A program made the translations under genes and the position numbers. Positions 1 through 64,000 of a stretch of 64,000 nt of DNA are shown here, piece by piece (the first letter of the stretch is position 1; the number at the start of each line of letters is the position of its first letter). Under the pieces are notes generated by a model, which saw only the letters and a program-made list of their open reading frames with translations, was not told where the DNA came from and searched no databases. The stretch covers positions 1 to 64,000 of the forward strand of contig NW_027590511.1 in assembly GCF_964213995.1 (NCBI RefSeq), read 5' to 3'. This stretch comes from Mustelus asterias (Eukaryota).

Positions 1-192
1 TTTCGGGGCTGGAGGGGATTGTTCTGGTTGACTGGCCGGGGCCTGGGGAACCTGTTCTTTGTCCAGGATGTATAATGCAGCCTCTGTGACCAGGCCTCAA
101 TCCCAGGCCTAACCTCAGGAAGGCTTTTGCATTTTGCTCCTTTTCCAAACAGTGCCTGTGTTTAAATCGATGGGACTCGACGGTCGAATAAA
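1..192 (+). other. Putative terminal exon/3'UTR copy A of an unidentified gene entering from the left edge
   Basis: Paralogous to 2172-2379 (shared GATTGTTCTG, ATAATGCAGCCTCTGTGAC, AGGCC hairpin, CTTTTGCATT); AATAAA at 187-192. Confidence 0.4.
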
Positions 193-212
193 ACCTGCAG
201 CAGACACTTTAA

Positions 213-662
213 TACAAAGAACAGCACAGCACAGGAACAGGTCCTTTGGCCCTCCAAGCCTGCGCCGATCATGTTTCCCTATCGAGACCAATGGCCTGTA
301 ACCCTCTATACCCCGTTTGTTCATGTGTCTATCCAGATAAATCTTAAATGTCACTAATGTATCTGCCTCAACCACCTCACTTGGCAGCGCATTCCAGGCC
401 CCCACCACCCTCTGTGTAAAAACCTTCCCCGCACATCTCCACTCAACCTTTCCCCCTTATCTTGAACTTGTTCCCCTTGTAATTATCATTTCTGTCCTGG
501 GAAAAAGCTCCCAACTGTTCATCCTCGCCACACCCCTCATAATTTTATAAACTTCCAGCTGGTCGTCCCTCAGCCTCCGTCTTTCCAGGGAGAACAATCC
601 CAGTTTATTCAATCACTCCTCACAGCCAATACCCTCCATACCAGGCAACATCCTGGTCAACC
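213..662 (-). mobile_element. CR1/HER1-type LINE 3' fragment
   Basis: Minus ORF 115-408 reads WNALPSEVVEADTLVTFKIYLDRHM, the typical CR1 ORF2 C-terminus, followed by a CR1-like 3' tail. Confidence 0.85.
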
Positions 663-2171
663 CTTTCATTGGATTTGGGATGTGATTGTGGGTTTTCCTG
701 CTATATCTCTTTCTCTTCAATCTTTCTCCCGTGATTGAGAGTTATCAGGGAGGGAGAGAGAGAGAAAGGGATGGTAACAGAGAGAGAGAGAGAGAAAGGG
801 ATGGTAACAGAGAGAGAGAGAGAGAGAGCAAAGGCAGAGGGGCAGGGAGAGGAGAGAGATTGGAGGGGAGTGGGTTAGCGGGTGGGGGAGGGGGAGCCTC
901 CGCTGTGCACTCACAGCCCAGCCAGCTCCCCAGTCTCTGGTTAGGTGCATTAACCCACTCTGGCGCATTAACAGGCGCCAGAGTGTGGCGACTAGGAGAA
1001 TTTCACAGTAACTTCATTGCAGTGTTAATGTAAGCCTTACTTGTGACTAAGAAATAAACTTTACTTTATACTTTACTCTGAGATAAAGACCCTCACTCAC
1101 AGCCTCCCAGAAGGTGGGATTTATAAACAGCGACTGTGTAACTGAGGCTGAATCTGTGCTGTTGTGTTTGAAAATATATTTTCCTCATATTTGATGTGTT
1201 GTAAAGATATTGGAATGTGGCTGCTACCACATTGCAGTGAGAGAGAGATGTAGCTTTGCAGAAGGAGCTTCCCTCCCCATTTCCCCATGGAAATCACTGA
1301 GAAATAGCAAACGTGGCCCACAACGCGTCATTATTTGAAACGGTCAGACAGAAACTTATCAGAGAGAGCATTTTAATCCCCATTCATCCCCAGACGGGGA
1401 AACAGAGCAGAGATCAGGACAGATTATCCAGAGTAGGAGAGACCGGGGCAGAGATGGGGTATTGGATATATATATAGATCTGGGGGGAAAGCAAAAGAGA
1501 CACAGAGGGGGCTGGACAGGTTCAGAGATAGAGGCAGAGAAACGGGCAGAGAGAAAGAAACAGCGAGAGACAGAGGGAATGGGAGAGAGAGGTGTGACTG
1601 TGCTCGGAGTGGAAGGTTCCCTGTTCATATCGAATATACAAACAGCCCCAATCCTGGAGTGACTCATTATTTTTATTTGGGGTGGGGGAGAGATGGAGGG
1701 GGGGGGGAGCGAGGGAGAGAGAGGGAGAAGTGTGGTTCCCTCATTGCCCACTCACTTTAGCCCAATCCTCACTTAAAATATCACTTTGTATCTGGCCCTG
1801 CTCAGACTGTGTGTGGGATCTTGCTGTGCCCTCCTCCCCACCCCATATTCCCTGCACTGTGACAGCGCCCCACACTTTAAACATGAAAAGATGGAGAGGA
1901 AGGAGGGTGGGGTAGAGAGAGAGGAACAGAGAATGGGTGGGGAGTGTCGGGGGCTCAGTGGAGGGGGGTAGGGGGATAGAGACAGAGGCTCTGGGGGTGG
2001 GTGGGTGTCCTCCTGCAGTGTGGGACTCCCTGTGGGATCCTGATTGCAGCATTCCCAGTCTCTCTCTCTCTCACTGTGAAGCACTCGGGAGGGAGAGGGA
2101 GCTGAAATTCAAATTCCTGAGCCTGGGGGAAAGGCTTGTTCTCAGTCCCACAGTCCTGCTTGTGTTTTCAG

Positions 2172-2379
2172 ACAGGGCGCTGGGATTTGTGGGTGTGGAT
2201 GGAGAAGATTGTTCTGTTTAACTGGGGGGTGGGAGAGAGGGGGGTTTGTTCTTTCTACCTGAGGAATAATGCAGCCTCTGTGACTAGGCCGCACTTCACG
2301 GCCTAAATCTCAGCAGCACTTTTGCATTCGCTTAATTCCCCAACAGGGTTTAAGTGGCTGAATTCAATGGTTCAATAAA
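2172..2379 (+). other. Putative terminal exon copy B
   Basis: Acceptor tgtgttttcag at 2161-2171 (alternative ACAG at 2172-2175); AATAAA at 2374-2379; paralogous to copy A. Confidence 0.4.
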
Positions 2380-2970
2380 ATGTGAAGCAGCCGCTTCAGG
2401 GTGGGATTGTGGATTTTCCTGCCCCCGCCTCCCTCTCATTTCCCTTTTGATTGTGAGTTTTATTTTAAACGGTCAGACAGAAACTTAGAGAGAGCATTTC
2501 AATCCAGATTCACCTCGAGGTAGAGAAACAGAGCAGAGATCAGGACAGGTTATCCAGAGACGGGGTATTGGACAGATATAGATCTGGGGGAAGTGTGTAG
2601 GAGACGGAGAGGGAGAAACAGAGTGAGGGGAGAGAGGTGACTGATAGAAGTGGGAACTTCATTGGGGCCTCCTGTGTTTATTCACTGGCCTGTCTCTGGA
2701 GTAAAGCCCCCAGAATGCTTTGACGTGTTTAATAAATTCAATATCGGGACAGTCAGGAGGCAGTTGGAAGTTCATTGCATTTGAAACGTGTTCCCATTTT
2801 GTCAGGGTTTAATAATGAGGAGGTGAAAATGAATGTTTCCCCCACCCCCCCCAGTGAGATTGTGAATTTCAGCAAGTCCTGGGATCTTGCTGTGCCTTTT
2901 ATTGTTTTTAATCAGCTTTTGTTTTGTGTTTAATCAAATTTCACTTTATTTTCTCTTTCTCTCTTCCAAG

Positions 2971-3070
2971 GAGAATTCCTTTGGAAACTTTGGCGATGCA
3001 GAGAGCGAATAGTTTTGCCATGAGGAATCCTCGGACAAGAGCTATAACCAGAGAGAAAAATATTAATAAA
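2971..3070 (+). other. Putative terminal exon copy C
   Basis: Long polypyrimidine acceptor ttttctctttctctcttccaag; phase-1 reading EFLWKLWRCRERIVLP* aligns with copy B RWDLWVWMEKIVLF; AATAAA at 3065-3070. Confidence 0.4.
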
Positions 3071-5811
3071 AGTCCCCGTGTCTTTGTCGTTCATTTTTAT
3101 ACACAGATAGACTGGTGGGGCTTTTACACTGAGGGTTAGTGGTCTGTGTGTCAGGGGGAGGGGGTATTCCCAGTGATCCCTGCTCCAATGTAATCCCACA
3201 GATTTCAATCCCTCTCCCTGAAGCTCTGTCTGTGCAACTCCCCCATCCTCAGAACTGTTTCTCCACATCTTTCCAATCCCTGTCTCTCCTCATCCTTTAT
3301 ACCTCAGCCTCTCACAATGGCAGCATCTTTCCCTTTTTCTCTCCTTCTCTCTGTCTTTCACTCTCTCTGAAACGTTGTCACTCTGTCTTGCCAAAGCCCC
3401 ACTTTCTACTTATCTCCACATCTCACTTTGTATCTCAGCCTCTCTGGACATCTCCCTCTCTCTCTCTGTGGATCATTTTATCTCAATCACAGCAGCCTCC
3501 TCTCCGTCTCTCTCTCTATCTCTGCTCCCCCCTCTGTCTATCTCTGCTCCCTCTCTGTGACTCATTCTGTCTGAAGTACAGCAGCATTCTCTCTCACTCC
3601 CCATCTCTATATCTGTTCACAATAACTTCATTGCAGTGTTAATGTAAGCCTACTTGTGATTAACAAATAAAATTTTAACTTTAACTCTACTTTTGTCTCT
3701 TATCTCTCTCTCTATCGCTTCCCTCTATCTGCTTCCCCCTCTCTCTGATCTCTGCTTCCCCCTCTGTGAATCAGTCTGAATTACAGTCGCATCCTCCCCA
3801 TCTCCCTGATCTCTGCTTCCCCCTCTCTGTGAATCATTCTGTCTGAATTACAGCAGCATTCTCTCTATCTCCATCTCTATATCTCTGCTTCTCTGTCTCT
3901 TATATCTCTCTCTCTGCTCTCTCGTGGGGGACGGGCCAGATCACGGGTTTGCTGTTCACAAGCAGCAAAGGCCCAGGAACGCAGAGGGAGGGAATCAGGG
4001 GCAATTCAGAGGGATCCAGCACTGCTGAAAGGGGGGAGTGTGTAATACAGGGGTTTGTTCAGAGCCGGGGCTATTAGACAGAGAGGGAAGGGGCCGGTGG
4101 GGGAGGCTGTTGTACAAGAGCGGGAAAAATTATAACACAGGCTGACCAGAGTCAGGGGTTATCAGAGAAAGGGGGCAATGGAGGAGGGGAGGGGGAATCA
4201 GACAGGGGGTCTGTTGTACAGGATGGGGGTGGGGGATGTTATAACACAGGCTGCTCAGTGTCAAGGGAATTAGTCATTTGAACGTTAATGTTTAAAATGG
4301 GCAGAGTTTCCACATCCAACTCCACCAGGAGCTGTTTACAGGGGGGTGGTGGACGGGGATGGACGCGCGGAGGGGGGGGGGTACTAATTAGAAAGGGGGG
4401 GATCTGTCAGTCCAGAGGCTGTTCACAGGGAGGGAGTGGGAATTTGCCAGGTTGAGAGGGGCGGGGGGGGGAAAGAGGGGAACTTAGAGGGATACGGGGC
4501 TCAGAGGGAAGGATCGGGAGATTTAGAGGGATTGTGAGGAGGGACGACAGATTTGGCTGGAGTGGGGGGGGGATTGAGGGGGATTAAAGGGGGAGAGTGG
4601 AGAGGGATGTAGGGGGAGACTCAGGGATTGTGGTCGGGAATTAGAGGGATTCAGGGGGATTTAAGGGTCTCATGGGGACTTTGGGATTTAGCGGGGCTGA
4701 GAGGGAGGGAATCGGGGGGAATTCGGGAAGAGGGGGCTCAGAGGGGGATTTCTGGGGTTCTGAGGGATACAGGAGGGATTGGGGGGTTTACGGGGATTAA
4801 AAGACATGGTTTGGTGCTCAGACAGATAGAAGGGGTGGGATTGGAGAGGGAGCAGGATTCGGGGGCAGAGGAATGTGGCGAGGGTGGGTGCGATCTCGGG
4901 AGACATTCAGGGGGGATTCCAGAGGAATCTCAGGGGCTTAGAATCTGGGGAGGGTCTGGATGGGGTAGGGAGTCAGAGGGAGTTAGCAGGGGGGCGAGTC
5001 GGGGTGGAGGGAAAGGGATTGAGGGCGGGGTGGATTTATAGGGATTTGGGAGGGGGGAAATTCAGAGAGGGATTTAGGGTGGGGCCTTGCATCAGGGTTA
5101 GAATTGGGGGGGTGTCGAGCGATTCGGAGTGGGGGGGTGACTCAGAGGGATTCAGGGGTGGGGAGGACTGAGGAAGGATTGGGTGGCTTGATTTTGGCAG
5201 GGGGGGGGCAAAGGGAGCCTTTGGGGGGGGGCTGAGGATTTGGGGCAGGAACTTGGAGGATTCAGGGGGCTGAGAGTCAGATTGGCAGTGGGTGTCAGAG
5301 AGATTGAGCGGGGGGAGGGGGTGCTTACAGAGTCGGATTAAAGGAGATCGGGCAGAGGGACAGGGAATCAGGTGGGGGAAAGAGGAGTTTTGGGGGGGAA
5401 TTAGTGGAGATTGAGGGCAGCGGGTTGAGAAGGATTGGGAGTGGCTCAGAGGGCTTTGGCGGTGAGTTCCTGAGAGAGAGTGAGTGGGGGGGGTGATTAG
5501 AGTGGGATTGGAGAAGATTGGGCAGAGAGGATCGGGGGGAGGGGCCGAGAGAGATTGGGCAGCAGGGAGGGTTAGAGGCGTTGAAGTGGAGGGATTTAGA
5601 GTGCGTTTCTGGAGTGGGGAATTAAGGAGGGGTTTGGGGGGGGGAGGGGAATTTGGGGGTGAGAGACTGAGGGTGGCGGGTTTAAAAGGATTGGGAGTGG
5701 GTTCAGGGGGGATTGAGCTGAGAGAGGAATCTATAGGGCATTGGCAGGAAGGGGAGGGGGGGAGATTCAGCAGCGGTTTTTGTGTCTGGTGGGAACAGCT
5801 GGAGACGGGAA

Positions 5812-7795
5812 GCGGGGGGGGCGCAAGTCGGGGGGGGCGCAATTCGGGGGGGGGCGCAATTCGGGGGGGGGGGGGCAATTCAGGGGGGGGGGCGCAATTC
5901 GGGGGGGGGCACTTCGGGGGGGGCAATTCGGGGGGGGGCAATTCGGGGGAGGCAATTCGGGGGGGGGCAATTCGTGGGGGGGGGCAATTCGGGGGGGGGC
6001 AATTCGGGGGGGGGGCAATTCGGGGGGGGGGGCAATTCGGGGGGGGCAATTCGGGGGGGGGGCAATTCGGGGGGGGGGGCAATTCGGGGGGGGGGCCATT
6101 CGGGGGGGGGCCATTCGGGGGGGGGGGCCATTCGGGGGGGGGGGCATTCGGGGGGGGGCATTCGGGGGGGGGGCCATTGGGGGGGGGGCCATTCGGGGGG
6201 GGGGCAATTCGGGGGGGGGGCGCAATTCGGGGGGGGGGCGCAATTCAGGGGGGGGGGGCGCAATTCGGGGGGGGCGCAATTCGGGGGGGGGCGCAATTCG
6301 GGGGGGGGGCGCAATTCGGGGGGGGGGCGCAATTCGGGGGGGGCACTTCGGGGGGGGGCAATTCGGGGGGGGCAATTCGGGGGGGGCAATTCGGGGGGGG
6401 GCAATTCGGGGGGGGGCAATTCGGGGGGGGGCAATTCGGGGGGGGGCAATTCGGGGGGGGGGCAATTCGGGGGGGGGGCAATTCGGGGGGGGGGCAATTC
6501 GGGGGGGGGGCAATTCGGGGGGGGGCAATTCGGGGGGGGGGCCATTCGGGGGGGGGCCATTCGGGGGGGGGCCATTCGGGGGGGGCCATTCGGGGGGGGG
6601 GCAATTCGGGGGGGGGGGGCAATTCGGGGGGGGGGGGCAATTCGGGGGGGGGGCAATGCCCGGGGGGGGCAATGCCCGGGGGGGGGGGGGCAATGCCCGG
6701 GGGGGGGGAAAGCCCGGGGGGGCAATGCCCGGGGGGGGCAATGCCCGGGGGGGGGCAATGCCCGGGGGGGGGCAATGCCCGGGGGGGGGCAATGCCCGGG
6801 GGGGGGCAATGCCCGGGGGGGGGGAAAGCCCGGGGGGGCAATGCCCGGGGGGGGAAATGCCCGGGGGGGGGCAATGCCCGGGGGGGGGCAATGCCCGGGG
6901 GGGGCAATGCCCGGGGGGGGCAATGCACGGGGGGGGGCGATGCCCGGGGGGGGCGATGCCCGGGGGGGGGCAATGCCCGGGGGGGGGCAATGCCCGGGGG
7001 GGGCAATGCCCGGGGGGGGGCAATGCCCGGGGGGGGGCAATGCCCGGGGGGGGGCAATGCCCGGGGGGGGGCAATGCCGGGGGGGGGGGCAATGCCGGGG
7101 GGGGGGCAATGCCGGGGGGGGGGCAATGCCGGGGGGGGGGGCAATGCCGGGGGGGGGGGCAATGCCGGGGGGGGGGCAATGCCGGGGGGGGGGCAATGCC
7201 GGGGGGGGGGCAATGCCGGGGGGGGGGGCAATGCCGGGGGGGGGGCAATGCCGGGGGGGGGGCAATGCCGGGGGGGGGGCAATGCCGGGGGGGGGGCAAT
7301 GCCGGGGGGGGGGCAATGCCGGGGGGGGGGGCAATGCCGGGGGGGGGGCAATGCCGGGGGGGGGGCAATGCCGGGGGGGGGGGCAATGCCGGGGGGGGGG
7401 GGCAATGCCGGGGGGGGCAATGCCGGGGGGGGCAATGCCGGGGGGGGCAATGCCGGGGGGGGCAATGCCGGGGGGGGCAATGCCGGGGGGGACAAAGCCC
7501 AGGGGGGGGACAAAGCCCAGGGGGGGGGACAAAGCCCAGGGGGGGGGAGGGACAAAGCCCAGGGGGGGGGAGGGACAAAGCCCAGGGGGGGGGAGGGACA
7601 AAGCCCAGGGGGGGGGAGGGACAAAGCCCAGGGGGGGGGGAGGGACAAAGCCCAGGGGGGGGGAGGGACAAAGCCCAGGGGGGGGGGGGGGGGGGAGAGG
7701 GACAAAGCCCAGGGGGGGGGGGGAGGGACAAAGCCCAGGGGGGGGGGGGGGGGGACAAAGCCCAGGGGGGGGGGGACAAAGCCCAGGGGGGGGAA
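5812..7795. repeat. G-run tandem array, (G7-11 CAATTC)n grading into CAATGCCC, CAATGCC and ACAAAGCCCA units
   Basis: Seen directly; unit cores are fixed while G-run length varies; abuts an N gap. Confidence 0.95.
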
Positions 7796-8147
7796 NNNNN
7801 NNNNNNNNNNNNNNNNNNNNNNNNNNNNNNNNNNNNNNNNNNNNNNNNNNNNNNNNNNNNNNNNNNNNNNNNNNNNNNNNNNNNNNNNNNNNNNNNNNNN
7901 NNNNNNNNNNNNNNNNNNNNNNNNNNNNNNNNNNNNNNNNNNNNNNNNNNNNNNNNNNNNNNNNNNNNNNNNNNNNNNNNNNNNNNNNNNNNNNNNNNNN
8001 NNNNNNNNNNNNNNNNNNNNNNNNNNNNNNNNNNNNNNNNNNNNNNNNNNNNNNNNNNNNNNNNNNNNNNNNNNNNNNNNNNNNNNNNNNNNNNNNNNNN
8101 NNNNNNNNNNNNNNNNNNNNNNNNNNNNNNNNNNNNNNNNNNNNNNN

Positions 8148-8500
8148 GAAAGATTGAGAAAGACAGAGCGAAAGATTGAGAGAGAGATTGAGAGAAAGAT
8201 TGAGAGACAGAAAGATTGAGANNNNNNNNNNNNNNNNNNNNNNNNNNNNNNNNNNNNNNNNNNNNNNNNNNNNNNNNNNNNNNNNNNNNNNNNNNNNNNN
8301 NNNNNNNNNNNNNNNNNNNNNNNNNNNNNNNNNNNNNNNNNNNNNNNNNNNGATTGAGACATAGAAAGATTGAGAGATAGAAAGATTGAGAGATAGAAAG
8401 ATTGAGAGATAGAAAGATTGAGAGATAGAAAGACAGAGATTGAGAGAGAGATTGAGAGAGAGAAAGGTTGAAAGAGAGAAAGATGGAGAGGGAGATTGAG
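8148..8500. repeat. (GAAAGATTGAGAGATA)n purine-rich minisatellite
   Basis: Seen directly on both sides of the N gap at 8222-8351. Confidence 0.85.
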
Positions 8501-8577
8501 AGGAGGCTGCAAACAGAGAGAAAAGCAGGGCTGAGGCGGGAAAGGTGCGGACAGAAAGTGAAGAGGTTCATACTCAC

Positions 8578-8633
8578 CATCGCACATGTTTTCCCTCGGT
8601 GATCTCTCCAACTCCTTCCATCCCCTCTCCCAT
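8578..8633 (-). CDS. First coding exon of an unidentified gene, MGEGMEGVGEITEGKHVR (exon 8578-8668)
   Basis: Acceptor ccctttcccag; perfect Kozak ccaccATGG at 8633; GTGAGT donor at 8577; non-coding micro-exon and TATA box upstream. Confidence 0.45.
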
Positions 8634-8748
8634 GGTGGGGAGAGAGATCCTTGGCCAGGGGCTTTGTGCTGGGAAAGGGGGGGTTACAATATCAGAGCTG
8701 GAACTCCATGCAAGCACACACTGACTCACTCACAAAGACACAGCTTAC

Positions 8749-8837
8749 CTGATACTTACCAACCCACGTGTAGAGAGAGACTGGACAATGCATCGCCAGC
8801 CTTTTTATAACCTCACTGAGTCCCACACCTCCCCAAT
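8749..8837 (-). promoter_or_regulatory. TATA promoter plus non-coding first micro-exon with two tandem GTAAG donors
   Basis: TATAAAAA at 8809-8802; CCAAT at 8833-8837; Inr-like CCAGTCT about 30 nt downstream of the TATA; donors at 8759 and 8748. Confidence 0.5.
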
Positions 8838-10739
8838 CAATCCTTATCCAACCACAGCTCCTCCACCTCACCTGAACACACCTCCTCCTACCTGGCCCAG
8901 TCCAACACCAACCTGTCTCTGACTGTGTGGGGGGGGTGTTTGTGTGTGGGGGTTAGTGAGCACCAGGCAAATGGTTTATCCCAAGGCTCTCCCTCCCCCC
9001 CACTCCCAGCTTCACATCACCAGCACTGGGAGCTGAGAGAAGATGGGTTTCAATTAACTCGCAGCCCTGCACTGCCAGAGAGAGAGAGAGGCCAGGTCTG
9101 AATGTGGATTGTACAACTTGTTCATCCAGGACTCCATCTGCTACAGGTTTGCACCCTTTGCTGATTCTTGCAAAATTCACTTTTCCTTAAGTTGCCTGAA
9201 CTGAAACAATATCTTGCAAAGTTCTTTGTTGCTGCGTTTACAAATCCCAGTTCTGATTTACAATCTGCCTGTTGTCTGTCCGGGTGTGTGAATGTGTGTG
9301 TGTGCCCTGTGCTTAGTGGTTAATAATTCACCAGAGATCAGAGCTGCAAAATAAAGCGTTTCAACTTTTTTTAACAGAAGCACTGTCTGGGGGAGGGGAG
9401 GGAGAGAATGAGAGTGAAGTTTCTGTCTGATGAATGCTGTAAATGTGTCTTTAACCAGCAGCTCTGCAGAGAGACAGATGCAGGATTTTAAACTCTCTGG
9501 GAGCTGCAGGCAGGGACTCACACACACACACACTCACACAGATAGACATCAGCTCCTGTTTCACACCAACAACCAGGCTGGAGTCTATGCAGCTAATTTC
9601 CATCCAGAAATGTACTTGATCCATGAAGTCAGTGAGGGTTACATTCCCATGACTTCCCATTCAGTCCAATCCAGCTCAGTTTGTTGGAATGCAGTGTGGG
9701 AGCCTCTGAGGGAGTTTGGCTCGGGGGGCGGGGGGGGGGGGTTCACTTTTCTCTCATTCAATCTCTCCTGTCTTCCACCCTCTCACAGACCTTCCTTTCG
9801 TCCCTGTCCCACCCGCCCCTTTCTCCAAACCTGTTACATTTCTAACTTTCCCCAGTTCACAGGAAAGGTCACAGAGCTGAAATGTTAACTCTGTTTCTCT
9901 CTCTCTCTCTGCACAGATGCTGCCGAACCTGCTGAGTTTAATTCCAGCATTTCCCTGTTTTCTAAGATTTCACAGAATAGTGTTGGTGCAGGAGGAGGCC
10001 ATTTGGCCCATCGTGTCTGCACCAGCTCTCCAATGTGCTGTTAAATCAGAGATTGGTGTAAAACTGGGATCTGTTCCTGACTGAGAGCAAAACGGCAGCT
10101 TTACATTTCCAACCTGAAAATAACTGGCCAATATTTTGTGCAGATTGTTACCAGTTCCTTGCTTGTGGTCTATCCCTAACTGCCCTTGAACTGAGCGGCT
10201 TGCTTGCTGGGCCATTCCAGAGTCAACCACATCGTGTGGACCTGGATTCACATGAAAGACTTACAGGGACTACCAGACCTGCTGAGATTTTCCAGCATCC
10301 TCTGGTCTTATTCTGGAGTCGGATAAATTCCTTCTCTGAAGGGCATCGGTGAACCAAATGGGTTTTAACGGCAATGGTTTCATGGCCATCACCAGGCCTT
10401 TAATGACAGATTTTTATTGAATTGAGATTTCACTATTTGCTGTGGTGTGATTGGAAGCTGGCTGGCTCTGGGCTCCCAGCCCAGTGACAATACCCCCACA
10501 CCATCAGACTGAGAGCATTTGTGTGATAGTCCCCAGTCTACCACTTTCAGGCCGGTCTCAATATGTTTAAAATAAACCGTTTTAAAATAAATCAATTCAA
10601 GTCTAATTAAATACGAGTTGGAGGAATTCACAGGAGCCTGGGGCAGTTTTCTAACACATTACCATCTTTCTATAGATAAGGAATCAAGTATTGTACACAA
10701 TACTCCAGATGTGGTCTCTCCAATGCCTTGCACAATGGA

Positions 10740-11125
10740 AACATACTGGAATTTAGAAGAATGAGAGATCACTGACAAGATGATAAAAGGTACGGATAAA
10801 GTAGACGTGGAGCGGATGCTTCCTCTTGTGGGGCATTCTAGGACGAGAGGTCACAGTCTTAGGATAAGGGGCAGCAAATTTAAAACAGAGTTGAGGAGAA
10901 ACTACTTCTCCCAAAGGGTTGTGAATCTGTGGAATTCGCTACCCCAAAGAGCGGAGGATGCTGGGACAGTGAGTAAATTTAAGGAGGGGTTAGACAGATT
11001 TTTAATTGGTGATGGGTTGAAGGGTTATGGGGAGAAGGCAGGAAAATGGGGATGAGGAGCATATCAGCCATGATCGAATGACGGAACGGACTCGATGGGC
11101 CGAATGGCCTAATTCTGCTCCTATA
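10740..11125 (+). mobile_element. CR1 LINE 3' fragment
   Basis: ORF 10780-11055 reads TRGHSLRI...RRNYFSQRVVNLWNSLP; tail gatgggccgaatggcct. Confidence 0.9.
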
Positions 11126-11483
11126 TGAGGAATTTCTGACCCGTCCTATTTAATAATACATTTTCTCGTAATAAATGGTACCATTTTATGACATTTCTAA
11201 TTAATTGCTGTACCTGTATATTAGCCCCTTTTGATTCATGCCCAAGGACGGCCCAATCCCTCTGTCCCTCAGAATGTTGTGATCTCGCACCATTTAGTTA
11301 TTAAGTGTATTTTATATTCATCAGGCCAAAATGTACATTTTCACATCCGCCCACATAAACACAATTTGGCGAAGCTTTGCCAATTCACTGAACTATTTAT
11401 GTCCCTTCATCGTCCCCTTACATCCTCATCACCATTCATTTTCCAATCTATCGTTGTGTCGTCAGCAAACTTAACATCCATAT

Positions 11484-12770
11484 CTGCTCTGTAACATATC
11501 ACTGTGTAATCTAACAATTAATCCAGTTCCCCTGGATTACTGCTCTGTAACATATCACTGTGTAATCTAACAATTAATCCAGTTCCCCTGGATTACTGCT
11601 CTGTGACATTTCACTGTGTAATCTAACAATTAATCCAGTTCCCCTGGATTACTGCTCTGTAACATTTCACTGTGTAATCTAACAATTACTCCAGTTCTCC
11701 TGGATTCCTGCTCTGTATCACTTCACTGTGTAATCTAACAATTAATCCAGTTCCCCTGGATTACTGCTCTGTAACATTTCACTGTGTAATCTAACAATTA
11801 ATCCAGTTCCCCTGGATTACTGCTCTGTAACATATCACTGTGTAATCTAACAATTAATCCAGTTCTCCTGGATTCCTGCTCTGTATCACTTCACTGTGTA
11901 ATCTAACAATTAATCCAGTTCCCCTGGATTACTGTTCTGTAACATATCACTGTGTAATCTAACAATTAATCCAGTTCCCCTGGATTACTGCTCTGTGACA
12001 TTTCACTGTGTAATCTAACAATTAATCCAGTTCCCCTGGATTACTGCTCTGTAACATTTCACTGTGTAATCTAACAATTACTCCAGTTCTCCTGGATTCC
12101 TGCTCTGTATCACTTCACTGTGTAATCTAACAATTAATCCAGTTCCCCTGGATTACTGCTCTGTAACATTTCACTGTGTAATCTAACAATTAATCCAGTT
12201 CCCCTGGATTACTGCTCTGTAACATATCACTGTGTAATCTAACAATTAATCCCGTTCTCCTGGATTTCTGCTCCGTAACATATCACTGTGTAATCTAACA
12301 ATTACTCCAGTTCTCCTGGATTCCTGCTCTGTATCACTTCACTGTGTAATCTAACAATTAATCCAGTTCCCCTGGATTACTGCTCTGTAACATTTCACTG
12401 TGTAATCTAACAATTAATCCAGTTCTCCTGGATTCCTGCTCTGTAACATATCACTGTGTAATCTAACAATTAATCCAGTTCTCCTGGATTACTGCTCTGT
12501 AACATTTCACTGTGTAATCTAACAATTAATCCAGTTCTCCTGGATTACTGCTCTGTAACATTTCACTGTGTAATCTAACAATTAATCCAGTTCTCCTGGA
12601 TTTCTGCTCCGTAACATATCACTGTGTAATCTAACAATTAATCCAGTTTTCCTACATTAATGCTCTGTATCTCTTCACTGTGTAATCTAACAATTAAAGC
12701 AGTTTTCCTACATTAATGCTCTGTATCACTTCACTGTGTGATCTAACAATTAATCCAGTTCTCCTGATTT
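11484..12770. repeat. 56-bp tandem satellite, about 23 monomers, with a 7-monomer (392-bp) higher-order repeat
   Basis: Monomer CTGCTCTGTAACATATCACTGTGTAATCTAACAATTAATCCAGTTCCCCTGGATTA; the variant CTGTGACATTT recurs at 11601 and 11993; an isolated partial monomer lies at 12968-13012. Confidence 0.97.
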
Positions 12771-12837
12771 ATGTTTCCCTGTATCAATGTGTAATGGAAC
12801 CCACTCCTGATACCGTGATCACACAAACACGGTGAGG

Positions 12838-12855
12838 GAGCTCCCTCTGGTGGTG
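12838..12855 (-). promoter_or_regulatory. CTCF-like motif
   Basis: Minus strand CACCACCAGAGGGAGCTC, close to the CTCF core CCASYAGRKGGCRS. Confidence 0.4.
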
Positions 12856-13899
12856 ATCTGAGGTAAATGGCCTCTGCTTGGGAGATCAGTGAATTCTCAG
12901 ACTACTGGAGGATCTTTCTTGTTGCAGGATTACGCTGCTGTATTTTTCTTAGGAATAAGAAAAATACGCTCTGTAACATATCACTGTGTAATCCAACAAT
13001 TACTCCAGTTCTCCTTTTTAAACTGTTCATTTATTCTTGAACTTAATTTTCAATGTATACCTACTCTTAAGCTCAGGACACTCAGTAACCGATCTCCGTA
13101 ACTATTTTCACACCTGATCTTTATTGACATTCCTTGGACAGTCCATGTCAGAAAGCACTGAAGATGTTTTCTTGAAAATCAGTTGATTTTTTGACAATTC
13201 GGAACTATCCCTTATTGAAGAATATTATCACTGATATCGAGGAACGTTCACTAATCAATGATTGTTTTCACAGATGGTTACTGATCTGTAAACTGTGAAT
13301 GTTGTTGTTTAAGAGTTGGGATGTAATTTCCGATCTGTGCTTCTTTATGGTGGAAATGTTTAGTAGATCGTGAGCTTAATTCAGTTTCTCAACGTGTTTA
13401 TCTGTTCATTGTACATTGGGATAATAAATCTGTGGATATCTCCATTAAAAAATCACGTTTAAATTTTACTTTCATCATTTGCCTACCGTTTGTATTGAAG
13501 ATTTTGCATTTGTGTGCGTGTGCATGAGCATCTCGTGCTCTGCATTAATCTTTGGCTCTGAGTTAATATGTGTTTATGAGTGTTAATGTGCGCGTTCATT
13601 TGCCAGTGATTGTTGATTTGTGTAGTTGTGTGTCTGCATCTGTGCGCATATTTTATTCTTTTGTCATTGTGTATATATGACTATTATTGTGTGAAGTCTA
13701 TGAATATATATTAATGCCACTCTTAATGCGTGCTATATGTCACTCTAATAATGTTTGTTTCCCTTTCTGTGGAGTTGCCGGCGTTGGACTGGGGTCGGCA
13801 CAGTAAGTAGTCTCACAACACCCGGTTAAAGTCCAACAGGTTTATTTGGTTGCACGAGCTTTTGGAGCGTTGCCCCTTCATCAGGTAACTACTTACTGT

Positions 13900-15020
13900 T
13901 TCCCTTTCTGTGTGCGTCTGTTTCTCCATGAGTCTGTGTGCACGCCTGTTAACATGTCAGTGTATGTATACACGTGTTGCCATTCTTTATAACGGTGCGT
14001 TTATGTATATTTGTGTTTCGATGTGTGGTAATGTGTGCTATGATGTTCTGTTCTATGAGCATGTTAATGTTTGCGTCTACATGTTTGTGTGTAAATGTTT
14101 TGCTGTCTGTTCTTCTATATGCAGTCTGGTGATTTGTTTCTATGTATTTCCATATATGTTTGTGAATGTGTATAACATTGTGTGTCTTTATATCTATATT
14201 CCTATCAGCGTGAACGTGTGCTAATATATATATGTATTTATTTGAGTCAAAGTATGTGCTTGTGTATTTATGTGGGTCTGCATGCGTGTGTATCTGTCTG
14301 TATTGTGTCGATGCATATATGTGTTTGTGTTTGGGTCTGTACCTACTCACGTATGTGTATGTGTATGTACTTGTGTGTTTCATGTGTACATGTGTGGTTT
14401 GTACATATTTGATTATGTGTGTGTATGTTGTTGTTTTAGTGTCTGTTTGTACAAGAGCGCGTGTCTATGTGTTTGTATGTGTGTGTGTGTATGTGTGCGT
14501 CTGTGTGTGTGTGTGTGTGTGCGAGTGAGAGAGAGAGAATGGGTGTGTCCCTATGTATATTTGTGTACGGATGTGTTTGTGTATGGGTGTATTTTTGTGT
14601 GGGTGTATTTGTGTAAGTGTGTATTTCTGTTTGTGCATGTTTTGCCCATGAGTGCATTTGTGTGTGCATTCTTGTTTCTCTGCATGTGTGTTCGTCTGTG
14701 CAAGTATTGAGTGTACCTATGGTGTGTGAAAGTGTATCTGTTGTGTATTTGTGTGTTTCTGTGCCTGTATTTGAATGTGCCTGTCCCTATTTCTGTATAT
14801 GTATGTGTGTGGGGGAATGTGCATGCGTTTGTGTGTGTATATTTACATGTGTCTTTCTGCATTTGTGTGCATATGTGTGAGTATGTGTATTTGTGTGTGT
14901 AGTTGTGCATTTGTGTCGATGTGTGTGTGTGTGTGTATGTGTGTGAGTGTGTGTGTGTGCGCTTATGTGTGTATTTATAATTGTGACAGTTTTGTGGAGT
15001 ATTGTCAGTGTGTGTATTTT
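13900..15020. repeat. Degenerate (TG)n low-complexity tract
   Basis: Seen directly. Confidence 0.9.
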
Positions 15021-16071
15021 TTAGCTGTTGCTCCAAGTTTCACCGCAATCATTAACTGAAAATGATCCAAACAATACGAATAATGGAGCATATTTTCAAT
15101 GTTTTGCTGTATGAATGTAGCTTATGTGAGTGGCACGGTGATATCAGGAGAACGAATCAAATCATTCATTGATGCATCTCGGAAGCATCAGGGACAGAAC
15201 AGTGAAAACTGGGGAGGATTCAATCATTTGTTTCAATTTGCATTGTGGGAAATCACTGCCAGGACATGATTAACAGGAACAAGAGTGCAGAAACATTTTT
15301 AAATTATGTTACATAAGTATATATGCATCACATTGATTAAGATAATGATACTTCAAACTCTGCAGCAAATAAACCGGAAGCTAATTTGTACTGTTGGCAA
15401 CTGGGTTCTTCGAGTAGAGAGCTGGTCCCTTCCAAACACGTTACTTGCGAAGAGGGAGGGAGTGAGCTCATAATTTCCCTCTCTCTACCCGGTGAAGCAA
15501 TGTGCCTGATGGTTCTAACCACTGACGAGGTGGAGGTGAGTGGATTAAATAATGCCATTCCTCCTCTTTTCATTGAGGAAGTGGTGGTACATGGGTTAGC
15601 TACTGCTCTCCCCTCTCTTTGTTGGGTGAGTAGGAATCTGGTATGTTAACAATTTCACTCTCCCTCTCTCTCTGATGGGGGATTGTTGCTCCATGTGTGA
15701 CCCTCACTTCAGTTCCCAGTGGGTGTGGTGCAGCAGCTTAAATATGACATCAATGGTAAAGGCATGGACAACGAGAGAAGCAGGAACACCGAGATCTAAA
15801 TGTTGTGTTTGTTTGTCAGAAATGTTGAATTTGTCAGATTTCTCCTCAGTGGGAGGAAAGTCGGTGAAGATATTTTGCAGAATACTGTAATGAATGTGCT
15901 CTACTCTGTCTCTAACCCAGGGTGTATCTGAGCTGGGTGCACTGGTTCAACAAGGCTTGGGCCCGAGACGTGAAAATACCTGACTCAAACCAAAGATACA
16001 TAGTGGAAGTAAAATTGAAAACCAATCAATTAAGCAATTGGGTATTTCATTTATCGTTGGAGGAAAAAGAT

Positions 16072-16086
16072 TTTATTCTTTTTATT
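16072..16086 (-). terminator. Two poly(A) signals for secretory mu mRNA
   Basis: Minus-strand AATAAA at 16086-16081 and 16077-16072, 28-37 nt after the tailpiece stop. Confidence 0.85.
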
Positions 16087-16113
16087 GAAGTTTTTAATGT
16101 AACCGAGTGATTC

Positions 16114-16505
16114 TCATTGACATGAATTAACGGTGTCCATCAGTGCAAGGGAAATGTTCACAAAACTGGGTTTACCGCTGGATTTGTCAACTGTTCTGTT
16201 GATGATCTTCAAGGGGATGGCTTCATGTCCCACCACACAGGAGTAAGAAGCGCCGCTGGACCATTCCTCTGCTGCAATGGATAACAGGCTGTACATGAAG
16301 AAGGAACTATTCCCGCTCTCCGCCACCACCTCGGTGTTCCTGTAGTTCCCAGGATTCACCGGCTTGTCGTTGACGGTCCACTTGACGAAGATCTCTCGAG
16401 GGGAGAAACGTCTCACTAAGCAGCTGAGGGAGACGAATCTCTGAGCGGAGACTTCTTCTGCCGAGGGCAAGAGGACAGAGACGAACGGTTCCCGCGGATT
16501 TGGAT
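16114..16505 (-). CDS. IGHM: IgM Cmu4 exon plus secretory tailpiece
   Basis: [31 protein letters not shown]...WTV...[43 protein letters not shown]. The tail has the NIS sequon and penultimate Cys; the internal G|GTAAA donor for membrane splicing is at 16175. Confidence 0.97.
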
Positions 16506-17007
16506 CTGCAGAAAATGTACAATAAATGTCAATAAACTGGAGAATTCTGGAGACAATAAAACTGCTGGCTCGATATCAGAAAAATGTGCTTCGTTTCGAT
16601 TTTCAATGTTTCCATTTTTGACTTCCAGTTTGGAGCAGAGGTGAACACAATTATTTTCTCAAATAACTCAGGTGGCTGGACTGGGAAGTTTCAGAAATTT
16701 TACAGCACAGAATCAGGCTATTCAGGCCCAACTGATCGGCTTTATTTTTGGTTTTCTGGTTTTTATGCTCCACATCAGGCTCCTCCTTCGTTATTCGATC
16801 TAAACCCAATAACATCGCCTTCAGTTCACTTTTCATTCATCAACACATCAAATTTCCCCGTAAAAATATCTACAACCCCCAGTTTTTAGTTAGTAGAGTT
16901 TCCACTCAGGGGACACCATTAATGCACTGAATACTGAATATTGACCAGTACACTTACACTGGAAATAGATATAGTGACGCATTTATTGCTTCAATCTCTC
17001 AGCTCAC

Positions 17008-17316
17008 CTGTTTCCTTGTGGATGGATTTTCTTAAAGGAGTCGGCAGATCCTGATGGCTCACCACGCAGTCAAACACAGCCGTACTCAGCCAGGCTTGTG
17101 TCGAGATGTTTAAGTTGCTGACCACGCTGTCAGGATCCGCTCCAGGCTTTTCGGCAATCTCTGATTTCAAATACTTCCTGTCTCGGATCCAGGACACGTT
17201 GACTCCATAGGGAGCATGAGAAATGATGCAGGTTAAGGTCACGGTCGCCTCCAGTAAGACCTGTTCTATTGGTGGTGGCTGTATCGTCACTGTGGTATCA
17301 GGGCACTGGGGAGGAT
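17008..17316 (-). CDS. IGHM: IgM Cmu3 exon
   Basis: [30 protein letters not shown]...VSW...[22 protein letters not shown]; phase-1 AG/GT boundaries. Confidence 0.96.
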
Positions 17317-17760
17317 CTGTGAATGAAAAATGAAAATCAACCCTAGTTCCCTCTTCAGAAGCAGGACAGCAGTCTTCAGCCTGAAGGAGACGAAGTTGCC
17401 TTCGAGATATCAACCTCTAAGTATCACCTTTCAACCTCTATGGAGGATGGAAAACCAGCCTGCTCTGTGAAATTATTCTCTTTTTGTTCAAGTATTTTAG
17501 CAGCGGTATCATTCTCATGAATCAACATTGCAGTATTCCCCAACAAATATACCATTCCTGAACTCAGGAACCAAGTACTGGCAGTTAGTTTATAAGTAGG
17601 GTGGATGCACTTCCCAATATTTTACCCCTATGCTGTGACCTGTGAAACAGTCCGACACCGACTCTCTCTCCAAACCTTACCAGCTGTCTCAGGAAAAAGC
17701 TGACATCAAGACTAGCTCGCTCACTATGTTACTTTAAAATGGAAGGGAACACTATTTCAA

Positions 17761-18076
17761 GGGGAGGCAGTGGCATGGTGGTGTTGCCAATTGTCTTGTA
17801 ACCCAGGGCACGACTCTGGGGACACAGATTCGAATCTCACCACTGCAGGTGGTGAAATTTGAATTTAGTAAAAATCTATAATTAAAAGTCAAATGATCAT
17901 CATGAAGCCATTGTTGTAAAAACCCACCTGGTTCACGAATGCCCTTTAGAAAAGTAAATCTGCTGTCTTTATCTGGCCTGGCATGCATGTGACTCCAGAT
18001 CCACAGCAATGTGGTTGACACTTAAGTGCCCTCAGGGATGGGAAATAAATGCACATCTCATGAAGGAATAACAAAA
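17761..18076 (+). mobile_element. Shark tRNA-derived SINE (SacSINE1/Deu-like) in the Cmu2-Cmu3 intron
   Basis: Box A/B-like head and core aaaacccacctggttcacgaatgccctttag; related copies at 40803-41140 (+) and about 10130-10500, 31140-31450 and 42660-43000 (-). Confidence 0.7.
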
Positions 18077-18236
18077 ATTGCTGTTGTGATGAAATTCTGA
18101 ATGGGGCACTGTCCTAATGCAGCAAACCACATGACAGCAAATTAGAAGTTGTTCTATCTTTGTACTAACTTTAATAGATCCCTAATTTCGATTAACATCG
18201 GAATGGTATATTTTATCCTCGGTTTGAGTCTCTTAC

Positions 18237-18548
18237 CCAGAGATCCGCTGATGTTCTGACTCTGGGTGAATCCTTGATGAGTGACCTGGCAGGTATAGAC
18301 TACTTTGCTGAACCATTCCTGAGCGGAGACTGTCAGCCGACTGCTGGCCGAGAAGTTCCCGTTCACTTCACAGGCGGGAGAGGTGACAATTCCTGAATCC
18401 ATGGGTTGTCCATTCTTCAGCCACTTCACCGTCATTGACTTTGGCTGGAAATCGATGATTGAACAGACGATGGTTGCAAATTTTCTGGTGGTGATTTCTT
18501 CACTGGAACTCACGGTGAGGATAACGGTTGGGGGGAGAATGCGTGGGC
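18237..18548 (-). CDS. IGHM: IgM Cmu2 exon
   Basis: [47 protein letters not shown]...YTCQVTHQG; phase-1 splice sites. Confidence 0.96.
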
Positions 18549-18649
18549 CTTCAACAAACAAATGTTCAGACGTTACTTGAAGATTCAATTGACATCAATT
18601 AAAATTAGTTCTTTTATTTGAGCACCATAGCTGCCGATTTGAGAATCAT

Positions 18650-19365
18650 ATCCATGGTTTGGTTGAATTGGCAGGGAAATGGCGAATGGAATTCAACCGT
18701 CAAAAGCGCCACACAATGCATTTGGGGAGGGAAAACAAAGCAAGGCAATAAACTGGAATGTTAAGAGGGATTGAGGAAATGCAAGACCTTAGAGTGCATG
18801 TCCACAGGTCCTTGTAGATGGTAGGGCAGCTGGAAAAGTTGATCAAGAAAGCATATCAGATTAGTTCCTCTGTTATGTGAGATATTGAATGCAAAAACAG
18901 TGATACAATGATGGAGCTGTATAAAACGCTAGTTAGGCCACGTGTACAGTTCTGGTCACCACGTTGCAGGAATAACGTAATGACTCTGGAGAGAGATGAG
19001 GTTTACAAGAATGTTGCCAGGGACTGAAAATTGCAGCCATGAGGCGAGATTGGATAGGCAGGGTTTGTTCTCTTTAGGAAAAGAGGAGGCTGAGGCGTGA
19101 CATAATTGTGGTTCACAACAAAAATAAGGGACGTAGGCAAAAATAATTCATTCCCCAAGTGGAGGGCTCAATTACCAGGGAGCATGGTCATTTAAAAGGC
19201 ATCTGGGTCTGCATCTCAAGTGCTTTAAGCTGCAATGCTACGGAGCAAGGGCTGGAAAATAGGCTTACTTTGTCAGGCTCGTTTATTTGTTCTCCATTTT
19301 GGCCAGCACAGACATGATGGGCCAAATGGCCTCATTCTGTACAGTAACATTTCTGTTGTTCTTTG
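18650..19365 (+). mobile_element. Decayed CR1 LINE fragment in the Cmu1-Cmu2 intron
   Basis: Remnants of CR1 RT-tether motifs (tggcgaatggaattcaac, gttctggtcacc) and a CR1-type 3' tail. Confidence 0.75.
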
Positions 19366-19509
19366 GTTCTGAGCAACTTTTCAGTCAGGAGGCACTTACC
19401 TGGATTTTGCATAATTCAATTTTTCAGAGTGCTACAGATCAGTTATAACTAAAGCCTTATATAGTTCAATCAGAGCGTTCCTGTCTTGCCCAAGTTCCAC
19501 AACACTTAC

Positions 19510-19809
19510 ATTGCATTCCAATGCTCTTGACCGAGCTGCTGTGTCGAACCTCACACTTGATTTTGCTGCACTCTCCCTCTGACTGGGTGATGGTTAACTG
19601 GCTGCTCAAGGTGTAGGTTCCCTTCGCGTTTCTCACTGATGGATAAGTCTTAAATCCAGTGGCGATCAGCTGCCCATTTTTCTTCCAGGTCAGTTTGGAG
19701 ACATCTGGAGAGTAGTCCATCGCCAAACAGCCGTAGGTGATGGAGCCAGCGGAGTTGTGTTGCTGACAGGAAGAGACGAGGCTGTAGAGAGTGGGCGGAG
19801 ACGGTGTCG
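19510..19809 (-). CDS. IGHM: IgM Cmu1 exon
   Basis: [46 protein letters not shown]...[12 protein letters not shown]...CEVRH, the shark mu CH1 signature; acceptor tttcccag, donor GTAAGT. Confidence 0.97.
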
Positions 19810-21090
19810 CTGGGAAAGAATAGTCGATTCAACAAGTTAGATTCTTACCTGCGTTTATTAATTAATCAAACATATTTATACAAGTAAGTTTCTATATTAG
19901 GTATAGCTCTTGCGGCTAAAGGGATCAATGGATATGGGTAGTCGGCGGGGTCAGGACATTGACGAGCCGTGATCAAAGTGAATGGTAGAGCAGGGTCAAA
20001 GGGCCGAATGGCCTACTCCTGCTTCTATTTTCTATGTTTCTACATCACGATTTGTCTAGAATTATGAACTTAACTTAATATTTCCCGATTAAGACCTACA
20101 TACACCTTTCAGCTTCTGTTACTCCTATCATTTGAGAATCGCCATCTTTGTAGAAACTCACATCAATGTCTCGACCTCTATCAGGTTGGAAAGACAAAAA
20201 CATTTTGATGTCATTGTAATGACATACCATTCATTGGATTAACAGAGAAGAGTAAAGAGTTTCTCCATTACTTCAGGCACTACCTATTTTTCAAACAACA
20301 GGACTTTGTGATGAAGAAGTTGTCTCTTCATTCATATCAGCCACTCGCCTGATGAAAGAGCTCCAAAAGCTCACGATTCCAAATAAGCCTGTTGGAGTTC
20401 AACCTGGTGTTGTGAGACTCCTTACTGTGCCCACCCCAACCTAGCGTCGGCATATCCACATTGTAGTTTTGGCTATTGCCTGTGTTCAAACTAACTGATG
20501 CCCCTTCCTCTCTCCAACTCACTGCCTCTCACTCCACAAAATGAAGATTAGTGACTTTGCTTCAAAACTACCTTCGGAATGAATACTTACTGAATGACCA
20601 GGAAACTCTCAATGTGATTACAAATTCAAATAATTGCAACATTGACTAATTGAAGGGTCATACATTAATAGCAAGAGTTGGCCATTCGGGCCCTGACGTC
20701 TCCTCCATTATTCGCTGAGATTACAGATGATCTGGTTGTGGTGCTAGCTCTATTTTGCACATCCTCACTCCGCCCGTCGATCACCCACTCTCTGCCCATT
20801 TTCCCGACTCTCTGCGCTTTCCCCTGGCTCGATGGGCTGAATGGCCTCCTTCTGCACTGTAGCATCCTATGATTCTACTCTATGGTGTCAAGGACAGACA
20901 CTCTGNNNNNNNNNNNNNNNNNNNNNNNNNNNNNNNNNNNNNNNNNNNNNNNNNNNNNNNNNNNNNNNNNNNNNNNNNNNNNNNNNNNNNNNNNNNNNNN
21001 NNNNNNNNNNNNNNNNNNNNNNNNNNNNNNNNNNNNNNNNNNNNNNNNNNNNNNNNNNNNNNNNNNNNNNNNNNNNNNNNNNNNNNNNNN

Positions 21091-21580
21091 TGATAGAATG
21101 CGTTTGCACGTGTGTGAGACAGTGGGCTGTGCGTGCAAGAGGAGAGAGTGTGCGTGAGAGAAAGGATGTGTGAGATAATGTGTGTGTGTGAGACAGAATG
21201 TGTGTTTGAAGAGTTATTCTTTGTGTGTGACAGTGTGTCTCTTCTTGAAAATGTATGTGTGTGGAGGGGCGGGGAGAGTGTGTGTGGGGAGTCTGTGTGA
21301 AAGAGTACTTCTGTGTGTGAGTGTGTGTATGTTGATGTGAAAAGGAGTGTATCTATTTGAGATACACGATGTCTGTGAAAGAGAGTGTGTGTGCTTGAGG
21401 GAGGGTGTGTGTGTGGGAGAGTGTTGTGTTCATGTGAAAGACAGTGTGTGTGAGAGGGAGTGCCTATTGGAAAGCAAAATAATATGTTCATCAGTGTGTG
21501 AAACTGTGCATGGGATGGCGTGTGAGTGCGAAAGATGTGTACAATGTGTGTGGGAGATAGAAGCAATGTGGGGTGTTTGA

Positions 21581-21613
<33 letters not shown>

Positions 21614-23050
21614 GAGGGGCGGGGAGAGTGTGTGTGAGCGAGAAAAAGTGTGAAACTTAGACAGAATGGATGCGTGAGTGTGTGTGAGTGAAATGACTGT
21701 TGAGAGAACATGTGTCTGTGATAGGTGGAGTGTTTAAAGAGCGATACATTGTATATACATGTGTGTTCGAGTGTAAGAGAAGGAGAGACTGTGTGAGAGA
21801 TTGTGTGCGTGTGAAAGAGAGGGTGTTTGTGAGAGACAGGGTTTGAGAGCAAGATTGTGCATGTGAGACAATGTGTAAGGGGGAGGGTCGGGATGGCGAC
21901 CTCCTCGTGAACCTGCTCCTGGGCCTGGCGAAACGCGCCATTTACCGGTCCAGGCTGCGGGCGATCGAGGGGGCCGTCCATCCTGACTGTCTTCCCCTCT
22001 ACCGCGGCTACGGTCGCGGCCAGGTGTCCCTGGAGAGGGAGCATGCGGTGTCCACGGGCGAGGTTGACGCTTTCCGCGCCCGCTGGGCACCGCAGGGGTT
22101 GGGGTGCATTATTGGCCCTAATAATCACATTTTAATTTGATGTTTTTAAGTTTCCTTTGTACTTTGATTTCTGTTCGGGCTGTTCCCCCTCCTTTTTGGG
22201 GAGCTGCCCCTTTTACTTTGTCCTGATTTAATCTGAGTTTGTTTACTTGGTTTGGTTTGACCTAAAAAGAGGACAATGTGTAAGGGAGTGAGCGTGTGAA
22301 ATAGAGAGAAATATGTGCCTGTGTGAGAGAATACATGTGCAAGTGTTCGTATGAGTGAGAGAGGGCATCGGAATGTGTGTGAGACGAAGTGAGAGTGTAC
22401 GGAAGAGGGAATGTGAGAGGCATAGTGCATGTGTGTGTGAGAGAGCGAATGTGTGCGCGAGACTGTGCTTATGGGAGAGACTGTGTCTGTGTGTAAGAGT
22501 GTGTGTTAGAGTGTGTGCATGTTCTATGTTTGTGAGAGAGTGATTGTGAGAGAGCCAGTGTGTGAGAGCAAGAATGTAGAGGTGTGAGATAGTGTGCGCA
22601 AGAGAAATAGAAATATGTGCGTGTGTGTGTGTGTGAGAGAGAAAGAGATGCGTGTGCGAGAGGAATTGTGAGAGAGCGTGTGGAGAAATGTGAGACAGCT
22701 TGAGCGTGTGTGACAGAGAGTGGGAGAGAGTCCATGTGAGAGTGCGTGCGCGAGGGTGTGAGACTGTGCTGATGTGAGAGTGTGTGTCTGTGTATAAGAG
22801 AAAATGGGTGGGTGTGTGGGGATGTGAGCGCTTTTGTGGATGGGGATGTGAGAGATTGATGGAGAGAGCGAGACGATGTATGTATTTGTATTGAGAGAGT
22901 GTATGTGTAACGTGAGAGAGAGAATGTGTATGGGTGTGTAAGAGAGACCGTATGAGAGAGAAAGTAAGTGTGAGTATGTATGTGTGTGTGTGTGCATGTG
23001 TGAGAGAATATGAGAGTATTTATGTGTGTGAGAGTGTGTGATGTGTATAA
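21091..23050. repeat. (TG)/(GA)-rich low-complexity tract in the J-C intron
   Basis: Seen directly. Confidence 0.85.
21882..22271 (+). mobile_element. 5'-truncated Tx1 copy (390 bp) with a 15-bp target-site duplication
   Basis: Near-identical to the 3' end of the 50796-58000 element; TSD GACAATGTGTAAGGG at 21867-21881 and 22272-22286. Confidence 0.95.
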
Positions 23051-24134
23051 GTCTCTATTTGGCTGATTCAGTCTGGAAAAGCACACTCACTCCACACATA
23101 CTCACCCATTCACACAGTAAGTGGAAGTGACAAGTGAGCACAATACGGAGCGCGGGCTAAGGGTTGGAAAAACATTTAAATCTTTCGCAATCAGTCGCAA
23201 TTGAATAATTCACCCTACTCAATGAGGGAAACCTGTAAAAACTCAAGAAATATGACACAATCCAGGGCAAAGCCACCCACAAGATTATCCGCCCCCTCAT
23301 TCACCCTATTCGCTCTCTCCATCACTAACAAGCAGTGACAGCAGTGTGTGTTATATACAAGATGCACTGCAGCAACTCACCAAGGCTCCATAGTAAACAC
23401 TGTCCAAACCCGTTGCCTTTATATCCTAACAGGATAAGGGCAGCAGCCACATATGAAGACTACCACCTGCAAGCTCCCCTCCAAGACACACACCATCCTG
23501 ACTTGAAACAATACCTCAGTTCCTTCTGGGTCAAAATCCTGGAACTTCCACCTAACAGCACGGCGGATGCCTGCAGCATATGGATTGCAGTTATTCAAGG
23601 ATGCTTTATATCAACACTTTCTCAAGGAACAATTATTGATGATTAAAACTTCTGGCCGAGCAAATGACTCTAAAATGGGTTTAGAAGATTAAAAATAAGA
23701 TGCAAATGAATTTGACCCTTCAACTGTCATACCAAACAGGTCATGGACTGCTTTACTACGGAGCACAATATAGTAAATCTCACTTTGCATTTGCTCATCG
23801 AACATTCCCAAGGCCGGTACATCACTGGTTAAAAATCATCCAAATCTCCCTCTACAATCTGACGTTTCTGCTCTCTCTGATGGTCACAATATGCTTTAGG
23901 GATCTCATTTCTGAGACGCCGAGCCAAACATCAAGTCAAACTGTCACATTTCTCACAGATACAAGTTTATTGAAGAAATAAATCAAATTTCACTCCCTGA
24001 AATACAGCAGAAGGAACCAGAAGTTTTACAACCAGTCAGGCAGATTCCTGGTCCCAACACAGTGACCACGCGCGCAGAAACAGAACAGACACAAACGGTG
24101 CAACAATCGATTTCCCAGCAGGTAGGTATGATCA

Positions 24135-25700
24135 ATCTGTCAATTTAATTCAAACTGTTTGATTCTAATTGATCAATGATCAATTTGCAACAGAAAATCA
24201 ATAACCTCTTTTAAATAAAACTGATATTCATTTCAAAACTCCTGTCGATTTTAAATTAAGTCTCTCTGTCTGTCTCACTTCTCGAAAACTATGTAAAAAT
24301 GTAATTTCGCTGAAAATTAGGAATCAAAAATAACAGATTCAGGACAGTTCAATGTCCCCGACAGAGATACAGTGACACAGTAAGGATTAAATAAACCAAG
24401 AAACATTTACATTGAAAATCATTACCTGATTCGATCGAATTTCTTAATTAAATGTAATCAACAAAATATTCGAGATAAAACACCTTATCGAGCTAAGCAT
24501 AGCTGATGAAAGAAAGGTTTTGTCTCTTAATTCATTTTCGATACAATTAAACATTCTCTGAAACGGATGATACTTTGCACGCCCGTGCATTATTCAAGGT
24601 ATTTTGTTTTGAATTAATTAGCACCAATATTATATTTTGTTTTGTTAATTGCCGGTTACTTTTCCTGTTAGCTGATTTGTACTCCCTAATAAAATCAGTT
24701 TTCAATCATTCAAAACTTTCCCTGCCTCGAACATTGTGAAGTAATTAGGTTCCAATTAAATCTTAAACAATAAACTTCAAATTACTGAATGGAAAAATTC
24801 AGACATCTGTAATTCATTTGCTTAAATCGAATAACATTGTCATGTTTTTTCATTTCCACTTTTACTCCAAATGCCTTATTATAACCTGCAAACGTGTTAA
24901 GAATGCATGTTTCTGAATTTGTATATACTGTAACGGCCTGGCAGTTTGAGGTCAATGAAGCTGCTTCCTAGATTTAATAATTTGGACCATCCATATAATT
25001 TAATTACTGAACATATTGTTTAAATTAAGAAGTTCTGAATTAAACAATGAAAAACACAATGAGGACAATTGATTCAAATCCTCTGCAACACTGAAACATG
25101 ATGCACAAAATAAGTCGAGACTTTTTCTTCAGTATAATATTTAATACTAATTAAACATAATGCTCAAATAGAATCAATTCTTCCATTCTGTCATTTATTC
25201 ATCCAATAATTCTATTCTATGTTCAGCAGTAATGGGAGACAGGATGTGATTATTAAATGCAGAGCAAATATTACTAATATAAAAATATTATAATATTATA
25301 AAAATTAATTATTTGAATTTCAAGTATTAAATTGCAAATCTCTAGCCAGTTTCTGTTGACACCTTACGACAATTCAAACACCATTATATGAACAATTGTT
25401 TAGTGTTAGCGAATTCCACCTGTCAGAAAACTGTGTTCACTCTGTCACATTTATTTAAACTGCGGGATTCTAATTGATCAATTTTCAAACTACAACAAAA
25501 ATCAATAACTTCTTTTAAATTAAACTGATATTCATTTCAAAATTCCCTTCGACTTTTAACTATTTCTCCCTGTCTATCTCAAATTTCGAAAACTAGGCAA
25601 AAAAAATATTTTTTTTCTGAAAATGAGCACATCAGATATAACAGATCCAGGATAGTGTAATGTCCCTAACAGAGATACAGGGACGCAGTAAGAATTGTAA
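24135..25700. repeat. About 255-bp direct duplication in the J-C intron (24135-24390 vs 25443-25697)
   Basis: Shared gattctaattgatcaat...aactgatattcatttcaaaa...cagagatacag...cagtaag. Confidence 0.85.
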
Positions 25701-25847
25701 TTCATGATTTACTTTAATCTGCAAGCATCAGTTAACATGAATAAAATGCTCAAATACATATTTGTTTTATTTTTTCCGATACCAGTTTGTTTTATCCTGA
25801 CAAGGATGTTTAAACGCAGTTTGTTTTTTTCATTTAGCTCGAAAAAC

Positions 25848-27720
25848 TGTAACCGCTCAGGATCACCGAGTTGAAACAATACAGAAACAATTGAGAAACA
25901 CCAAACCATTTCACAAATTTTGGGATGAGATTAGTGATTAATTACCTCTGCATCCAACTACAAATTACTTGGAAGGAATGCTGCGCCTGCACAGAAACAA
26001 TGTAATAATCGGGCACAAAAATTGCCAAATAGCGTTTTATTGCCAATTATTCTCCAAAACTCAGATTTAAGTGAATGCGAACTTCATCGGGGATATAACA
26101 ATTAATGCAAAGTATCTTGTTGAACTGAGCGCTGCTGTGGAAACAGCATGTTATCATGGAAATAGTTTCTGGAATTATCACAAAATATTTCCAGCCGAGA
26201 AACCTTTCTGGTCATGTTAATTGTATGCAAAGCACAGCAGAACTATTAACGCCGATTAATGCGAAATGATATTAATGGAAAATAATCTTTTGTGAATATG
26301 TAGTTATGTTACCGATTAATAACAGTTTGATTTATATTAATTTTACTATCAAACTTGTTAACGAGAAGTTTCTTTTTGCAGCAACTACTTAGTGTCCGAT
26401 TGAGCGTTGTAAGACATGATTTATTTTAATTTCTAAGTTAGTTAAAATTTATTAAAATGCTGTAATACCTTTATTTTATTTATTTCACAACCTGCTTATT
26501 TTCTCCCTACAAGGATTTTCAAACTCATAGATTATTTGCATTTAACCAGAAAACGTGTAACCGCTCACTGCCACCGAGTTTAAACAATGCAGAAACACCA
26601 AAACATTTCACACATTTTAAACATTCTTAGTGACCCAACAACAGAACCTCCTCAACAGAAACACACCAAAACACATCAATGAGGGAATGAATCCGTTTCA
26701 CGGGGACGCAACTCAATTATCCATTCAACAAAATCAAAAATATGATTGCAAGGAAATCTCAATATTCAATCCGGCAAACCAGCTCGTCACCAAATATATG
26801 AATGATTGAACTAAACAGAAATTTGGAATAAGAGCAATAGCATTGCGAGGAGGTGGAATATGTCCAACAAATTAAAATTGAAATTTTACCACATTCTATT
26901 CATATTGGGTCATATTTCAAACAGATTTCAAACATATTAAAATATTGGGTGGGTAAAAGCTGCAGCCGTCAGATGCCACCGAGGTTAAACATGGCATGTA
27001 TCCCAAATTGTGAATGCTGTGGTAAACTATGTTTTGGACGAGTGGCATAAACCATGGTTTGGTTTAACCTGCAATTATCAGCTACGATTTAAAAAAATAC
27101 AAATACAATAAAGCCTGCCTGATTTCTGTCTGCAGGCACGCGTCAAGTAGTTTAAAACCCGCAGACTGTTTGTATTCAATCACAAAGTGTGTAACAGCTC
27201 AGTGTCACCGAGTGGAAACAATGCAGAATCTCCGAACCATTTCACAAATTTTACTTATTCAAAGTCACCCAGCCAGACAACCTCCTCACCAGAAACACGC
27301 AGCACTGAGGGACTGAACCCCGGTTCATGCAGAAGCAGCTCAATTCTACAAACAGTTGCAACAGAATCAAATTTCACATTGGCAGAAAATCTCAATTTAA
27401 AATCCAGCCAATCTGACCATCACCAAAGCAACTAATGATTAAAATAAGCACAACAATGAGATAACAAAACCAGATTGTGATTAAGCGGAACATGTTCGCA
27501 ACATTAAAGTAGAAACTTTAACACATTTTGTTAATATTGGGTTAGATTTCAAACACTTGTGCAGTAGATGGTGCAACTCGCAGCCACTAGATGTCACCGA
27601 GATTAAACATTGAAGAAACGCCGAACTGTTTAACAAAAGGAATGCATTTAAAGTAACCCAGCCACACAATGTCCTCAGCAGATAAACACCAAATCACAAC
27701 AAGAGACTGAATCACTCAGT
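25848..27720. repeat. Degenerate repeats just 3' of JH
   Basis: Core TGTAACCGCTCAxTGTCACCGAGTTxAAACAATGCAGAA at about 25848, 26556 and 27190; partial copies at about 26970 and 27590. Confidence 0.8.
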
Positions 27721-27913
27721 ATCGCCTTTTGTCAATTAACAGTAGAATTCTATAACCCCCATTTTAAGCAGGATCACATGAAACATTGTAAAGATTTTCA
27801 GCACAGAATCCACCAAACTATATTACATTGAACGAATGAATTAATAAAATCGAGAAAAAGTAAAAAACAAAAACTCAAATAAAACACTGACTAAATAAAT
27901 GCATGGTTCTTAC

Positions 27914-27961
27914 CTGCAGTCACCGTCACCATGGTCCCTTGTCCCCAGTAGCCCATGGCGT
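27914..27961 (-). CDS. IGHJ: JH segment AMGYWGQGTMVTVTA
   Basis: WGxG motif; G|GTAAGA donor; flanked by a 23-RSS. Confidence 0.97.
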
Positions 27962-28000
27962 CACAGTGTCACATTCTCTAGGCTGGGTCATACAATAACC
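27962..28000 (+). other. JH 23-RSS
   Basis: CACAGTG (27962-27968) + 23 nt + ACAATAACC (27992-28000). Confidence 0.95.
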
Positions 28001-28327
28001 ATCTCTGCACAAAATAGACAGAAATCCATCAGTATTTTAAAAATTCACAAGCCAGAGGGAAAGCAAATCACTGCATGTTCATGAAATTATTATTGCACTG
28101 GTGGATACCGTTCGCTCTTCGTAAATAACCTTAATGTTTTATATTTCATAGAGGATCACATGATCAAGTTACTGAAAACACCAACTGATAATCAAATAGT
28201 TATCATAAATTTTCCATATTAATTCTCGCTATTTGTGTAGTGCTGGGACATAAATAATACAGCACTGTAAACAATGCTGGATTGGAAAACAGAGCACTGC
28301 CCCAGTCTCGGTCAATTAGTGCTGAGG

Positions 28328-28395
28328 GGTTTTTGTATTGACAGTAACTGCTGTGCCACCCAGTTATCACAGTGAGACACAGCATGACAAATACT
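28328..28395 (-). other. DH segment (D2-type) ATAACTGGGTGG at 28356-28367, flanked by two 12-RSS
   Basis: J side: CACAGCA+12+ACAAAAACC (28355-28328, minus strand). V side: CACAGTG+12+ACAAATACT (28368-28395, plus strand). Confidence 0.95.
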
Positions 28396-28694
28396 GTGCC
28401 CGACTGCTAACTGTTTAATTTCACTGCTGTCTCAAAAATCTGATTCTGCCTCATCCACGAGCGAATGAGTGAGATATTTCAGCTTGTCCTGGTCATTGTA
28501 TTTATAAAGGGGATCGGAATGCTTTTAAACTCTCTGTGTAGATTTAGCATATCGGTAAATATAGATTTTATGGGAAGATTTTTATACCTTTTCACAAACT
28601 AATATTACTTCCACACATTATTTCACTGAAGCTCGTTTACTTTGAAACTCCTGCTGTGGTACTGATCACCAATTTGAGCAATCTCTTTCCATGA

Positions 28695-28732
28695 GGTTTT
28701 TGTATGAGGATGTCGCTGTGCTCAGCACTGTG
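28695..28732 (-). other. 22-bp-spacer RSS following VH(D1)
   Basis: CACAGTG (28732-28726) + CTGAGCACAGCGACATCCTCAT (22 nt) + ACAAAAACC (28703-28695). Confidence 0.95.
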
Positions 28733-29043
28733 ATCCCACTGTAGTGCACAGTAATAGATGGCGGTGTCTTCGGTCTTCAGCCTTGTCATCTCCAAAGAGA
28801 AGATTTTGGTTGAAGTGTCTTTAGACGCACTAAATCGATCCTTAATTGCTGGGGCGTAGCTGTTGCTGGATGAACTATAGTAGCGAACCAGCCACTCCAA
28901 CCCCTGTCCTGGAACCTGTCGGATCCAGTACATGTTATAGCTGCTAAGATCGAAGCCGCTGGTTTTACAGGTCAGTGTCAGGGAGCCTCTGGGACGCCCG
29001 GTCTCTGCCTCTGGCTGAGTCAACACAACCTCCGACTGGACAC
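28733..29043 (-). CDS. IGHV: IgM VH exon (28745-29043), fused in frame to a D1-like 12-mer (28733-28744)
   Basis: [104 protein letters not shown]; canonical Cys/Trp/Cys. Confidence 0.96.
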
Positions 29044-29174
29044 CTGTAAAAATAGTTGAAAAAACACGAGGATTAATCCTGGTGTAATGATTTTTGACTC
29101 GGGAATATTACAGAGATGGACTAAAACTGAGACAGTAACTGTGGGAGACTTAGACAATGAAAATAACTACTCAC

Positions 29175-29220
29175 CGGATAAGAAAGTCAGCAACAAACTG
29201 AGAGAAATCGCCGACCTCAT
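29175..29220 (-). CDS. IGHV: VH leader exon MRSAISLSLLLTFLS(G)
   Basis: ATG at 29220; hydrophobic signal peptide; G|GTGAGT donor; 131-nt intron to the V exon. Confidence 0.95.
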
Positions 29221-29310
29221 CCTTCTGGTGATTTGGGGGAAATGGTTGTGTCAGGAACTCAGTGAACAAACCAACTCCCGGACTGTTGGATTCCGGTCCC
29301 AGTGAGCGGC

Positions 29311-29385
29311 ATTTAAATACCCGGCAGAAGGGGGCGGCTTTCCAGGCGCCGCCTGTTGATTCCCTGCTGGAGGCGGCGACTGGAT
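29311..29385 (-). promoter_or_regulatory. VH promoter: TATA-like TATTTAAAT plus GC boxes, no octamer
   Basis: TATTTAAAT at 29319-29311, about 90 nt upstream of the ATG; GCCGCC/GGGGCGG boxes upstream. Confidence 0.65.
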
Positions 29386-32269
29386 CCAGGTCCTACCTTC
29401 CACACCCCCAACAGAATGGACTTCCAGATTTACAATAGGTTAATATTAAAATGGGCATTTTATCTGTGTCGGGATATTTGTTTGGCTGAGTATGTTCATT
29501 GTATTGTCTCCATTATTTCTGATGGTGATATTGCAGTTCATCATTTCTTTATTTAAATAACTGATTCCATTGTAAATATGGTGATTTTATTACCACGCCG
29601 CCAAGAAGAACACAAATCTGAAAATGATGAAATAACGTTTTTGGAAAATAAAGAGACCGTCAGTCTGTGTTGCGACAATTCCGGGTCTCTGTCACATCAC
29701 AATAATAAAGCATCATTTATCAGAAGAATTCTTATCGATTTCTGTAACTGAATGCGGAGTATGAACAAAGTGATTCTATTTACAGTGAGGATGGCTTTCA
29801 CTGTACAATTTGGGTTTGGAGATGAGAAGAAACTCTCACACAATACAATGTTTCTCCTTATATTTGTCAAACTGCACAATCTCGAAGACAGCCCTTTGAA
29901 AATAATAAGAATCCCGCCTTCCTGATAACTAAGTAGTGAGTTGACAGAGAAACATAAATTTAACATCGACTTTTGACAGAGAAGCTAATGAATCGGAACG
30001 GACACCGAGATCATTAAAGTTCTCCTTCAGCATCCAAATCGTGGCAACTCACTCTATTGGCCACCGGCTGTCTAATATTCATTGGTATTGGGAACACAAG
30101 ATATCAGGGCTTTGCTGCACATTGCACAATATCACAAGAATAAATGTTTTACCTTCCATTGAATCAGGTTATGAACTGATCATTTCTCCACTCATTGCAG
30201 CTATGAGAGGAATTCTTCAATAACAGGAATCAGATTATACTGTACAATAGAACACGGTGTAAATCAGGTACAAGAGACGCTGCTGTTTAAATAGGGGGCA
30301 AAACTTTCAGAATATTCCAGGAATCCCTGTTGTTCATGTCAGTTTTATGATGTTCTTTTAATATTATTTCGATGCATTTTTGCCATTGCTCTGATCTCAA
30401 TTGACTGGGGAATTGGGACCATCAACATCTCTCTCTCGCATTTCATGAAGTGGTTAATAAACAGACTTTAATTATTGGAATGACATTTACTTGGAAGTTA
30501 TACAAATGAAAAATCATCTGGTCACTTTACTGTTTTGCGATGCTATTTACTCACATAATGAACAGGACATTGAATGAAAATATTTGATTAGAATGATTAC
30601 GATTTAAAATGTGTCTTTCTTGTGGGAATGAAACGTTTATTGTTTAAATGGCTGAATCCCATTTTGTCCATTCAGGTTCACACTAATCTGACCCACACAG
30701 TATTTGGCAGCAATCCAGCCTGCTGTCAAATGCTCAAAGTTATTGACAGGAAGCATCTGGGGGTGTTTGTGCAGTAGATCTGTTTCCTCAGTACTGACCG
30801 CTTGGCTGCAAGCCAACTTCAAGCCCTTCACATTGTCAATGAGCCCTATTTATAAAGAAATCTACCCAGCAACAGTACTGGAGGCAATTTAATATTTTAA
30901 GTTGTAAGTCTATATGGATTTTACCCATCTCTCAAGAATGACAATTTATGCAGCTTCTCTGACACCCTGTTAGCAACAATGATGATTTTTCCAACACATC
31001 AGGATATTGTCATGGATGGATCGAAAGAATTACAGGCAGACTGAGAGATGACTCAGGGAGACGTTACATGTTGTAATACATGAACTTGTATGCTTGTGTA
31101 TTCTTTCCCTATCTCGTTCCATGATTTGTTTGAGTTGTTGGAACGACGAGTACATTATGCCTGTCCCAAATTCCCTTGAACTGAATGGTTTTCTATGTCA
31201 CTTCTGAAGAGTCAACCATTTTGTGTCCGTCTGGAGTCACATTCTTGTGAGACCAGGGAGCGATGGCAGATTTCCCTCATTGGGGGATCAGAGAGGGTTC
31301 TATGGTCGCCATTAGAATGTATTCCATATTTATTAATTGAATTCAAATTCCACCAGCTTCCTCCGATTTAAATCGCTGTCCCTGTCCCATCATTGTCCTG
31401 GGCCTCTGGATCACTGGGCCAATTAAATTAATATTACGTCACCATCTGCGCAAACAATAAATGAATGACTGTCTTGATGCAGGAATGAATGACAGTTGAA
31501 TGAATGATAGTTGGATGCCTGAATATTTTGATTGAGGAATCAGTGAATGGATTGAAAGATGCACTGTTAAATGGTACTGAAAGATGTTGTTCTACATTCC
31601 CATATTTGTAGTTGACTGGTCCATAAATTGAAACAGCTCCTTTATCCCATTTCTGTCAGTCTAATAACGTCAATACTTCCAGAGGTTCTGGGAGAAATCC
31701 AACCCTAGTTTCTAGGGAGCTAGCAAGCTGATCCTCACGAAAAGAAGAGGGGATTTTCCTGCAGCACGGATGGTTCATTTCTCTGCTGATGCTGAATATT
31801 CATATCCAAGATCGAAAGAGGGAACATGATTTGGCTGAGGAGGGAGGTTTGTAATATTTGAAACATGTGCAGCAAATCACTCACCATGCCCTCACCCAAA
31901 TTAGTGAAGGTAACAAGCTGTAAAATAAATAATGTGGCAACAGATATGTTGTGAAACTCACTGGACAACGACAAGTGTTACATTATTTCCCAAAACTGTG
32001 TAATAATGAATCGGGATTTAAAGATTCAGTAAAATCATATTTGGTGCAGGTAGTTTAATTTGTATGATTACTTTGGAAATCATCACACCAGTTATGATTC
32101 AGGGGTTTAAAGCGCAGAGTCTGCTGGGTAGCTACTCATGATCCTCGGTCTGTATTCATTCAATTTCCAACTGAATTCTGGGACAGATTTTATCCTTGGT
32201 GACAAAAAGGTGTCAATAAATGTTAATATCAATAAATTATTCAAAGCAAAGTTGTATAGAAGGAAATAC

Positions 32270-32785
32270 TGGAAACAAACAGAAAATGCTGGAAAATCTC
32301 AGCAGGTCTGACAGCATCTGCGGAGACAGAATAGAGCCAACGTTTCGAGTTTGGATGACGCTTCGGCAGAGTATTCCTCATGCGTTGGAGAGATCATCAT
32401 TGTTTCTAACAAGCTGTCAGAGAAGCTGCATAACTTTCCTGTGAAATGGGAATAGTTCAAATAGATACTGTTTAATTATATGCACTATTTCGAGCCACAC
32501 ACAAGTTGCATCAATTTACATACCGATCCCGAAAATCATCAACTTCTCCATGCTAACTAACCTAATCAACATCTCAATCGCTAACCATATCCTAATCCCT
32601 TTCCACCTCATCATTTCCCAATGTCATCACCCTCTTCAATTTCCCTCAAATAAAAAAGAAGGGTCATCCCGACTCGAAACTTTGACTCTATTCTCTTTCC
32701 ACAGATGCTGTCTGACCTGTTGAGATTTTCGGAATTTATTGCTTTTGTTTCAGTTTCTAGAATCCGCAGTATTTTCCATTTATCA
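32270..32785. mobile_element. Penelope-like element relic with inverted ends
   Basis: aaaatgctggaaaatctcagcaggtctgacagcatctg at about 32285 and its reverse complement at about 32700; the same family inserted into the pseudo-V. Confidence 0.55.
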
Positions 32786-33232
32786 AAATGCTGAATACAA
32801 TTGGTGAAATAATTGTTTATCTGTATGAATTGATGTTAATTGGTGAATTGGAACAATCCCGGCTGGATATTCCCCTCCAAGACGCTTATAAACCTGACTT
32901 GGACATATGTTACCGCTCCTTTACTGTCGCTGGGTCGGAATCCATGAGAACCCTTCCTAACAGCACTGTGGGTGTACCTACACTGCAGATTGTGCAGCGG
33001 TTCAAGAAGGCGGCTAACCACCAGCAACTAGCAATGTGAAACAAATTATAGCTTAGGCAGTCGCCCACCTTCCATAAAGTAATTTTAAGTAGACTAACCT
33101 TTGTGAATGAATGAGAATTGGTGAATGCATTTATTAAATTGCGAATGGATGGTCATTGGTGAAAATAATTACTATCTTTCTGAACATTTATGACATTCTC
33201 CTTATTTGCTGGAAGATTTAAGGTTTGTAGTT

Positions 33233-33523
33233 TATTTATTAATGTCACAAGTAGGCTTACATTAACACTGCAATGAAGTCACTGTAAAATCCCTGAGTCG
33301 CCACACTGTAGCTTCTGTTCGGGTACACTGAGGGAGAATTTAGCCTGGCCAGTACACATTACCAGCATGCCTTTTCGGACTGTGCAGGAAACTGGACCAC
33401 CCAGAAGAAATCCACGCATAAACGGGGAGAAAGTACAGACTCCGCACAGACACTGACCCAAGCCGGGAACCAAACCAGTGGCCCTGGCAGTGTGAGGCAA
33501 CAGAGCTAACCACTGTGCCACCA
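33233..33523 (-). mobile_element. HE1-like V-SINE
   Basis: tRNA-like head ggtggcacagtggttagc, V-domain core, and tail acttcattgcagtgttaatgtaagcctacttgtgac. Confidence 0.85.
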
Positions 33524-35584
33524 TGTCACCCACAATTCCATAAGACATGCATAATTCAAATTTATCACACTTTTTGCAAAGTAAACCGATGGAAGAGACT
33601 ATTACAACTACCAACATATCTCAGTCATAACATCACGGGTAAGATCTTTGCTGGGGTCACACTTGAAATACATCATCTGCTTGCAGACCGGGTGTTCCTG
33701 ATGTGCAGTGTAGTGATTGTGTTGGAAGATTTACTCCAGCCAACAACTTCTCCATGTTCCATATATATCCATATCTTTAACGTACTTCGGCCAATCTCGC
33801 GAAGACGTTCAACACCGTCAGCAGGGCAAGGAATACAGGATTTTGGTGATAACTGGCTCTACACCAAAGCTCCTAATATCCATTCATGATACAAAAACAA
33901 TAACACACAATGACGAATGGTAGCTTAATGGGCAGCACTTGTGGCAGAACTAACTTTTCAAAAATTGGCCTCCTCAGTCATTAGAAAAGGTGACATATGT
34001 AAAGGAAGCCAATCTGAATTGGATGTGTTTATTGTGTGTCCATCATGTAGTGTAAATGGAAGGATGCAAGTGATCATTGTGGAATTAATTTGTATAAAAC
34101 ACGATGTATTTCACATAACACACACACACACCAAGATGCTCAATTTGGGTCCCGCACGGAGCACTCGATTCCAGAAATGATTTGGAAAGAGTCCAAATAT
34201 TGATTTAAAAACATAAATTAAAAAGGTGAATAGAGAGTGCCTGCCCTTGACATCGACACAGCGTCTGACCGTTTGTGGCATCAAGGACCCGAGCGAAACT
34301 GCAGTCAATGGGAATCAGGGGGAACAGAGTCCACTGCCTGAGTCATACTGAGCACAAAGGAAGATGGTTGTTGATGGTCAATCATGCCAGTCACACGCAT
34401 TGCTGCAGGATTTCTTCAGGTAGTGACCTCGCCCCAAGCTTCAGCCTTCATCAACGTTCAGAAGTGGGATTTTCACAGGTGATTGCACAAAGTTCCGCAC
34501 CAGTTGTGACTCCTCAGTTACTGACACAGTCTGTGTCCATATGCAGTAAGACTTAGAAAACATTCAGTCTTTGGATAATGAATGACAAGGAACATTCATG
34601 CACCACAAGTGGCAGGCAATGACAGTCTCCAATGAGGGAGATTCCAAACCACTCCCCATGACATTAAATGGCATTACCCATCGCTGAATTCGCCCATTAT
34701 CAACATCCTGGGAATTATAATTCGTGAAAATTTGAACGAAGACAGACGTTTAAATCATGTGGCCACACGAGCAGGTCAGACGCTCGGAGTTCTGCAGTGA
34801 ACAACGCACCTCCTGAATTCCAAACTCCTATCCATCATCTACAAGGCAAAAGGCTGGAGTATGAACAAATATCACAGAACAGTAAAGCACAGGAACAGGC
34901 CCTGCGGCCCACCAAATATGTGCCGACACAAATGATTGAATATTCTCTACTTGCCTGACTTGTGCCACTCAAAAGCTCAATGTCATTCTGGAGAAAGTAG
35001 CTGGCTCGAAGAACACCCCACCCACCAGCTTCCCAAAGCCTGCCGCCATATTCTCAAAGGAAATCATGGTTTGACAACAAAAGCTGACTTTCCCAGTGAC
35101 ATCAAATCACATGAAACGATTTTAAACATACCATATCTCTGCCTATATTCAGCTAGCTTCTGCGTCTGTCTATATTACAGTAGGCTGCGCCTGGATCACA
35201 TTCCAGGAGGTCATGTCTAAGCTTTTTCCTGCACTTGGCTCAATATCAGGTGTTCGTATATGAGACACAGGCCCTGTTTATATTATAATTTCTAAGTTAT
35301 GGCTGTACTGAGCCATGCTTCTGCTGATCCGACGAGAGGCCGTGTCTCAATTCTGACTGCCTCAGAACATTTGCCACTGCATACTAAACTGGAGCAACTG
35401 CTTCATGCATGACACATGGTTCTGTCACAGATATTATGCTAAGAGTTCATTAGATTTTGATAAACTCGATCCTGTTTACGTTAATGCTGCACCCGTCCAT
35501 GTGTTTATTTATTTAAGACTATGTCACGTCTCAGCTATAATTGCATTTTGCAATACCTCCTACTTGCTGCATTGTCCGTATCTC

Positions 35585-35900
35585 AGTACGTATCAGTCTA
35601 GGCCCTGTACCAGTAATTGTTACAAATAAACTGGGCTCTGTCTCAGTTTACATCAGTCTAGGTGCTGTATCAGTAATCATTACTAATACACTGGGCTCTG
35701 TCTCAGTTTACATCAGTCTAGGTGCTGTATCAGTAATCATTACTAATACACTGGACTCTGTCTCGGTTTACATCTGTCACTGTCCTGTATCTATTAGTAA
35801 TTATTATTAATGCACTTGACTCCGTCTCAGTCTAAAGAAATTTAGGTCCAGTTTCATTAATTACTGGGCTCTGTCTCAGTTTATATGCACAAGCTCCTAT
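35585..35900. repeat. Degenerate 60-bp tandem repeat
   Basis: CTGGGCTCTGTCTCAGTTTACATCAGTCTAGGTGCTGTATCAGTAATCATTACTAATACA occurs twice exactly (35631, 35691), with decayed flanking units. Confidence 0.85.
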
Positions 35901-36944
35901 GTGCAGTAAAACCGCACTAGACACTGTCTCAGTTTTATTTTCCTCGACATTGTCATATATCTTTGAAATGTTTGTTTCATGGGATGTGGGTGTCACTGAA
36001 AAGATCAGCATTTGGCCTTTGAACATCCCCACATGGCACTCGGAACGAACCCATTTCTATTTTGCTGGATCAGGACCCCGTTTATGTTAAATTAGAGTCT
36101 GTCTCTGTTAATACACTGCTAGACTAGAATCAGTTTATATTGCACTAGCCACACTCTCTGGTTAAGTAATATTTGATCCTGACCCTGTACATATTTCACG
36201 AGACTGTGTTAGTGTTATGCCTGTGCTTAACTTTGCCTCTATTTGAATTATGTCTGCATTTCTCCGCGGTTCTACGAGAAGAAGAGATATTATGTTGGAT
36301 GAAAAACAGTGGTCTCTGGCAGGATTCTGAAACAGGCAGTGTTGGATCGACAGTATTTGGTCGGTGTGGGCTTCCAGTGCTGAAGGACCTGTGCCTCTGC
36401 AGTAACTTTTCTTGTTCTTTGTTCTGTGTTGACAGTGCATGCTATACAGGTCTTAGTATCCATTTTCAATGCAGTCAGCAGAAGTAGATTTCAGATAACA
36501 CTGCTTCTTTTCCAGTGCCCAAGACCTCATAGCATTCCATGTTCAGGAGGATGCAGAGAATTGTGTTCCCCTAAACACTTTCCTCATTACTGGCATTGTC
36601 CAGTGCAGTAAAATCTGAGACCATGTCCAATGCAATATAAACGTGGATAAGGTCAAGTGCAGGAATAAGACTCCATCTATTTTAATACAAACAGACAGGT
36701 CTAAATTAATACAAACTGACACCGCGTCTAGTTTGAAATAAACTGAAACATGGTGATGCATAATACAACCAGGGACAAGGTCTAATTTAGTATAGTTAGA
36801 GAAAGCATCTGGTTTAATATGTGTAGAGATAGGGTCTAGTGCAACATAAACCGAGGTATGACCTTATATAATAGAAGCTGACGCAGGGTAAATTTACTGT
36901 CTAATAAAGAGACTGGTTCAACTCCCATGAAATGTGGAGAGACG

Positions 36945-37570
36945 GCCTACTGCCCCATCAAAAATTCACAGGACAGGAGTAACAAGGGGTTAGCTGTTAA
37001 GTTCCCCCATGCATTGCCAAATTTAACACTCCCAAGGCAGGAATAGCATGATTTAGATACAAAGTGAACCTCCCTCTCACTATCAAAATCAAACATTCCT
37101 GGAAAAGGTAGATTGTCTAGAAACAGAGTGAAACTCCCTCTACAAAGTCTGCTCAAACACAATGAAGACATACAGACCAGGGACTCTCTTCTCGGTAAAA
37201 CCACTTCTGCATTTTTCCTTCAGAGAATCGGGAGGCAAGTTTGAATTGGTGTTCGGTAGAGGGGGAAGATCCCTCGGCACAGTCTCATAAAATACACTCA
37301 GGTTAGGTACAGCAGAGATTAGATACGGATTAAATATCCCTCTACAAGTAATATCAAACATTCAAAGGGCAGGTACGTGAGTTTAGATGCAGAGTAAATA
37401 TTCCTCTACACGGTCCAGTCAAACAGTCCAAGGGCAGGGAAAATTTCTTTGGTGCTGCCACATCGAATCCTTGTTACGAGGTACAACACAGGTTAGATAC
37501 AGAGGGAAATGTATAAAATATCCCAAGATCATAGAATGCTCAAGAGATCTTTTAGAGTAAATCTCCCTCA
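36945..37570. repeat. Decayed tandem repeat of about 60 bp
   Basis: Recurring ttagatacagagtaaa...ccctctaca...tcaaaca units. Confidence 0.65.
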
Positions 37571-38384
37571 TGGATTCCAATTCATTGCATTGCATTCCTT
37601 ACAACTCTGGCTGAGAGAATACATTGGGCAACATTGAATTCAGGTTGTGGAGGGAAGACGATGAACTATTGTGAATAGACACGACACAGAATCAGAAGGA
37701 GAAAGACAGAGAGAGAGATGAAACACAGGGAATTTCCACGAACACATTTGCCGTTTTATCATATTTCGGGATCAGAGGGATTCTTTCCTAATTCTGAATA
37801 TAGATATTGTCATGATTTTTTCCTCGTATAATTGATGAATAACTAATGTATAAAAACAATCATTTCTGGAATCCGTTGATCGATTTGCATGTTTGTCTTA
37901 TTTCTGTGCTGTGTTGGTGGGGAAATATTTGTTGTGTTTTTGTCAGTCAACAATCTAATCTGGGATTTCTATTTCTGTGTTTATTTACATAAATACCTCA
38001 CTGTTTACAATGAAATGTTCATGGTAGCAAAAACAGATAAACCGTCATTTATTCATTAGTTTCAACTCAAAATAGCGGTTATTTTAAGAATATTAACAGT
38101 TGGTTCAAAAGGAATAGAAACCTTTTTAACATACATTACACCAGATGCTATTTAATTAAATGAATAAATACATTCTATTTAAGAATTTGTCCTGAAAGTT
38201 CTGATGTCACAATGAATAAAGTATCTGTGAACAGGCTGGTATTCCACTGAATGTTAATTTGATTGATGATCTAAATTGCTTCAACTAGACAAGTTAAAAC
38301 AAAGAGAACTGATGTGTGAAATATTCCTGTCATAATTCCTCACACGAGGGAAGAATAAAAAATCCAGTGTGGTTATTCACTAAG

Positions 38385-38850
38385 TGACACAAGTAGCACT
38401 GCTGCCTCACAGTGACAGGGAAGCGGGTACGATTCCAACCTTGGGTGACTGTGTGTGGTTTTTCACATTCGAACATGTCCATGTGAGTTTCCTCCGATGC
38501 TCCGGTTTCCTTCCACAGTCCAAGGATGTACGGCTAGGTGGATTGGTATGATAAATTGCTCCTTTGAGTCCAAGGATGAGCAACGTAGAATCACAGAGTC
38601 CCTACAGTGCAGAAGGAGACCATTCGGTCCATCAAGTCTGCACTAGCTGTCCAGCAGGGCATCATTCCCAGGCCCAAGGTGGATTGGCGATTCTAAATTG
38701 CCCCTTAGTGTCCAACGATGTGTAGGTTAGAGACATTAGCCGCTGAATATGTCTGGTTGTTGGGGTAGGGTGAAGATAGGATGCTCTGCTGGAGAGCAGC
38801 TGCAGACTTGAGGGATCGAATGGCCTCCTACTGCACTGGATTCTATGATT
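38385..38850 (+). mobile_element. HE1-like V-SINE with nested fragment
   Basis: tagcactgctgcctcacag...ggtttccttccacagtccaaggatg; CR1-type tail. Confidence 0.75.
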
Positions 38851-39553
38851 TTATGCTGCTATGATCAGGCAGAGGAATGAATATATTCGCATTAATCTCT
38901 AGCACTTCCAAAGTATTACAACTTTCATTTTGGTAGAGCTTACATTTATACAACACTTTACCCGACTTCATGTAGTCCCAAAGATCTTAAAACTTACTGA
39001 TGTACCTTTGCTGAATTTAGTCACTGCTATCATGGTGCAAATACAACAGGTAATGTACTGCAGCAAACTCCCACAAACCGAGATGTGATAAATTGCCAGT
39101 AAATTTGTGATTTTGTTTGAAGAATCAGTATTAAGGTAGGATATTGGGGAGATCAGCCTTGCTCTTTAGAATTATATCAATGAGATTTTGCATCCCGGCA
39201 TCGATTTTAAATGTGAATCTGGTTCTCTCTCTGCTGATGCATACTGATCTGCTGAGTAGCATTTGTGTTGCTTTAGTTTTAGATTTCCAGAATCGGCAGC
39301 ACTTTACACTGTTGTTATTGATCCTCTGGATGTGAGCATCACTGACAAAGCCAACATTTAGTTGTCCCTGCTGAGAAGGCGGTTGTGAACCACCTTGTTG
39401 AAACCTGCCCTCGGGATGATTTTATTATTTGTTTTTCCCCAGCAGCTTTGATACAACTGACTGGCATGCCCGGCAATTTCAGTCGTGGTTAGGAGTCATT
39501 TTCATCATAGGAGAATTGGAGTCTGTGTAGGACAGACAGGGTAAAGATAGAAA

Positions 39554-40051
39554 TCTTCGGTTTTCAGTTATTTCCAAAGAGAAGATGTCGTTTGAAGTAT
39601 AAAAGCAAATTACTGCGGATTCTGCAATTGAAACCAAAAGAGAAAATGCTGGAAATCTCAGCAGGCCTGGCAATATCTGTGAGGAGAGAAAATAGCTGAC
39701 ATTTCGAATGTTTTGACAAAGGGTAATCTGGAATCGAAAAGTCAGTTCTTCCCTCTCCTTACAGGTGCTGCCAGACTTGCTGAGATTTTCCAGCATTTTC
39801 TCTTTCCGTTGTTTGAAGTGCATTTGGGCGGAGTAAATTGATTCTGAATCCCTGGGGGGGAGGAATTGTAGGTTGACCCAAGACTATCGTACTGAAGAAG
39901 ACACTGTAAACACTGTTCAGGGACCTGTCGGACCCGGAACATCCAGATACTGCTAATATTGGACGCGTTGGCTTTGCAGTCAGTCTCAAAGAGTTTCAGG
40001 GACGCCCAGTTTCTGCCTCTCGCTGACTCAGCACAACCTCCGATTCCACAC
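39554..40051 (-). pseudogene. IGHV: IgM VH pseudogene
   Basis: ESEVVLSQREAETGRP*NSLRL..CKANASNISSIWMFRVRQVP..TSN/DIFSLEI..LKTED. Acceptor AG>AA, stop codon, frameshift, Trp>Arg, a 209-bp insertion (39599-39807) with TSD GT(C/T)GTTTGAAGT; no YYC, RSS or leader. Confidence 0.9.
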
Positions 40052-43000
40052 TTGTAAAAATATCTAAAAGCCGATGAAAATAAAACGCCACGCACTCCAG
40101 ACATATTCTGTCACCTTTTTCCATCGGGATCAAGATACAAAAGTCTGAGGGCAGGTATAAACCGACTCAAAAACAATGTATTTCCTGCTGCAATAAGGCG
40201 TTTGAATGGACCTACGTCGCATTAAGTTCATCTTTCTCTACACCCCAGCTATGAGTGCAAAATTACATTATTCACTCTCTCCCTTCCTTCCCTATATACG
40301 TTATGCTCTGACTGCATAGTGCGCAAGAAACAATAATTTGCACTGTGTACTAATATATGCGATAATAATAAGTCAAATGAAATCAAATAAAATGTATCAA
40401 AAACACCAAGGATTATTCCTGGTGAATTGATTGCTGGCAATGGAACATTCCAGAGACAGACTAACACCGAGGGAGTGACAGTGAGATCCATTGTCATGTC
40501 TCTGCTCGTCCAAGAGGTGAAATTGCATTTGAGCATCTGTTACAGAAAAGAAACAATTTCAGTGTAAATTAAGTGCCTTTATTTCTGCACCTCTTCACAA
40601 GGGAATGGACATAAACAGATGACATTACATTATCAGGGTAAAGCCGTCAGTCTGATTTGCAATAATTCTGTATCTCTGACACATTACAGCGAAATATGAT
40701 TCATTAGAAGAATTAATATCGATTTATGTAACTTAATGCTGGGATGATTGTGTTTCAGGTGTGGATAGCTATCACTGTAATTTGGGACTGGATATAAGAA
40801 GAAGGGAAGCAGTGACCCAGCGTTATTATCGCGAGACAATTAATCCACAAACTCAACTAATGTTCTCAGGATCCGGCTTCGAGTCCCGCCACGGCAGATG
40901 GTGGAATTTAAGTTCAGTAAAAACGTCTGGAATTAAGAATCTACTTATGACCATGATATCATTGTCGATTGTGTAAAAACCTATCTGGTTCATTAATGTC
41001 ATTTAGAGCAGGAAATATGCCGTCCTTACCTCATCTAGCCTACATGTGATTGCAGAGCCACAGCAATGTGTTTAGCTCTCAACTGCCCTCGACAATGGGT
41101 GGGCAATAAATGCTGATCAGCCAGCGGCACCCATGTCCATAGAATCCCTGCAGTGCAGAAGGAGCATATCGGGCCTGCACTGACAACGCTCTTCCCCAGG
41201 CCCTATTCCCATCCCTGCTAATTCACTTGATTCTATGGGACAATTCAGCATCGCCAAACAACCTAAATGGCATATCCTTGGAGAATGTGCAGACTACACA
41301 CAGACAGAGACCCATTCCGGGAATTGAACCATCAGTCCTTGATGCTGTAAAGTAGCAATGGTAACCACTGTGCTACCGTGCCGCCCACTAATAAATTAAC
41401 AAAATAAACTCCTTATCTGATACAATGTTACACCTTATATTTCCCCAACAGCTCCTTAACCCTGTGAAAATTAACGGTGAAAGAAAACTTCTTGACTTAT
41501 AATTAAGCATTGAGTTGACAGAGAAACATAAAATTGACATTGACTTTTGACAAAGAAGCTAATGAATTAGAACGGAACACGGCAATCAGGAAAGTTCTCC
41601 TTCAGCATCCAAATCATGACAGATCATTGTATTGGCGAGCAGCTGGTATTGGGAACACAGGATATCAGGACTTTGCGGCATAATGCACAATATCACAAGA
41701 ATAAATACTTTATCTTTCACTGAACCAGGTTATGAACTGGTCATTTCTTCACTCATTGGCAGTTATGAGAGGGACTGTTAAATAATTGAAATCAGATTAT
41801 GCTGGACAACAGAACACGTTATACATCAGATATAAGTTTTTAATGAGGTGCAGAACATTGAGAATATGCCCAAGTCCCCGCTGTTCAAGGCAGATATATG
41901 ATTTTCTTTTAGTTTTAATTATTTTCATTTTTGTGCCTTTACACTGATCTCATGAGACGGAGGGATTGGGGACATCAGCATACGTTGTTCATAAAGAGGC
42001 TTTAATTGTTGGAAGGACATTTCTTTGGAAGCTATACAAATGAAATAGCATCAAGTCAATTGACTAGTTTCCGATACTTTTTAATCACATAATGGACAGT
42101 GCATTCATATAAAATATTTGCATCGAAGAAAAAACATTTAAAATGTGCCTTCCTTTTGGGAATAAAACATTTATTGTATAACTGACGAAGTCCCATGTTA
42201 TCCTTACAGATTCACGTTAATCTGTCCGACGCAGCATTTGGCAACTGTCCAGGCTGCTGCCAAATACCCAAAAATATTTACAGGAAGCATCTGAGGGTGT
42301 TTGTTCGGTAAATCAAAAACCTGTTTCCTCAGTACTGAACACTTGGCTGCAAGCCAACTTTAAACTCTCAGCATTGTCAATGAGGCCTATTTATAAACAA
42401 ATCTACCCAGCAACAGTACTGGAGGCAATTTAATTATTTTAAAGTTGCAAACATCTATGAATGTTTCCCATTTCTTCGGAAAAGAATGTATTCAGCTTCT
42501 CTGGCACCTTGTTAGCAACAATAATGATCTCTCCAAAACAACAAAACATTGATGGATGGATATATAAAAAATACCGGCAGATTATGAGAGTTGATTCAGA
42601 GAGGTGATATATTTTATACTAGATAAACATGTATGCTTGTGTTTTCTTTCACTTCATTCTTCCATGGGACATGAGAATCTCTGGAAAGGCCAACATTTAT
42701 TCCCTTTGCCTAATTTCTTTTGAACTGAGCGGTATGCTAGGGCATCTCAGAAGGCATTGCCCAGTTAGTTATATTGCTATCCGTCTGCAGTCACATCCTG
42801 ATGAGACCAGGTAGGGATGGCAGATTTCCTTCATTGGGGAATCAGAGAGGTTTATCTGGTCGCTGTCAGTATGTATTCCAGATTTATTGATTGAATTCAA
42901 ATTCCACCAGCTGCCAGGGTCGGATTTAATCTCGTGTCTCCACATCATTGGCCTGGGCTTCTGGATTACTGGTGCACTGGCATTAATATTACACCACCAT

Positions 43001-43214
43001 CTACCCAACAATAAAGGAATGCTTGCGTTGATGCAGGGATGAACGATAGTTGGATGCCTGAATGTTTTGCTTGAGAAATCAGAGAGTGGACGGATGGATG
43101 TGACGATAGCTGGTCCTAACATTTGCTGTTCTACATTCGCATATTTGTGATTTACTACTTCAAAAATCGAAGCAGGTCCTTTATTCCAAGCGTGTCAGTA
43201 TATAAGACCATAAG

Positions 43215-45200
43215 TCCATAAGACATAAGAAATAGGAGCAGAATGAGGCTACTCGGTCCATCGAGTCTGCTCCCTCCATTCAATGATGGCTGATATTTTT
43301 CTCACCCATATTCTCTTGCCTTTTCCCCATAACCACTGATCCTCTTATTAATCACAAACCCATCTATCTCTGTCTTAAAAACACCCAATGACCTGGCCTC
43401 CAACCTTCTACGGCAAGAGATCCACAGATCCACCACACTCTGGCTGAAGAAATTCCTCCTCAGCTCTGTTTTAAACGATCGTCCCTTTAGTCTGAGGTTG
43501 TGCCCTCTGGTTCCAGTTTTTCCTACGAGTTGAAACATCCTCTCCACGCCCACTCTATCCAGGCCTCGCAGTATCCTGAAAGATTCAATAAGATCTCCCC
43601 TCATCTTTCAAAACTCCAACGAGTACAGATCCAGAGGACTCAACCGTTCCTCATACAGCAAGTCTTCATTCCAGGAATCATTCTTGTGAACAACCACTGG
43701 ACCCTTTCCATGGCCAGCACATCCTTCCTTAGATATGGGGCCCAAACTGCTCACAATACTCCAATTGGGTCTGACCAGAGCCTTGTACAGCCTCAGAAGT
43801 ACATCCCTGCTCTTGCATTCTGGCCCTCTCGACATGAATGCCATCATTGCATTTGCCTTCCTGAACCTGCACTTTAACCTTAAGAGAATCTTGAACAATG
43901 ACTCCCAAGTCCCTTCGTATTTTTGATTTCCTCAGCATTTTCCCATTTAGAAAATAGTCTATGCCTCCATTCCTCCTTCCAAGAGCATAACCTCACACTT
44001 TTCCAAATTGTATTCCAGCTGCCACATCTTTGCCGACTCTGCTAACCTGTCCAAGCCCTTCTGCAGCCCCCCTGCTTCCTCAATACCACCTGTCCCTCTA
44101 CATATCTTTGTATCATCTGCAACCTTAGCAACAGTGCGTTCAGTTCCTTCCTCCAAATCGTTAATGCATGCTGTGAAAAGTTGTGGCCCAGCCACTGACC
44201 CCTGAGGCACACCACTAGTCACCAGCTGCCATCCTGAGAAAGACCCCTTTATTCCCACTCTCTGCCTTTTGCTAATCAACCAATCCTCTATCCATGATAG
44301 GATCTTACCCTTAACACCATGTGCACTTAACTTATTTAACAGTCTCTTTTTCGGCACCTTGTCAAAGGCCTTCTGGAAATCTAAATAAATCATGTCCACT
44401 GGCTCTCATTTATCTAACTTCCTTGCTACCTCCTCAAATAACTCTAACAGATTTGTCAGATATTACCTCCCCTTCACAAAGCTGTGCTGACTCAGTCCTA
44501 CTTTATCCTGCACTTCCATGTACTCTGCGATCTCATCTTTAATAATGGAATTTAAAGTCTTGCCAATGAACGAAGCCAGGCTAACCGGCCTATAATTTCT
44601 CGTCTGCTGCCTCCCTCCCATCTTAAACAGTGGTGTTGCATTCGCTACTTTCCAGTCCTCTGGTACATTCCCTGCCTCCAGTGATTTCTGAAAGACCACC
44701 ACCAATGCTTCCACAATTTCCTCAGTTATCTCTTTTAGAACCCTGCGGTGTAGTCCTTCCGGTCCAGGTGATTTATCCACCTTCAGACCTTTCAATTTCC
44801 CCAGAATCTTCTCCTTAGTGATGGCCACTACAGTCACCTGTGCCCCCGGACTCTCCTGGAGCTCTGGCATTCCACTGGTGTTTTCCACCGTGAAGACTGA
44901 TACAAAGTAACTATTCAGTTCCTCTGCCATTGCTTTGTTTCCTATTATTACTTCTCCAGTCTAATTTTCCAGTGGTCCAATGTCAATTTTTGCATCTTTC
45001 TTACCTTTTTTTATCTTGAAAAGAACTCTCCCTGTCTTATTTTATATTACTAGCTGGCTTACACTCATATTTAATCTTCTCCCCCCTTATTGCTTTTTTA
45101 GTTGTCCTCTGCTCGCTTTTAAATGCGTCCCAATCCTCTGGCTTCCCACTAATCTTTGCTGCTTTGTATGCTTTTACTTTTGTTTTAATGCTGTGCTTGA
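43215..45200 (-). mobile_element. CR1 LINE ORF2 fragment (frameshifted)
   Basis: Minus ORFs with KSPGPEGLH, NYRPVSL, YLDFQKAFDKVP, SGVPQGSV, VADDTK and RRNFFSQ. Confidence 0.95.
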
Positions 45201-45329
45201 CCTTTATGCTGTGCGACAACCTTTAGTCCTTCCAGATTTTCTCAGTGAATCCAATCCCCGAGATATCGGGAACAAATGAACTAGGAGCAGTTTGATTTTT
45301 TTTCCGTCTGCTGACAGTGACTCGAGCCA

Positions 45330-45900
45330 TAGAGTCATAGAGGTTGAGAGCATGGACACAAGCATTTCGGCCCAACTTGTCCATACCGCCCTTTTTATTA
45401 ACCATTAAGCTTGTCCCAATTTCCCGCGTTTGACCCATAACGCTCTGTACCCATCCTACCCATGTAACTGTCTAAACCCTTTTTAAAAGACAAAATTGTA
45501 CCCGCCTCTACCACTACCTCTGGCAGCCTGTTCCAGACACTTGCCACACTCTGTGTGAAACAATATCCCCTCTGAACCATTTTGTATCTCTCCATTCTCA
45601 TCATAAACCTATGCCCTCTCGTTTTAGACTCCTCCAGCATTGGGAAAATATATTGACTATCGAGCTGATCTATGCACCTCATTATTTTATAAACATCTAT
45701 AAGATCCCCCCAAGCCTCCTACGCTCCGGAGAAAAAGTCCCAGTCTATCCAGTCTCTCCCTACAACTCAAACCATCAAGGCCTCGTAGCATTCTAGTAAA
45801 ACTTTTCTGCATTCTTTCTAATTTAATAATATCCGTTCTATTATAGGGTGACCAGAACTGTACACAGCATTCCAAGTGTAGCCTCACCGATGTCTTCAAA
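45330..45900 (-). mobile_element. CR1 LINE 3' fragment
   Basis: CVQFWSPY, TRGHRF and WNRLPEVVVEAGT motifs. Confidence 0.9.
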
Positions 45901-46119
45901 ATCTTCAAATCCAAGATGGAAAGAGGGATTAGGTTGAGGGGGAGGATTGTAATGTTTGTAACATATGGCCCTTTCTAGTGCAACAAATCACTCAACATAT
46001 CATCACCTAAATTAGCGAAGGTAACAGGCTAACAAAATAATGAGGCAATTGAAATGTTGTGAAACTCACTGGACAGATCCAAGTGGTAAATGACTTTCCA
46101 GTCCTGTGTAAGTGTGCAA

Positions 46120-46432
46120 GGGCGGCACGGTGTCATATTGGCTAGCCCTGCTGCCTCACAACGCCAGGGACCCGGGTTCAATTCCGTCCTCAGGTCACTG
46201 TATTTGTCGAGTTTGCCGCTTCTCTCCGTGTCTGTGTGGATTTCCTCCGGGTACTCTAGTATCCTCCTGCAGTCCGAACATATGCAGCTCAGGTTGATTG
46301 GCCATGCTGAATTAACCCTTGTGTCAGGGGTATTAGTGGGGTTAATATGAGGGGTCACGGGAATAGGGCCTGGGTAGGATTCAGGTCGTTCCAGACTCGA
46401 TGGGCCCAATGGTCTCACTCTGCACTGTAGAT
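46120..46432 (+). mobile_element. HE1-like V-SINE
   Basis: gggcggcacggtg...gggacccgggttcaattcc head and CR1-derived tail; further copies at 47255-47470, 49085-49398 (+) and 60140-60340 (-). Confidence 0.9.
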
Positions 46433-47679
46433 TCGTTGTTCAATGAATAATTAATCTGGATCTTAAGATTCTATACCGTCAGATTCGATATTATAAATTA
46501 TATATAACATTAGATGCAGGTCCTTTCAGTTGTACAGTCACTTTAAAAATGGTTACACACTCCAGTTATATATCAGGGGTTTATGTGTGATGATGAGGTG
46601 ATTACGTGTCAATAAAGCGCAGAGGCTGCTGGGTAGCTGCTCATTACCCTCAGTCTGATTTAATTCAACTTCCCAGTGAATTCTGGGACAGATTTGATTC
46701 TTTGGTGACAGAAAGGCCAAAGTGACCTCAATAAATTTGAATCTCAATAAACTACAATAAATAAACTGCAATTATATTTGTACCAAATAAAATGCTGAAA
46801 ATAATTTGTGAAATATTTATTTGTTCTTGTGATTTGGAGATTATTAGTAATATGAGCGCCAGGAAATGACCATCTCCAAAAAGAGAGAATCTACCCATTG
46901 CTCCTTGTCATTCAATTATATTACGATACTGAATCACCCACTATAAACATCGTCAGGGTTACCATTGGCTAATCGCTGAACTAACTCGATATATAAATGC
47001 TCCGGCTGGAATATCAGGTCAGCTTGCTGTGAGTAGCTCACCTTCTGACTCCCCAAACCTGTCCACCACCTATAAAACTACAACTCAGGAGTGTAATAGA
47101 GTTCTTTCAACTTGCTTGAATGAGTGCAGCTCAAACAACATTCAAAAAGCTTTATAGCATTCAGGAAAACGCAGGCGGCTTGACTAGCATAGCATTTGCA
47201 AATGCTCACTCCCTCCACCACCGACAAACAACAGCAGCATTATACACCATCTACGGTTTCCTCCGGGTGCTCCGGTTTCCTCCCACAGTCCAAAGATGTG
47301 CGGGTTAAGTTGATTGGCCATGCTAAAAATTGCCCTTAGTGTCCCGGGATGCGTAGGTTAGAGGGATTAGTGAGTAAATATGGAGGGATATGGGGGGTAG
47401 GGCCTGGGTGGGATTGTGGTCGGTGCAGACTCGATGGGCCGAATGGCCTCTTTCTGTGCTGTAGGGTTTCTAGGTTTCTAAGTTTCTAAGTATCTACAAG
47501 TTTCACTTCAGGAACTCACCAAGACTCATTAGGCAACACCTTCCAACCACAGGACTGTTACCATTTGGAAGGACAGGGGTAAGAGTTACCTGGGAATATC
47601 ACCTGTAAATTCCACTCCAAGTCAGTCATAGAACTGACTTCGAAAAATATCGCCCTTCCTTCACTGTCGCTCGATTGAA

Positions 47680-48564
47680 ATCTGAGTGAATCCCTTCCCA
47701 CACACAGAGCAGGTGAACGGCCTCTCCCCAGTGTGACTGCGCCGATGAATTTCCAGCTGAGATGGGAAACTGAATCCTTTCCCACAGTCCCCACATTTCC
47801 ACGGTTTCTCCATGGTGCGGGTGTCCTTGTGGCTTTCCAGGTTAAACAATCAGTTAAATCTCACACAGAACACGGGTACAGTCTCTCCCCGCTGTGAATG
47901 CTGCGATGTATTTTCAGGCGGTGGAACTGGTGAAAGCTCTTTCCACACTCAGTGCACTGGAACACTCTCACTCTGGTGTGTCTGTGTCTTGGTGCTTTTT
48001 CAGTCACATTTATGTCAAAGAAATTCTGAAGCAGACAGAACAGAAAAAGATTTCTCCTTCTCGGTTCAAAGGCCAATGATATTCAGATCCCGATCAATCA
48101 AATGACTGTCAGATTTTGATGTGACGTTTGGTTTGAGATTTCTGTCTGTAAATCCTCACCTTCTGTTATCCTGCAAAAGCAGTTTACAAAAGTCATCACT
48201 GTCAGTACAGGATAGAAATTCAGAACAGACATTTCCTTTTTTTAAGTTTATTCATTAGTCACAAGTAAGGCTTACATTAACACTGCAATGAAGTCACTGT
48301 GAAATTCCGCTAGTTGCAGCAGTCTGGCACCTGTTGGGATCAATGCATCGAACCAGCACATCGATCAGAAGTCTTTCAGAAGTCTTTCAGAATTCTAGTT
48401 TCTATGGAAACTTCTTTCCTCTCTCATTCCCCAAAAGCTGTGAATCTCCATCCCACACACTCTCCCTCCATTCTCACTCTGCTGTATCTAATATTCACCC
48501 TCCCAATTCTTCTGAAGGTGCTGATTGAGGCTGATTGACAGATCCATGCTCACTGCTTCCTGTC
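47680..48564 (-). pseudogene. Truncated C2H2 zinc-finger gene: small exon 48499-48564, finger exon from 48170
   Basis: [25 protein letters not shown] and [44 protein letters not shown], then a break into LINE sequence; acceptors gtccag and cttttgcag. Confidence 0.85.
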
Positions 48565-48719
48565 CTGGACACAGAGAGCTGGAAATCTCCATGCAGGCGG
48601 CCAGACAGATATATGTCTATCTGACTGGACTAACAATGTGTGGAATGTACAGACTGGATTCACTCGCTTTCCCTTCAGTGGCTAAGGGCGGACACAGCAC
48701 CAGAAACCAATAAACTGCA

Positions 48720-50520
48720 CACAAGGCTTTCTCTGGACGTTGCTGAAGAGATAGTGACAATTTAGTTGTAATTTTTCATAACTCGCTAAATTCCAGGAGG
48801 GTATCAGAAGATTGGAAAACAGCCAATGTGACTCCCGAGTTCAAAAAGGGAGAAAGGCAGAAGGCAGGGAACTATAGGCCAGTTAGTTTAACATCAATTA
48901 TTGGCAAGACGCTGGAGTCAAAGAGGAAATAGCTAATCATTCAGGAAAGCTGAATATAATCAAACTCGTCAACATGGTTTTATCAAAGATAAATCATGAT
49001 TGACAAATTTGCTTGAATTCTTTGAGGATGCAAGAGGAAGAGTAGGTCGAGCACAATCTGTAGATGTAGTTTATTTAGATAGAGCAGCACATCGCCAGGG
49101 ACCCGGGTTCAATTCCGGCCTTGTGTAACAGTCTGTGTGGAGTCTGCACGTTCTCCCCATGTCTGCATGGGTTTCCTCTGGGTGCTCCAGTTTCTTCCCA
49201 CAGTCCAAGGATGTGCGGGTTAGGTTGATTAGCCATGCTAAGTTGTCCCCTTGTGTCCCAATAGATATAGATTAGGGGGATTAGTGTGGTTAAAAATGTG
49301 GGGTTATGGGGATAGGACCTGGGAAAGATGCTCTGTTCGAGGGTCAGTGCAGACTTGATGAGCCAAATGGCATCCTGCACTCTAGGGATCCTATGATTTC
49401 CAAAAGGCATTTGACAAGGTCCCGCATAAGAGGCTGGTGCATAAAGTAAAAGCCCATGGAATTGTAGGAAGTGTGTAAGCATGGATTGAAAACTGGCCGT
49501 CACATAGAAAACAGAAAATTGGAATAAATGGGTCATTTTCAGAGTGGAAAAATGTAACTAGTGGAGTACCGCAGGGATCAGTTCTTCGCCTGCAATTGTT
49601 CATTATTCAATTAATGACCTGAAGAAAGGAACAGAATGTAAGGTTTCCAAATGATTCGAAGATAGGTGGACAGACATGTTGCGATGAGGATCTTTTGATT
49701 CTGCAACGGGATATAGATAGATTGAGTGACTGGGTGAAAACCTGGCAAATGGTGTTTAACGTGGGGAAGTGTAGGGTCATGTATTTCAGTAGGAGGAATC
49801 AAAAGGGAGATTATCTACATAGAGAGAGGCTGCAGTTGAATGAAGTACAGAGGGATCTAGGTGTTCTTGCACATGAATCACAAAAGGCTAGCAGACAGGT
49901 CCCACAATAGGTAAGAAGGGATTGGAGTTTAAAAACAGGAAAGTTTTGTTGCAATTGTACAGGGTGTTGGTGAAGCCTCACCTGGAATACTGTGTACATT
50001 TTTGATCCCCTTACCTAAACAAGGATATAGTAACATTGGAGATAGTTCAAAGGAGATTCGCCAGTCTAATTCCTGCGATTAGAGGGTGGTCCTATCAAGA
50101 GAGAATAAATTGTCTCGGTCTGTATTCATTGAAGTTTTGAAGTCAAAGGGGTGACTTTATTGAAGCATATAAGATCCTCAGGGGGCTTGACAGGGTAGAT
50201 GGTGAGATATTTTCCCCGAGTGGGAGAGTCACAAACAAGCTACAAGATAAAGGGTCGGTCATTTAAACTTGAGTTGCGCAGAAATGTTTTCTCGCAAAGG
50301 ATGGTGAATCTCTGGAATTCTCTGCCCCAAAGGGTGGTGGAGGCTGGATCATGAGAAGTATTTAAAGTGAGGTGGATAAATATTTGATAGATCGACGATT
50401 GGAGGGCTATAGGGAAATGGCACAGAAAAGAAGCTGAGGCCAGAATAGATCAGCTATGATTGGATTGAATGGTGGGGCAGGCTTGATGGGCCTGGTGGCC
50501 ACTCCTGCTTCTATTTCTTG
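48720..50520 (+). mobile_element. Decayed CR1 LINE ORF2 with a nested SINE, in the ZNF intron
   Basis: NYRPVSLTS, FQKAFDKVPH, SGVPQGSV and LQRDIDRL motifs with stops and frameshifts. Confidence 0.9.
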
Positions 50521-50732
50521 TCATCAGTTCCTGCAAGACAACAATTTCCCCAGAAAGTGTTACATTTGGACATAAATGAGTAGACTAATGTGTGAATACA
50601 CTGGTTAGAGAGACATGAAGAATGCGAGGAGGATTTTTATTTCGGCAGCGAGTGGTGACCTGGAAGTTAAAAATTCAACTCCAGAATAAGAGAAGAAATG
50701 GAAAGGGGGAGAAAAGAAAGTGTTTTACTCAC

Positions 50733-50795
50733 AGATGTTGGAGAGACAGAAGGAAGTTTCAGTCTGTCTGAAGCTCAATCTTCATTCAGAGAGAC
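50733..50795 (-). other. Putative 3' part of the ZNF first (non-coding) exon; Tx1 insertion target
   Basis: Ends at a strong T|GTGAGT donor (50732), on the same strand as and upstream of the ZNF exons. Confidence 0.5.
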
Positions 50796-50921
50796 CTCTT
50801 TTTAGGTCAAACCAAGTAAACAAACTCAAATTAAATCAGGACAAAGTAAAAGGGGCAGCTCCCCAAAAAGGAGGGGGAACAGCCCGAACAGAAATCAAAA
50901 TGCAAAGGAAACTTAAAAACA

Positions 50922-53900
50922 TCAAATTAAAATGTGGTTATTAGGGTCAATAATGCACCCCAACCCCTGCGGTGCCCAGCGGGCGCGGAAAGCGTCAACC
51001 TCGCCCGTGGACACCGCATGCTCCCTCTCCAGGGACACCTGGCCGCGAACGTAGCCGCGGTAGAGGGGAAGACAGTCAGGATGGACGGCCCCCTCGATCG
51101 CCCGCTGCCTGGACCGGTAAATGGCGCGTTTCGCCAGGCCCAGGAGCAGGTTCACGAGGAGGTCGCCATCCCGACCCTCCCCTCTCCGCACCGGGTGTCC
51201 GTAGATCAGGAGCGTGGGACTGAAGTGCAAACAAAACATCAATAAAAGATTCTTCAGGAAAACATAAAGGGAGTGCAGCCTAAGACACTCAACATAGACA
51301 TGGTCCACGGACTCCACAAGGCCACAGAAAGGGCAGTCTTCGGAGCCCGTGAACCAGTGAATCCTACGGTTGTGCGGAACTGCTGCATGCATCACCCTCC
51401 ACCCCAGGTCCCCGACGTAATTGGGGGAGATCCCTCCGTAGAGGGACCTCCAGCGGGGACCTCCGCCGCCCGGCGGCAACAAGGCCCGCCAAGGTGTATC
51501 CGGGCGACAGGCGAGGAGGCGGTAGTGGAAGGTGTGCAGCAGCAGCCCGCACAGGAAACGCCTCCGCGCGGTAGAAAAAGGCACGGAGGGCATTTCCGCG
51601 AGGCGGCTCAGGCTGTGGGGCACCTCACCCAGGGGAGGGGGCTGAGGCTTTGGGCCAATGTGGAATTCCGCCCGAACAGGGGAACGCTCGGGCGGGATCC
51701 CACCGCACGCCTGTGCCGTCTCAAGTTTGCGTGCAGTTTCGGGGCCGAGCACGACCGTCCTAAGGTCTAGGATGGCTTTGGCCGCGCGCCGGACGGACGT
51801 CCCCGCGCGCTCAGCCAGCACGCGGGGACTCATCCAGCCCGCTCCTCCGCCATCGAGCACGTCCCCGATTCTGGTCACCCCGGCGTCCACAGCCCCCCTC
51901 TCCGCCAGCCACCTGAAGTTATACGGCTGGAGGAGCGGATTCCTGAGCAGCGGCTCTCGCACGAGAGCCGCTACTCCTGACGGGGGAGAGCTGCGTCGCG
52001 AGGCGACCTTGTTCCAGACAGTGAGGAGGTCCTGGTAAAAGACGGGCAACTCCTGCAGGGCGGTCGAAGCACGCCCCAGTTCGATATGCAGGAGCTGCAC
52101 GTCATAATTGAGGCCGTGCCACTGGCGGAAGAAATACGTCGCCATGGCACACCGCTGTGGAGGGGGCTCAACGTAAAGGTACCTCTGCAGGGCCTGGAGG
52201 CGGAAGGTCGCTATCTGAGTGCGGAGGCACACCAGACCTTGTCCGCCCTCCTCAAGAGGGAGATACAGGACCGCAGCAGGGACCCAGTGCAGTCGATTGC
52301 CCCAGAAGAACCGCACGAGGGTTCTCTGGATATCGGTGACAAAGCCAGGGGGAGGGGTCAAAGGGACCAGCCGGTACCACAGCATGGAGGCGACCAGCTG
52401 GTTTATGACGCGAGCTCGCGCCCCGTAGGACAGCACTCGGAGCAGTCCTGTCCAGCGACCCAGGCGGGCGGAGACTTTGGCCTCCAGCTCCCGCCAGTTC
52501 GCCGGCCAGGATTCCTCGGCTGGGCAGAGATGGGCCCCCAAGTAGAGGAGGTTGGTCCTGCTCCAGGTGAAAGGCCTGAGCTCCTCCGGGAGGGGGTCCG
52601 TCTCCCAAGGACCGACAAGGAGTCCGGAGCACTTGGCCCAGTTGATCCTGGCGGAGGACGCGGCGGAGTACACCGCCTGGCATTCTCGCATCCTCCGCAG
52701 GTCAGCCGGGTCCGTGAACATGAGGAGCACGTCGTCGGCGTAAGCTGACAGGACCACCCCTACGTCCGGTCCGCGCAGGACCAAACCTGACAACCTCCTC
52801 CGCAAGAGGCGCAGGAATGGCTCCACGCATACGGAATACAGTTGGCCGGACAAGGGGCAGCCCTGCCGTACTCCTCTCCCGAAGCGAAGGGGCGCCGTCA
52901 GGGACCCGTTAACCTTAATCAGACACTCTGCGGCAGAGTACAGTAATCGGATCCGGGCGACAAAATGCGTCCCGAACCCGAATGCCCGCAGAGTCCCGAG
53001 TAAATACTCGTGCTCCACCCTGTCGAACGCCTTCTCCTGATCTAATGACAAGAAGGCGCCCGACAGACCAGCCCTCTGGGTGTGATGGATTAGGTCCCGG
53101 ACCAGGTGGAGATTGTCATGTATGCAACGGCCCGGGACCGTGTAGGACTGGTCAGGGTGGATCAAGTGGTCCAGCACGGATCCAAGGCGTGAAGCCATAG
53201 CCCTGGCAAAGATTTTATAATCCGTGCTGAGGAGGGAGACCGGGCGCCAGTTCTTGAGCAGGTGGAGATCCCCCTTCTTGGGCAGCAGGGCAATGACGGC
53301 CCTGCGCCACGAAAGGGGCATCTCCCCGGTAGCGACGCTGTCCCCCAGGACCCCCGCGTAGTCGCTCCCCAGGACGTCCCAGAACGCCCTGAAGAACTCT
53401 ACTGTCAGCCCGTCCAGCCCAGGGGCCTTGCCCCGGCTGAGGCCATTTAGGGCGCCGGTCAGCTCGGCCATGGTGGTAGGGGCCTCGAGCCTGCCGACGC
53501 CCTCCGGGCCGACCTGCGGCAGGTCCTCCCACAGAAGTCTGCGGGCATCCTCGCTGGACGGATCCGGAGAGAAGAGCGAGGTGTAATACTCCCGGGCAAT
53601 GGCCCGGATGCCCTCCGGATCCGAGACGGGGGAACCGTCGTCGGCCAGCAGCGTAAGGAGCTGCTGACGGTTAGCCCGCCCTCTTTCCAGCGAGTAGAAG
53701 AAGGGGGAGCCGCGGTCCAGGTCCACCTGGAACTGGAGCCGCGACCTCACGTACGCGCCGCGAGACCTGGCAAGCTGCAGGTCTCGCAGCGCGTCCTTCT
53801 TCTCCCTGTACTCCGAACGCAGGGCCGGGTCCGCGTCAGGCCGACTGAGACGTGCCTCCAGGTCGAGCACCTCCTTCTCCAACTCCTCGAGCCTGGATTT

Positions 53901-54815
53901 CCGCCTCTTTGTCGACCCCCTCGCGTACCCCTGACAGAAGGTACGGACGTGAGTCTTGCCCACATCCCACCAGAGCCTCAAGGAGGGGAAGCCTCCCCGC
54001 TTCCTTCTCCAGCCGGCCCAGAATCGACGGAACGAGTCCAGGAAGCGCTCGTCCTCCAGCAGCGTGTTGTTAAAGTGCCAGTACGCGGACCCCCGCCGGA
54101 TGCGAGACGGCGCAAAGTCCGCCCACACCAGGCTGTGGTCCGTGCTCGACACCGGCCGCATGGAGACCGAGGACACGCCGGACACGTGCGCCTTCGAAAT
54201 GTAAAGGCGGTCGAGCCTGGACGCTCCGACTCCAGGCCTCACGAAAGTGAAGGCGCTGGAGCCAGGATGGAGATGTCTCCAGACGTCCACCAAGTCGTGG
54301 GACCCGATCAGGTCCCGCAACTTCACCACCGCCGGAGTGCGCAGCCAGGGGCCGGTGCGGTCCCGTGCCTCGAGGATGCAGTTGAAATCTCCCCCGAGGA
54401 TAATGCATTCGCCCCCCGCGATGGTGTCGATGTGAGCGGACACTTTCTCGTAGAAAGTCGTTTGCTGCGGTCCAGCGGTCGGGGCGTAGACATTCAGCAA
54501 GTGAATGACCACGCCCCCCTCACGGACCGTCAAGTGCAGCAACCGGCCTGGCACCGGCTCCTTGACCCCCAAGATCTCCGGCTTATAACGCGGGGCCAAC
54601 AAGATAGCCACCCCGCAAGAAGCGAGCGTGAGGTGGCTCATGTAGACCCCCCCTCGCCACTCCAGGAGCCATTGGGCTTCGTCTCCCGGAACGGTGTGGG
54701 TTTCCTGCAGGAAACACACCGCATACTTCCCGTCACGGAGGACCGAGAAGTTCTGGAACCTGCGGTGTGGCCCACTGCTGCCGTTGATGTTGAGGCTGGC
54801 TATGGTCACCTTCAT
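50922..54815 (-). CDS. Tx1 ORF2p, 1297 aa: APE endonuclease, reverse transcriptase, C-terminal zinc motif
   Basis: SLNING, LQETH, NVYAP, GGDFN, SRLD, TDH; KAPGLDG, WRPVSLL, DQEKAFDRV, GVRQGCPLS, YADD; CPFCG..ESVDH...C. Confidence 0.97.
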   Translation of the reverse strand: MKVTIASLNINGSSGPHRRFQNFSVLRDGKYAVCFLQETHTVPGDEAQWLLEWRGGVYMSHLTLASCGVAILLAPRYKPEILGVKEPVPGRLLHLTVREGGVVIHLLNVYAPTAGPQQTTFYEKVSAHIDTIAGGECIILGGDFNCILEARDRTGPWLRTPAVVKLRDLIGSHDLVDVWRHLHPGSSAFTFVRPGVGASRLDRLYISKAHVSGVSSVSMRPVSSTDHSLVWADFAPSRIRRGSAYWHFNNTLLEDERFLDSFRRFWAGWRRKRGGFPSLRLWWDVGKTHVRTFCQGYARGSTKRRKSRLEELEKEVLDLEARLSRPDADPALRSEYREKKDALRDLQLARSRGAYVRSRLQFQVDLDRGSPFFYSLERGRANRQQLLTLLADDGSPVSDPEGIRAIAREYYTSLFSPDPSSEDARRLLWEDLPQVGPEGVGRLEAPTTMAELTGALNGLSRGKAPGLDGLTVEFFRAFWDVLGSDYAGVLGDSVATGEMPLSWRRAVIALLPKKGDLHLLKNWRPVSLLSTDYKIFARAMASRLGSVLDHLIHPDQSYTVPGRCIHDNLHLVRDLIHHTQRAGLSGAFLSLDQEKAFDRVEHEYLLGTLRAFGFGTHFVARIRLLYSAAECLIKVNGSLTAPLRFGRGVRQGCPLSGQLYSVCVEPFLRLLRRRLSGLVLRGPDVGVVLSAYADDVLLMFTDPADLRRMRECQAVYSAASSARINWAKCSGLLVGPWETDPLPEELRPFTWSRTNLLYLGAHLCPAEESWPANWRELEAKVSARLGRWTGLLRVLSYGARARVINQLVASMLWYRLVPLTPPPGFVTDIQRTLVRFFWGNRLHWVPAAVLYLPLEEGGQGLVCLRTQIATFRLQALQRYLYVEPPPQRCAMATYFFRQWHGLNYDVQLLHIELGRASTALQELPVFYQDLLTVWNKVASRRSSPPSGVAALVREPLLRNPLLQPYNFRWLAERGAVDAGVTRIGDVLDGGGAGWMSPRVLAERAGTSVRRAAKAILDLRTVVLGPETARKLETAQACGGIPPERSPVRAEFHIGPKPQPPPLGEVPHSLSRLAEMPSVPFSTARRRFLCGLLLHTFHYRLLACRPDTPWRALLPPGGGGPRWRSLYGGISPNYVGDLGWRVMHAAVPHNRRIHWFTGSEDCPFCGLVESVDHVYVECLRLHSLYVFLKNLLLMFCLHFSPTLLIYGHPVRRGEGRDGDLLVNLLLGLAKRAIYRSRQRAIEGAVHPDCLPLYRGYVRGQVSLEREHAVSTGEVDAFRARWAPQGLGCIIDPNNHILI

Positions 54816-54836
54816 GTCAGCAGCTTTGTGCCACCG

Positions 54837-56933
54837 TCACCACTTAACTAGGTGTTGGGGGGGCGCTGGCGCAATTCTCACCAGTCCACCCCCCACCTTT
54901 TCGAGCCTGTGGAGGAACCGCAGTACCCAGCGCCGCTCTATTTTCTCCAGGCCCGCGGAGGCATGCGAGCATGCCTTCACGGACCGGACGAGCTGCGCCA
55001 GGTCCGGCCAGTGGCCGAGGGCTAGCCGGATTATGTCGGAGCGACCGGAATGGTTACGGATAAAGACCCTGAGGTCCTTGGAGGGGATGAGGGACGACTC
55101 GGTGGGGGGCACGAGGGAGTCCCCCGCCTCGCTCTGGGCAGACTCTGAAAGTGTCCCCGTGCCCTCCACCGAGCCGCTGACCTCCTCAGGGCGGTCGCCC
55201 CTCGACTCCGAGTCCCCCGCCGCAGGACGTACGGCGGGCGGCACGGAGCCACCAACTAGCCCTAGCCCCTCCCCGATCCCACCCCCAGGATCGGTGGAGG
55301 AGGGGTTCCCCCCGGGCTCACCTTTCCCGGATTGCGGGCCCCCGTGCGACGGCGGCCCAGCCCCCCCCCCCGCCCCAGACGCTTGGACACCCCCCAGGTC
55401 CGGTGTATCCTTCGGACTGAGGTTGGGGATGTCCAGCGTCCAAGGTCGGGACGGAGAGGACGAGTGGATCGTCTCTTCGCCGCCGCCGCACGAGGACATG
55501 AACATTGGAGTGTCGCCCCAGTCCCCCGACAGACTGAAGAAGAACTCCGGGTTGTAACCGGCCGGGTGGAACGGAACCGTGGGGGCCCCGCTGCCACCCG
55601 GCCCCGGAGACTCCTCGCCGGGGGACTGAGGCAACACATGCTTGGATTTGCAGGGTGCCTTGCCCCCTTTTTTCGCGGGACAAGGCACAAAGACAGGTGG
55701 GGGCACGGCAGGAGATGACTCACAAGGGGGGAGGGGCACGCAGACCTCGAACTCCACGGTGCCCGAGGGGCCCCGCCTCTTTTTGTTAACCTGCCCTCGG
55801 GCAGGCGAGGCCCCTCGCCCTCCGCCCCTCTTCGCCTTGCCGCGCCCCCCCTGCTCTCCCGTCACTTCCCCCCGAGGTGGCGGCGTCGCCAGTTTTGCCG
55901 GCTCGGGGTCGCTTACCCCCCCATGCTCGGGCCCATGATCCCGGGCGCCGGACCCAGCACTAGGCCCCGGAGAGCCTACGGGCCCGGCAGATGGTGGTGG
56001 TGGGGGGGCGCAGGTGGAGACTGAGGCGGTCCCCGAGCCGGCTGCCGGGGTGGTTGGGGTGTTTTCCCTGGGGGCCGGGGTTCCGGTACCCCCCTTCTTT
56101 TTTGTAGGTCCCTTCTGGGCCTTTTGGCCGCGCGGGGGCTCCGCTCCCCCCCCGCCGGCAGCTGAGGTGGCAGCTGCTGCCGGCGTGGCCTCCCCTCGCG
56201 GGGGGGCAGATGGTACTCGCTTGGGGGGAGAGGGGGCTGCGGTGCCAGCTGCGGCCGCCTTGGGTTGGTGGTCGGCGGCCTTGGAGACGGGGCAGTTTTT
56301 CCTCACGTGCCCCGCCTCCTTACAGGCATGGCACCGCACACCGTCCGCGGACCAAAAGACCCGGTAAGTGGTCCCCTCGTGGGGGACATTGAACCCTCCC
56401 TCCAGTTCCTCCTCCCGGGCCAGGCGGACAAAAACCTGGCGCCGGAAGGAGTATATATGGCGGAGGGAGGGGTCCCGAAGGCCGAGCGGGATCGGCTGCA
56501 CCCCGGACCTGACCTCCCCCAGTAGATGGAGGTGGGGGAGGAGGAGCTCACTCGGTAGGAAGGGCGGGACGTTCGATATTACTATCTTGTGGGCGGTGGC
56601 CTCCAATGGGTCCACCGCCAGGAACGTCCCGCCCACCGTGAGCCCCTTTTCCAGGGCGAGGCGAACCGCCCGCTCGGCCTTCAGGAAGAATACGGCCCGG
56701 CCGTACATCTTTGAGGCCGCGACAATGGCTGAGGGGCCGACAACCACAGCCATTGCCTTAACGCAGGCCTCGATAGACATGTCGGGGTGGGCGTAGCACT
56801 TCACCCCGAGCTGCCGCGTGATTAAAGAGAATGGCGGCAGGGCCTTGGGAGCGGCGGGGGCTCTGGCAGCCGCCACGCCCGCATAGGTGGGCCGAGAAGG
56901 CCCTGCCACCGGCGACGCTGGTGATGTCGCCAT
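54837..56933 (-). CDS. Tx1 ORF1p, 698 aa, with CCHC zinc knuckle
   Basis: KIVISNVPPF and SFRRQVF Tx1 ORF1 motifs; CHACKEAGHVRKNC; Pro/Gly-rich tail. Confidence 0.93.
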   Translation of the reverse strand: MATSPASPVAGPSRPTYAGVAAARAPAAPKALPPFSLITRQLGVKCYAHPDMSIEACVKAMAVVVGPSAIVAASKMYGRAVFFLKAERAVRLALEKGLTVGGTFLAVDPLEATAHKIVISNVPPFLPSELLLPHLHLLGEVRSGVQPIPLGLRDPSLRHIYSFRRQVFVRLAREEELEGGFNVPHEGTTYRVFWSADGVRCHACKEAGHVRKNCPVSKAADHQPKAAAAGTAAPSPPKRVPSAPPRGEATPAAAATSAAGGGGAEPPRGQKAQKGPTKKKGGTGTPAPRENTPTTPAAGSGTASVSTCAPPPPPSAGPVGSPGPSAGSGARDHGPEHGGVSDPEPAKLATPPPRGEVTGEQGGRGKAKRGGGRGASPARGQVNKKRRGPSGTVEFEVCVPLPPCESSPAVPPPVFVPCPAKKGGKAPCKSKHVLPQSPGEESPGPGGSGAPTVPFHPAGYNPEFFFSLSGDWGDTPMFMSSCGGGEETIHSSSPSRPWTLDIPNLSPKDTPDLGGVQASGAGGGAGPPSHGGPQSGKGEPGGNPSSTDPGGGIGEGLGLVGGSVPPAVRPAAGDSESRGDRPEEVSGSVEGTGTLSESAQSEAGDSLVPPTESSLIPSKDLRVFIRNHSGRSDIIRLALGHWPDLAQLVRSVKACSHASAGLEKIERRWVLRFLHRLEKVGGGLVRIAPAPPQHLVKW

Positions 56934-57324
56934 TGTATCAGGGGAAGTGCTACACCCACCCCGAGACTGCCCAGATGCACGGCAGGGCGTATGTGGGATG
57001 GGGAAGATAAGGCAGGGTGGGGTAGGCGGGGAAGGGTGTAGGTGCTCTCTCCCCGGAGCGAGAGAGGGAGAGAGGAGGTTGGAGGAGCAGGAGGGAGACG
57101 AGGCACAAGGCCGGTGCCCCAGTCAGGAGGGAAAAAGGGGAGGGGGTGCCGGTCCCGGGGGCAGCAGCAGTGGGTAGGGGAAATAGGAAAGGTCTTCACC
57201 CCCCCACTGCAGATGGAGAAGAGACAGTCCAAACGCCTTCGCCCCACCCCCCCTTCTCCTCCAGTTACTCCCTGTCCTCTCTTCCTCCCTCCCCCCGGGG
57301 AGAGCGCACCCTCCAGAGGCCGGA

Positions 57325-57740
57325 TGGCAGGCAAGCAGGCAGTCAGGCAGTCCAGACGGCAGGTAGGCCAAACGGCAAGCAGGCAGGCAGGCAGTCCAGA
57401 CGGCAGGCAGCCCAGACGGCAGGCAGGCAGGCAGTCCAGACGGCAGGCAGGTAAGCAGGCCAGACGGCAGGCAGGCAGGTAAGCAGGCCAGACGGCAGGC
57501 AGGTAAGCAGGCCAGACGGCAGGCAGGTAAGCAGGCCAGACGGCAGGCAGGCAGGTAAGCAGGCCAGACGGCAGGTAAGCAGGCCAGACGGCAGGCAGGC
57601 AGGTAAGCAGGCCAGACGGCAGGCAGGCAGGTAAGCAGGCCAGACGGCAGGCAGGCAGGTAAGCAGGCCAGACGGCAGGCAGGCAGGTAAGCAGGCCAGA
57701 CGGCAGGCAGGCAGGCAACAGGCAGGCCGGGCAAGGCAGG
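57325..57740. repeat. (GCAG)-based 19-27 bp tandem repeat in the Tx1 5'UTR
   Basis: GGTAAGCAGGCCAGACG(GCAG)1-3 units. Confidence 0.92.
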
Positions 57741-58030
57741 CAGCAGCTCACCTCCCTCCTTCCTCCCCGCAGGGAGCGAAAAACAAACAAACCCAACAAA
57801 ACAAAAACAAAAACCGGGCGTCTCCGTGAGCAAAAACGAGAAAAAAAAAATAAAGGTACTCACAAAAAAAGAAAAGAAAACAAACCCACAGTTTCCGCCC
57901 GGCTCCGACCCGGGGCCCCCCGCTACTCGGGCGAACGTGAACTCACCCCACCCCGGAAACAAAGTGCAGGCGCTGCCCCAGAGGAGGCACGTTTCAGGCC
58001 GTCTGAAGCTCAATCTTCATTCAGAGGGAC

Positions 58031-59141
58031 CTCTTTTTAGGTCAAACCAAGTAAACAAACTCAAATTAAATCAGGACAAAGTAAAAGGGGCAGCTCCCCA
58101 AAAAGGAGGGGGAACAGCCCGAACAGAAATCAAAATACAAAGGAAACTTAAAAACATCAAATTAAAATGTGATTATTAGGGTCAATAATGCACCCCAACC
58201 CCTGCGGTGCCCAGCGGGCGCGGAAAGCGTCAACCTCGCCCGTGGACACCGCATGCTCCCTCTCCAGGGACACCTGGCCGCGAACGTAGCCGCGGTAGAG
58301 GGGCAGACAGTCAGGATGGACGGCCCCCTCGATCGCCCGCTGCCTGGACCGCTAAATGGCGCGTTTCGCCAGGCCCAGGAGCAGGTTCACGAGGAGGTCG
58401 CCATCCCGACCCTCCCCTCTCCGCACCGGGTGTCCGTAGATCAGGAGCGTGGGACTGAAGTGCAAACAAAACATCAATAAAAGGATCTTTAGAAAAACAT
58501 AAAGGGAGTGCAGCCTAAGACACTCAACATAGACATGGTCCACGGACTCCACAAGGCCACAGAAAGGGCAGTCTTCGGAGCCCGTGAACCAGTGAATCCT
58601 ACGGTTGTGCGGAACTGCTGCATGCATCACCCTCCACCCCAGGTCCCCGACGTAATTGGGGGAGATCCCTCCGTAGAGGGACCTCCAGCGGGGACCTCCG
58701 CCGCCCGGCGGCAACAAGGCCCGCCAAGGTGTATCCGGGCGACAGGCGAGGAGGCGGTAGTGGAGGGTGTGCAGCAGCAGCCCGCACAGGAAACGCCTCC
58801 GCGCGGTAGAAAAAGGCACGGAGGGCATTTCCGCGAGGCGGCTCAGGCTGTGGGGCACCTCACCCAGGGGAGGGGGCTGAGGCTTTGGGCCAATGTGGAA
58901 TTCCGCCCGAACAGGGGAACGCTCGGGCGGGATCCCACCGCACGCCTGCGCCGTCTCAAGTTTGCGTGCAGTTTCGGGGCCGAGCACGACCGTCCTAAGG
59001 TCTAGGATGGCTTTGGCCGCGCGCCAGACGGACGTCCCCGCGCGCTCAGCCAGCACGCGGGGACTCATCCAGCCCGCCCCTCTCTCATCGAGCACGTCCC
59101 CGATTCTGGTCACCCCGGCGTCCACAGCCCCCCTCTCCGCC
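58031..59141 (-). mobile_element. 5'-truncated tandem Tx1 copy, 1.1 kb
   Basis: Near-identical to 50796-51906; TAC>TAG nonsense change at 58352-58354. Confidence 0.96.
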
Positions 59142-59739
59142 GGTCTGCGCCTTCACAAGACTCTGGACACAATGGGTAAAGAGAGATAGAGAGTGAGAGA
59201 TGGATTCATATCTATACATGATGAGAGAGAGAGAGATTGCCCCAATACAAACATCACTCCCCAACCTCTCTATCCCCCTCCCCAGCAACTATCTGAAGCT
59301 AAATTAATGTCACAACATTACTGCCATCTTTTACCCAAAACTTAGCTTCAGACCCTGTCCCTCTATATTTAACCACCCCGTCTCTGACATCTCCTCCAGT
59401 CACACAACCCTGTGAGATGTCTGCACCGCTCTAATTGTGGCATCATGAGCGTTCCACATGCAACATGACTTGCATCGATAAACTCTCATCTCCAACATTT
59501 CAATTGAAATTTCAAAGCTCAATGGCTTTGAAGCCGAATGGTCCAGATTGCCATGGCCTTCAATGTGAACAAGTTGTTAGTGATGTCACTACAGAGGTTG
59601 TCTAGGAAACAATGACTGAACACAGGGGGTGAATGTGAGAAGCTGAAGTTTCCACTTGAAGACATTCCCAGTGTCTCTGAGCAGCTGAACTGGGGAAGCC
59701 TTTGGGCAGAGACTGTGCTGCTGCTATTGCCCTTCCTGG

Positions 59740-60060
59740 CCACCAGGCGTCGCTGTGACGCTGCCGGGGGCTGCCTGTGCGCATGTGCGGCACGGGAATG
59801 CTCCCAGAGGTCAGCGCGCGGGACGCCGCCGCATTGATGGCGTCTCCCCTGGCAACGCAATATGGCCGCTGGCCGCCTCCCTTGGCAACGCAAAATGGCC
59901 GCCGGCGGTGGGTGTCATTGCGGCGCACGCGCAGTGAGGTCTGTCTGCAGCCATTGTCCAGATTGCCCCCAGTGGATGGGGTTGGGATTGTGCAGCAGAT
60001 GGAGCAACAATCCCAGTTTCAATAGGGGGACAGAAGCTGCAATGCTGCCCCCTGTTGGTC
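59740..60060. promoter_or_regulatory. CpG-island-like promoter with duplicated RFX/YY1-like modules, NRF1-like sites and a CTCF-like site
   Basis: CTCCC(C/T)TGGCAACGCAA(T/A)ATGGCCGC at 59844 and 59877; GCGCATGTGC and GCGCACGCGCA; minus-strand GACCAACAGGGGGCAGCA at 60060-60043. Confidence 0.55.
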
Positions 60061-61241
60061 ACTTCTCCCAGTCTCAGCATTGCAGAGTGTTTAAACAAGA
60101 GTGCATTGTCACAGCAGCACCTTGACCTTCAGTTTCAGTTTATTTATTAGTGTCAGAAGTAGGCTTACATTAACACTGCAATGAAGTTACTGTGAGAATC
60201 CCCTAGTCGCCACACTCCGGCGCCTGTTCGGGTTACACTGAGGGAGAATTTAGCACGGCCAATGCACCCTAACCAGCACATCTTTCAGACTGTGGGAGGA
60301 AACCGGAGCACCCGGAGGAAACCCACGCAGACACGGGGAGGGGACAGCCCGGGGGAAAGCTCCATTCCAACTGTCCCTGGAGTGTCAGATTAACCTGGGT
60401 CACTCACGCCCCCCCCCCGGCTAAGACTCACCTCCCTCAGACAGTGAGACCCTCCTGTATCACTCACCTTACTGTAGTCACATACCCTCAGACTCAGCAC
60501 TGGGCCCTGGGCGTGTTCTTTAAATGCTGCGACCTATCGTGGAGGAAAGAATTGGGAGGATTTTAATTTGATTTGATTTATTATTGTCGCATGTATTGGG
60601 ATACAGTGAAAAGTATTGTTTCTTGTATGCTGTACAGACAAAACATACCGTTCATAGAGTACATTGGGGAGAAGTAAAAGAGAGGGTGCAGAATGTAGTG
60701 TTGCAGTCATAGGTAGGGTGTAGAGAGACATTCCCAAAGCAGCCACAGAAAAGTGACTGGTTATTTTAAAGATTGAACCTGAACTATTTGAGCTGATGAT
60801 TCACTCACATTGTACAGAAATGTTGACCCTGTTTTGATGAGAGTGATCAGATTAACATTGTAACATGAAGACAGCCTCCGTACTGAGATTAACCACATTT
60901 ACAACAATTCCGCAATATCAGATCCATTGCTGTGTGTATTGTACGAATTCAGCTGTGAAATATCTGGACATTTGGAGCTTCCACTGTTTCTGTCATTTCA
61001 TCATTTATTAAAGTGCGTTGTTCTATCCCTTTTAAATCTAAGTTGTGTCAGTTTACATTTCCCTGCACTGAAACCTCTCCACCAGTTTTGTCCATGTACA
61101 AAATATGAATAACTCTTTCCAATGTGATGTTTCCAGCTGCGCTGCTTACAATGCTGTCTAATGTTTTGTGTCATCGGCAAACCAGGATGTGTAGCATTCA
61201 GTCACATTAAATGGTCAATAAATATGTCAATACTGTGTATA

Positions 61242-61244
<3 letters not shown>

Positions 61245-61273
<29 letters not shown>

Positions 61274-61690
61274 AGCATGCATGTGTGTCAATGTATTTGA
61301 ATCTCAAATATGTGCAGTTGGAGGCCATTTGACCCATCGAGCCTGCTCCCCCACTCAAACAGATCATGACAAACACACACAAACACACACACACACTCAT
61401 AGACACACACACACACAGACGCACTCACAGAGATACAGACACACACACACACTCATAGACACACACACATAGACAAAGAGAGAGACACACAGACACACAC
61501 GCAGAGAGACACAAACACACACTCACAGACACACATGCACAAAGACCCAGAGAGAGACACACAGACACAGACACTCACTCACAGACACACGCAGAGAAAC
61601 ACAATCACACACACAGAAACACACATTGAAATAGACACTTGCACACACTTAGAAACTGTCTCTCTCTCTCACACACACACACACAGAAAT
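61245..61690. repeat. (TG)n/(CA)n microsatellite region
   Basis: Seen directly. Confidence 0.9.
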
Positions 61691-62351
61691 ACAAAAACAT
61701 AAGCGCACCGACACTCTTATTCCTATTTCTGTTTTACTCCTCAATACCCCAACTAAAAGGTACTGGGATCTGAACTTGAAATGCTGGAACTGATCATGGA
61801 GGAACGAGTGGGGCCTAATAGACACTGAGAAGTTAACTTGTGTATGAATCATAGAATGGGGACAGCACAGGAGGCCATTCAGCCCGTCAAGCCTGGATCG
61901 ACACACTGCAAGAGCAGTTTCACTATTCCCAATCAAAGAACAAAGAACAATACAGCACAGGAACAGGCCCTTCGGCCCTCCAAGCCCGCGCCGCTCCCCG
62001 GTCCAGGATTGAATCCTGAATCCAGGATCCCCGCCCAAAGCATTAACCCCAATCCCGGAACTCACAGGTTAACACTCAGTGATTGAACCATAGGATCCCT
62101 ATTTTGCAGCAGGAGGTCATTCGACGTATCGAGCCTGAACTGGCTCTCCAACAGAGCATCTTACTCATGCTTTATCCCTGTAACGCCACATATTTATCCC
62201 GCTAAACACCGAATTTATACATCTTGGGACACTAGGGGGCAATTAGTAATCGAACTCACTTGCCCACCTTTGCACTGTTTTGGAATGGTTCAATTCCTTT
62301 GTACAAAGGAACATTCAATGTCTCTCTCTGCTATCTACATCCTGACCACGA

Positions 62352-62550
62352 TGTAGAGATGTCGGCGTTGGACTGGGGTGGGCGCAGTAAGAAGTCTCAC
62401 AACAACACGTTAAATCCAACAGGTTCATTTCGCATCACGAGCACGAGGAGCGCTGCTCTTTCATCACTCACCTGATGAAGGAGCAGTGCTCTGAAAGCTC
62501 GTGATACCAAATACACCTGTTGGACTTGAACCTGGTGTTGTGAGACTTCT
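62352..62550. mobile_element. Penelope-like inverted-repeat relic forming a hairpin of about 160 bp
   Basis: agaagtctcacaaca...tcatca / tgatgaa...tgttgtgagacttct; single arms at about 13770-13890 and 20345-20460. Confidence 0.65.
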
Positions 62551-62569
62551 GACGATATCCTGCCCATTT

Positions 62570-64000
62570 GTTCGAAGTGGTGCAGGACAGAGGGAGAGAT
62601 TCTCAGCAGGAGTACTGAGGGTGAGTAAAGTGCTGTGATTTATTTATTGATTTATTTAATCCGTTTTTTCGCGGGCTTTTTTCAAGGGTTTAAACTCTGA
62701 GGAAGTGGGAGTAGGCGGCAGGGGATTCTGGCAGATTGTGTTTTTTCGTATAAAAGTCACTCTATACAGCGGGCAACGTCGGGAGCGGGCAGGGGAGTGA
62801 GTGGGAAGCTGAGTGAAAGCTGTAAGGGCTTTGGCTCACAGGGTTTCGGGGGAAAGGGCGAGGCAGGGGTGAGTTTAACTCATTTTTGCTGTTTCTACCT
62901 GGTACTGGCAAGGTATCTAGAGGGGATGGGTGTGCAGGCAGTGCTATGTTCCTCTTGCAGTATGTTTGAGGTGAGGGACGACGTCAGTGTCCCTGCTGAT
63001 TACACCTGTGGGAAGTGCACTCATCTGCAGCTCCTCCAAAACCGTGTTAGGGAACTGGAGCTGGAGTTCGATGAACTTAGGATCATGAGGGACGCAGAGG
63101 TGGCCATAGACAGAAGCTTTAGGGATACAGTTACTCTGAGGAATGAAAATAGATGGGTGACAATGAGAGGGGCTGCGAGGAAGCAGTCAGTGCAGGGATC
63201 CCCTGTGGTCGTTCCCCTTAGCAACAAGTATTCCGCTTTGGATACAGTTGAGGGGGACGACATACCAGTGGTGAGCCGCAGTGAGAGGATCTCCAGCACT
63301 GTGTCCGTTTCTGTGGCTCGGGAGGGTAAGGGGAACAACGGGAGGGCAATAGTTATTGGTGACTCGTTAATTAGAGGGATAGATAGGAGGTTTTGTGGCA
63401 GCAAAAGAGACTCAAGGATGGTATGTTGCCTACTGGATGCCAGGGTCTGTGACGTCTCAGACCGTGTCTTCCGGATTCTTAAGGGGGAGGGGGAACAGTC
63501 ACAAGTCGTGGTACACATTGGTACCAACGACATAGGTAAGAGAAGGGACGGGGATTTAAAACAGGAATTTCGGGAGCTGGGCTGGAAGCTGAGAGCCAAG
63601 ACAAAACATGTGGTCATCTCTGGTAGGTTACCGGTGCCATGTGATAGCGAGTTGAGGAACAGGGAAAGAGTGCAGTTAAACAGGTGGTTGCAGGGATGAT
63701 GTAGGAGGGAGGGTTTCAGATACGTGAATAATTGGAACACATTCTGGGGAAGGTGGGACCTGTACAAACAGGACGGGGTGCACCTGAACCAGAGGGGCAC
63801 CAATATCCTGGGAGGGAAATTTGCTACAGCTCTTCAGGGGGGTTTAAACTAATTTGTCAGGGGAGTGGGAAAAGGAGTTGTAGTCCAGAAGTCAGTGTTG
63901 AGGGTGGTGAGGTAGTGGGGAAGGTATCAAGGTCAAGGGTGGGTATCGGTAGACAGGAAGGTGGGTTGAAGTGTGTCTACTTCAATGCAAGGAGCATCCG
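62570..64000 (+). mobile_element. 5' part of a CR1 LINE: ORF1 62926-63852 (zinc finger/leucine zipper plus SGNH esterase, premature TGA at 63697) and the start of ORF2
   Basis: CSSC..CGKC, IVIGDSLIRG, VVHIGTND, DGVHLN; ORF2 begins LKCVYFNARSI. Confidence 0.92.

What the first reader, a model, noticed from the sequence alone, without database searches (positions are those of the whole stretch)
8840..16113. Intact secretory IgM cluster with no visible transmembrane exons
Seen: Cmu4 keeps its internal G|GTAAA donor (16175). By eye I found no CART-type TM1 exon (IWTTASTFIVLF...YS..VTLVK-like) or VK* TM2 exon in the gap-free 7.3 kb before the next promoter (about 8810). That interval holds low-complexity DNA, a satellite and LINE/SINE debris. 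Inference: the cluster may be secretion-only, unable to form a B-cell receptor itself. Together with the pre-joined VD1, it could supply innate-like secreted antibody co-expressed with another cluster, or act as a partner in inter-cluster switching.
Basis: partly seen in the sequence, partly recalled or inferred. Interest (0 to 1): 0.7.

Follow-up and report, generated by a model that had tools for sequence, protein, structure and literature searches.

The report
Shark IgM gene missing membrane anchor
This shark antibody gene is intact except that it breaks off 78 bases before its membrane-anchor exons and is fused to zinc-finger gene DNA, so it is predicted to make only secreted antibody; it is likely an accident of an unstable locus, but it would let one test how shark B cells limit themselves to one antibody.

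Summary
Observation confirmed and explained. The IgM cluster (L, V-D1 pre-joined, D2, J, Cmu1-4, secretory tail, poly(A)) has open frames, but there is no TM exon in the window or in overlapping contig C1148 (104 kb beyond the break). In 52 of 55 close paralogues TM1 lies 3.1-4.8 kb after Cmu4. Here the IgM intron stops at 13008, 78 bp short of TM1, and joins a multicopy zinc-finger-array block through an 8-bp microhomology. A second private junction (47682, 3 bp) fuses the upstream flank into a zinc-finger exon, so 34.7 kb of IgM DNA sits inside zinc-finger DNA. Two other intact clusters lost TM independently at Tx1-LINE junctions; similar junctions cut other clusters elsewhere. This points to random breakage, not a selected secretory class. 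The VD1 join is not coupled to TM loss, and D2/J must still rearrange, so 'innate-like' is unsupported. Expression is untested. Likely behaviour, by analogy with mouse membrane-exon knockouts: no receptor, no feedback, passenger secretion beside a second cluster. The scan's notes held no TM-less intact IgM; an IgM/zinc-finger fusion was noted in another genome.

The parts
29175..29220 (-). IgM leader exon
   Evidence: ATG at 29220, donor at 29174, open frame
28733..29043 (-). VH exon with D1 already joined (ends YYCALQWD), followed by the D1 3' RSS at 28732-28695
   Evidence: About 450 bp V-D1 interval of C89 and C194 is missing; V end trimmed; V-set domain; this exact join is in 1 of 9 VD1-type matches
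28328..28395 (-). D2 (28367-28356) with 12-bp-spacer RSS on both sides
   Evidence: RSSs as in C89
27914..28000 (-). J RSS and JH (27961-27914)
19510..19809 (-). Cmu1
   Evidence: open; 87 of 98 aligned residues identical to Triakis scyllium IgM P0003
18237..18548 (-). Cmu2
   Evidence: open; 83 of 98
17008..17316 (-). Cmu3
   Evidence: open; 95 of 101
16072..16505 (-). Cmu4 with orphan internal donor (16175), secretory tail with penultimate Cys, stop 16114, two AATAAA
   Evidence: open; 125 of 129; 3' UTR like paralogues
13008..16071 (-). Cmu4-TM intron, truncated 78 bp before TM1
   Evidence: 97-98% to C89, C2511, C2355 down to the break
13008..13015 (.). Downstream junction: 8-bp microhomology shared by the IgM intron and a 56-bp-satellite-type unit
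   Evidence: pattern only on C479 and C1148
1..13015 (.). Multicopy block found beside zinc-finger gene arrays (satellite 11484-12766, LINE/SINE debris, G-run repeats)
   Evidence: 40 of 40 scored copies 93-100% identical, 1728 candidates; 5.5 kb after a same-strand ZF exon in C988
47680..47682 (.). Upstream junction: 3-bp microhomology between a C2H2 zinc-finger exon and IgM upstream DNA
   Evidence: pattern only on C479
47680..50794 (-). 5' part of a C2H2 zinc-finger gene, cut inside its finger array
   Evidence: 97-99% to C124:1010191-1016624, which continues with more fingers
21880..22272 (-). 393-bp Tx1-type LINE 3' end inserted in the J-C intron with a 15-bp target duplication
   Evidence: absent at the C89 site

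Best explanation
This is an IgM heavy-chain cluster with intact V-D1, D2, J, Cmu1-4 and secretory tail whose DNA ends 78 bp before TM1 at a microhomology junction with zinc-finger-array DNA, likely an unselected germline rearrangement, and it is predicted to make only secreted mu chain as a passenger. Shown: both ends of a 34.7-kb IgM segment are private microhomology joins (3 bp, 8 bp) to zinc-finger-array DNA in that array's native order; TM1, TM2 and the membrane 3' UTR are gone. Inferred: (1) it arose by microhomology repair or template switching, either as an incomplete copy dropped into the array or as two deletions; (2) it can finish D2-J rearrangement; (3) its chain cannot reach the surface, so it gives no feedback and no selection signal; (4) a B cell using it must complete a second, TM-bearing cluster; (5) if still transcribed at the plasma-cell stage, it adds an unselected chain to secreted IgM.
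For: Junction anatomy. 52 of 55 Cmu4 copies at 96% identity or more have TM within 3.1-4.8 kb; 3 do not. The three sit on separate starred branches, one clade rejected (32 of 35 rows kept, p-AU 2e-46), with different breakpoints: microhomology here, Tx1 LINE joins in C150 and C194. Junctions with the same block or Tx1 also cut clusters in the leader intron and after Cmu1 (C1179, C325), and orphan TM stumps exist (C123, C173): breakage all along the gene. Junction is in two contigs that differ by 8 substitutions over 14.4 kb. Mouse precedent: loss of the mu membrane exon abolishes allelic exclusion and secreted-mu transgenes do not exclude (PMC2195600, passage). Shark B cells carry one to three VDJ (PMC2435157, Discussion).
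Against: All three TM-less clusters keep open V and Cmu1-4 frames; pooled private changes are 8 synonymous and 7 nonsynonymous against about 11.6 nonsynonymous expected (p 0.01; window alone 3/3, p 0.14), but these include the time before TM loss and ignore transition bias. The tree could be distorted by gene conversion. The two flanks match different best copies (C124 upstream; C91/C181 downstream), so no single empty site was found. No expression or single-cell data. C1148 may be an assembly overlap of the same chromosome rather than a second allele.
Confidence: 0.6

Rival explanations
1. Silent pseudogene: the same DNA event, but loss of downstream (or J-C intron) regulatory DNA leaves it unrearranged or untranscribed, so it makes nothing.
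For: Everything 3' of 13008 is replaced; about 3 kb of the J-C intron is deleted and a LINE piece inserted. Nurse shark pseudogene groups showed no rearrangement on Southern blots (PMC2435157, passage).
Against: Promoter region, RSSs, splice sites, frames and poly(A) signals match paralogues; the deleted J-C DNA that was viewed is low-complexity repeat and SINE (1300 of 3215 bases printed).
Confidence: 0.2
2. Selected secretion-only IgM subclass: TM-less clusters are kept as a source of co-expressed natural antibody or as one-way switch acceptors that commit a cell to secretion.
For: Three independent intact cases; excess of synonymous private changes; inter-cluster switching is reported in nurse shark (PMC4279169, passages); catfish has a separate gene for secreted IgD (PMC5192425, passage).
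Against: Breaks fall all along clusters; no TM-less copy is amplified or forms a clade; VD1 join uncoupled from TM loss; divergence from TM-bearing sister only about 2%.
Confidence: 0.1
3. Assembly or sample artefact: chimeric read, misjoin at the satellite, or a somatic rearrangement.
For: The window is at a contig start; both junctions are private to this locus; satellite nearby.
Against: The junction lies about 240 bp outside the array and shares only 8 bp, too little for an overlap misjoin; it is carried by two contigs overlapping 15 kb that are not identical; two other clusters show the same kind of event by other breakpoints.
Confidence: 0.08
4. TM exons displaced, not lost: a very large insertion (over 104 kb) separates them and they are still spliced.
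For: C1148 ends at its base 1, so DNA beyond is unseen; 25 of 120 TM matches have no Cmu4 within 60 kb.
Against: The only orphan TM in the top-scoring class (C123:556108) carries intron from position 1852, well upstream of this break, so it is not the partner; nor is C173:318520 (2 of 25 orphans fetched). A proximal poly(A) site would out-compete a splice over more than 100 kb (own knowledge).
Confidence: 0.02

Closest known systems
Elasmobranch IgM mini-cluster, partly germline-joined VD-D-J type (PMC5192425 and PMC4279169, passages; Kokubu 1988 not held)
   Same: L-V-D-D-J-Cmu1-4 layout, RSS spacing, secretory tail, one pre-made join.
   Different: No TM1/TM2; nested in zinc-finger-array DNA.
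Mouse mu membrane-exon knockout and secreted-mu transgenes (PMC2195600, passages; PMC2119054, abstract)
   Same: mu gene able to encode only the secreted form; predicted loss of feedback and escape from tolerance.
   Different: Natural, one of about 100 clusters, so B-cell development is not blocked; function not tested here.
Nurse shark IgM1gj (P0009; PMC4279169, PMC5192425, passages)
   Same: Germline-joined shark IgM known as a serum antibody. That no membrane form was found is recalled, not seen in the papers read.
   Different: IgM1gj is fully VDJ-joined and lacks Cmu2; this cluster has all four domains, needs two more joins and is about 2% from a TM-bearing sister.
Channel catfish secreted IgD gene (PMC5192425, passage)
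   Same: A separate Ig gene devoted to the secreted form.
   Different: That gene is expressed, V-less and IgD; expression here is unknown.

Membership tests
Elasmobranch IgM cluster | V, D segments, J and Cmu1-4 in one mini-locus with open frames | tested here: met
Elasmobranch IgM cluster | Secretory tail and poly(A) signal in Cmu4 | tested here: met
Elasmobranch IgM cluster | TM1 and TM2 exons a few kb downstream | tested here: not met
Elasmobranch IgM cluster | Rearranges and is expressed in B cells | not testable with these tools
   no RNA holder listed
Germline-joined VD-D-J cluster | V fused to D1 with loss of both RSSs and the interval, D2 and J unjoined | tested here: met
Germline-joined VD-D-J cluster | Join inherited, not somatic | tested here: inconclusive
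   one contig only; eight other VD1-type matches, three of them identical to each other
IgM1gj | Complete germline VDJ | tested here: not met
   D2 and J carry RSSs
IgM1gj | Cmu2 absent | tested here: not met
   Cmu2 at 18548-18237, open
Selected secretory-only Ig class | Shared origin or amplification of TM-less copies | tested here: not met
   three separate origins
Selected secretory-only Ig class | Coding constraint after TM loss | tested here: inconclusive
   3 synonymous, 3 nonsynonymous private changes

The most novel reading that the evidence does not exclude
Sharks repeatedly turn IgM clusters into secretion-only genes that escape heavy-chain exclusion and tolerance: B cells carry a second, unselected antibody that is released only at the plasma-cell stage, or switch onto these anchorless constant regions as a one-way step to secretion.
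Probability: 0.12. Interest if true: 0.75.

Novelty: new variant of a known kind. Interest (0 to 1): 0.42.

Why it matters
How a shark B cell with up to about 100 heavy-chain clusters ends up with one receptor is open: PMC2435157 says rearrangement 'probably' ceases on receptor expression. Intact clusters lacking only the anchor are natural membrane-exon knockouts inside the same cell population. If feedback needs membrane IgM, in-frame VDJ at these clusters should be unselected and coexist with an in-frame VDJ elsewhere. They also mark inter-cluster switching, since their V can reach the surface only on another cluster's constant region. The locus also shows how zinc-finger arrays and a young LINE drive birth and death of IgM clusters.

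Tried and rejected
Hidden TM in window or C1148: none by tblastn, HMM, blastn or acceptor scan. Cryptic hydrophobic exon at 3041: phase-1 reading is 33 aa with several internal basic residues, 13 kb away, present in native blocks; rejected as a TM substitute. Single origin of TM-less clusters: rejected (3 of 35 rows left out for short cover). Empty pre-insertion site: not found among the zinc-finger or block copies fetched. Public runs: no RNA holder listed. Contigs of 6 of 20 listed runs were laid (X1, X3, X4, X7; X1, X3, X5, X6): no listed piece bridges 13008; the TM-leading form was listed in X1, X3, X4, X5. These contigs drop rare variants, so this says nothing either way; the junction remains unconfirmed outside the assembly. 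Public V proteins: 10 hits, best 84%, none with this join as far as the table shows. Rfam: 0 at gathering for the window, 3 weak chance-level hits in 1-11500. Divergent TM-less Cmu4 copies (7 of 50 at 70-95%): 6 fetched; five are fragments or have stops, C2117 has open Cmu1-4 but no V before its contig start. Literature: searches listed no paper whose title or abstract start reports a TM-less intact shark IgM cluster; the primary papers most likely to mention one (PMC2590587, PMC2569000, PMC420240, PMC454840) were not held, so absence from print is not shown.

Full report
What is there. The minus strand holds a shark IgM mini-cluster: leader 29220-29175, V 29043-28733, D2, J 27961-27914, Cmu1 19809, Cmu2 18548, Cmu3 17316, Cmu4 16505-16114. 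All frames are open, splice sites and RSSs match paralogues, and Cmu4 is 125 of 129 identical to Triakis scyllium IgM. The secretory tail, two AATAAA and the internal donor at 16175 are intact. The window begins at base 1 of contig C479.

The TM exons are absent. Five public shark TM tails find nothing in the window. In the genome the P0012 tail finds 120 matches among 125 of 125 scored candidates, none on C479 or C1148. Pairing these with Cmu4 matches: 52 of 55 copies at 96% identity or more have TM 3.1-4.8 kb downstream; C479, C150:828303 and C194:115253 do not. The assembly holds many near-identical duplicates, so these are contig copies, not loci. C1148 overlaps window 1-14974 and runs 104 kb beyond the break with no Ig or TM exon.

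The break. Identity to TM-bearing paralogues (97-98% to C89, C2511, C2355) stops at 13008; in C89 TM1 starts 78 bp further and TM2 (IK*) 136 bp after TM1. Eight bases (13015-13008) are shared between the IgM intron and a satellite-type unit that opens a multicopy block, seen natively in C194, C181, C988 and C170. The junction pattern occurs only on C479 and C1148, which differ by 8 substitutions over 14.4 kb, seven of them in the first 1.4 kb; so two non-identical representations carry it, though they may be one chromosome. The junction is about 240 bp outside the satellite array.

The other end. At 47682-47680 IgM upstream DNA is fused by 3 bp into a C2H2 zinc-finger exon that continues in C124 and nine other top copies; this junction is unique to C479. 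In C988, C172 and C150 a same-strand zinc-finger exon precedes the block by a few kb. So 34.7 kb of IgM DNA sits between two halves of that native order: an incomplete copy inserted into the array, or two deletions. No single empty site matched both flanks best, so the two cannot be separated.

Recurrence. C150 and C194 also have open V and Cmu1-4 and unjoined V. Their introns end at other positions, each against a 99% copy of the Tx1-type LINE found full length in this window. For C150 the contig ends 7 kb after Cmu4, so a displaced TM is not excluded there. A tree of Cmu3-Cmu4 DNA puts the three on separate branches, the window sister to TM-bearing C89 (branch lengths 0.010 and 0.009), and rejects one clade. 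The same block or LINE cuts other clusters in the leader intron and after Cmu1 (C1179, C325); 14 of 90 V matches lack Cmu1, 4 of 94 Cmu1 lack Cmu4, 15 of 105 Cmu4 lack Cmu1 (some are contig ends or below threshold). TM loss is thus one outcome of general breakage; a break in this 3-kb intron happens to spare the secreted form.

The VD1 join. About 450 bp between V and D1 is gone and the V end is trimmed, as RAG joining would leave. Nine VD1-type matches exist; six have a C region and five of those keep TM. D2 and J still need joining, so specificity is not fixed. Whether this join is inherited rests on one contig.

How it likely works. Inferred steps: the cluster completes VDJ; with no TM1 acceptor the Cmu4 poly(A) site is the only exit (own knowledge of mu RNA processing); the chain cannot form a receptor. 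In mice, loss of the membrane exon abolishes allelic exclusion and secreted-form transgenes do not exclude (PMC2195600, passages citing the primary work); secreted-only self-reactive chains escaped tolerance (PMC2119054, abstract). Unpolymerised secretory IgM is held back by ERp44 in human cell lines (PMC11729874, passages), so release would likely wait for the plasma-cell stage. Shark B cells carry one to three VDJ, and rearrangement 'probably' stops on receptor expression (PMC2435157, passages and Discussion). Hence a passenger chain beside a second cluster's receptor (0.6), against silence (0.2), a selected subclass (0.1) and artefact (0.08). Inter-cluster switching (PMC4279169, passages) could rescue its V or use its C; untested.

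Against my reading. Pooled private coding changes in the three TM-less clusters lean synonymous (8 versus 7; p 0.01 uncorrected), which could mean constraint but includes pre-loss history. Nothing outside the assembly confirms the junction, and no expression evidence exists.

Comparison. It works like a natural mu membrane-exon knockout; it is a member of the partly joined shark IgM clusters except for TM; it is not IgM1gj (fails both defining features). PMC12227049 (passages) covers the Ig/TCR linkage and has no occurrence of 'zinc'. Key primary papers were not held and no supplements were read, so an earlier description cannot be excluded. Earlier scan notes held no intact TM-less IgM, but noted decaying copies in this genome and an IgM/zinc-finger fusion in another.

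Verdict. Real, mechanistically clear at the DNA level, probably incidental, but a useful natural test of heavy-chain exclusion. New variant of a known kind; interest 0.42.

Noticed in passing
window 50795-57743 (-): Full-length Tx1-type LINE (label by resemblance, recalled): ORF1 761 aa and ORF2 1304 aa with endonuclease and RT, both open; 97-99.5% copies elsewhere, several inserted in zinc-finger genes, and at the C150 and C194 junctions. A second partial copy follows at about 57900-59150.
   Followed up: partly
window 50-160 and 2240-2350: Two related 80-110 nt stretches (78% alike) that fold as hairpins (minus strand z -2.2 and -2.8) in the multicopy block; no Rfam match; possibly small-RNA units.
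   Followed up: partly
window 2960-3070: Exon-like stretch with plausible acceptors on both strands and an AATAAA on the plus strand; gene not identified.
   Followed up: partly
window about 40060-39560 (-): Broken VH relic upstream of the functional V, also present upstream of C89.
   Followed up: no
window about 20830: About 3 kb of the J-Cmu1 intron (SINE and low-complexity repeats in C89) is deleted relative to paralogues.
   Followed up: partly
L124 (C1179:55900-62400); V matches also at C91:1128488, C325, C1012, C1007: V-D1-D2 joined, leaderless IgM relic fused to the same block and truncated after Cmu1; five similar V copies lie beside block copies.
   Followed up: partly
L101/L168 (C2117:11424-15072): A fourth open Cmu1-4 set (86% subfamily) with no TM in 19 kb downstream, followed by LINE and zinc-finger exons; no V before the contig start.
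   Followed up: partly
L043 (C89:1489920) and L155/L096 (C138): TCR-like V exons a few kb from IgM constant regions, as in the published Ig/TCR linkage.
   Followed up: no
L085 (C437:1113): Another VD1-joined V, 97% like the window's V region and sharing the join's 3' end, on a different, TM-bearing Cmu subfamily.
   Followed up: no

What the first reader, a model, noticed from the sequence alone, without database searches (positions are those of the whole stretch)
28695..28760. VH appears germline-joined to D1 only (VD1-D2-J), fixing the start of CDR3 as CALQWD
Seen: V ends TAT TAC TGT GCA without the usual AGA (Arg) and runs directly into CTACAGTGGGAT, then a consensus RSS with a 22-nt spacer. 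Only one free D (12/12 RSS) lies before J (23-RSS), at spacings of about 300 and 330 bp. Known: shark IgM clusters are typically V(23)-(12)D1(22)-(12)D2(12)-(23)J, and germline-joined clusters exist in elasmobranchs. From recall, CTACAGTGGG is the shark D1 core. Inference: a RAG-type V-to-D1 join became fixed in the germline with trimming and no evident N-nucleotides, locking D1 in the LQWD frame. The cluster can still rearrange but with two junctions instead of three, giving a semi-invariant antibody.
Basis: partly seen in the sequence, partly recalled or inferred. Interest (0 to 1): 0.85.

Follow-up and report, generated by a model that had tools for sequence, protein, structure and literature searches.

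The report
Shark IgM cluster with pre-joined V-D1
This is a shark IgM heavy-chain gene cluster in which the V segment is already fused to the first D segment in the assembled genome, a small extension of the long-known habit of sharks to carry partly pre-assembled antibody genes.

Summary
On the minus strand lies an IgM minicluster. It has a leader, an intron and a VH exon ending TGTGCA (28745). A 12-mer follows directly (28744-28733), then a perfect heptamer, a 22-nt spacer and a perfect nonamer (28732-28695). One D with 12/12 RSS lies 299 bp on, and a 23-RSS JH 327 bp after that. Four C1-set exons with a mu-type tail follow about 8 kb downstream.

The 12-mer is D1. Contigs of related organisms carry the same 22-RSS behind an unjoined D1 that has its own 5' 12-RSS. 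One such D1 holds the 12-mer exactly, so there are no N nucleotides. The cluster is therefore VD1-D2-J, a RAG-type coding joint that still needs two joins.

Germline status rests on the assembly. No listed contig was shown to bridge the joint, and the runs laid are not the window's individual. Expression is untested, and "semi-invariant" is overstated.

Germline VD-J, VD-DJ and VDJ clusters are in the reviews. VD-D-J appears in print only as a somatic intermediate.

First-stage notes list three more VD-D-J clusters elsewhere in this genome; I did not check them.

Verdict: a new member of a known kind, of modest interest.

The parts
29312..29319 (-). TATA-like TATTTAAA, about 92 nt upstream of the ATG. 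No octamer (ATGCAAAT or its complement) at up to 1 mismatch within 300 bp upstream.
29175..29220 (-). Leader exon (MRSAISLSLLLTFLS + first base of a Gly codon), followed by a GT donor at 29174
29044..29174 (-). Leader intron (GTGAGT ... TTTTACAG). It is retained, so the cluster is not a retrocopy.
28745..29043 (-). VH exon, V-derived part. It ends TGTGCA and lacks the usual Arg codon. Open frame; Pfam V-set E 7e-17.
   Evidence: best named relatives are Scyliorhinus torazame 84% and Chiloscyllium punctatum 81%
28733..28744 (-). D1 remnant CTACAGTGGGAT, fused in frame to V (reads LQWD)
   Evidence: It is identical to the 3' 12 nt of an unjoined D1 in an organism B contig; a D1 variant occurs in organism A contigs (loose ends at 28745 and 28733).
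28695..28732 (-). D1 3' RSS: CACAGTG, 22-nt spacer, ACAAAAACC
28396..28694 (-). D1-D2 intersegment interval (299 bp)
   Evidence: Contigs of all 4 runs lie on it at 90% or more. For example X1 covers 28367-28570 with 0 other letters and X3 covers 28367-28660 with 1 (table 8).
28368..28395 (-). D2 5' RSS: nonamer AGTATTTGT, 12-nt spacer, heptamer CACTGTG
28356..28367 (-). D2 coding ATAACTGGGTGG (frames ITGW / *LG / NWV)
28328..28355 (-). D2 3' RSS: heptamer CACAGCA, 12-nt spacer, nonamer ACAAAAACC
27962..28000 (-). JH RSS: nonamer GGTTATTGT, 23-nt spacer, heptamer CACTGTG
27914..27961 (-). JH coding (..AMGYWGQGTMVTVTA), followed by a GTAAGA donor
16114..19726 (-). Four constant-region exons, given as ORF limits and not exact exon ends: 19726-19466, 18588-18154, 17413-16991 and 16470-16114. 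The last carries a secretory tail ending ..MDTVNSCQ.
   Evidence: C1-set in all 4. The last exon is 94% identical to a fragment that a source names C mu 4 of Carcharhinus plumbeus.

Best explanation
This is an IgM heavy-chain minicluster of a carcharhiniform-like shark. A single RAG-type V-to-D1 coding joint is present in the assembled, presumably germline, DNA: VD1-D2-J-Cmu.

The join removed the V RSS, the V-D1 interval and the D1 5' RSS. It trimmed the V end (the usual Arg codon is gone) and 2-3 nt of D1, and added no N nucleotides. D1 is left in frame as LQWD.

The remaining signals keep the 12/23 grammar:
- The VD1 end carries D1's 22-spacer RSS. It can pair only with the 12-RSS on the 5' side of D2.
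- The 12-RSS on the 3' side of D2 pairs with the 23-RSS of J.

So a lymphocyte needs two joins instead of three, and D2 cannot be skipped. The first CDR3 residues (C-A-L-Q, often W) are predetermined. The rest still varies through two junctions.

Shown here: the anatomy, the D1 identity of the 12-mer, and intact reading frames and signals.
Inferred: that the join arose by RAG activity in germ cells, that it is inherited, and that the cluster is used.
For: - Anatomy and signals.
- V-set exon plus four C1-set exons on the same strand. The last C exon is 94% identical to a named C mu 4 fragment of the sandbar shark.
- D1 identity (table 7):
  - An organism B contig fits the window up to 28745. 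It then continues into two more D1 bases, a heptamer, a 12-nt spacer and a nonamer.
  - One contig each in X1 and X3 (organism A) fits up to 28733. Each continues into a variant D1 and the same kind of 5' heptamer.
- V genes of other sharks end YYCAR or YYCTR in 7 of the 8 sequences read that reach the Cys.
- The leader intron is kept, so this was a DNA-level event and not a retrocopy.
- Segment spacings of 299 and 327 bp fit the 250-500 bp given for such clusters.
- Germline partial and full joins are an established trait of cartilaginous fish and are attributed to RAG in germ cells.
- A single lymphocyte's junction would not become the consensus of an assembly (inference).
- First-stage notes list three more VD-D-J clusters on other pieces of this genome. 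These are unverified leads only.
Against: - No independent sample was shown to carry this exact joint. Table 8 shows 32 pieces and leaves 708 unshown, and none of the listed pieces bridges 28745/28746.
- The four runs share differences from the window at several places where every contig laid there, in all four runs, reads the other letter (for example 28077, 28096, 28121 and 28272). The best run holds only 0.63 of the sampled words. So the runs are relatives or other copies, not the source individual.
- VD-D-J is a frequent somatic intermediate in nurse shark lymphoid tissue, especially thymus.
- No RNA run holds the stretch.
- No octamer was found upstream.
- No transmembrane exons were found downstream, where two N runs lie.
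Confidence: 0.85

Rival explanations
1. The assembly captured a somatic one-step (1R) VD-D-J intermediate from a lymphocyte or thymocyte, and the germline allele is an ordinary V-D1-D2-J cluster.
For: VD-D-J products are common in nurse shark thymus and are present in spleen DNA. No listed contig from another sample was shown to bridge the joint.
Against: - Somatic junctions differ from cell to cell, so one of them should not win an assembly consensus (inference).
- The joint has no N nucleotides.
- First-stage notes report several clusters of the same layout elsewhere in this genome. These are unverified.
Confidence: 0.04
2. There was no join. This is a single-D cluster (V23-12D12-23J) whose V gene simply has a longer 3' end, and the likeness of the 12-mer to D1 is coincidence or gene conversion.
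For: The RSS spacers alone (22, 12/12, 23) would also fit a tetrapod-like V-D-J cluster. First-stage notes report single-D clusters in this genome, but those are read as D1-D2 fusions.
Against: - The same RSS (fitting the window at 90% or more) follows free D1 elements that have their own 5' 12-RSS in contigs of organisms A and B.
- 13 consecutive bases in front of the heptamer equal the end of one such D1.
- The V lacks the Arg codon seen in 7 of 8 other shark V ends.
Confidence: 0.05
3. The join is germline, but the cluster is an unused relic: not transcribed, or unable to make a membrane receptor. In that case no special antibody subset exists.
For: [quoted passage not shown]
- No RNA holder was found.
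- No octamer was found.
- No transmembrane exons were found.
Against: - V, D1, J and all four C exons are open, and the leader and J splice sites are intact.
- All RSS heptamers keep CAC, and three of four nonamers are at or near consensus.
- The promoter-proximal 130 bp are nearly identical in high-depth contigs of organism A. X1 covers 29279-29408 with 1 other letter.
- N runs could hide the membrane exons.
Confidence: 0.25

Closest known systems
Partly germline-joined IgH clusters of cartilaginous fish (VD-J, VD-DJ), as listed in reviews
   Same: A coding joint between neighbouring segments of one minicluster is present in the germline, with loss of the two RSS and the interval. It is attributed to RAG acting in germ cells. 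A V-D1 joint is part of the VD-DJ form.
   Different: Here only the V-D1 step has happened, and D2 and J are both still free with working signals. This layout is not among those named in the two reviews read (passages only).
Somatic VD-D-J '1R' intermediates of nurse shark lymphocytes and thymocytes (Malecek et al. 2008, PMC2435157)
   Same: Identical configuration. It shows that V-D1 can be the first and only step, since shark rearrangement is unordered (passages).
   Different: Those are somatic products found in lymphoid DNA, and each cell makes its own junction. This one sits in a genome assembly and has no N nucleotides.
Nurse shark IgM1gj (fully germline-joined VDJ)
   Same: A germline-joined IgM-type heavy chain with predetermined CDR3. 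It shows that such genes can be expressed, mainly in neonates.
   Different: IgM1gj is fully joined, needs no RAG and has three C domains. This cluster needs two joins and has four C exons.
Chicken VH pseudogenes (germline-fused VD)
   Same: V fused to D in the germline, interpreted as RAG-mediated germ-cell recombination followed by duplication (passage in Lee et al. 2000).
   Different: From recall, the chicken copies lack leader and RSS. In the passage read they serve as gene-conversion templates. This cluster keeps its leader, its RSS and its own D2, J and C.

Membership tests
Elasmobranch IgM heavy-chain minicluster | Leader, intron and V-set exon, followed within about 0.25-0.5 kb steps by D and J segments on the same strand | tested here: met
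   Gaps are 299 and 327 bp, against 250-500 bp and about 400 bp in the literature.
Elasmobranch IgM heavy-chain minicluster | RSS grammar V(23) / (12)D1(22-23) / (12)D2(12) / (23)J | tested here: met
   Of the six signals, the four that a V-D1 join would leave are present with spacers 22, 12, 12 and 23. The V RSS and the D1 5' RSS are absent, as expected after a join. The canonical 22 for D1 is recalled, not taken from a call.
Elasmobranch IgM heavy-chain minicluster | Own C mu gene with four C1-set exons and a secretory tail, several kb downstream | tested here: met
   J to the first C exon is about 8.2 kb, against 6.3-6.8 kb in nurse shark.
Elasmobranch IgM heavy-chain minicluster | Transmembrane exons downstream of C mu 4 | tested here: inconclusive
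   The hydropathy scan and a nurse shark membrane primer found nothing convincing. N runs at 7796-8147 and 8222-8351 lie downstream.
Germline-joined Ig cluster | Coding joint of two identifiable segments, with both RSS and the interval lost | tested here: met
   V ends at TGTGCA and the next 12 nt equal the 3' part of a free D1 seen in organism B. D1's 3' RSS follows.
Germline-joined Ig cluster | Joint present in non-lymphoid DNA and inherited (same joint in several individuals) | tested here: inconclusive
   It is present in the assembly. Among the 32 listed pieces of the 4 runs laid, none bridges the joint, and 708 pieces were not shown. The runs are not the source animal.
Germline-joined Ig cluster | DNA-level event, not a processed transcript copy | tested here: met
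   The leader intron and both remaining intersegment intervals are retained.
Somatic 1R rearrangement intermediate | Confined to lymphoid DNA, with the junction differing between cells and often carrying N additions | not testable with these tools
   Only one sequence of the joint is available, and it has no N nucleotides relative to the organism B D1.

The most novel reading that the evidence does not exclude
VD-D-J is not a one-off. On this reading the genome keeps germline-fixed copies of every one-step RAG intermediate (VD-D-J, V-DD-J, V-D-DJ) beside open clusters. That would be a frozen record of unordered RAG cutting in germ cells. The VD-D-J copies would form a duplicated, expressed subfamily that gives an innate-like IgM subset with a predetermined CDR3 start.
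Probability: 0.2. Interest if true: 0.55.

Novelty: new member of a known kind. Interest (0 to 1): 0.32.

Why it matters
Germline-joined antibody genes are the main evidence that the RAG recombinase has acted in shark germ cells and reshaped antigen-receptor loci.

A cluster frozen after the first of three steps, with a clean N-free junction and a recognisable donor D1, would be a well-defined example of such an event.

- It allows a direct comparison of joined and open paralogues, to date the event and to count independent events.
- It gives a marker for expression: CDR3s beginning CALQ on this V. That would show whether partly joined clusters feed a restricted, possibly early-life repertoire.

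For a specialist this is expected biology in a species whose loci may not have been described. It is not a surprise.

Tried and rejected
**Paralogous clusters.** I wanted these through the look-up of encoding contigs, using the shark V proteins. The only comparison is through the contig ends.

**Metagenome scan.** A scan of metagenome contigs for the D1-plus-heptamer 19-mer found 0 stretches. This was expected, since that collection is microbial.

**Signal joint.** A head-to-head heptamer pair, as a reinserted excision product would leave, has 0 matches in the window at up to 2 mismatches.

**Earlier findings.** A search by sequence was blank. The words CALQWD and LQWD occur in no note.

**Literature.**
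- 'VD-D-J' and five spelling variants are held by 1 paper in the library, where the term is used for somatic products.
- Two further searches gave no genome-wide survey of joined IgH clusters.
- The primary papers on horned shark and skate loci (PMC454840, PMC330358) are not held. For two J Exp Med papers only the abstract and references were readable.
- I therefore cannot exclude that a germline VD-D-J cluster is described in one of them.
- I did not ask for supplements. Figure S1 and Table 1 of PMC2435157, which hold the junction sequences, were not seen.

**Transmembrane exons and octamer.** Neither was found. I draw no conclusion about the exons because of the N runs.

**Depth.** Depths are about 370 for identical intersegment pieces in X1, against about 30-40 for some longer contigs. 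This hints at about ten near-identical copies. The tool states that depth is not copy number, so I do not rely on it.

**Retrocopy origin.** Rejected, because the intron is kept.

**Recombination between the V RSS and the D1 RSS.** Rejected, because it would have removed the D1 coding bases.

Full report
**What is there.** The feature lies on the minus strand. Reading 5' to 3':
- A TATA-like TATTTAAA at 29319-29312.
- A leader exon at 29220-29175, a GT donor, and a 131-nt intron ending TTTTACAG.
- A VH exon from 29043. Its open frame reads [42 protein letters not shown]...TAIYYCA. Pfam calls it V-set, E 7e-17.
- The V-derived part ends TGTGCA at 28745.
- The 12-mer CTACAGTGGGAT (28744-28733) follows without a break.
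- Next come the heptamer CACAGTG, a 22-nt spacer and the nonamer ACAAAAACC (28732-28695). Such a consensus signal occurs once in the window, against 0.01 expected.
- 299 bp further lies one D, ATAACTGGGTGG (28367-28356). Its 5' RSS is AGTATTTGT-12-CACTGTG and its 3' RSS is CACAGCA-12-ACAAAAACC.
- 327 bp after that lies JH, with RSS GGTTATTGT-23-CACTGTG. It encodes AMGYWGQGTMVTVTA and ends in a GTAAGA donor.
- About 8.2 kb downstream on the same strand are four open C1-set exons. The last ends in a secretory tail and is 94% identical, over 59% of its length, to a fragment that a source names C mu 4 of the sandbar shark (7 hits among 14 candidates).

The best named V relatives are Scyliorhinus torazame (84%) and Chiloscyllium punctatum (81%) (20 hits among 21 candidates). 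So this is an IgM minicluster of a shark near the Carcharhiniformes. The species itself is not named by any search. The window holds only this one VH: 1 exact site among 40 at up to 2 mismatches.

I laid Logan contigs of four public runs on 27700-29500 at 90% likeness. The runs were X1 and X3 (organism A, two samples), X5 (organism B) and X8 (organism D).

All four runs cover the D1-D2 and D2-J intervals with near-identical pieces. For example, X1 covers 28367-28570 with 0 other letters, and X3 covers 28367-28660 with 1 other letter and 1 gap.

Three contigs come up from the RSS side and then leave the window exactly inside or at the edge of the 12-mer:
- **The X5 contig** fits through 28745. 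It then continues, read on the gene's strand, from a nonamer, a 12-nt spacer, the heptamer CACTGTG and two further coding bases. That is a free D1 of 15 nt with its own 5' 12-RSS. Its last 12 nt are the window's 12-mer, and the base before them is the A that the window shares with GCA.
- **The X1 and X3 contigs** fit through 28733 and continue into a 14-nt D1 variant preceded by the same heptamer.

The length of the fitting part of these contigs is not printed. Each fits at 90% or more, and the fitting part ends at that place. Of the loose ends, 24 rows were shown and 53 were not.

So the RSS at 28695-28732 is the 3' RSS of D1, not a V RSS, and the 12-mer is D1 minus its first 2-3 bases. No base at the joint is unaccounted for, so there are no N nucleotides, and one base of overlap is possible.

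On the V side, I read 9 of the 20 shark V proteins. One stops before the Cys. Of the other 8, 5 continue CAR, 2 CTR and 1 CGV, and none continues CAL. The missing Arg codon therefore fits trimming of the V end.

**How it most likely arose and works.** A precise loss of everything between two coding ends, with nibbling and with both signals gone, is the footprint of a RAG coding joint. The retained leader intron and intersegment intervals rule out a retrocopy.

The remaining signals obey the 12/23 rule. The 22-RSS of VD1 can pair with the 5' 12-RSS of D2. The 3' 12-RSS of D2 pairs with the 23-RSS of J. VD1 cannot join J directly. The cluster therefore needs two joins, always through D2.

D1 is locked in the frame L-Q-W-D, but its 3' end is still a coding end. 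In one search three contigs join V to D2 with D1 remnants in between (joints 28362/28365/28361 to 28745/28747). In the X1 and X3 contigs, whose D1 remnants can be read against the free D1 variant of organism A, the last 1-2 D1 bases are lost. So only C-A-L-Q, and often W, would be constant. 'Semi-invariant' overstates the restriction. All of this paragraph beyond the anatomy is inference from the established rules of V(D)J recombination.

**Germline or somatic?** The literature passages matter here.
- Reviews state that cartilaginous-fish clusters can be partly (VD-J, VD-DJ) or fully (VDJ) joined in the germline through RAG activity in germ cells (Lee et al. 2000).
- Malecek et al. 2008 show that VD-D-J is also a frequent somatic one-step product, especially in thymus.

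I could not show the joint in an independent sample. The best run holds 0.63 of the sampled words. None of the 20 listed runs is on record as RNA; three are guessed to be RNA.

At several places every contig laid there, in all four runs, reads a letter other than the window's (28077, 28096, 28121, 28272; at 28805 this holds in X1 and X8 and for most of the depth in X3 and X5). So the runs represent relatives or other copies, not the source animal. None of the 32 listed pieces bridges 28745/28746, and 708 pieces were not shown.

My judgement that the joint is germline rests on three points:
1. One cell's junction cannot become an assembly consensus.
2. There are no N nucleotides.
3. First-stage notes of this scan report three further VD-D-J clusters, and also V-DD-J, V-D-DJ, VDD-J and open clusters, on other pieces of the same genome. 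I could not check these.

**Function.** Expression is untested. I found no octamer at up to 1 mismatch within 300 bp upstream. I also found no transmembrane exons downstream, where two N runs lie. These observations keep open the reading that the cluster is an unused relic. Lee et al. note that joined H chain genes of the horned shark were not found expressed. Against that reading, every coding part and signal is intact.

**Comparison and novelty.** The closest known things are:
- The partly joined IgH clusters of sharks and skates. A V-D1 joint is already part of the VD-DJ form.
- The fully joined nurse shark IgM1gj.
- The somatic VD-D-J intermediate.
- The germline-fused VD pseudogenes of the chicken.

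The layout VD-D-J as a germline state is not named in the two reviews I read (passages only). In the searchable library the term occurs in 1 paper, for somatic products. The primary papers of 1988-1990 were not available, so I cannot claim it is unpublished. I file this as a new member of a known kind, of modest interest.

**Limits.**
- Read laying and the look-up of sequencing runs allow one call each, and both were used.
- Supplements were not consulted.

Noticed in passing
window 28361-28365 joined to 28745-28747 (contigs of runs X1, X3, X5): Three contigs join the V end to D2 with D1 remnants or other letters in between, and keep what lies beyond D2 (side 24-29 letters). These are VDD-J type copies in related organisms, either germline-joined paralogues or somatic products.
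   Followed up: partly
proteins P0001 (Scyliorhinus torazame), P0007 (Chiloscyllium punctatum), P0008 (Rhincodon typus): Predicted 'hypothetical' V proteins of other sharks read on past YYC[AT]R. P0001 and P0007 run into D-like residues and then what looks like a 12-spacer RSS. P0008 runs into a full J (..YWGQETMVTVTA). They look like germline VDD-J and VDDJ clusters swallowed by gene predictors.
   Followed up: no
window 5813-7793: Long G-rich tandem arrays on the plus strand: a 17-nt unit of about 103 copies, then 23/46-nt units. GC is up to 0.71 and GC skew +0.55 to +0.65. They lie downstream of C mu 4 and next to N runs at 7796-8147 and 8222-8351.
   Followed up: no
window 11484-12766: A 56-nt tandem repeat of 22.9 copies with 93% matches, downstream of the C mu gene. 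It accounts for most of the near-matches to the V-end pattern.
   Followed up: no
window 1-16113, minus strand: No convincing IgM transmembrane exons. The hydropathy scan gave only low-complexity stretches, and a nurse shark membrane primer has 0 matches at up to 3 mismatches. This agrees with the first-stage note on this window. The N runs could hide them.
   Followed up: partly
window 29220-29520, minus strand: No Ig octamer at up to 1 mismatch within 300 bp upstream of the leader ATG, only a TATTTAAA about 92 nt upstream. Yet 29279-29408 is nearly identical in a high-depth contig of organism A.
   Followed up: no
window 20841-23086: The J to C mu intron holds an N run (20906-21090) and about 2 kb of low-complexity sequence that gives long spurious ORFs rich in T, H, S and L.
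   Followed up: no
window 27700-29500 against runs X1, X3, X5, X8: At several places every contig laid there, in all four runs (three coded organisms), reads the same letter against the window (for example 27819, 27821, 27863, 28077, 28096, 28121, 28272, 29056). The window's copy is thus the odd one out, being either a diverged paralogue or another species.
   Followed up: no
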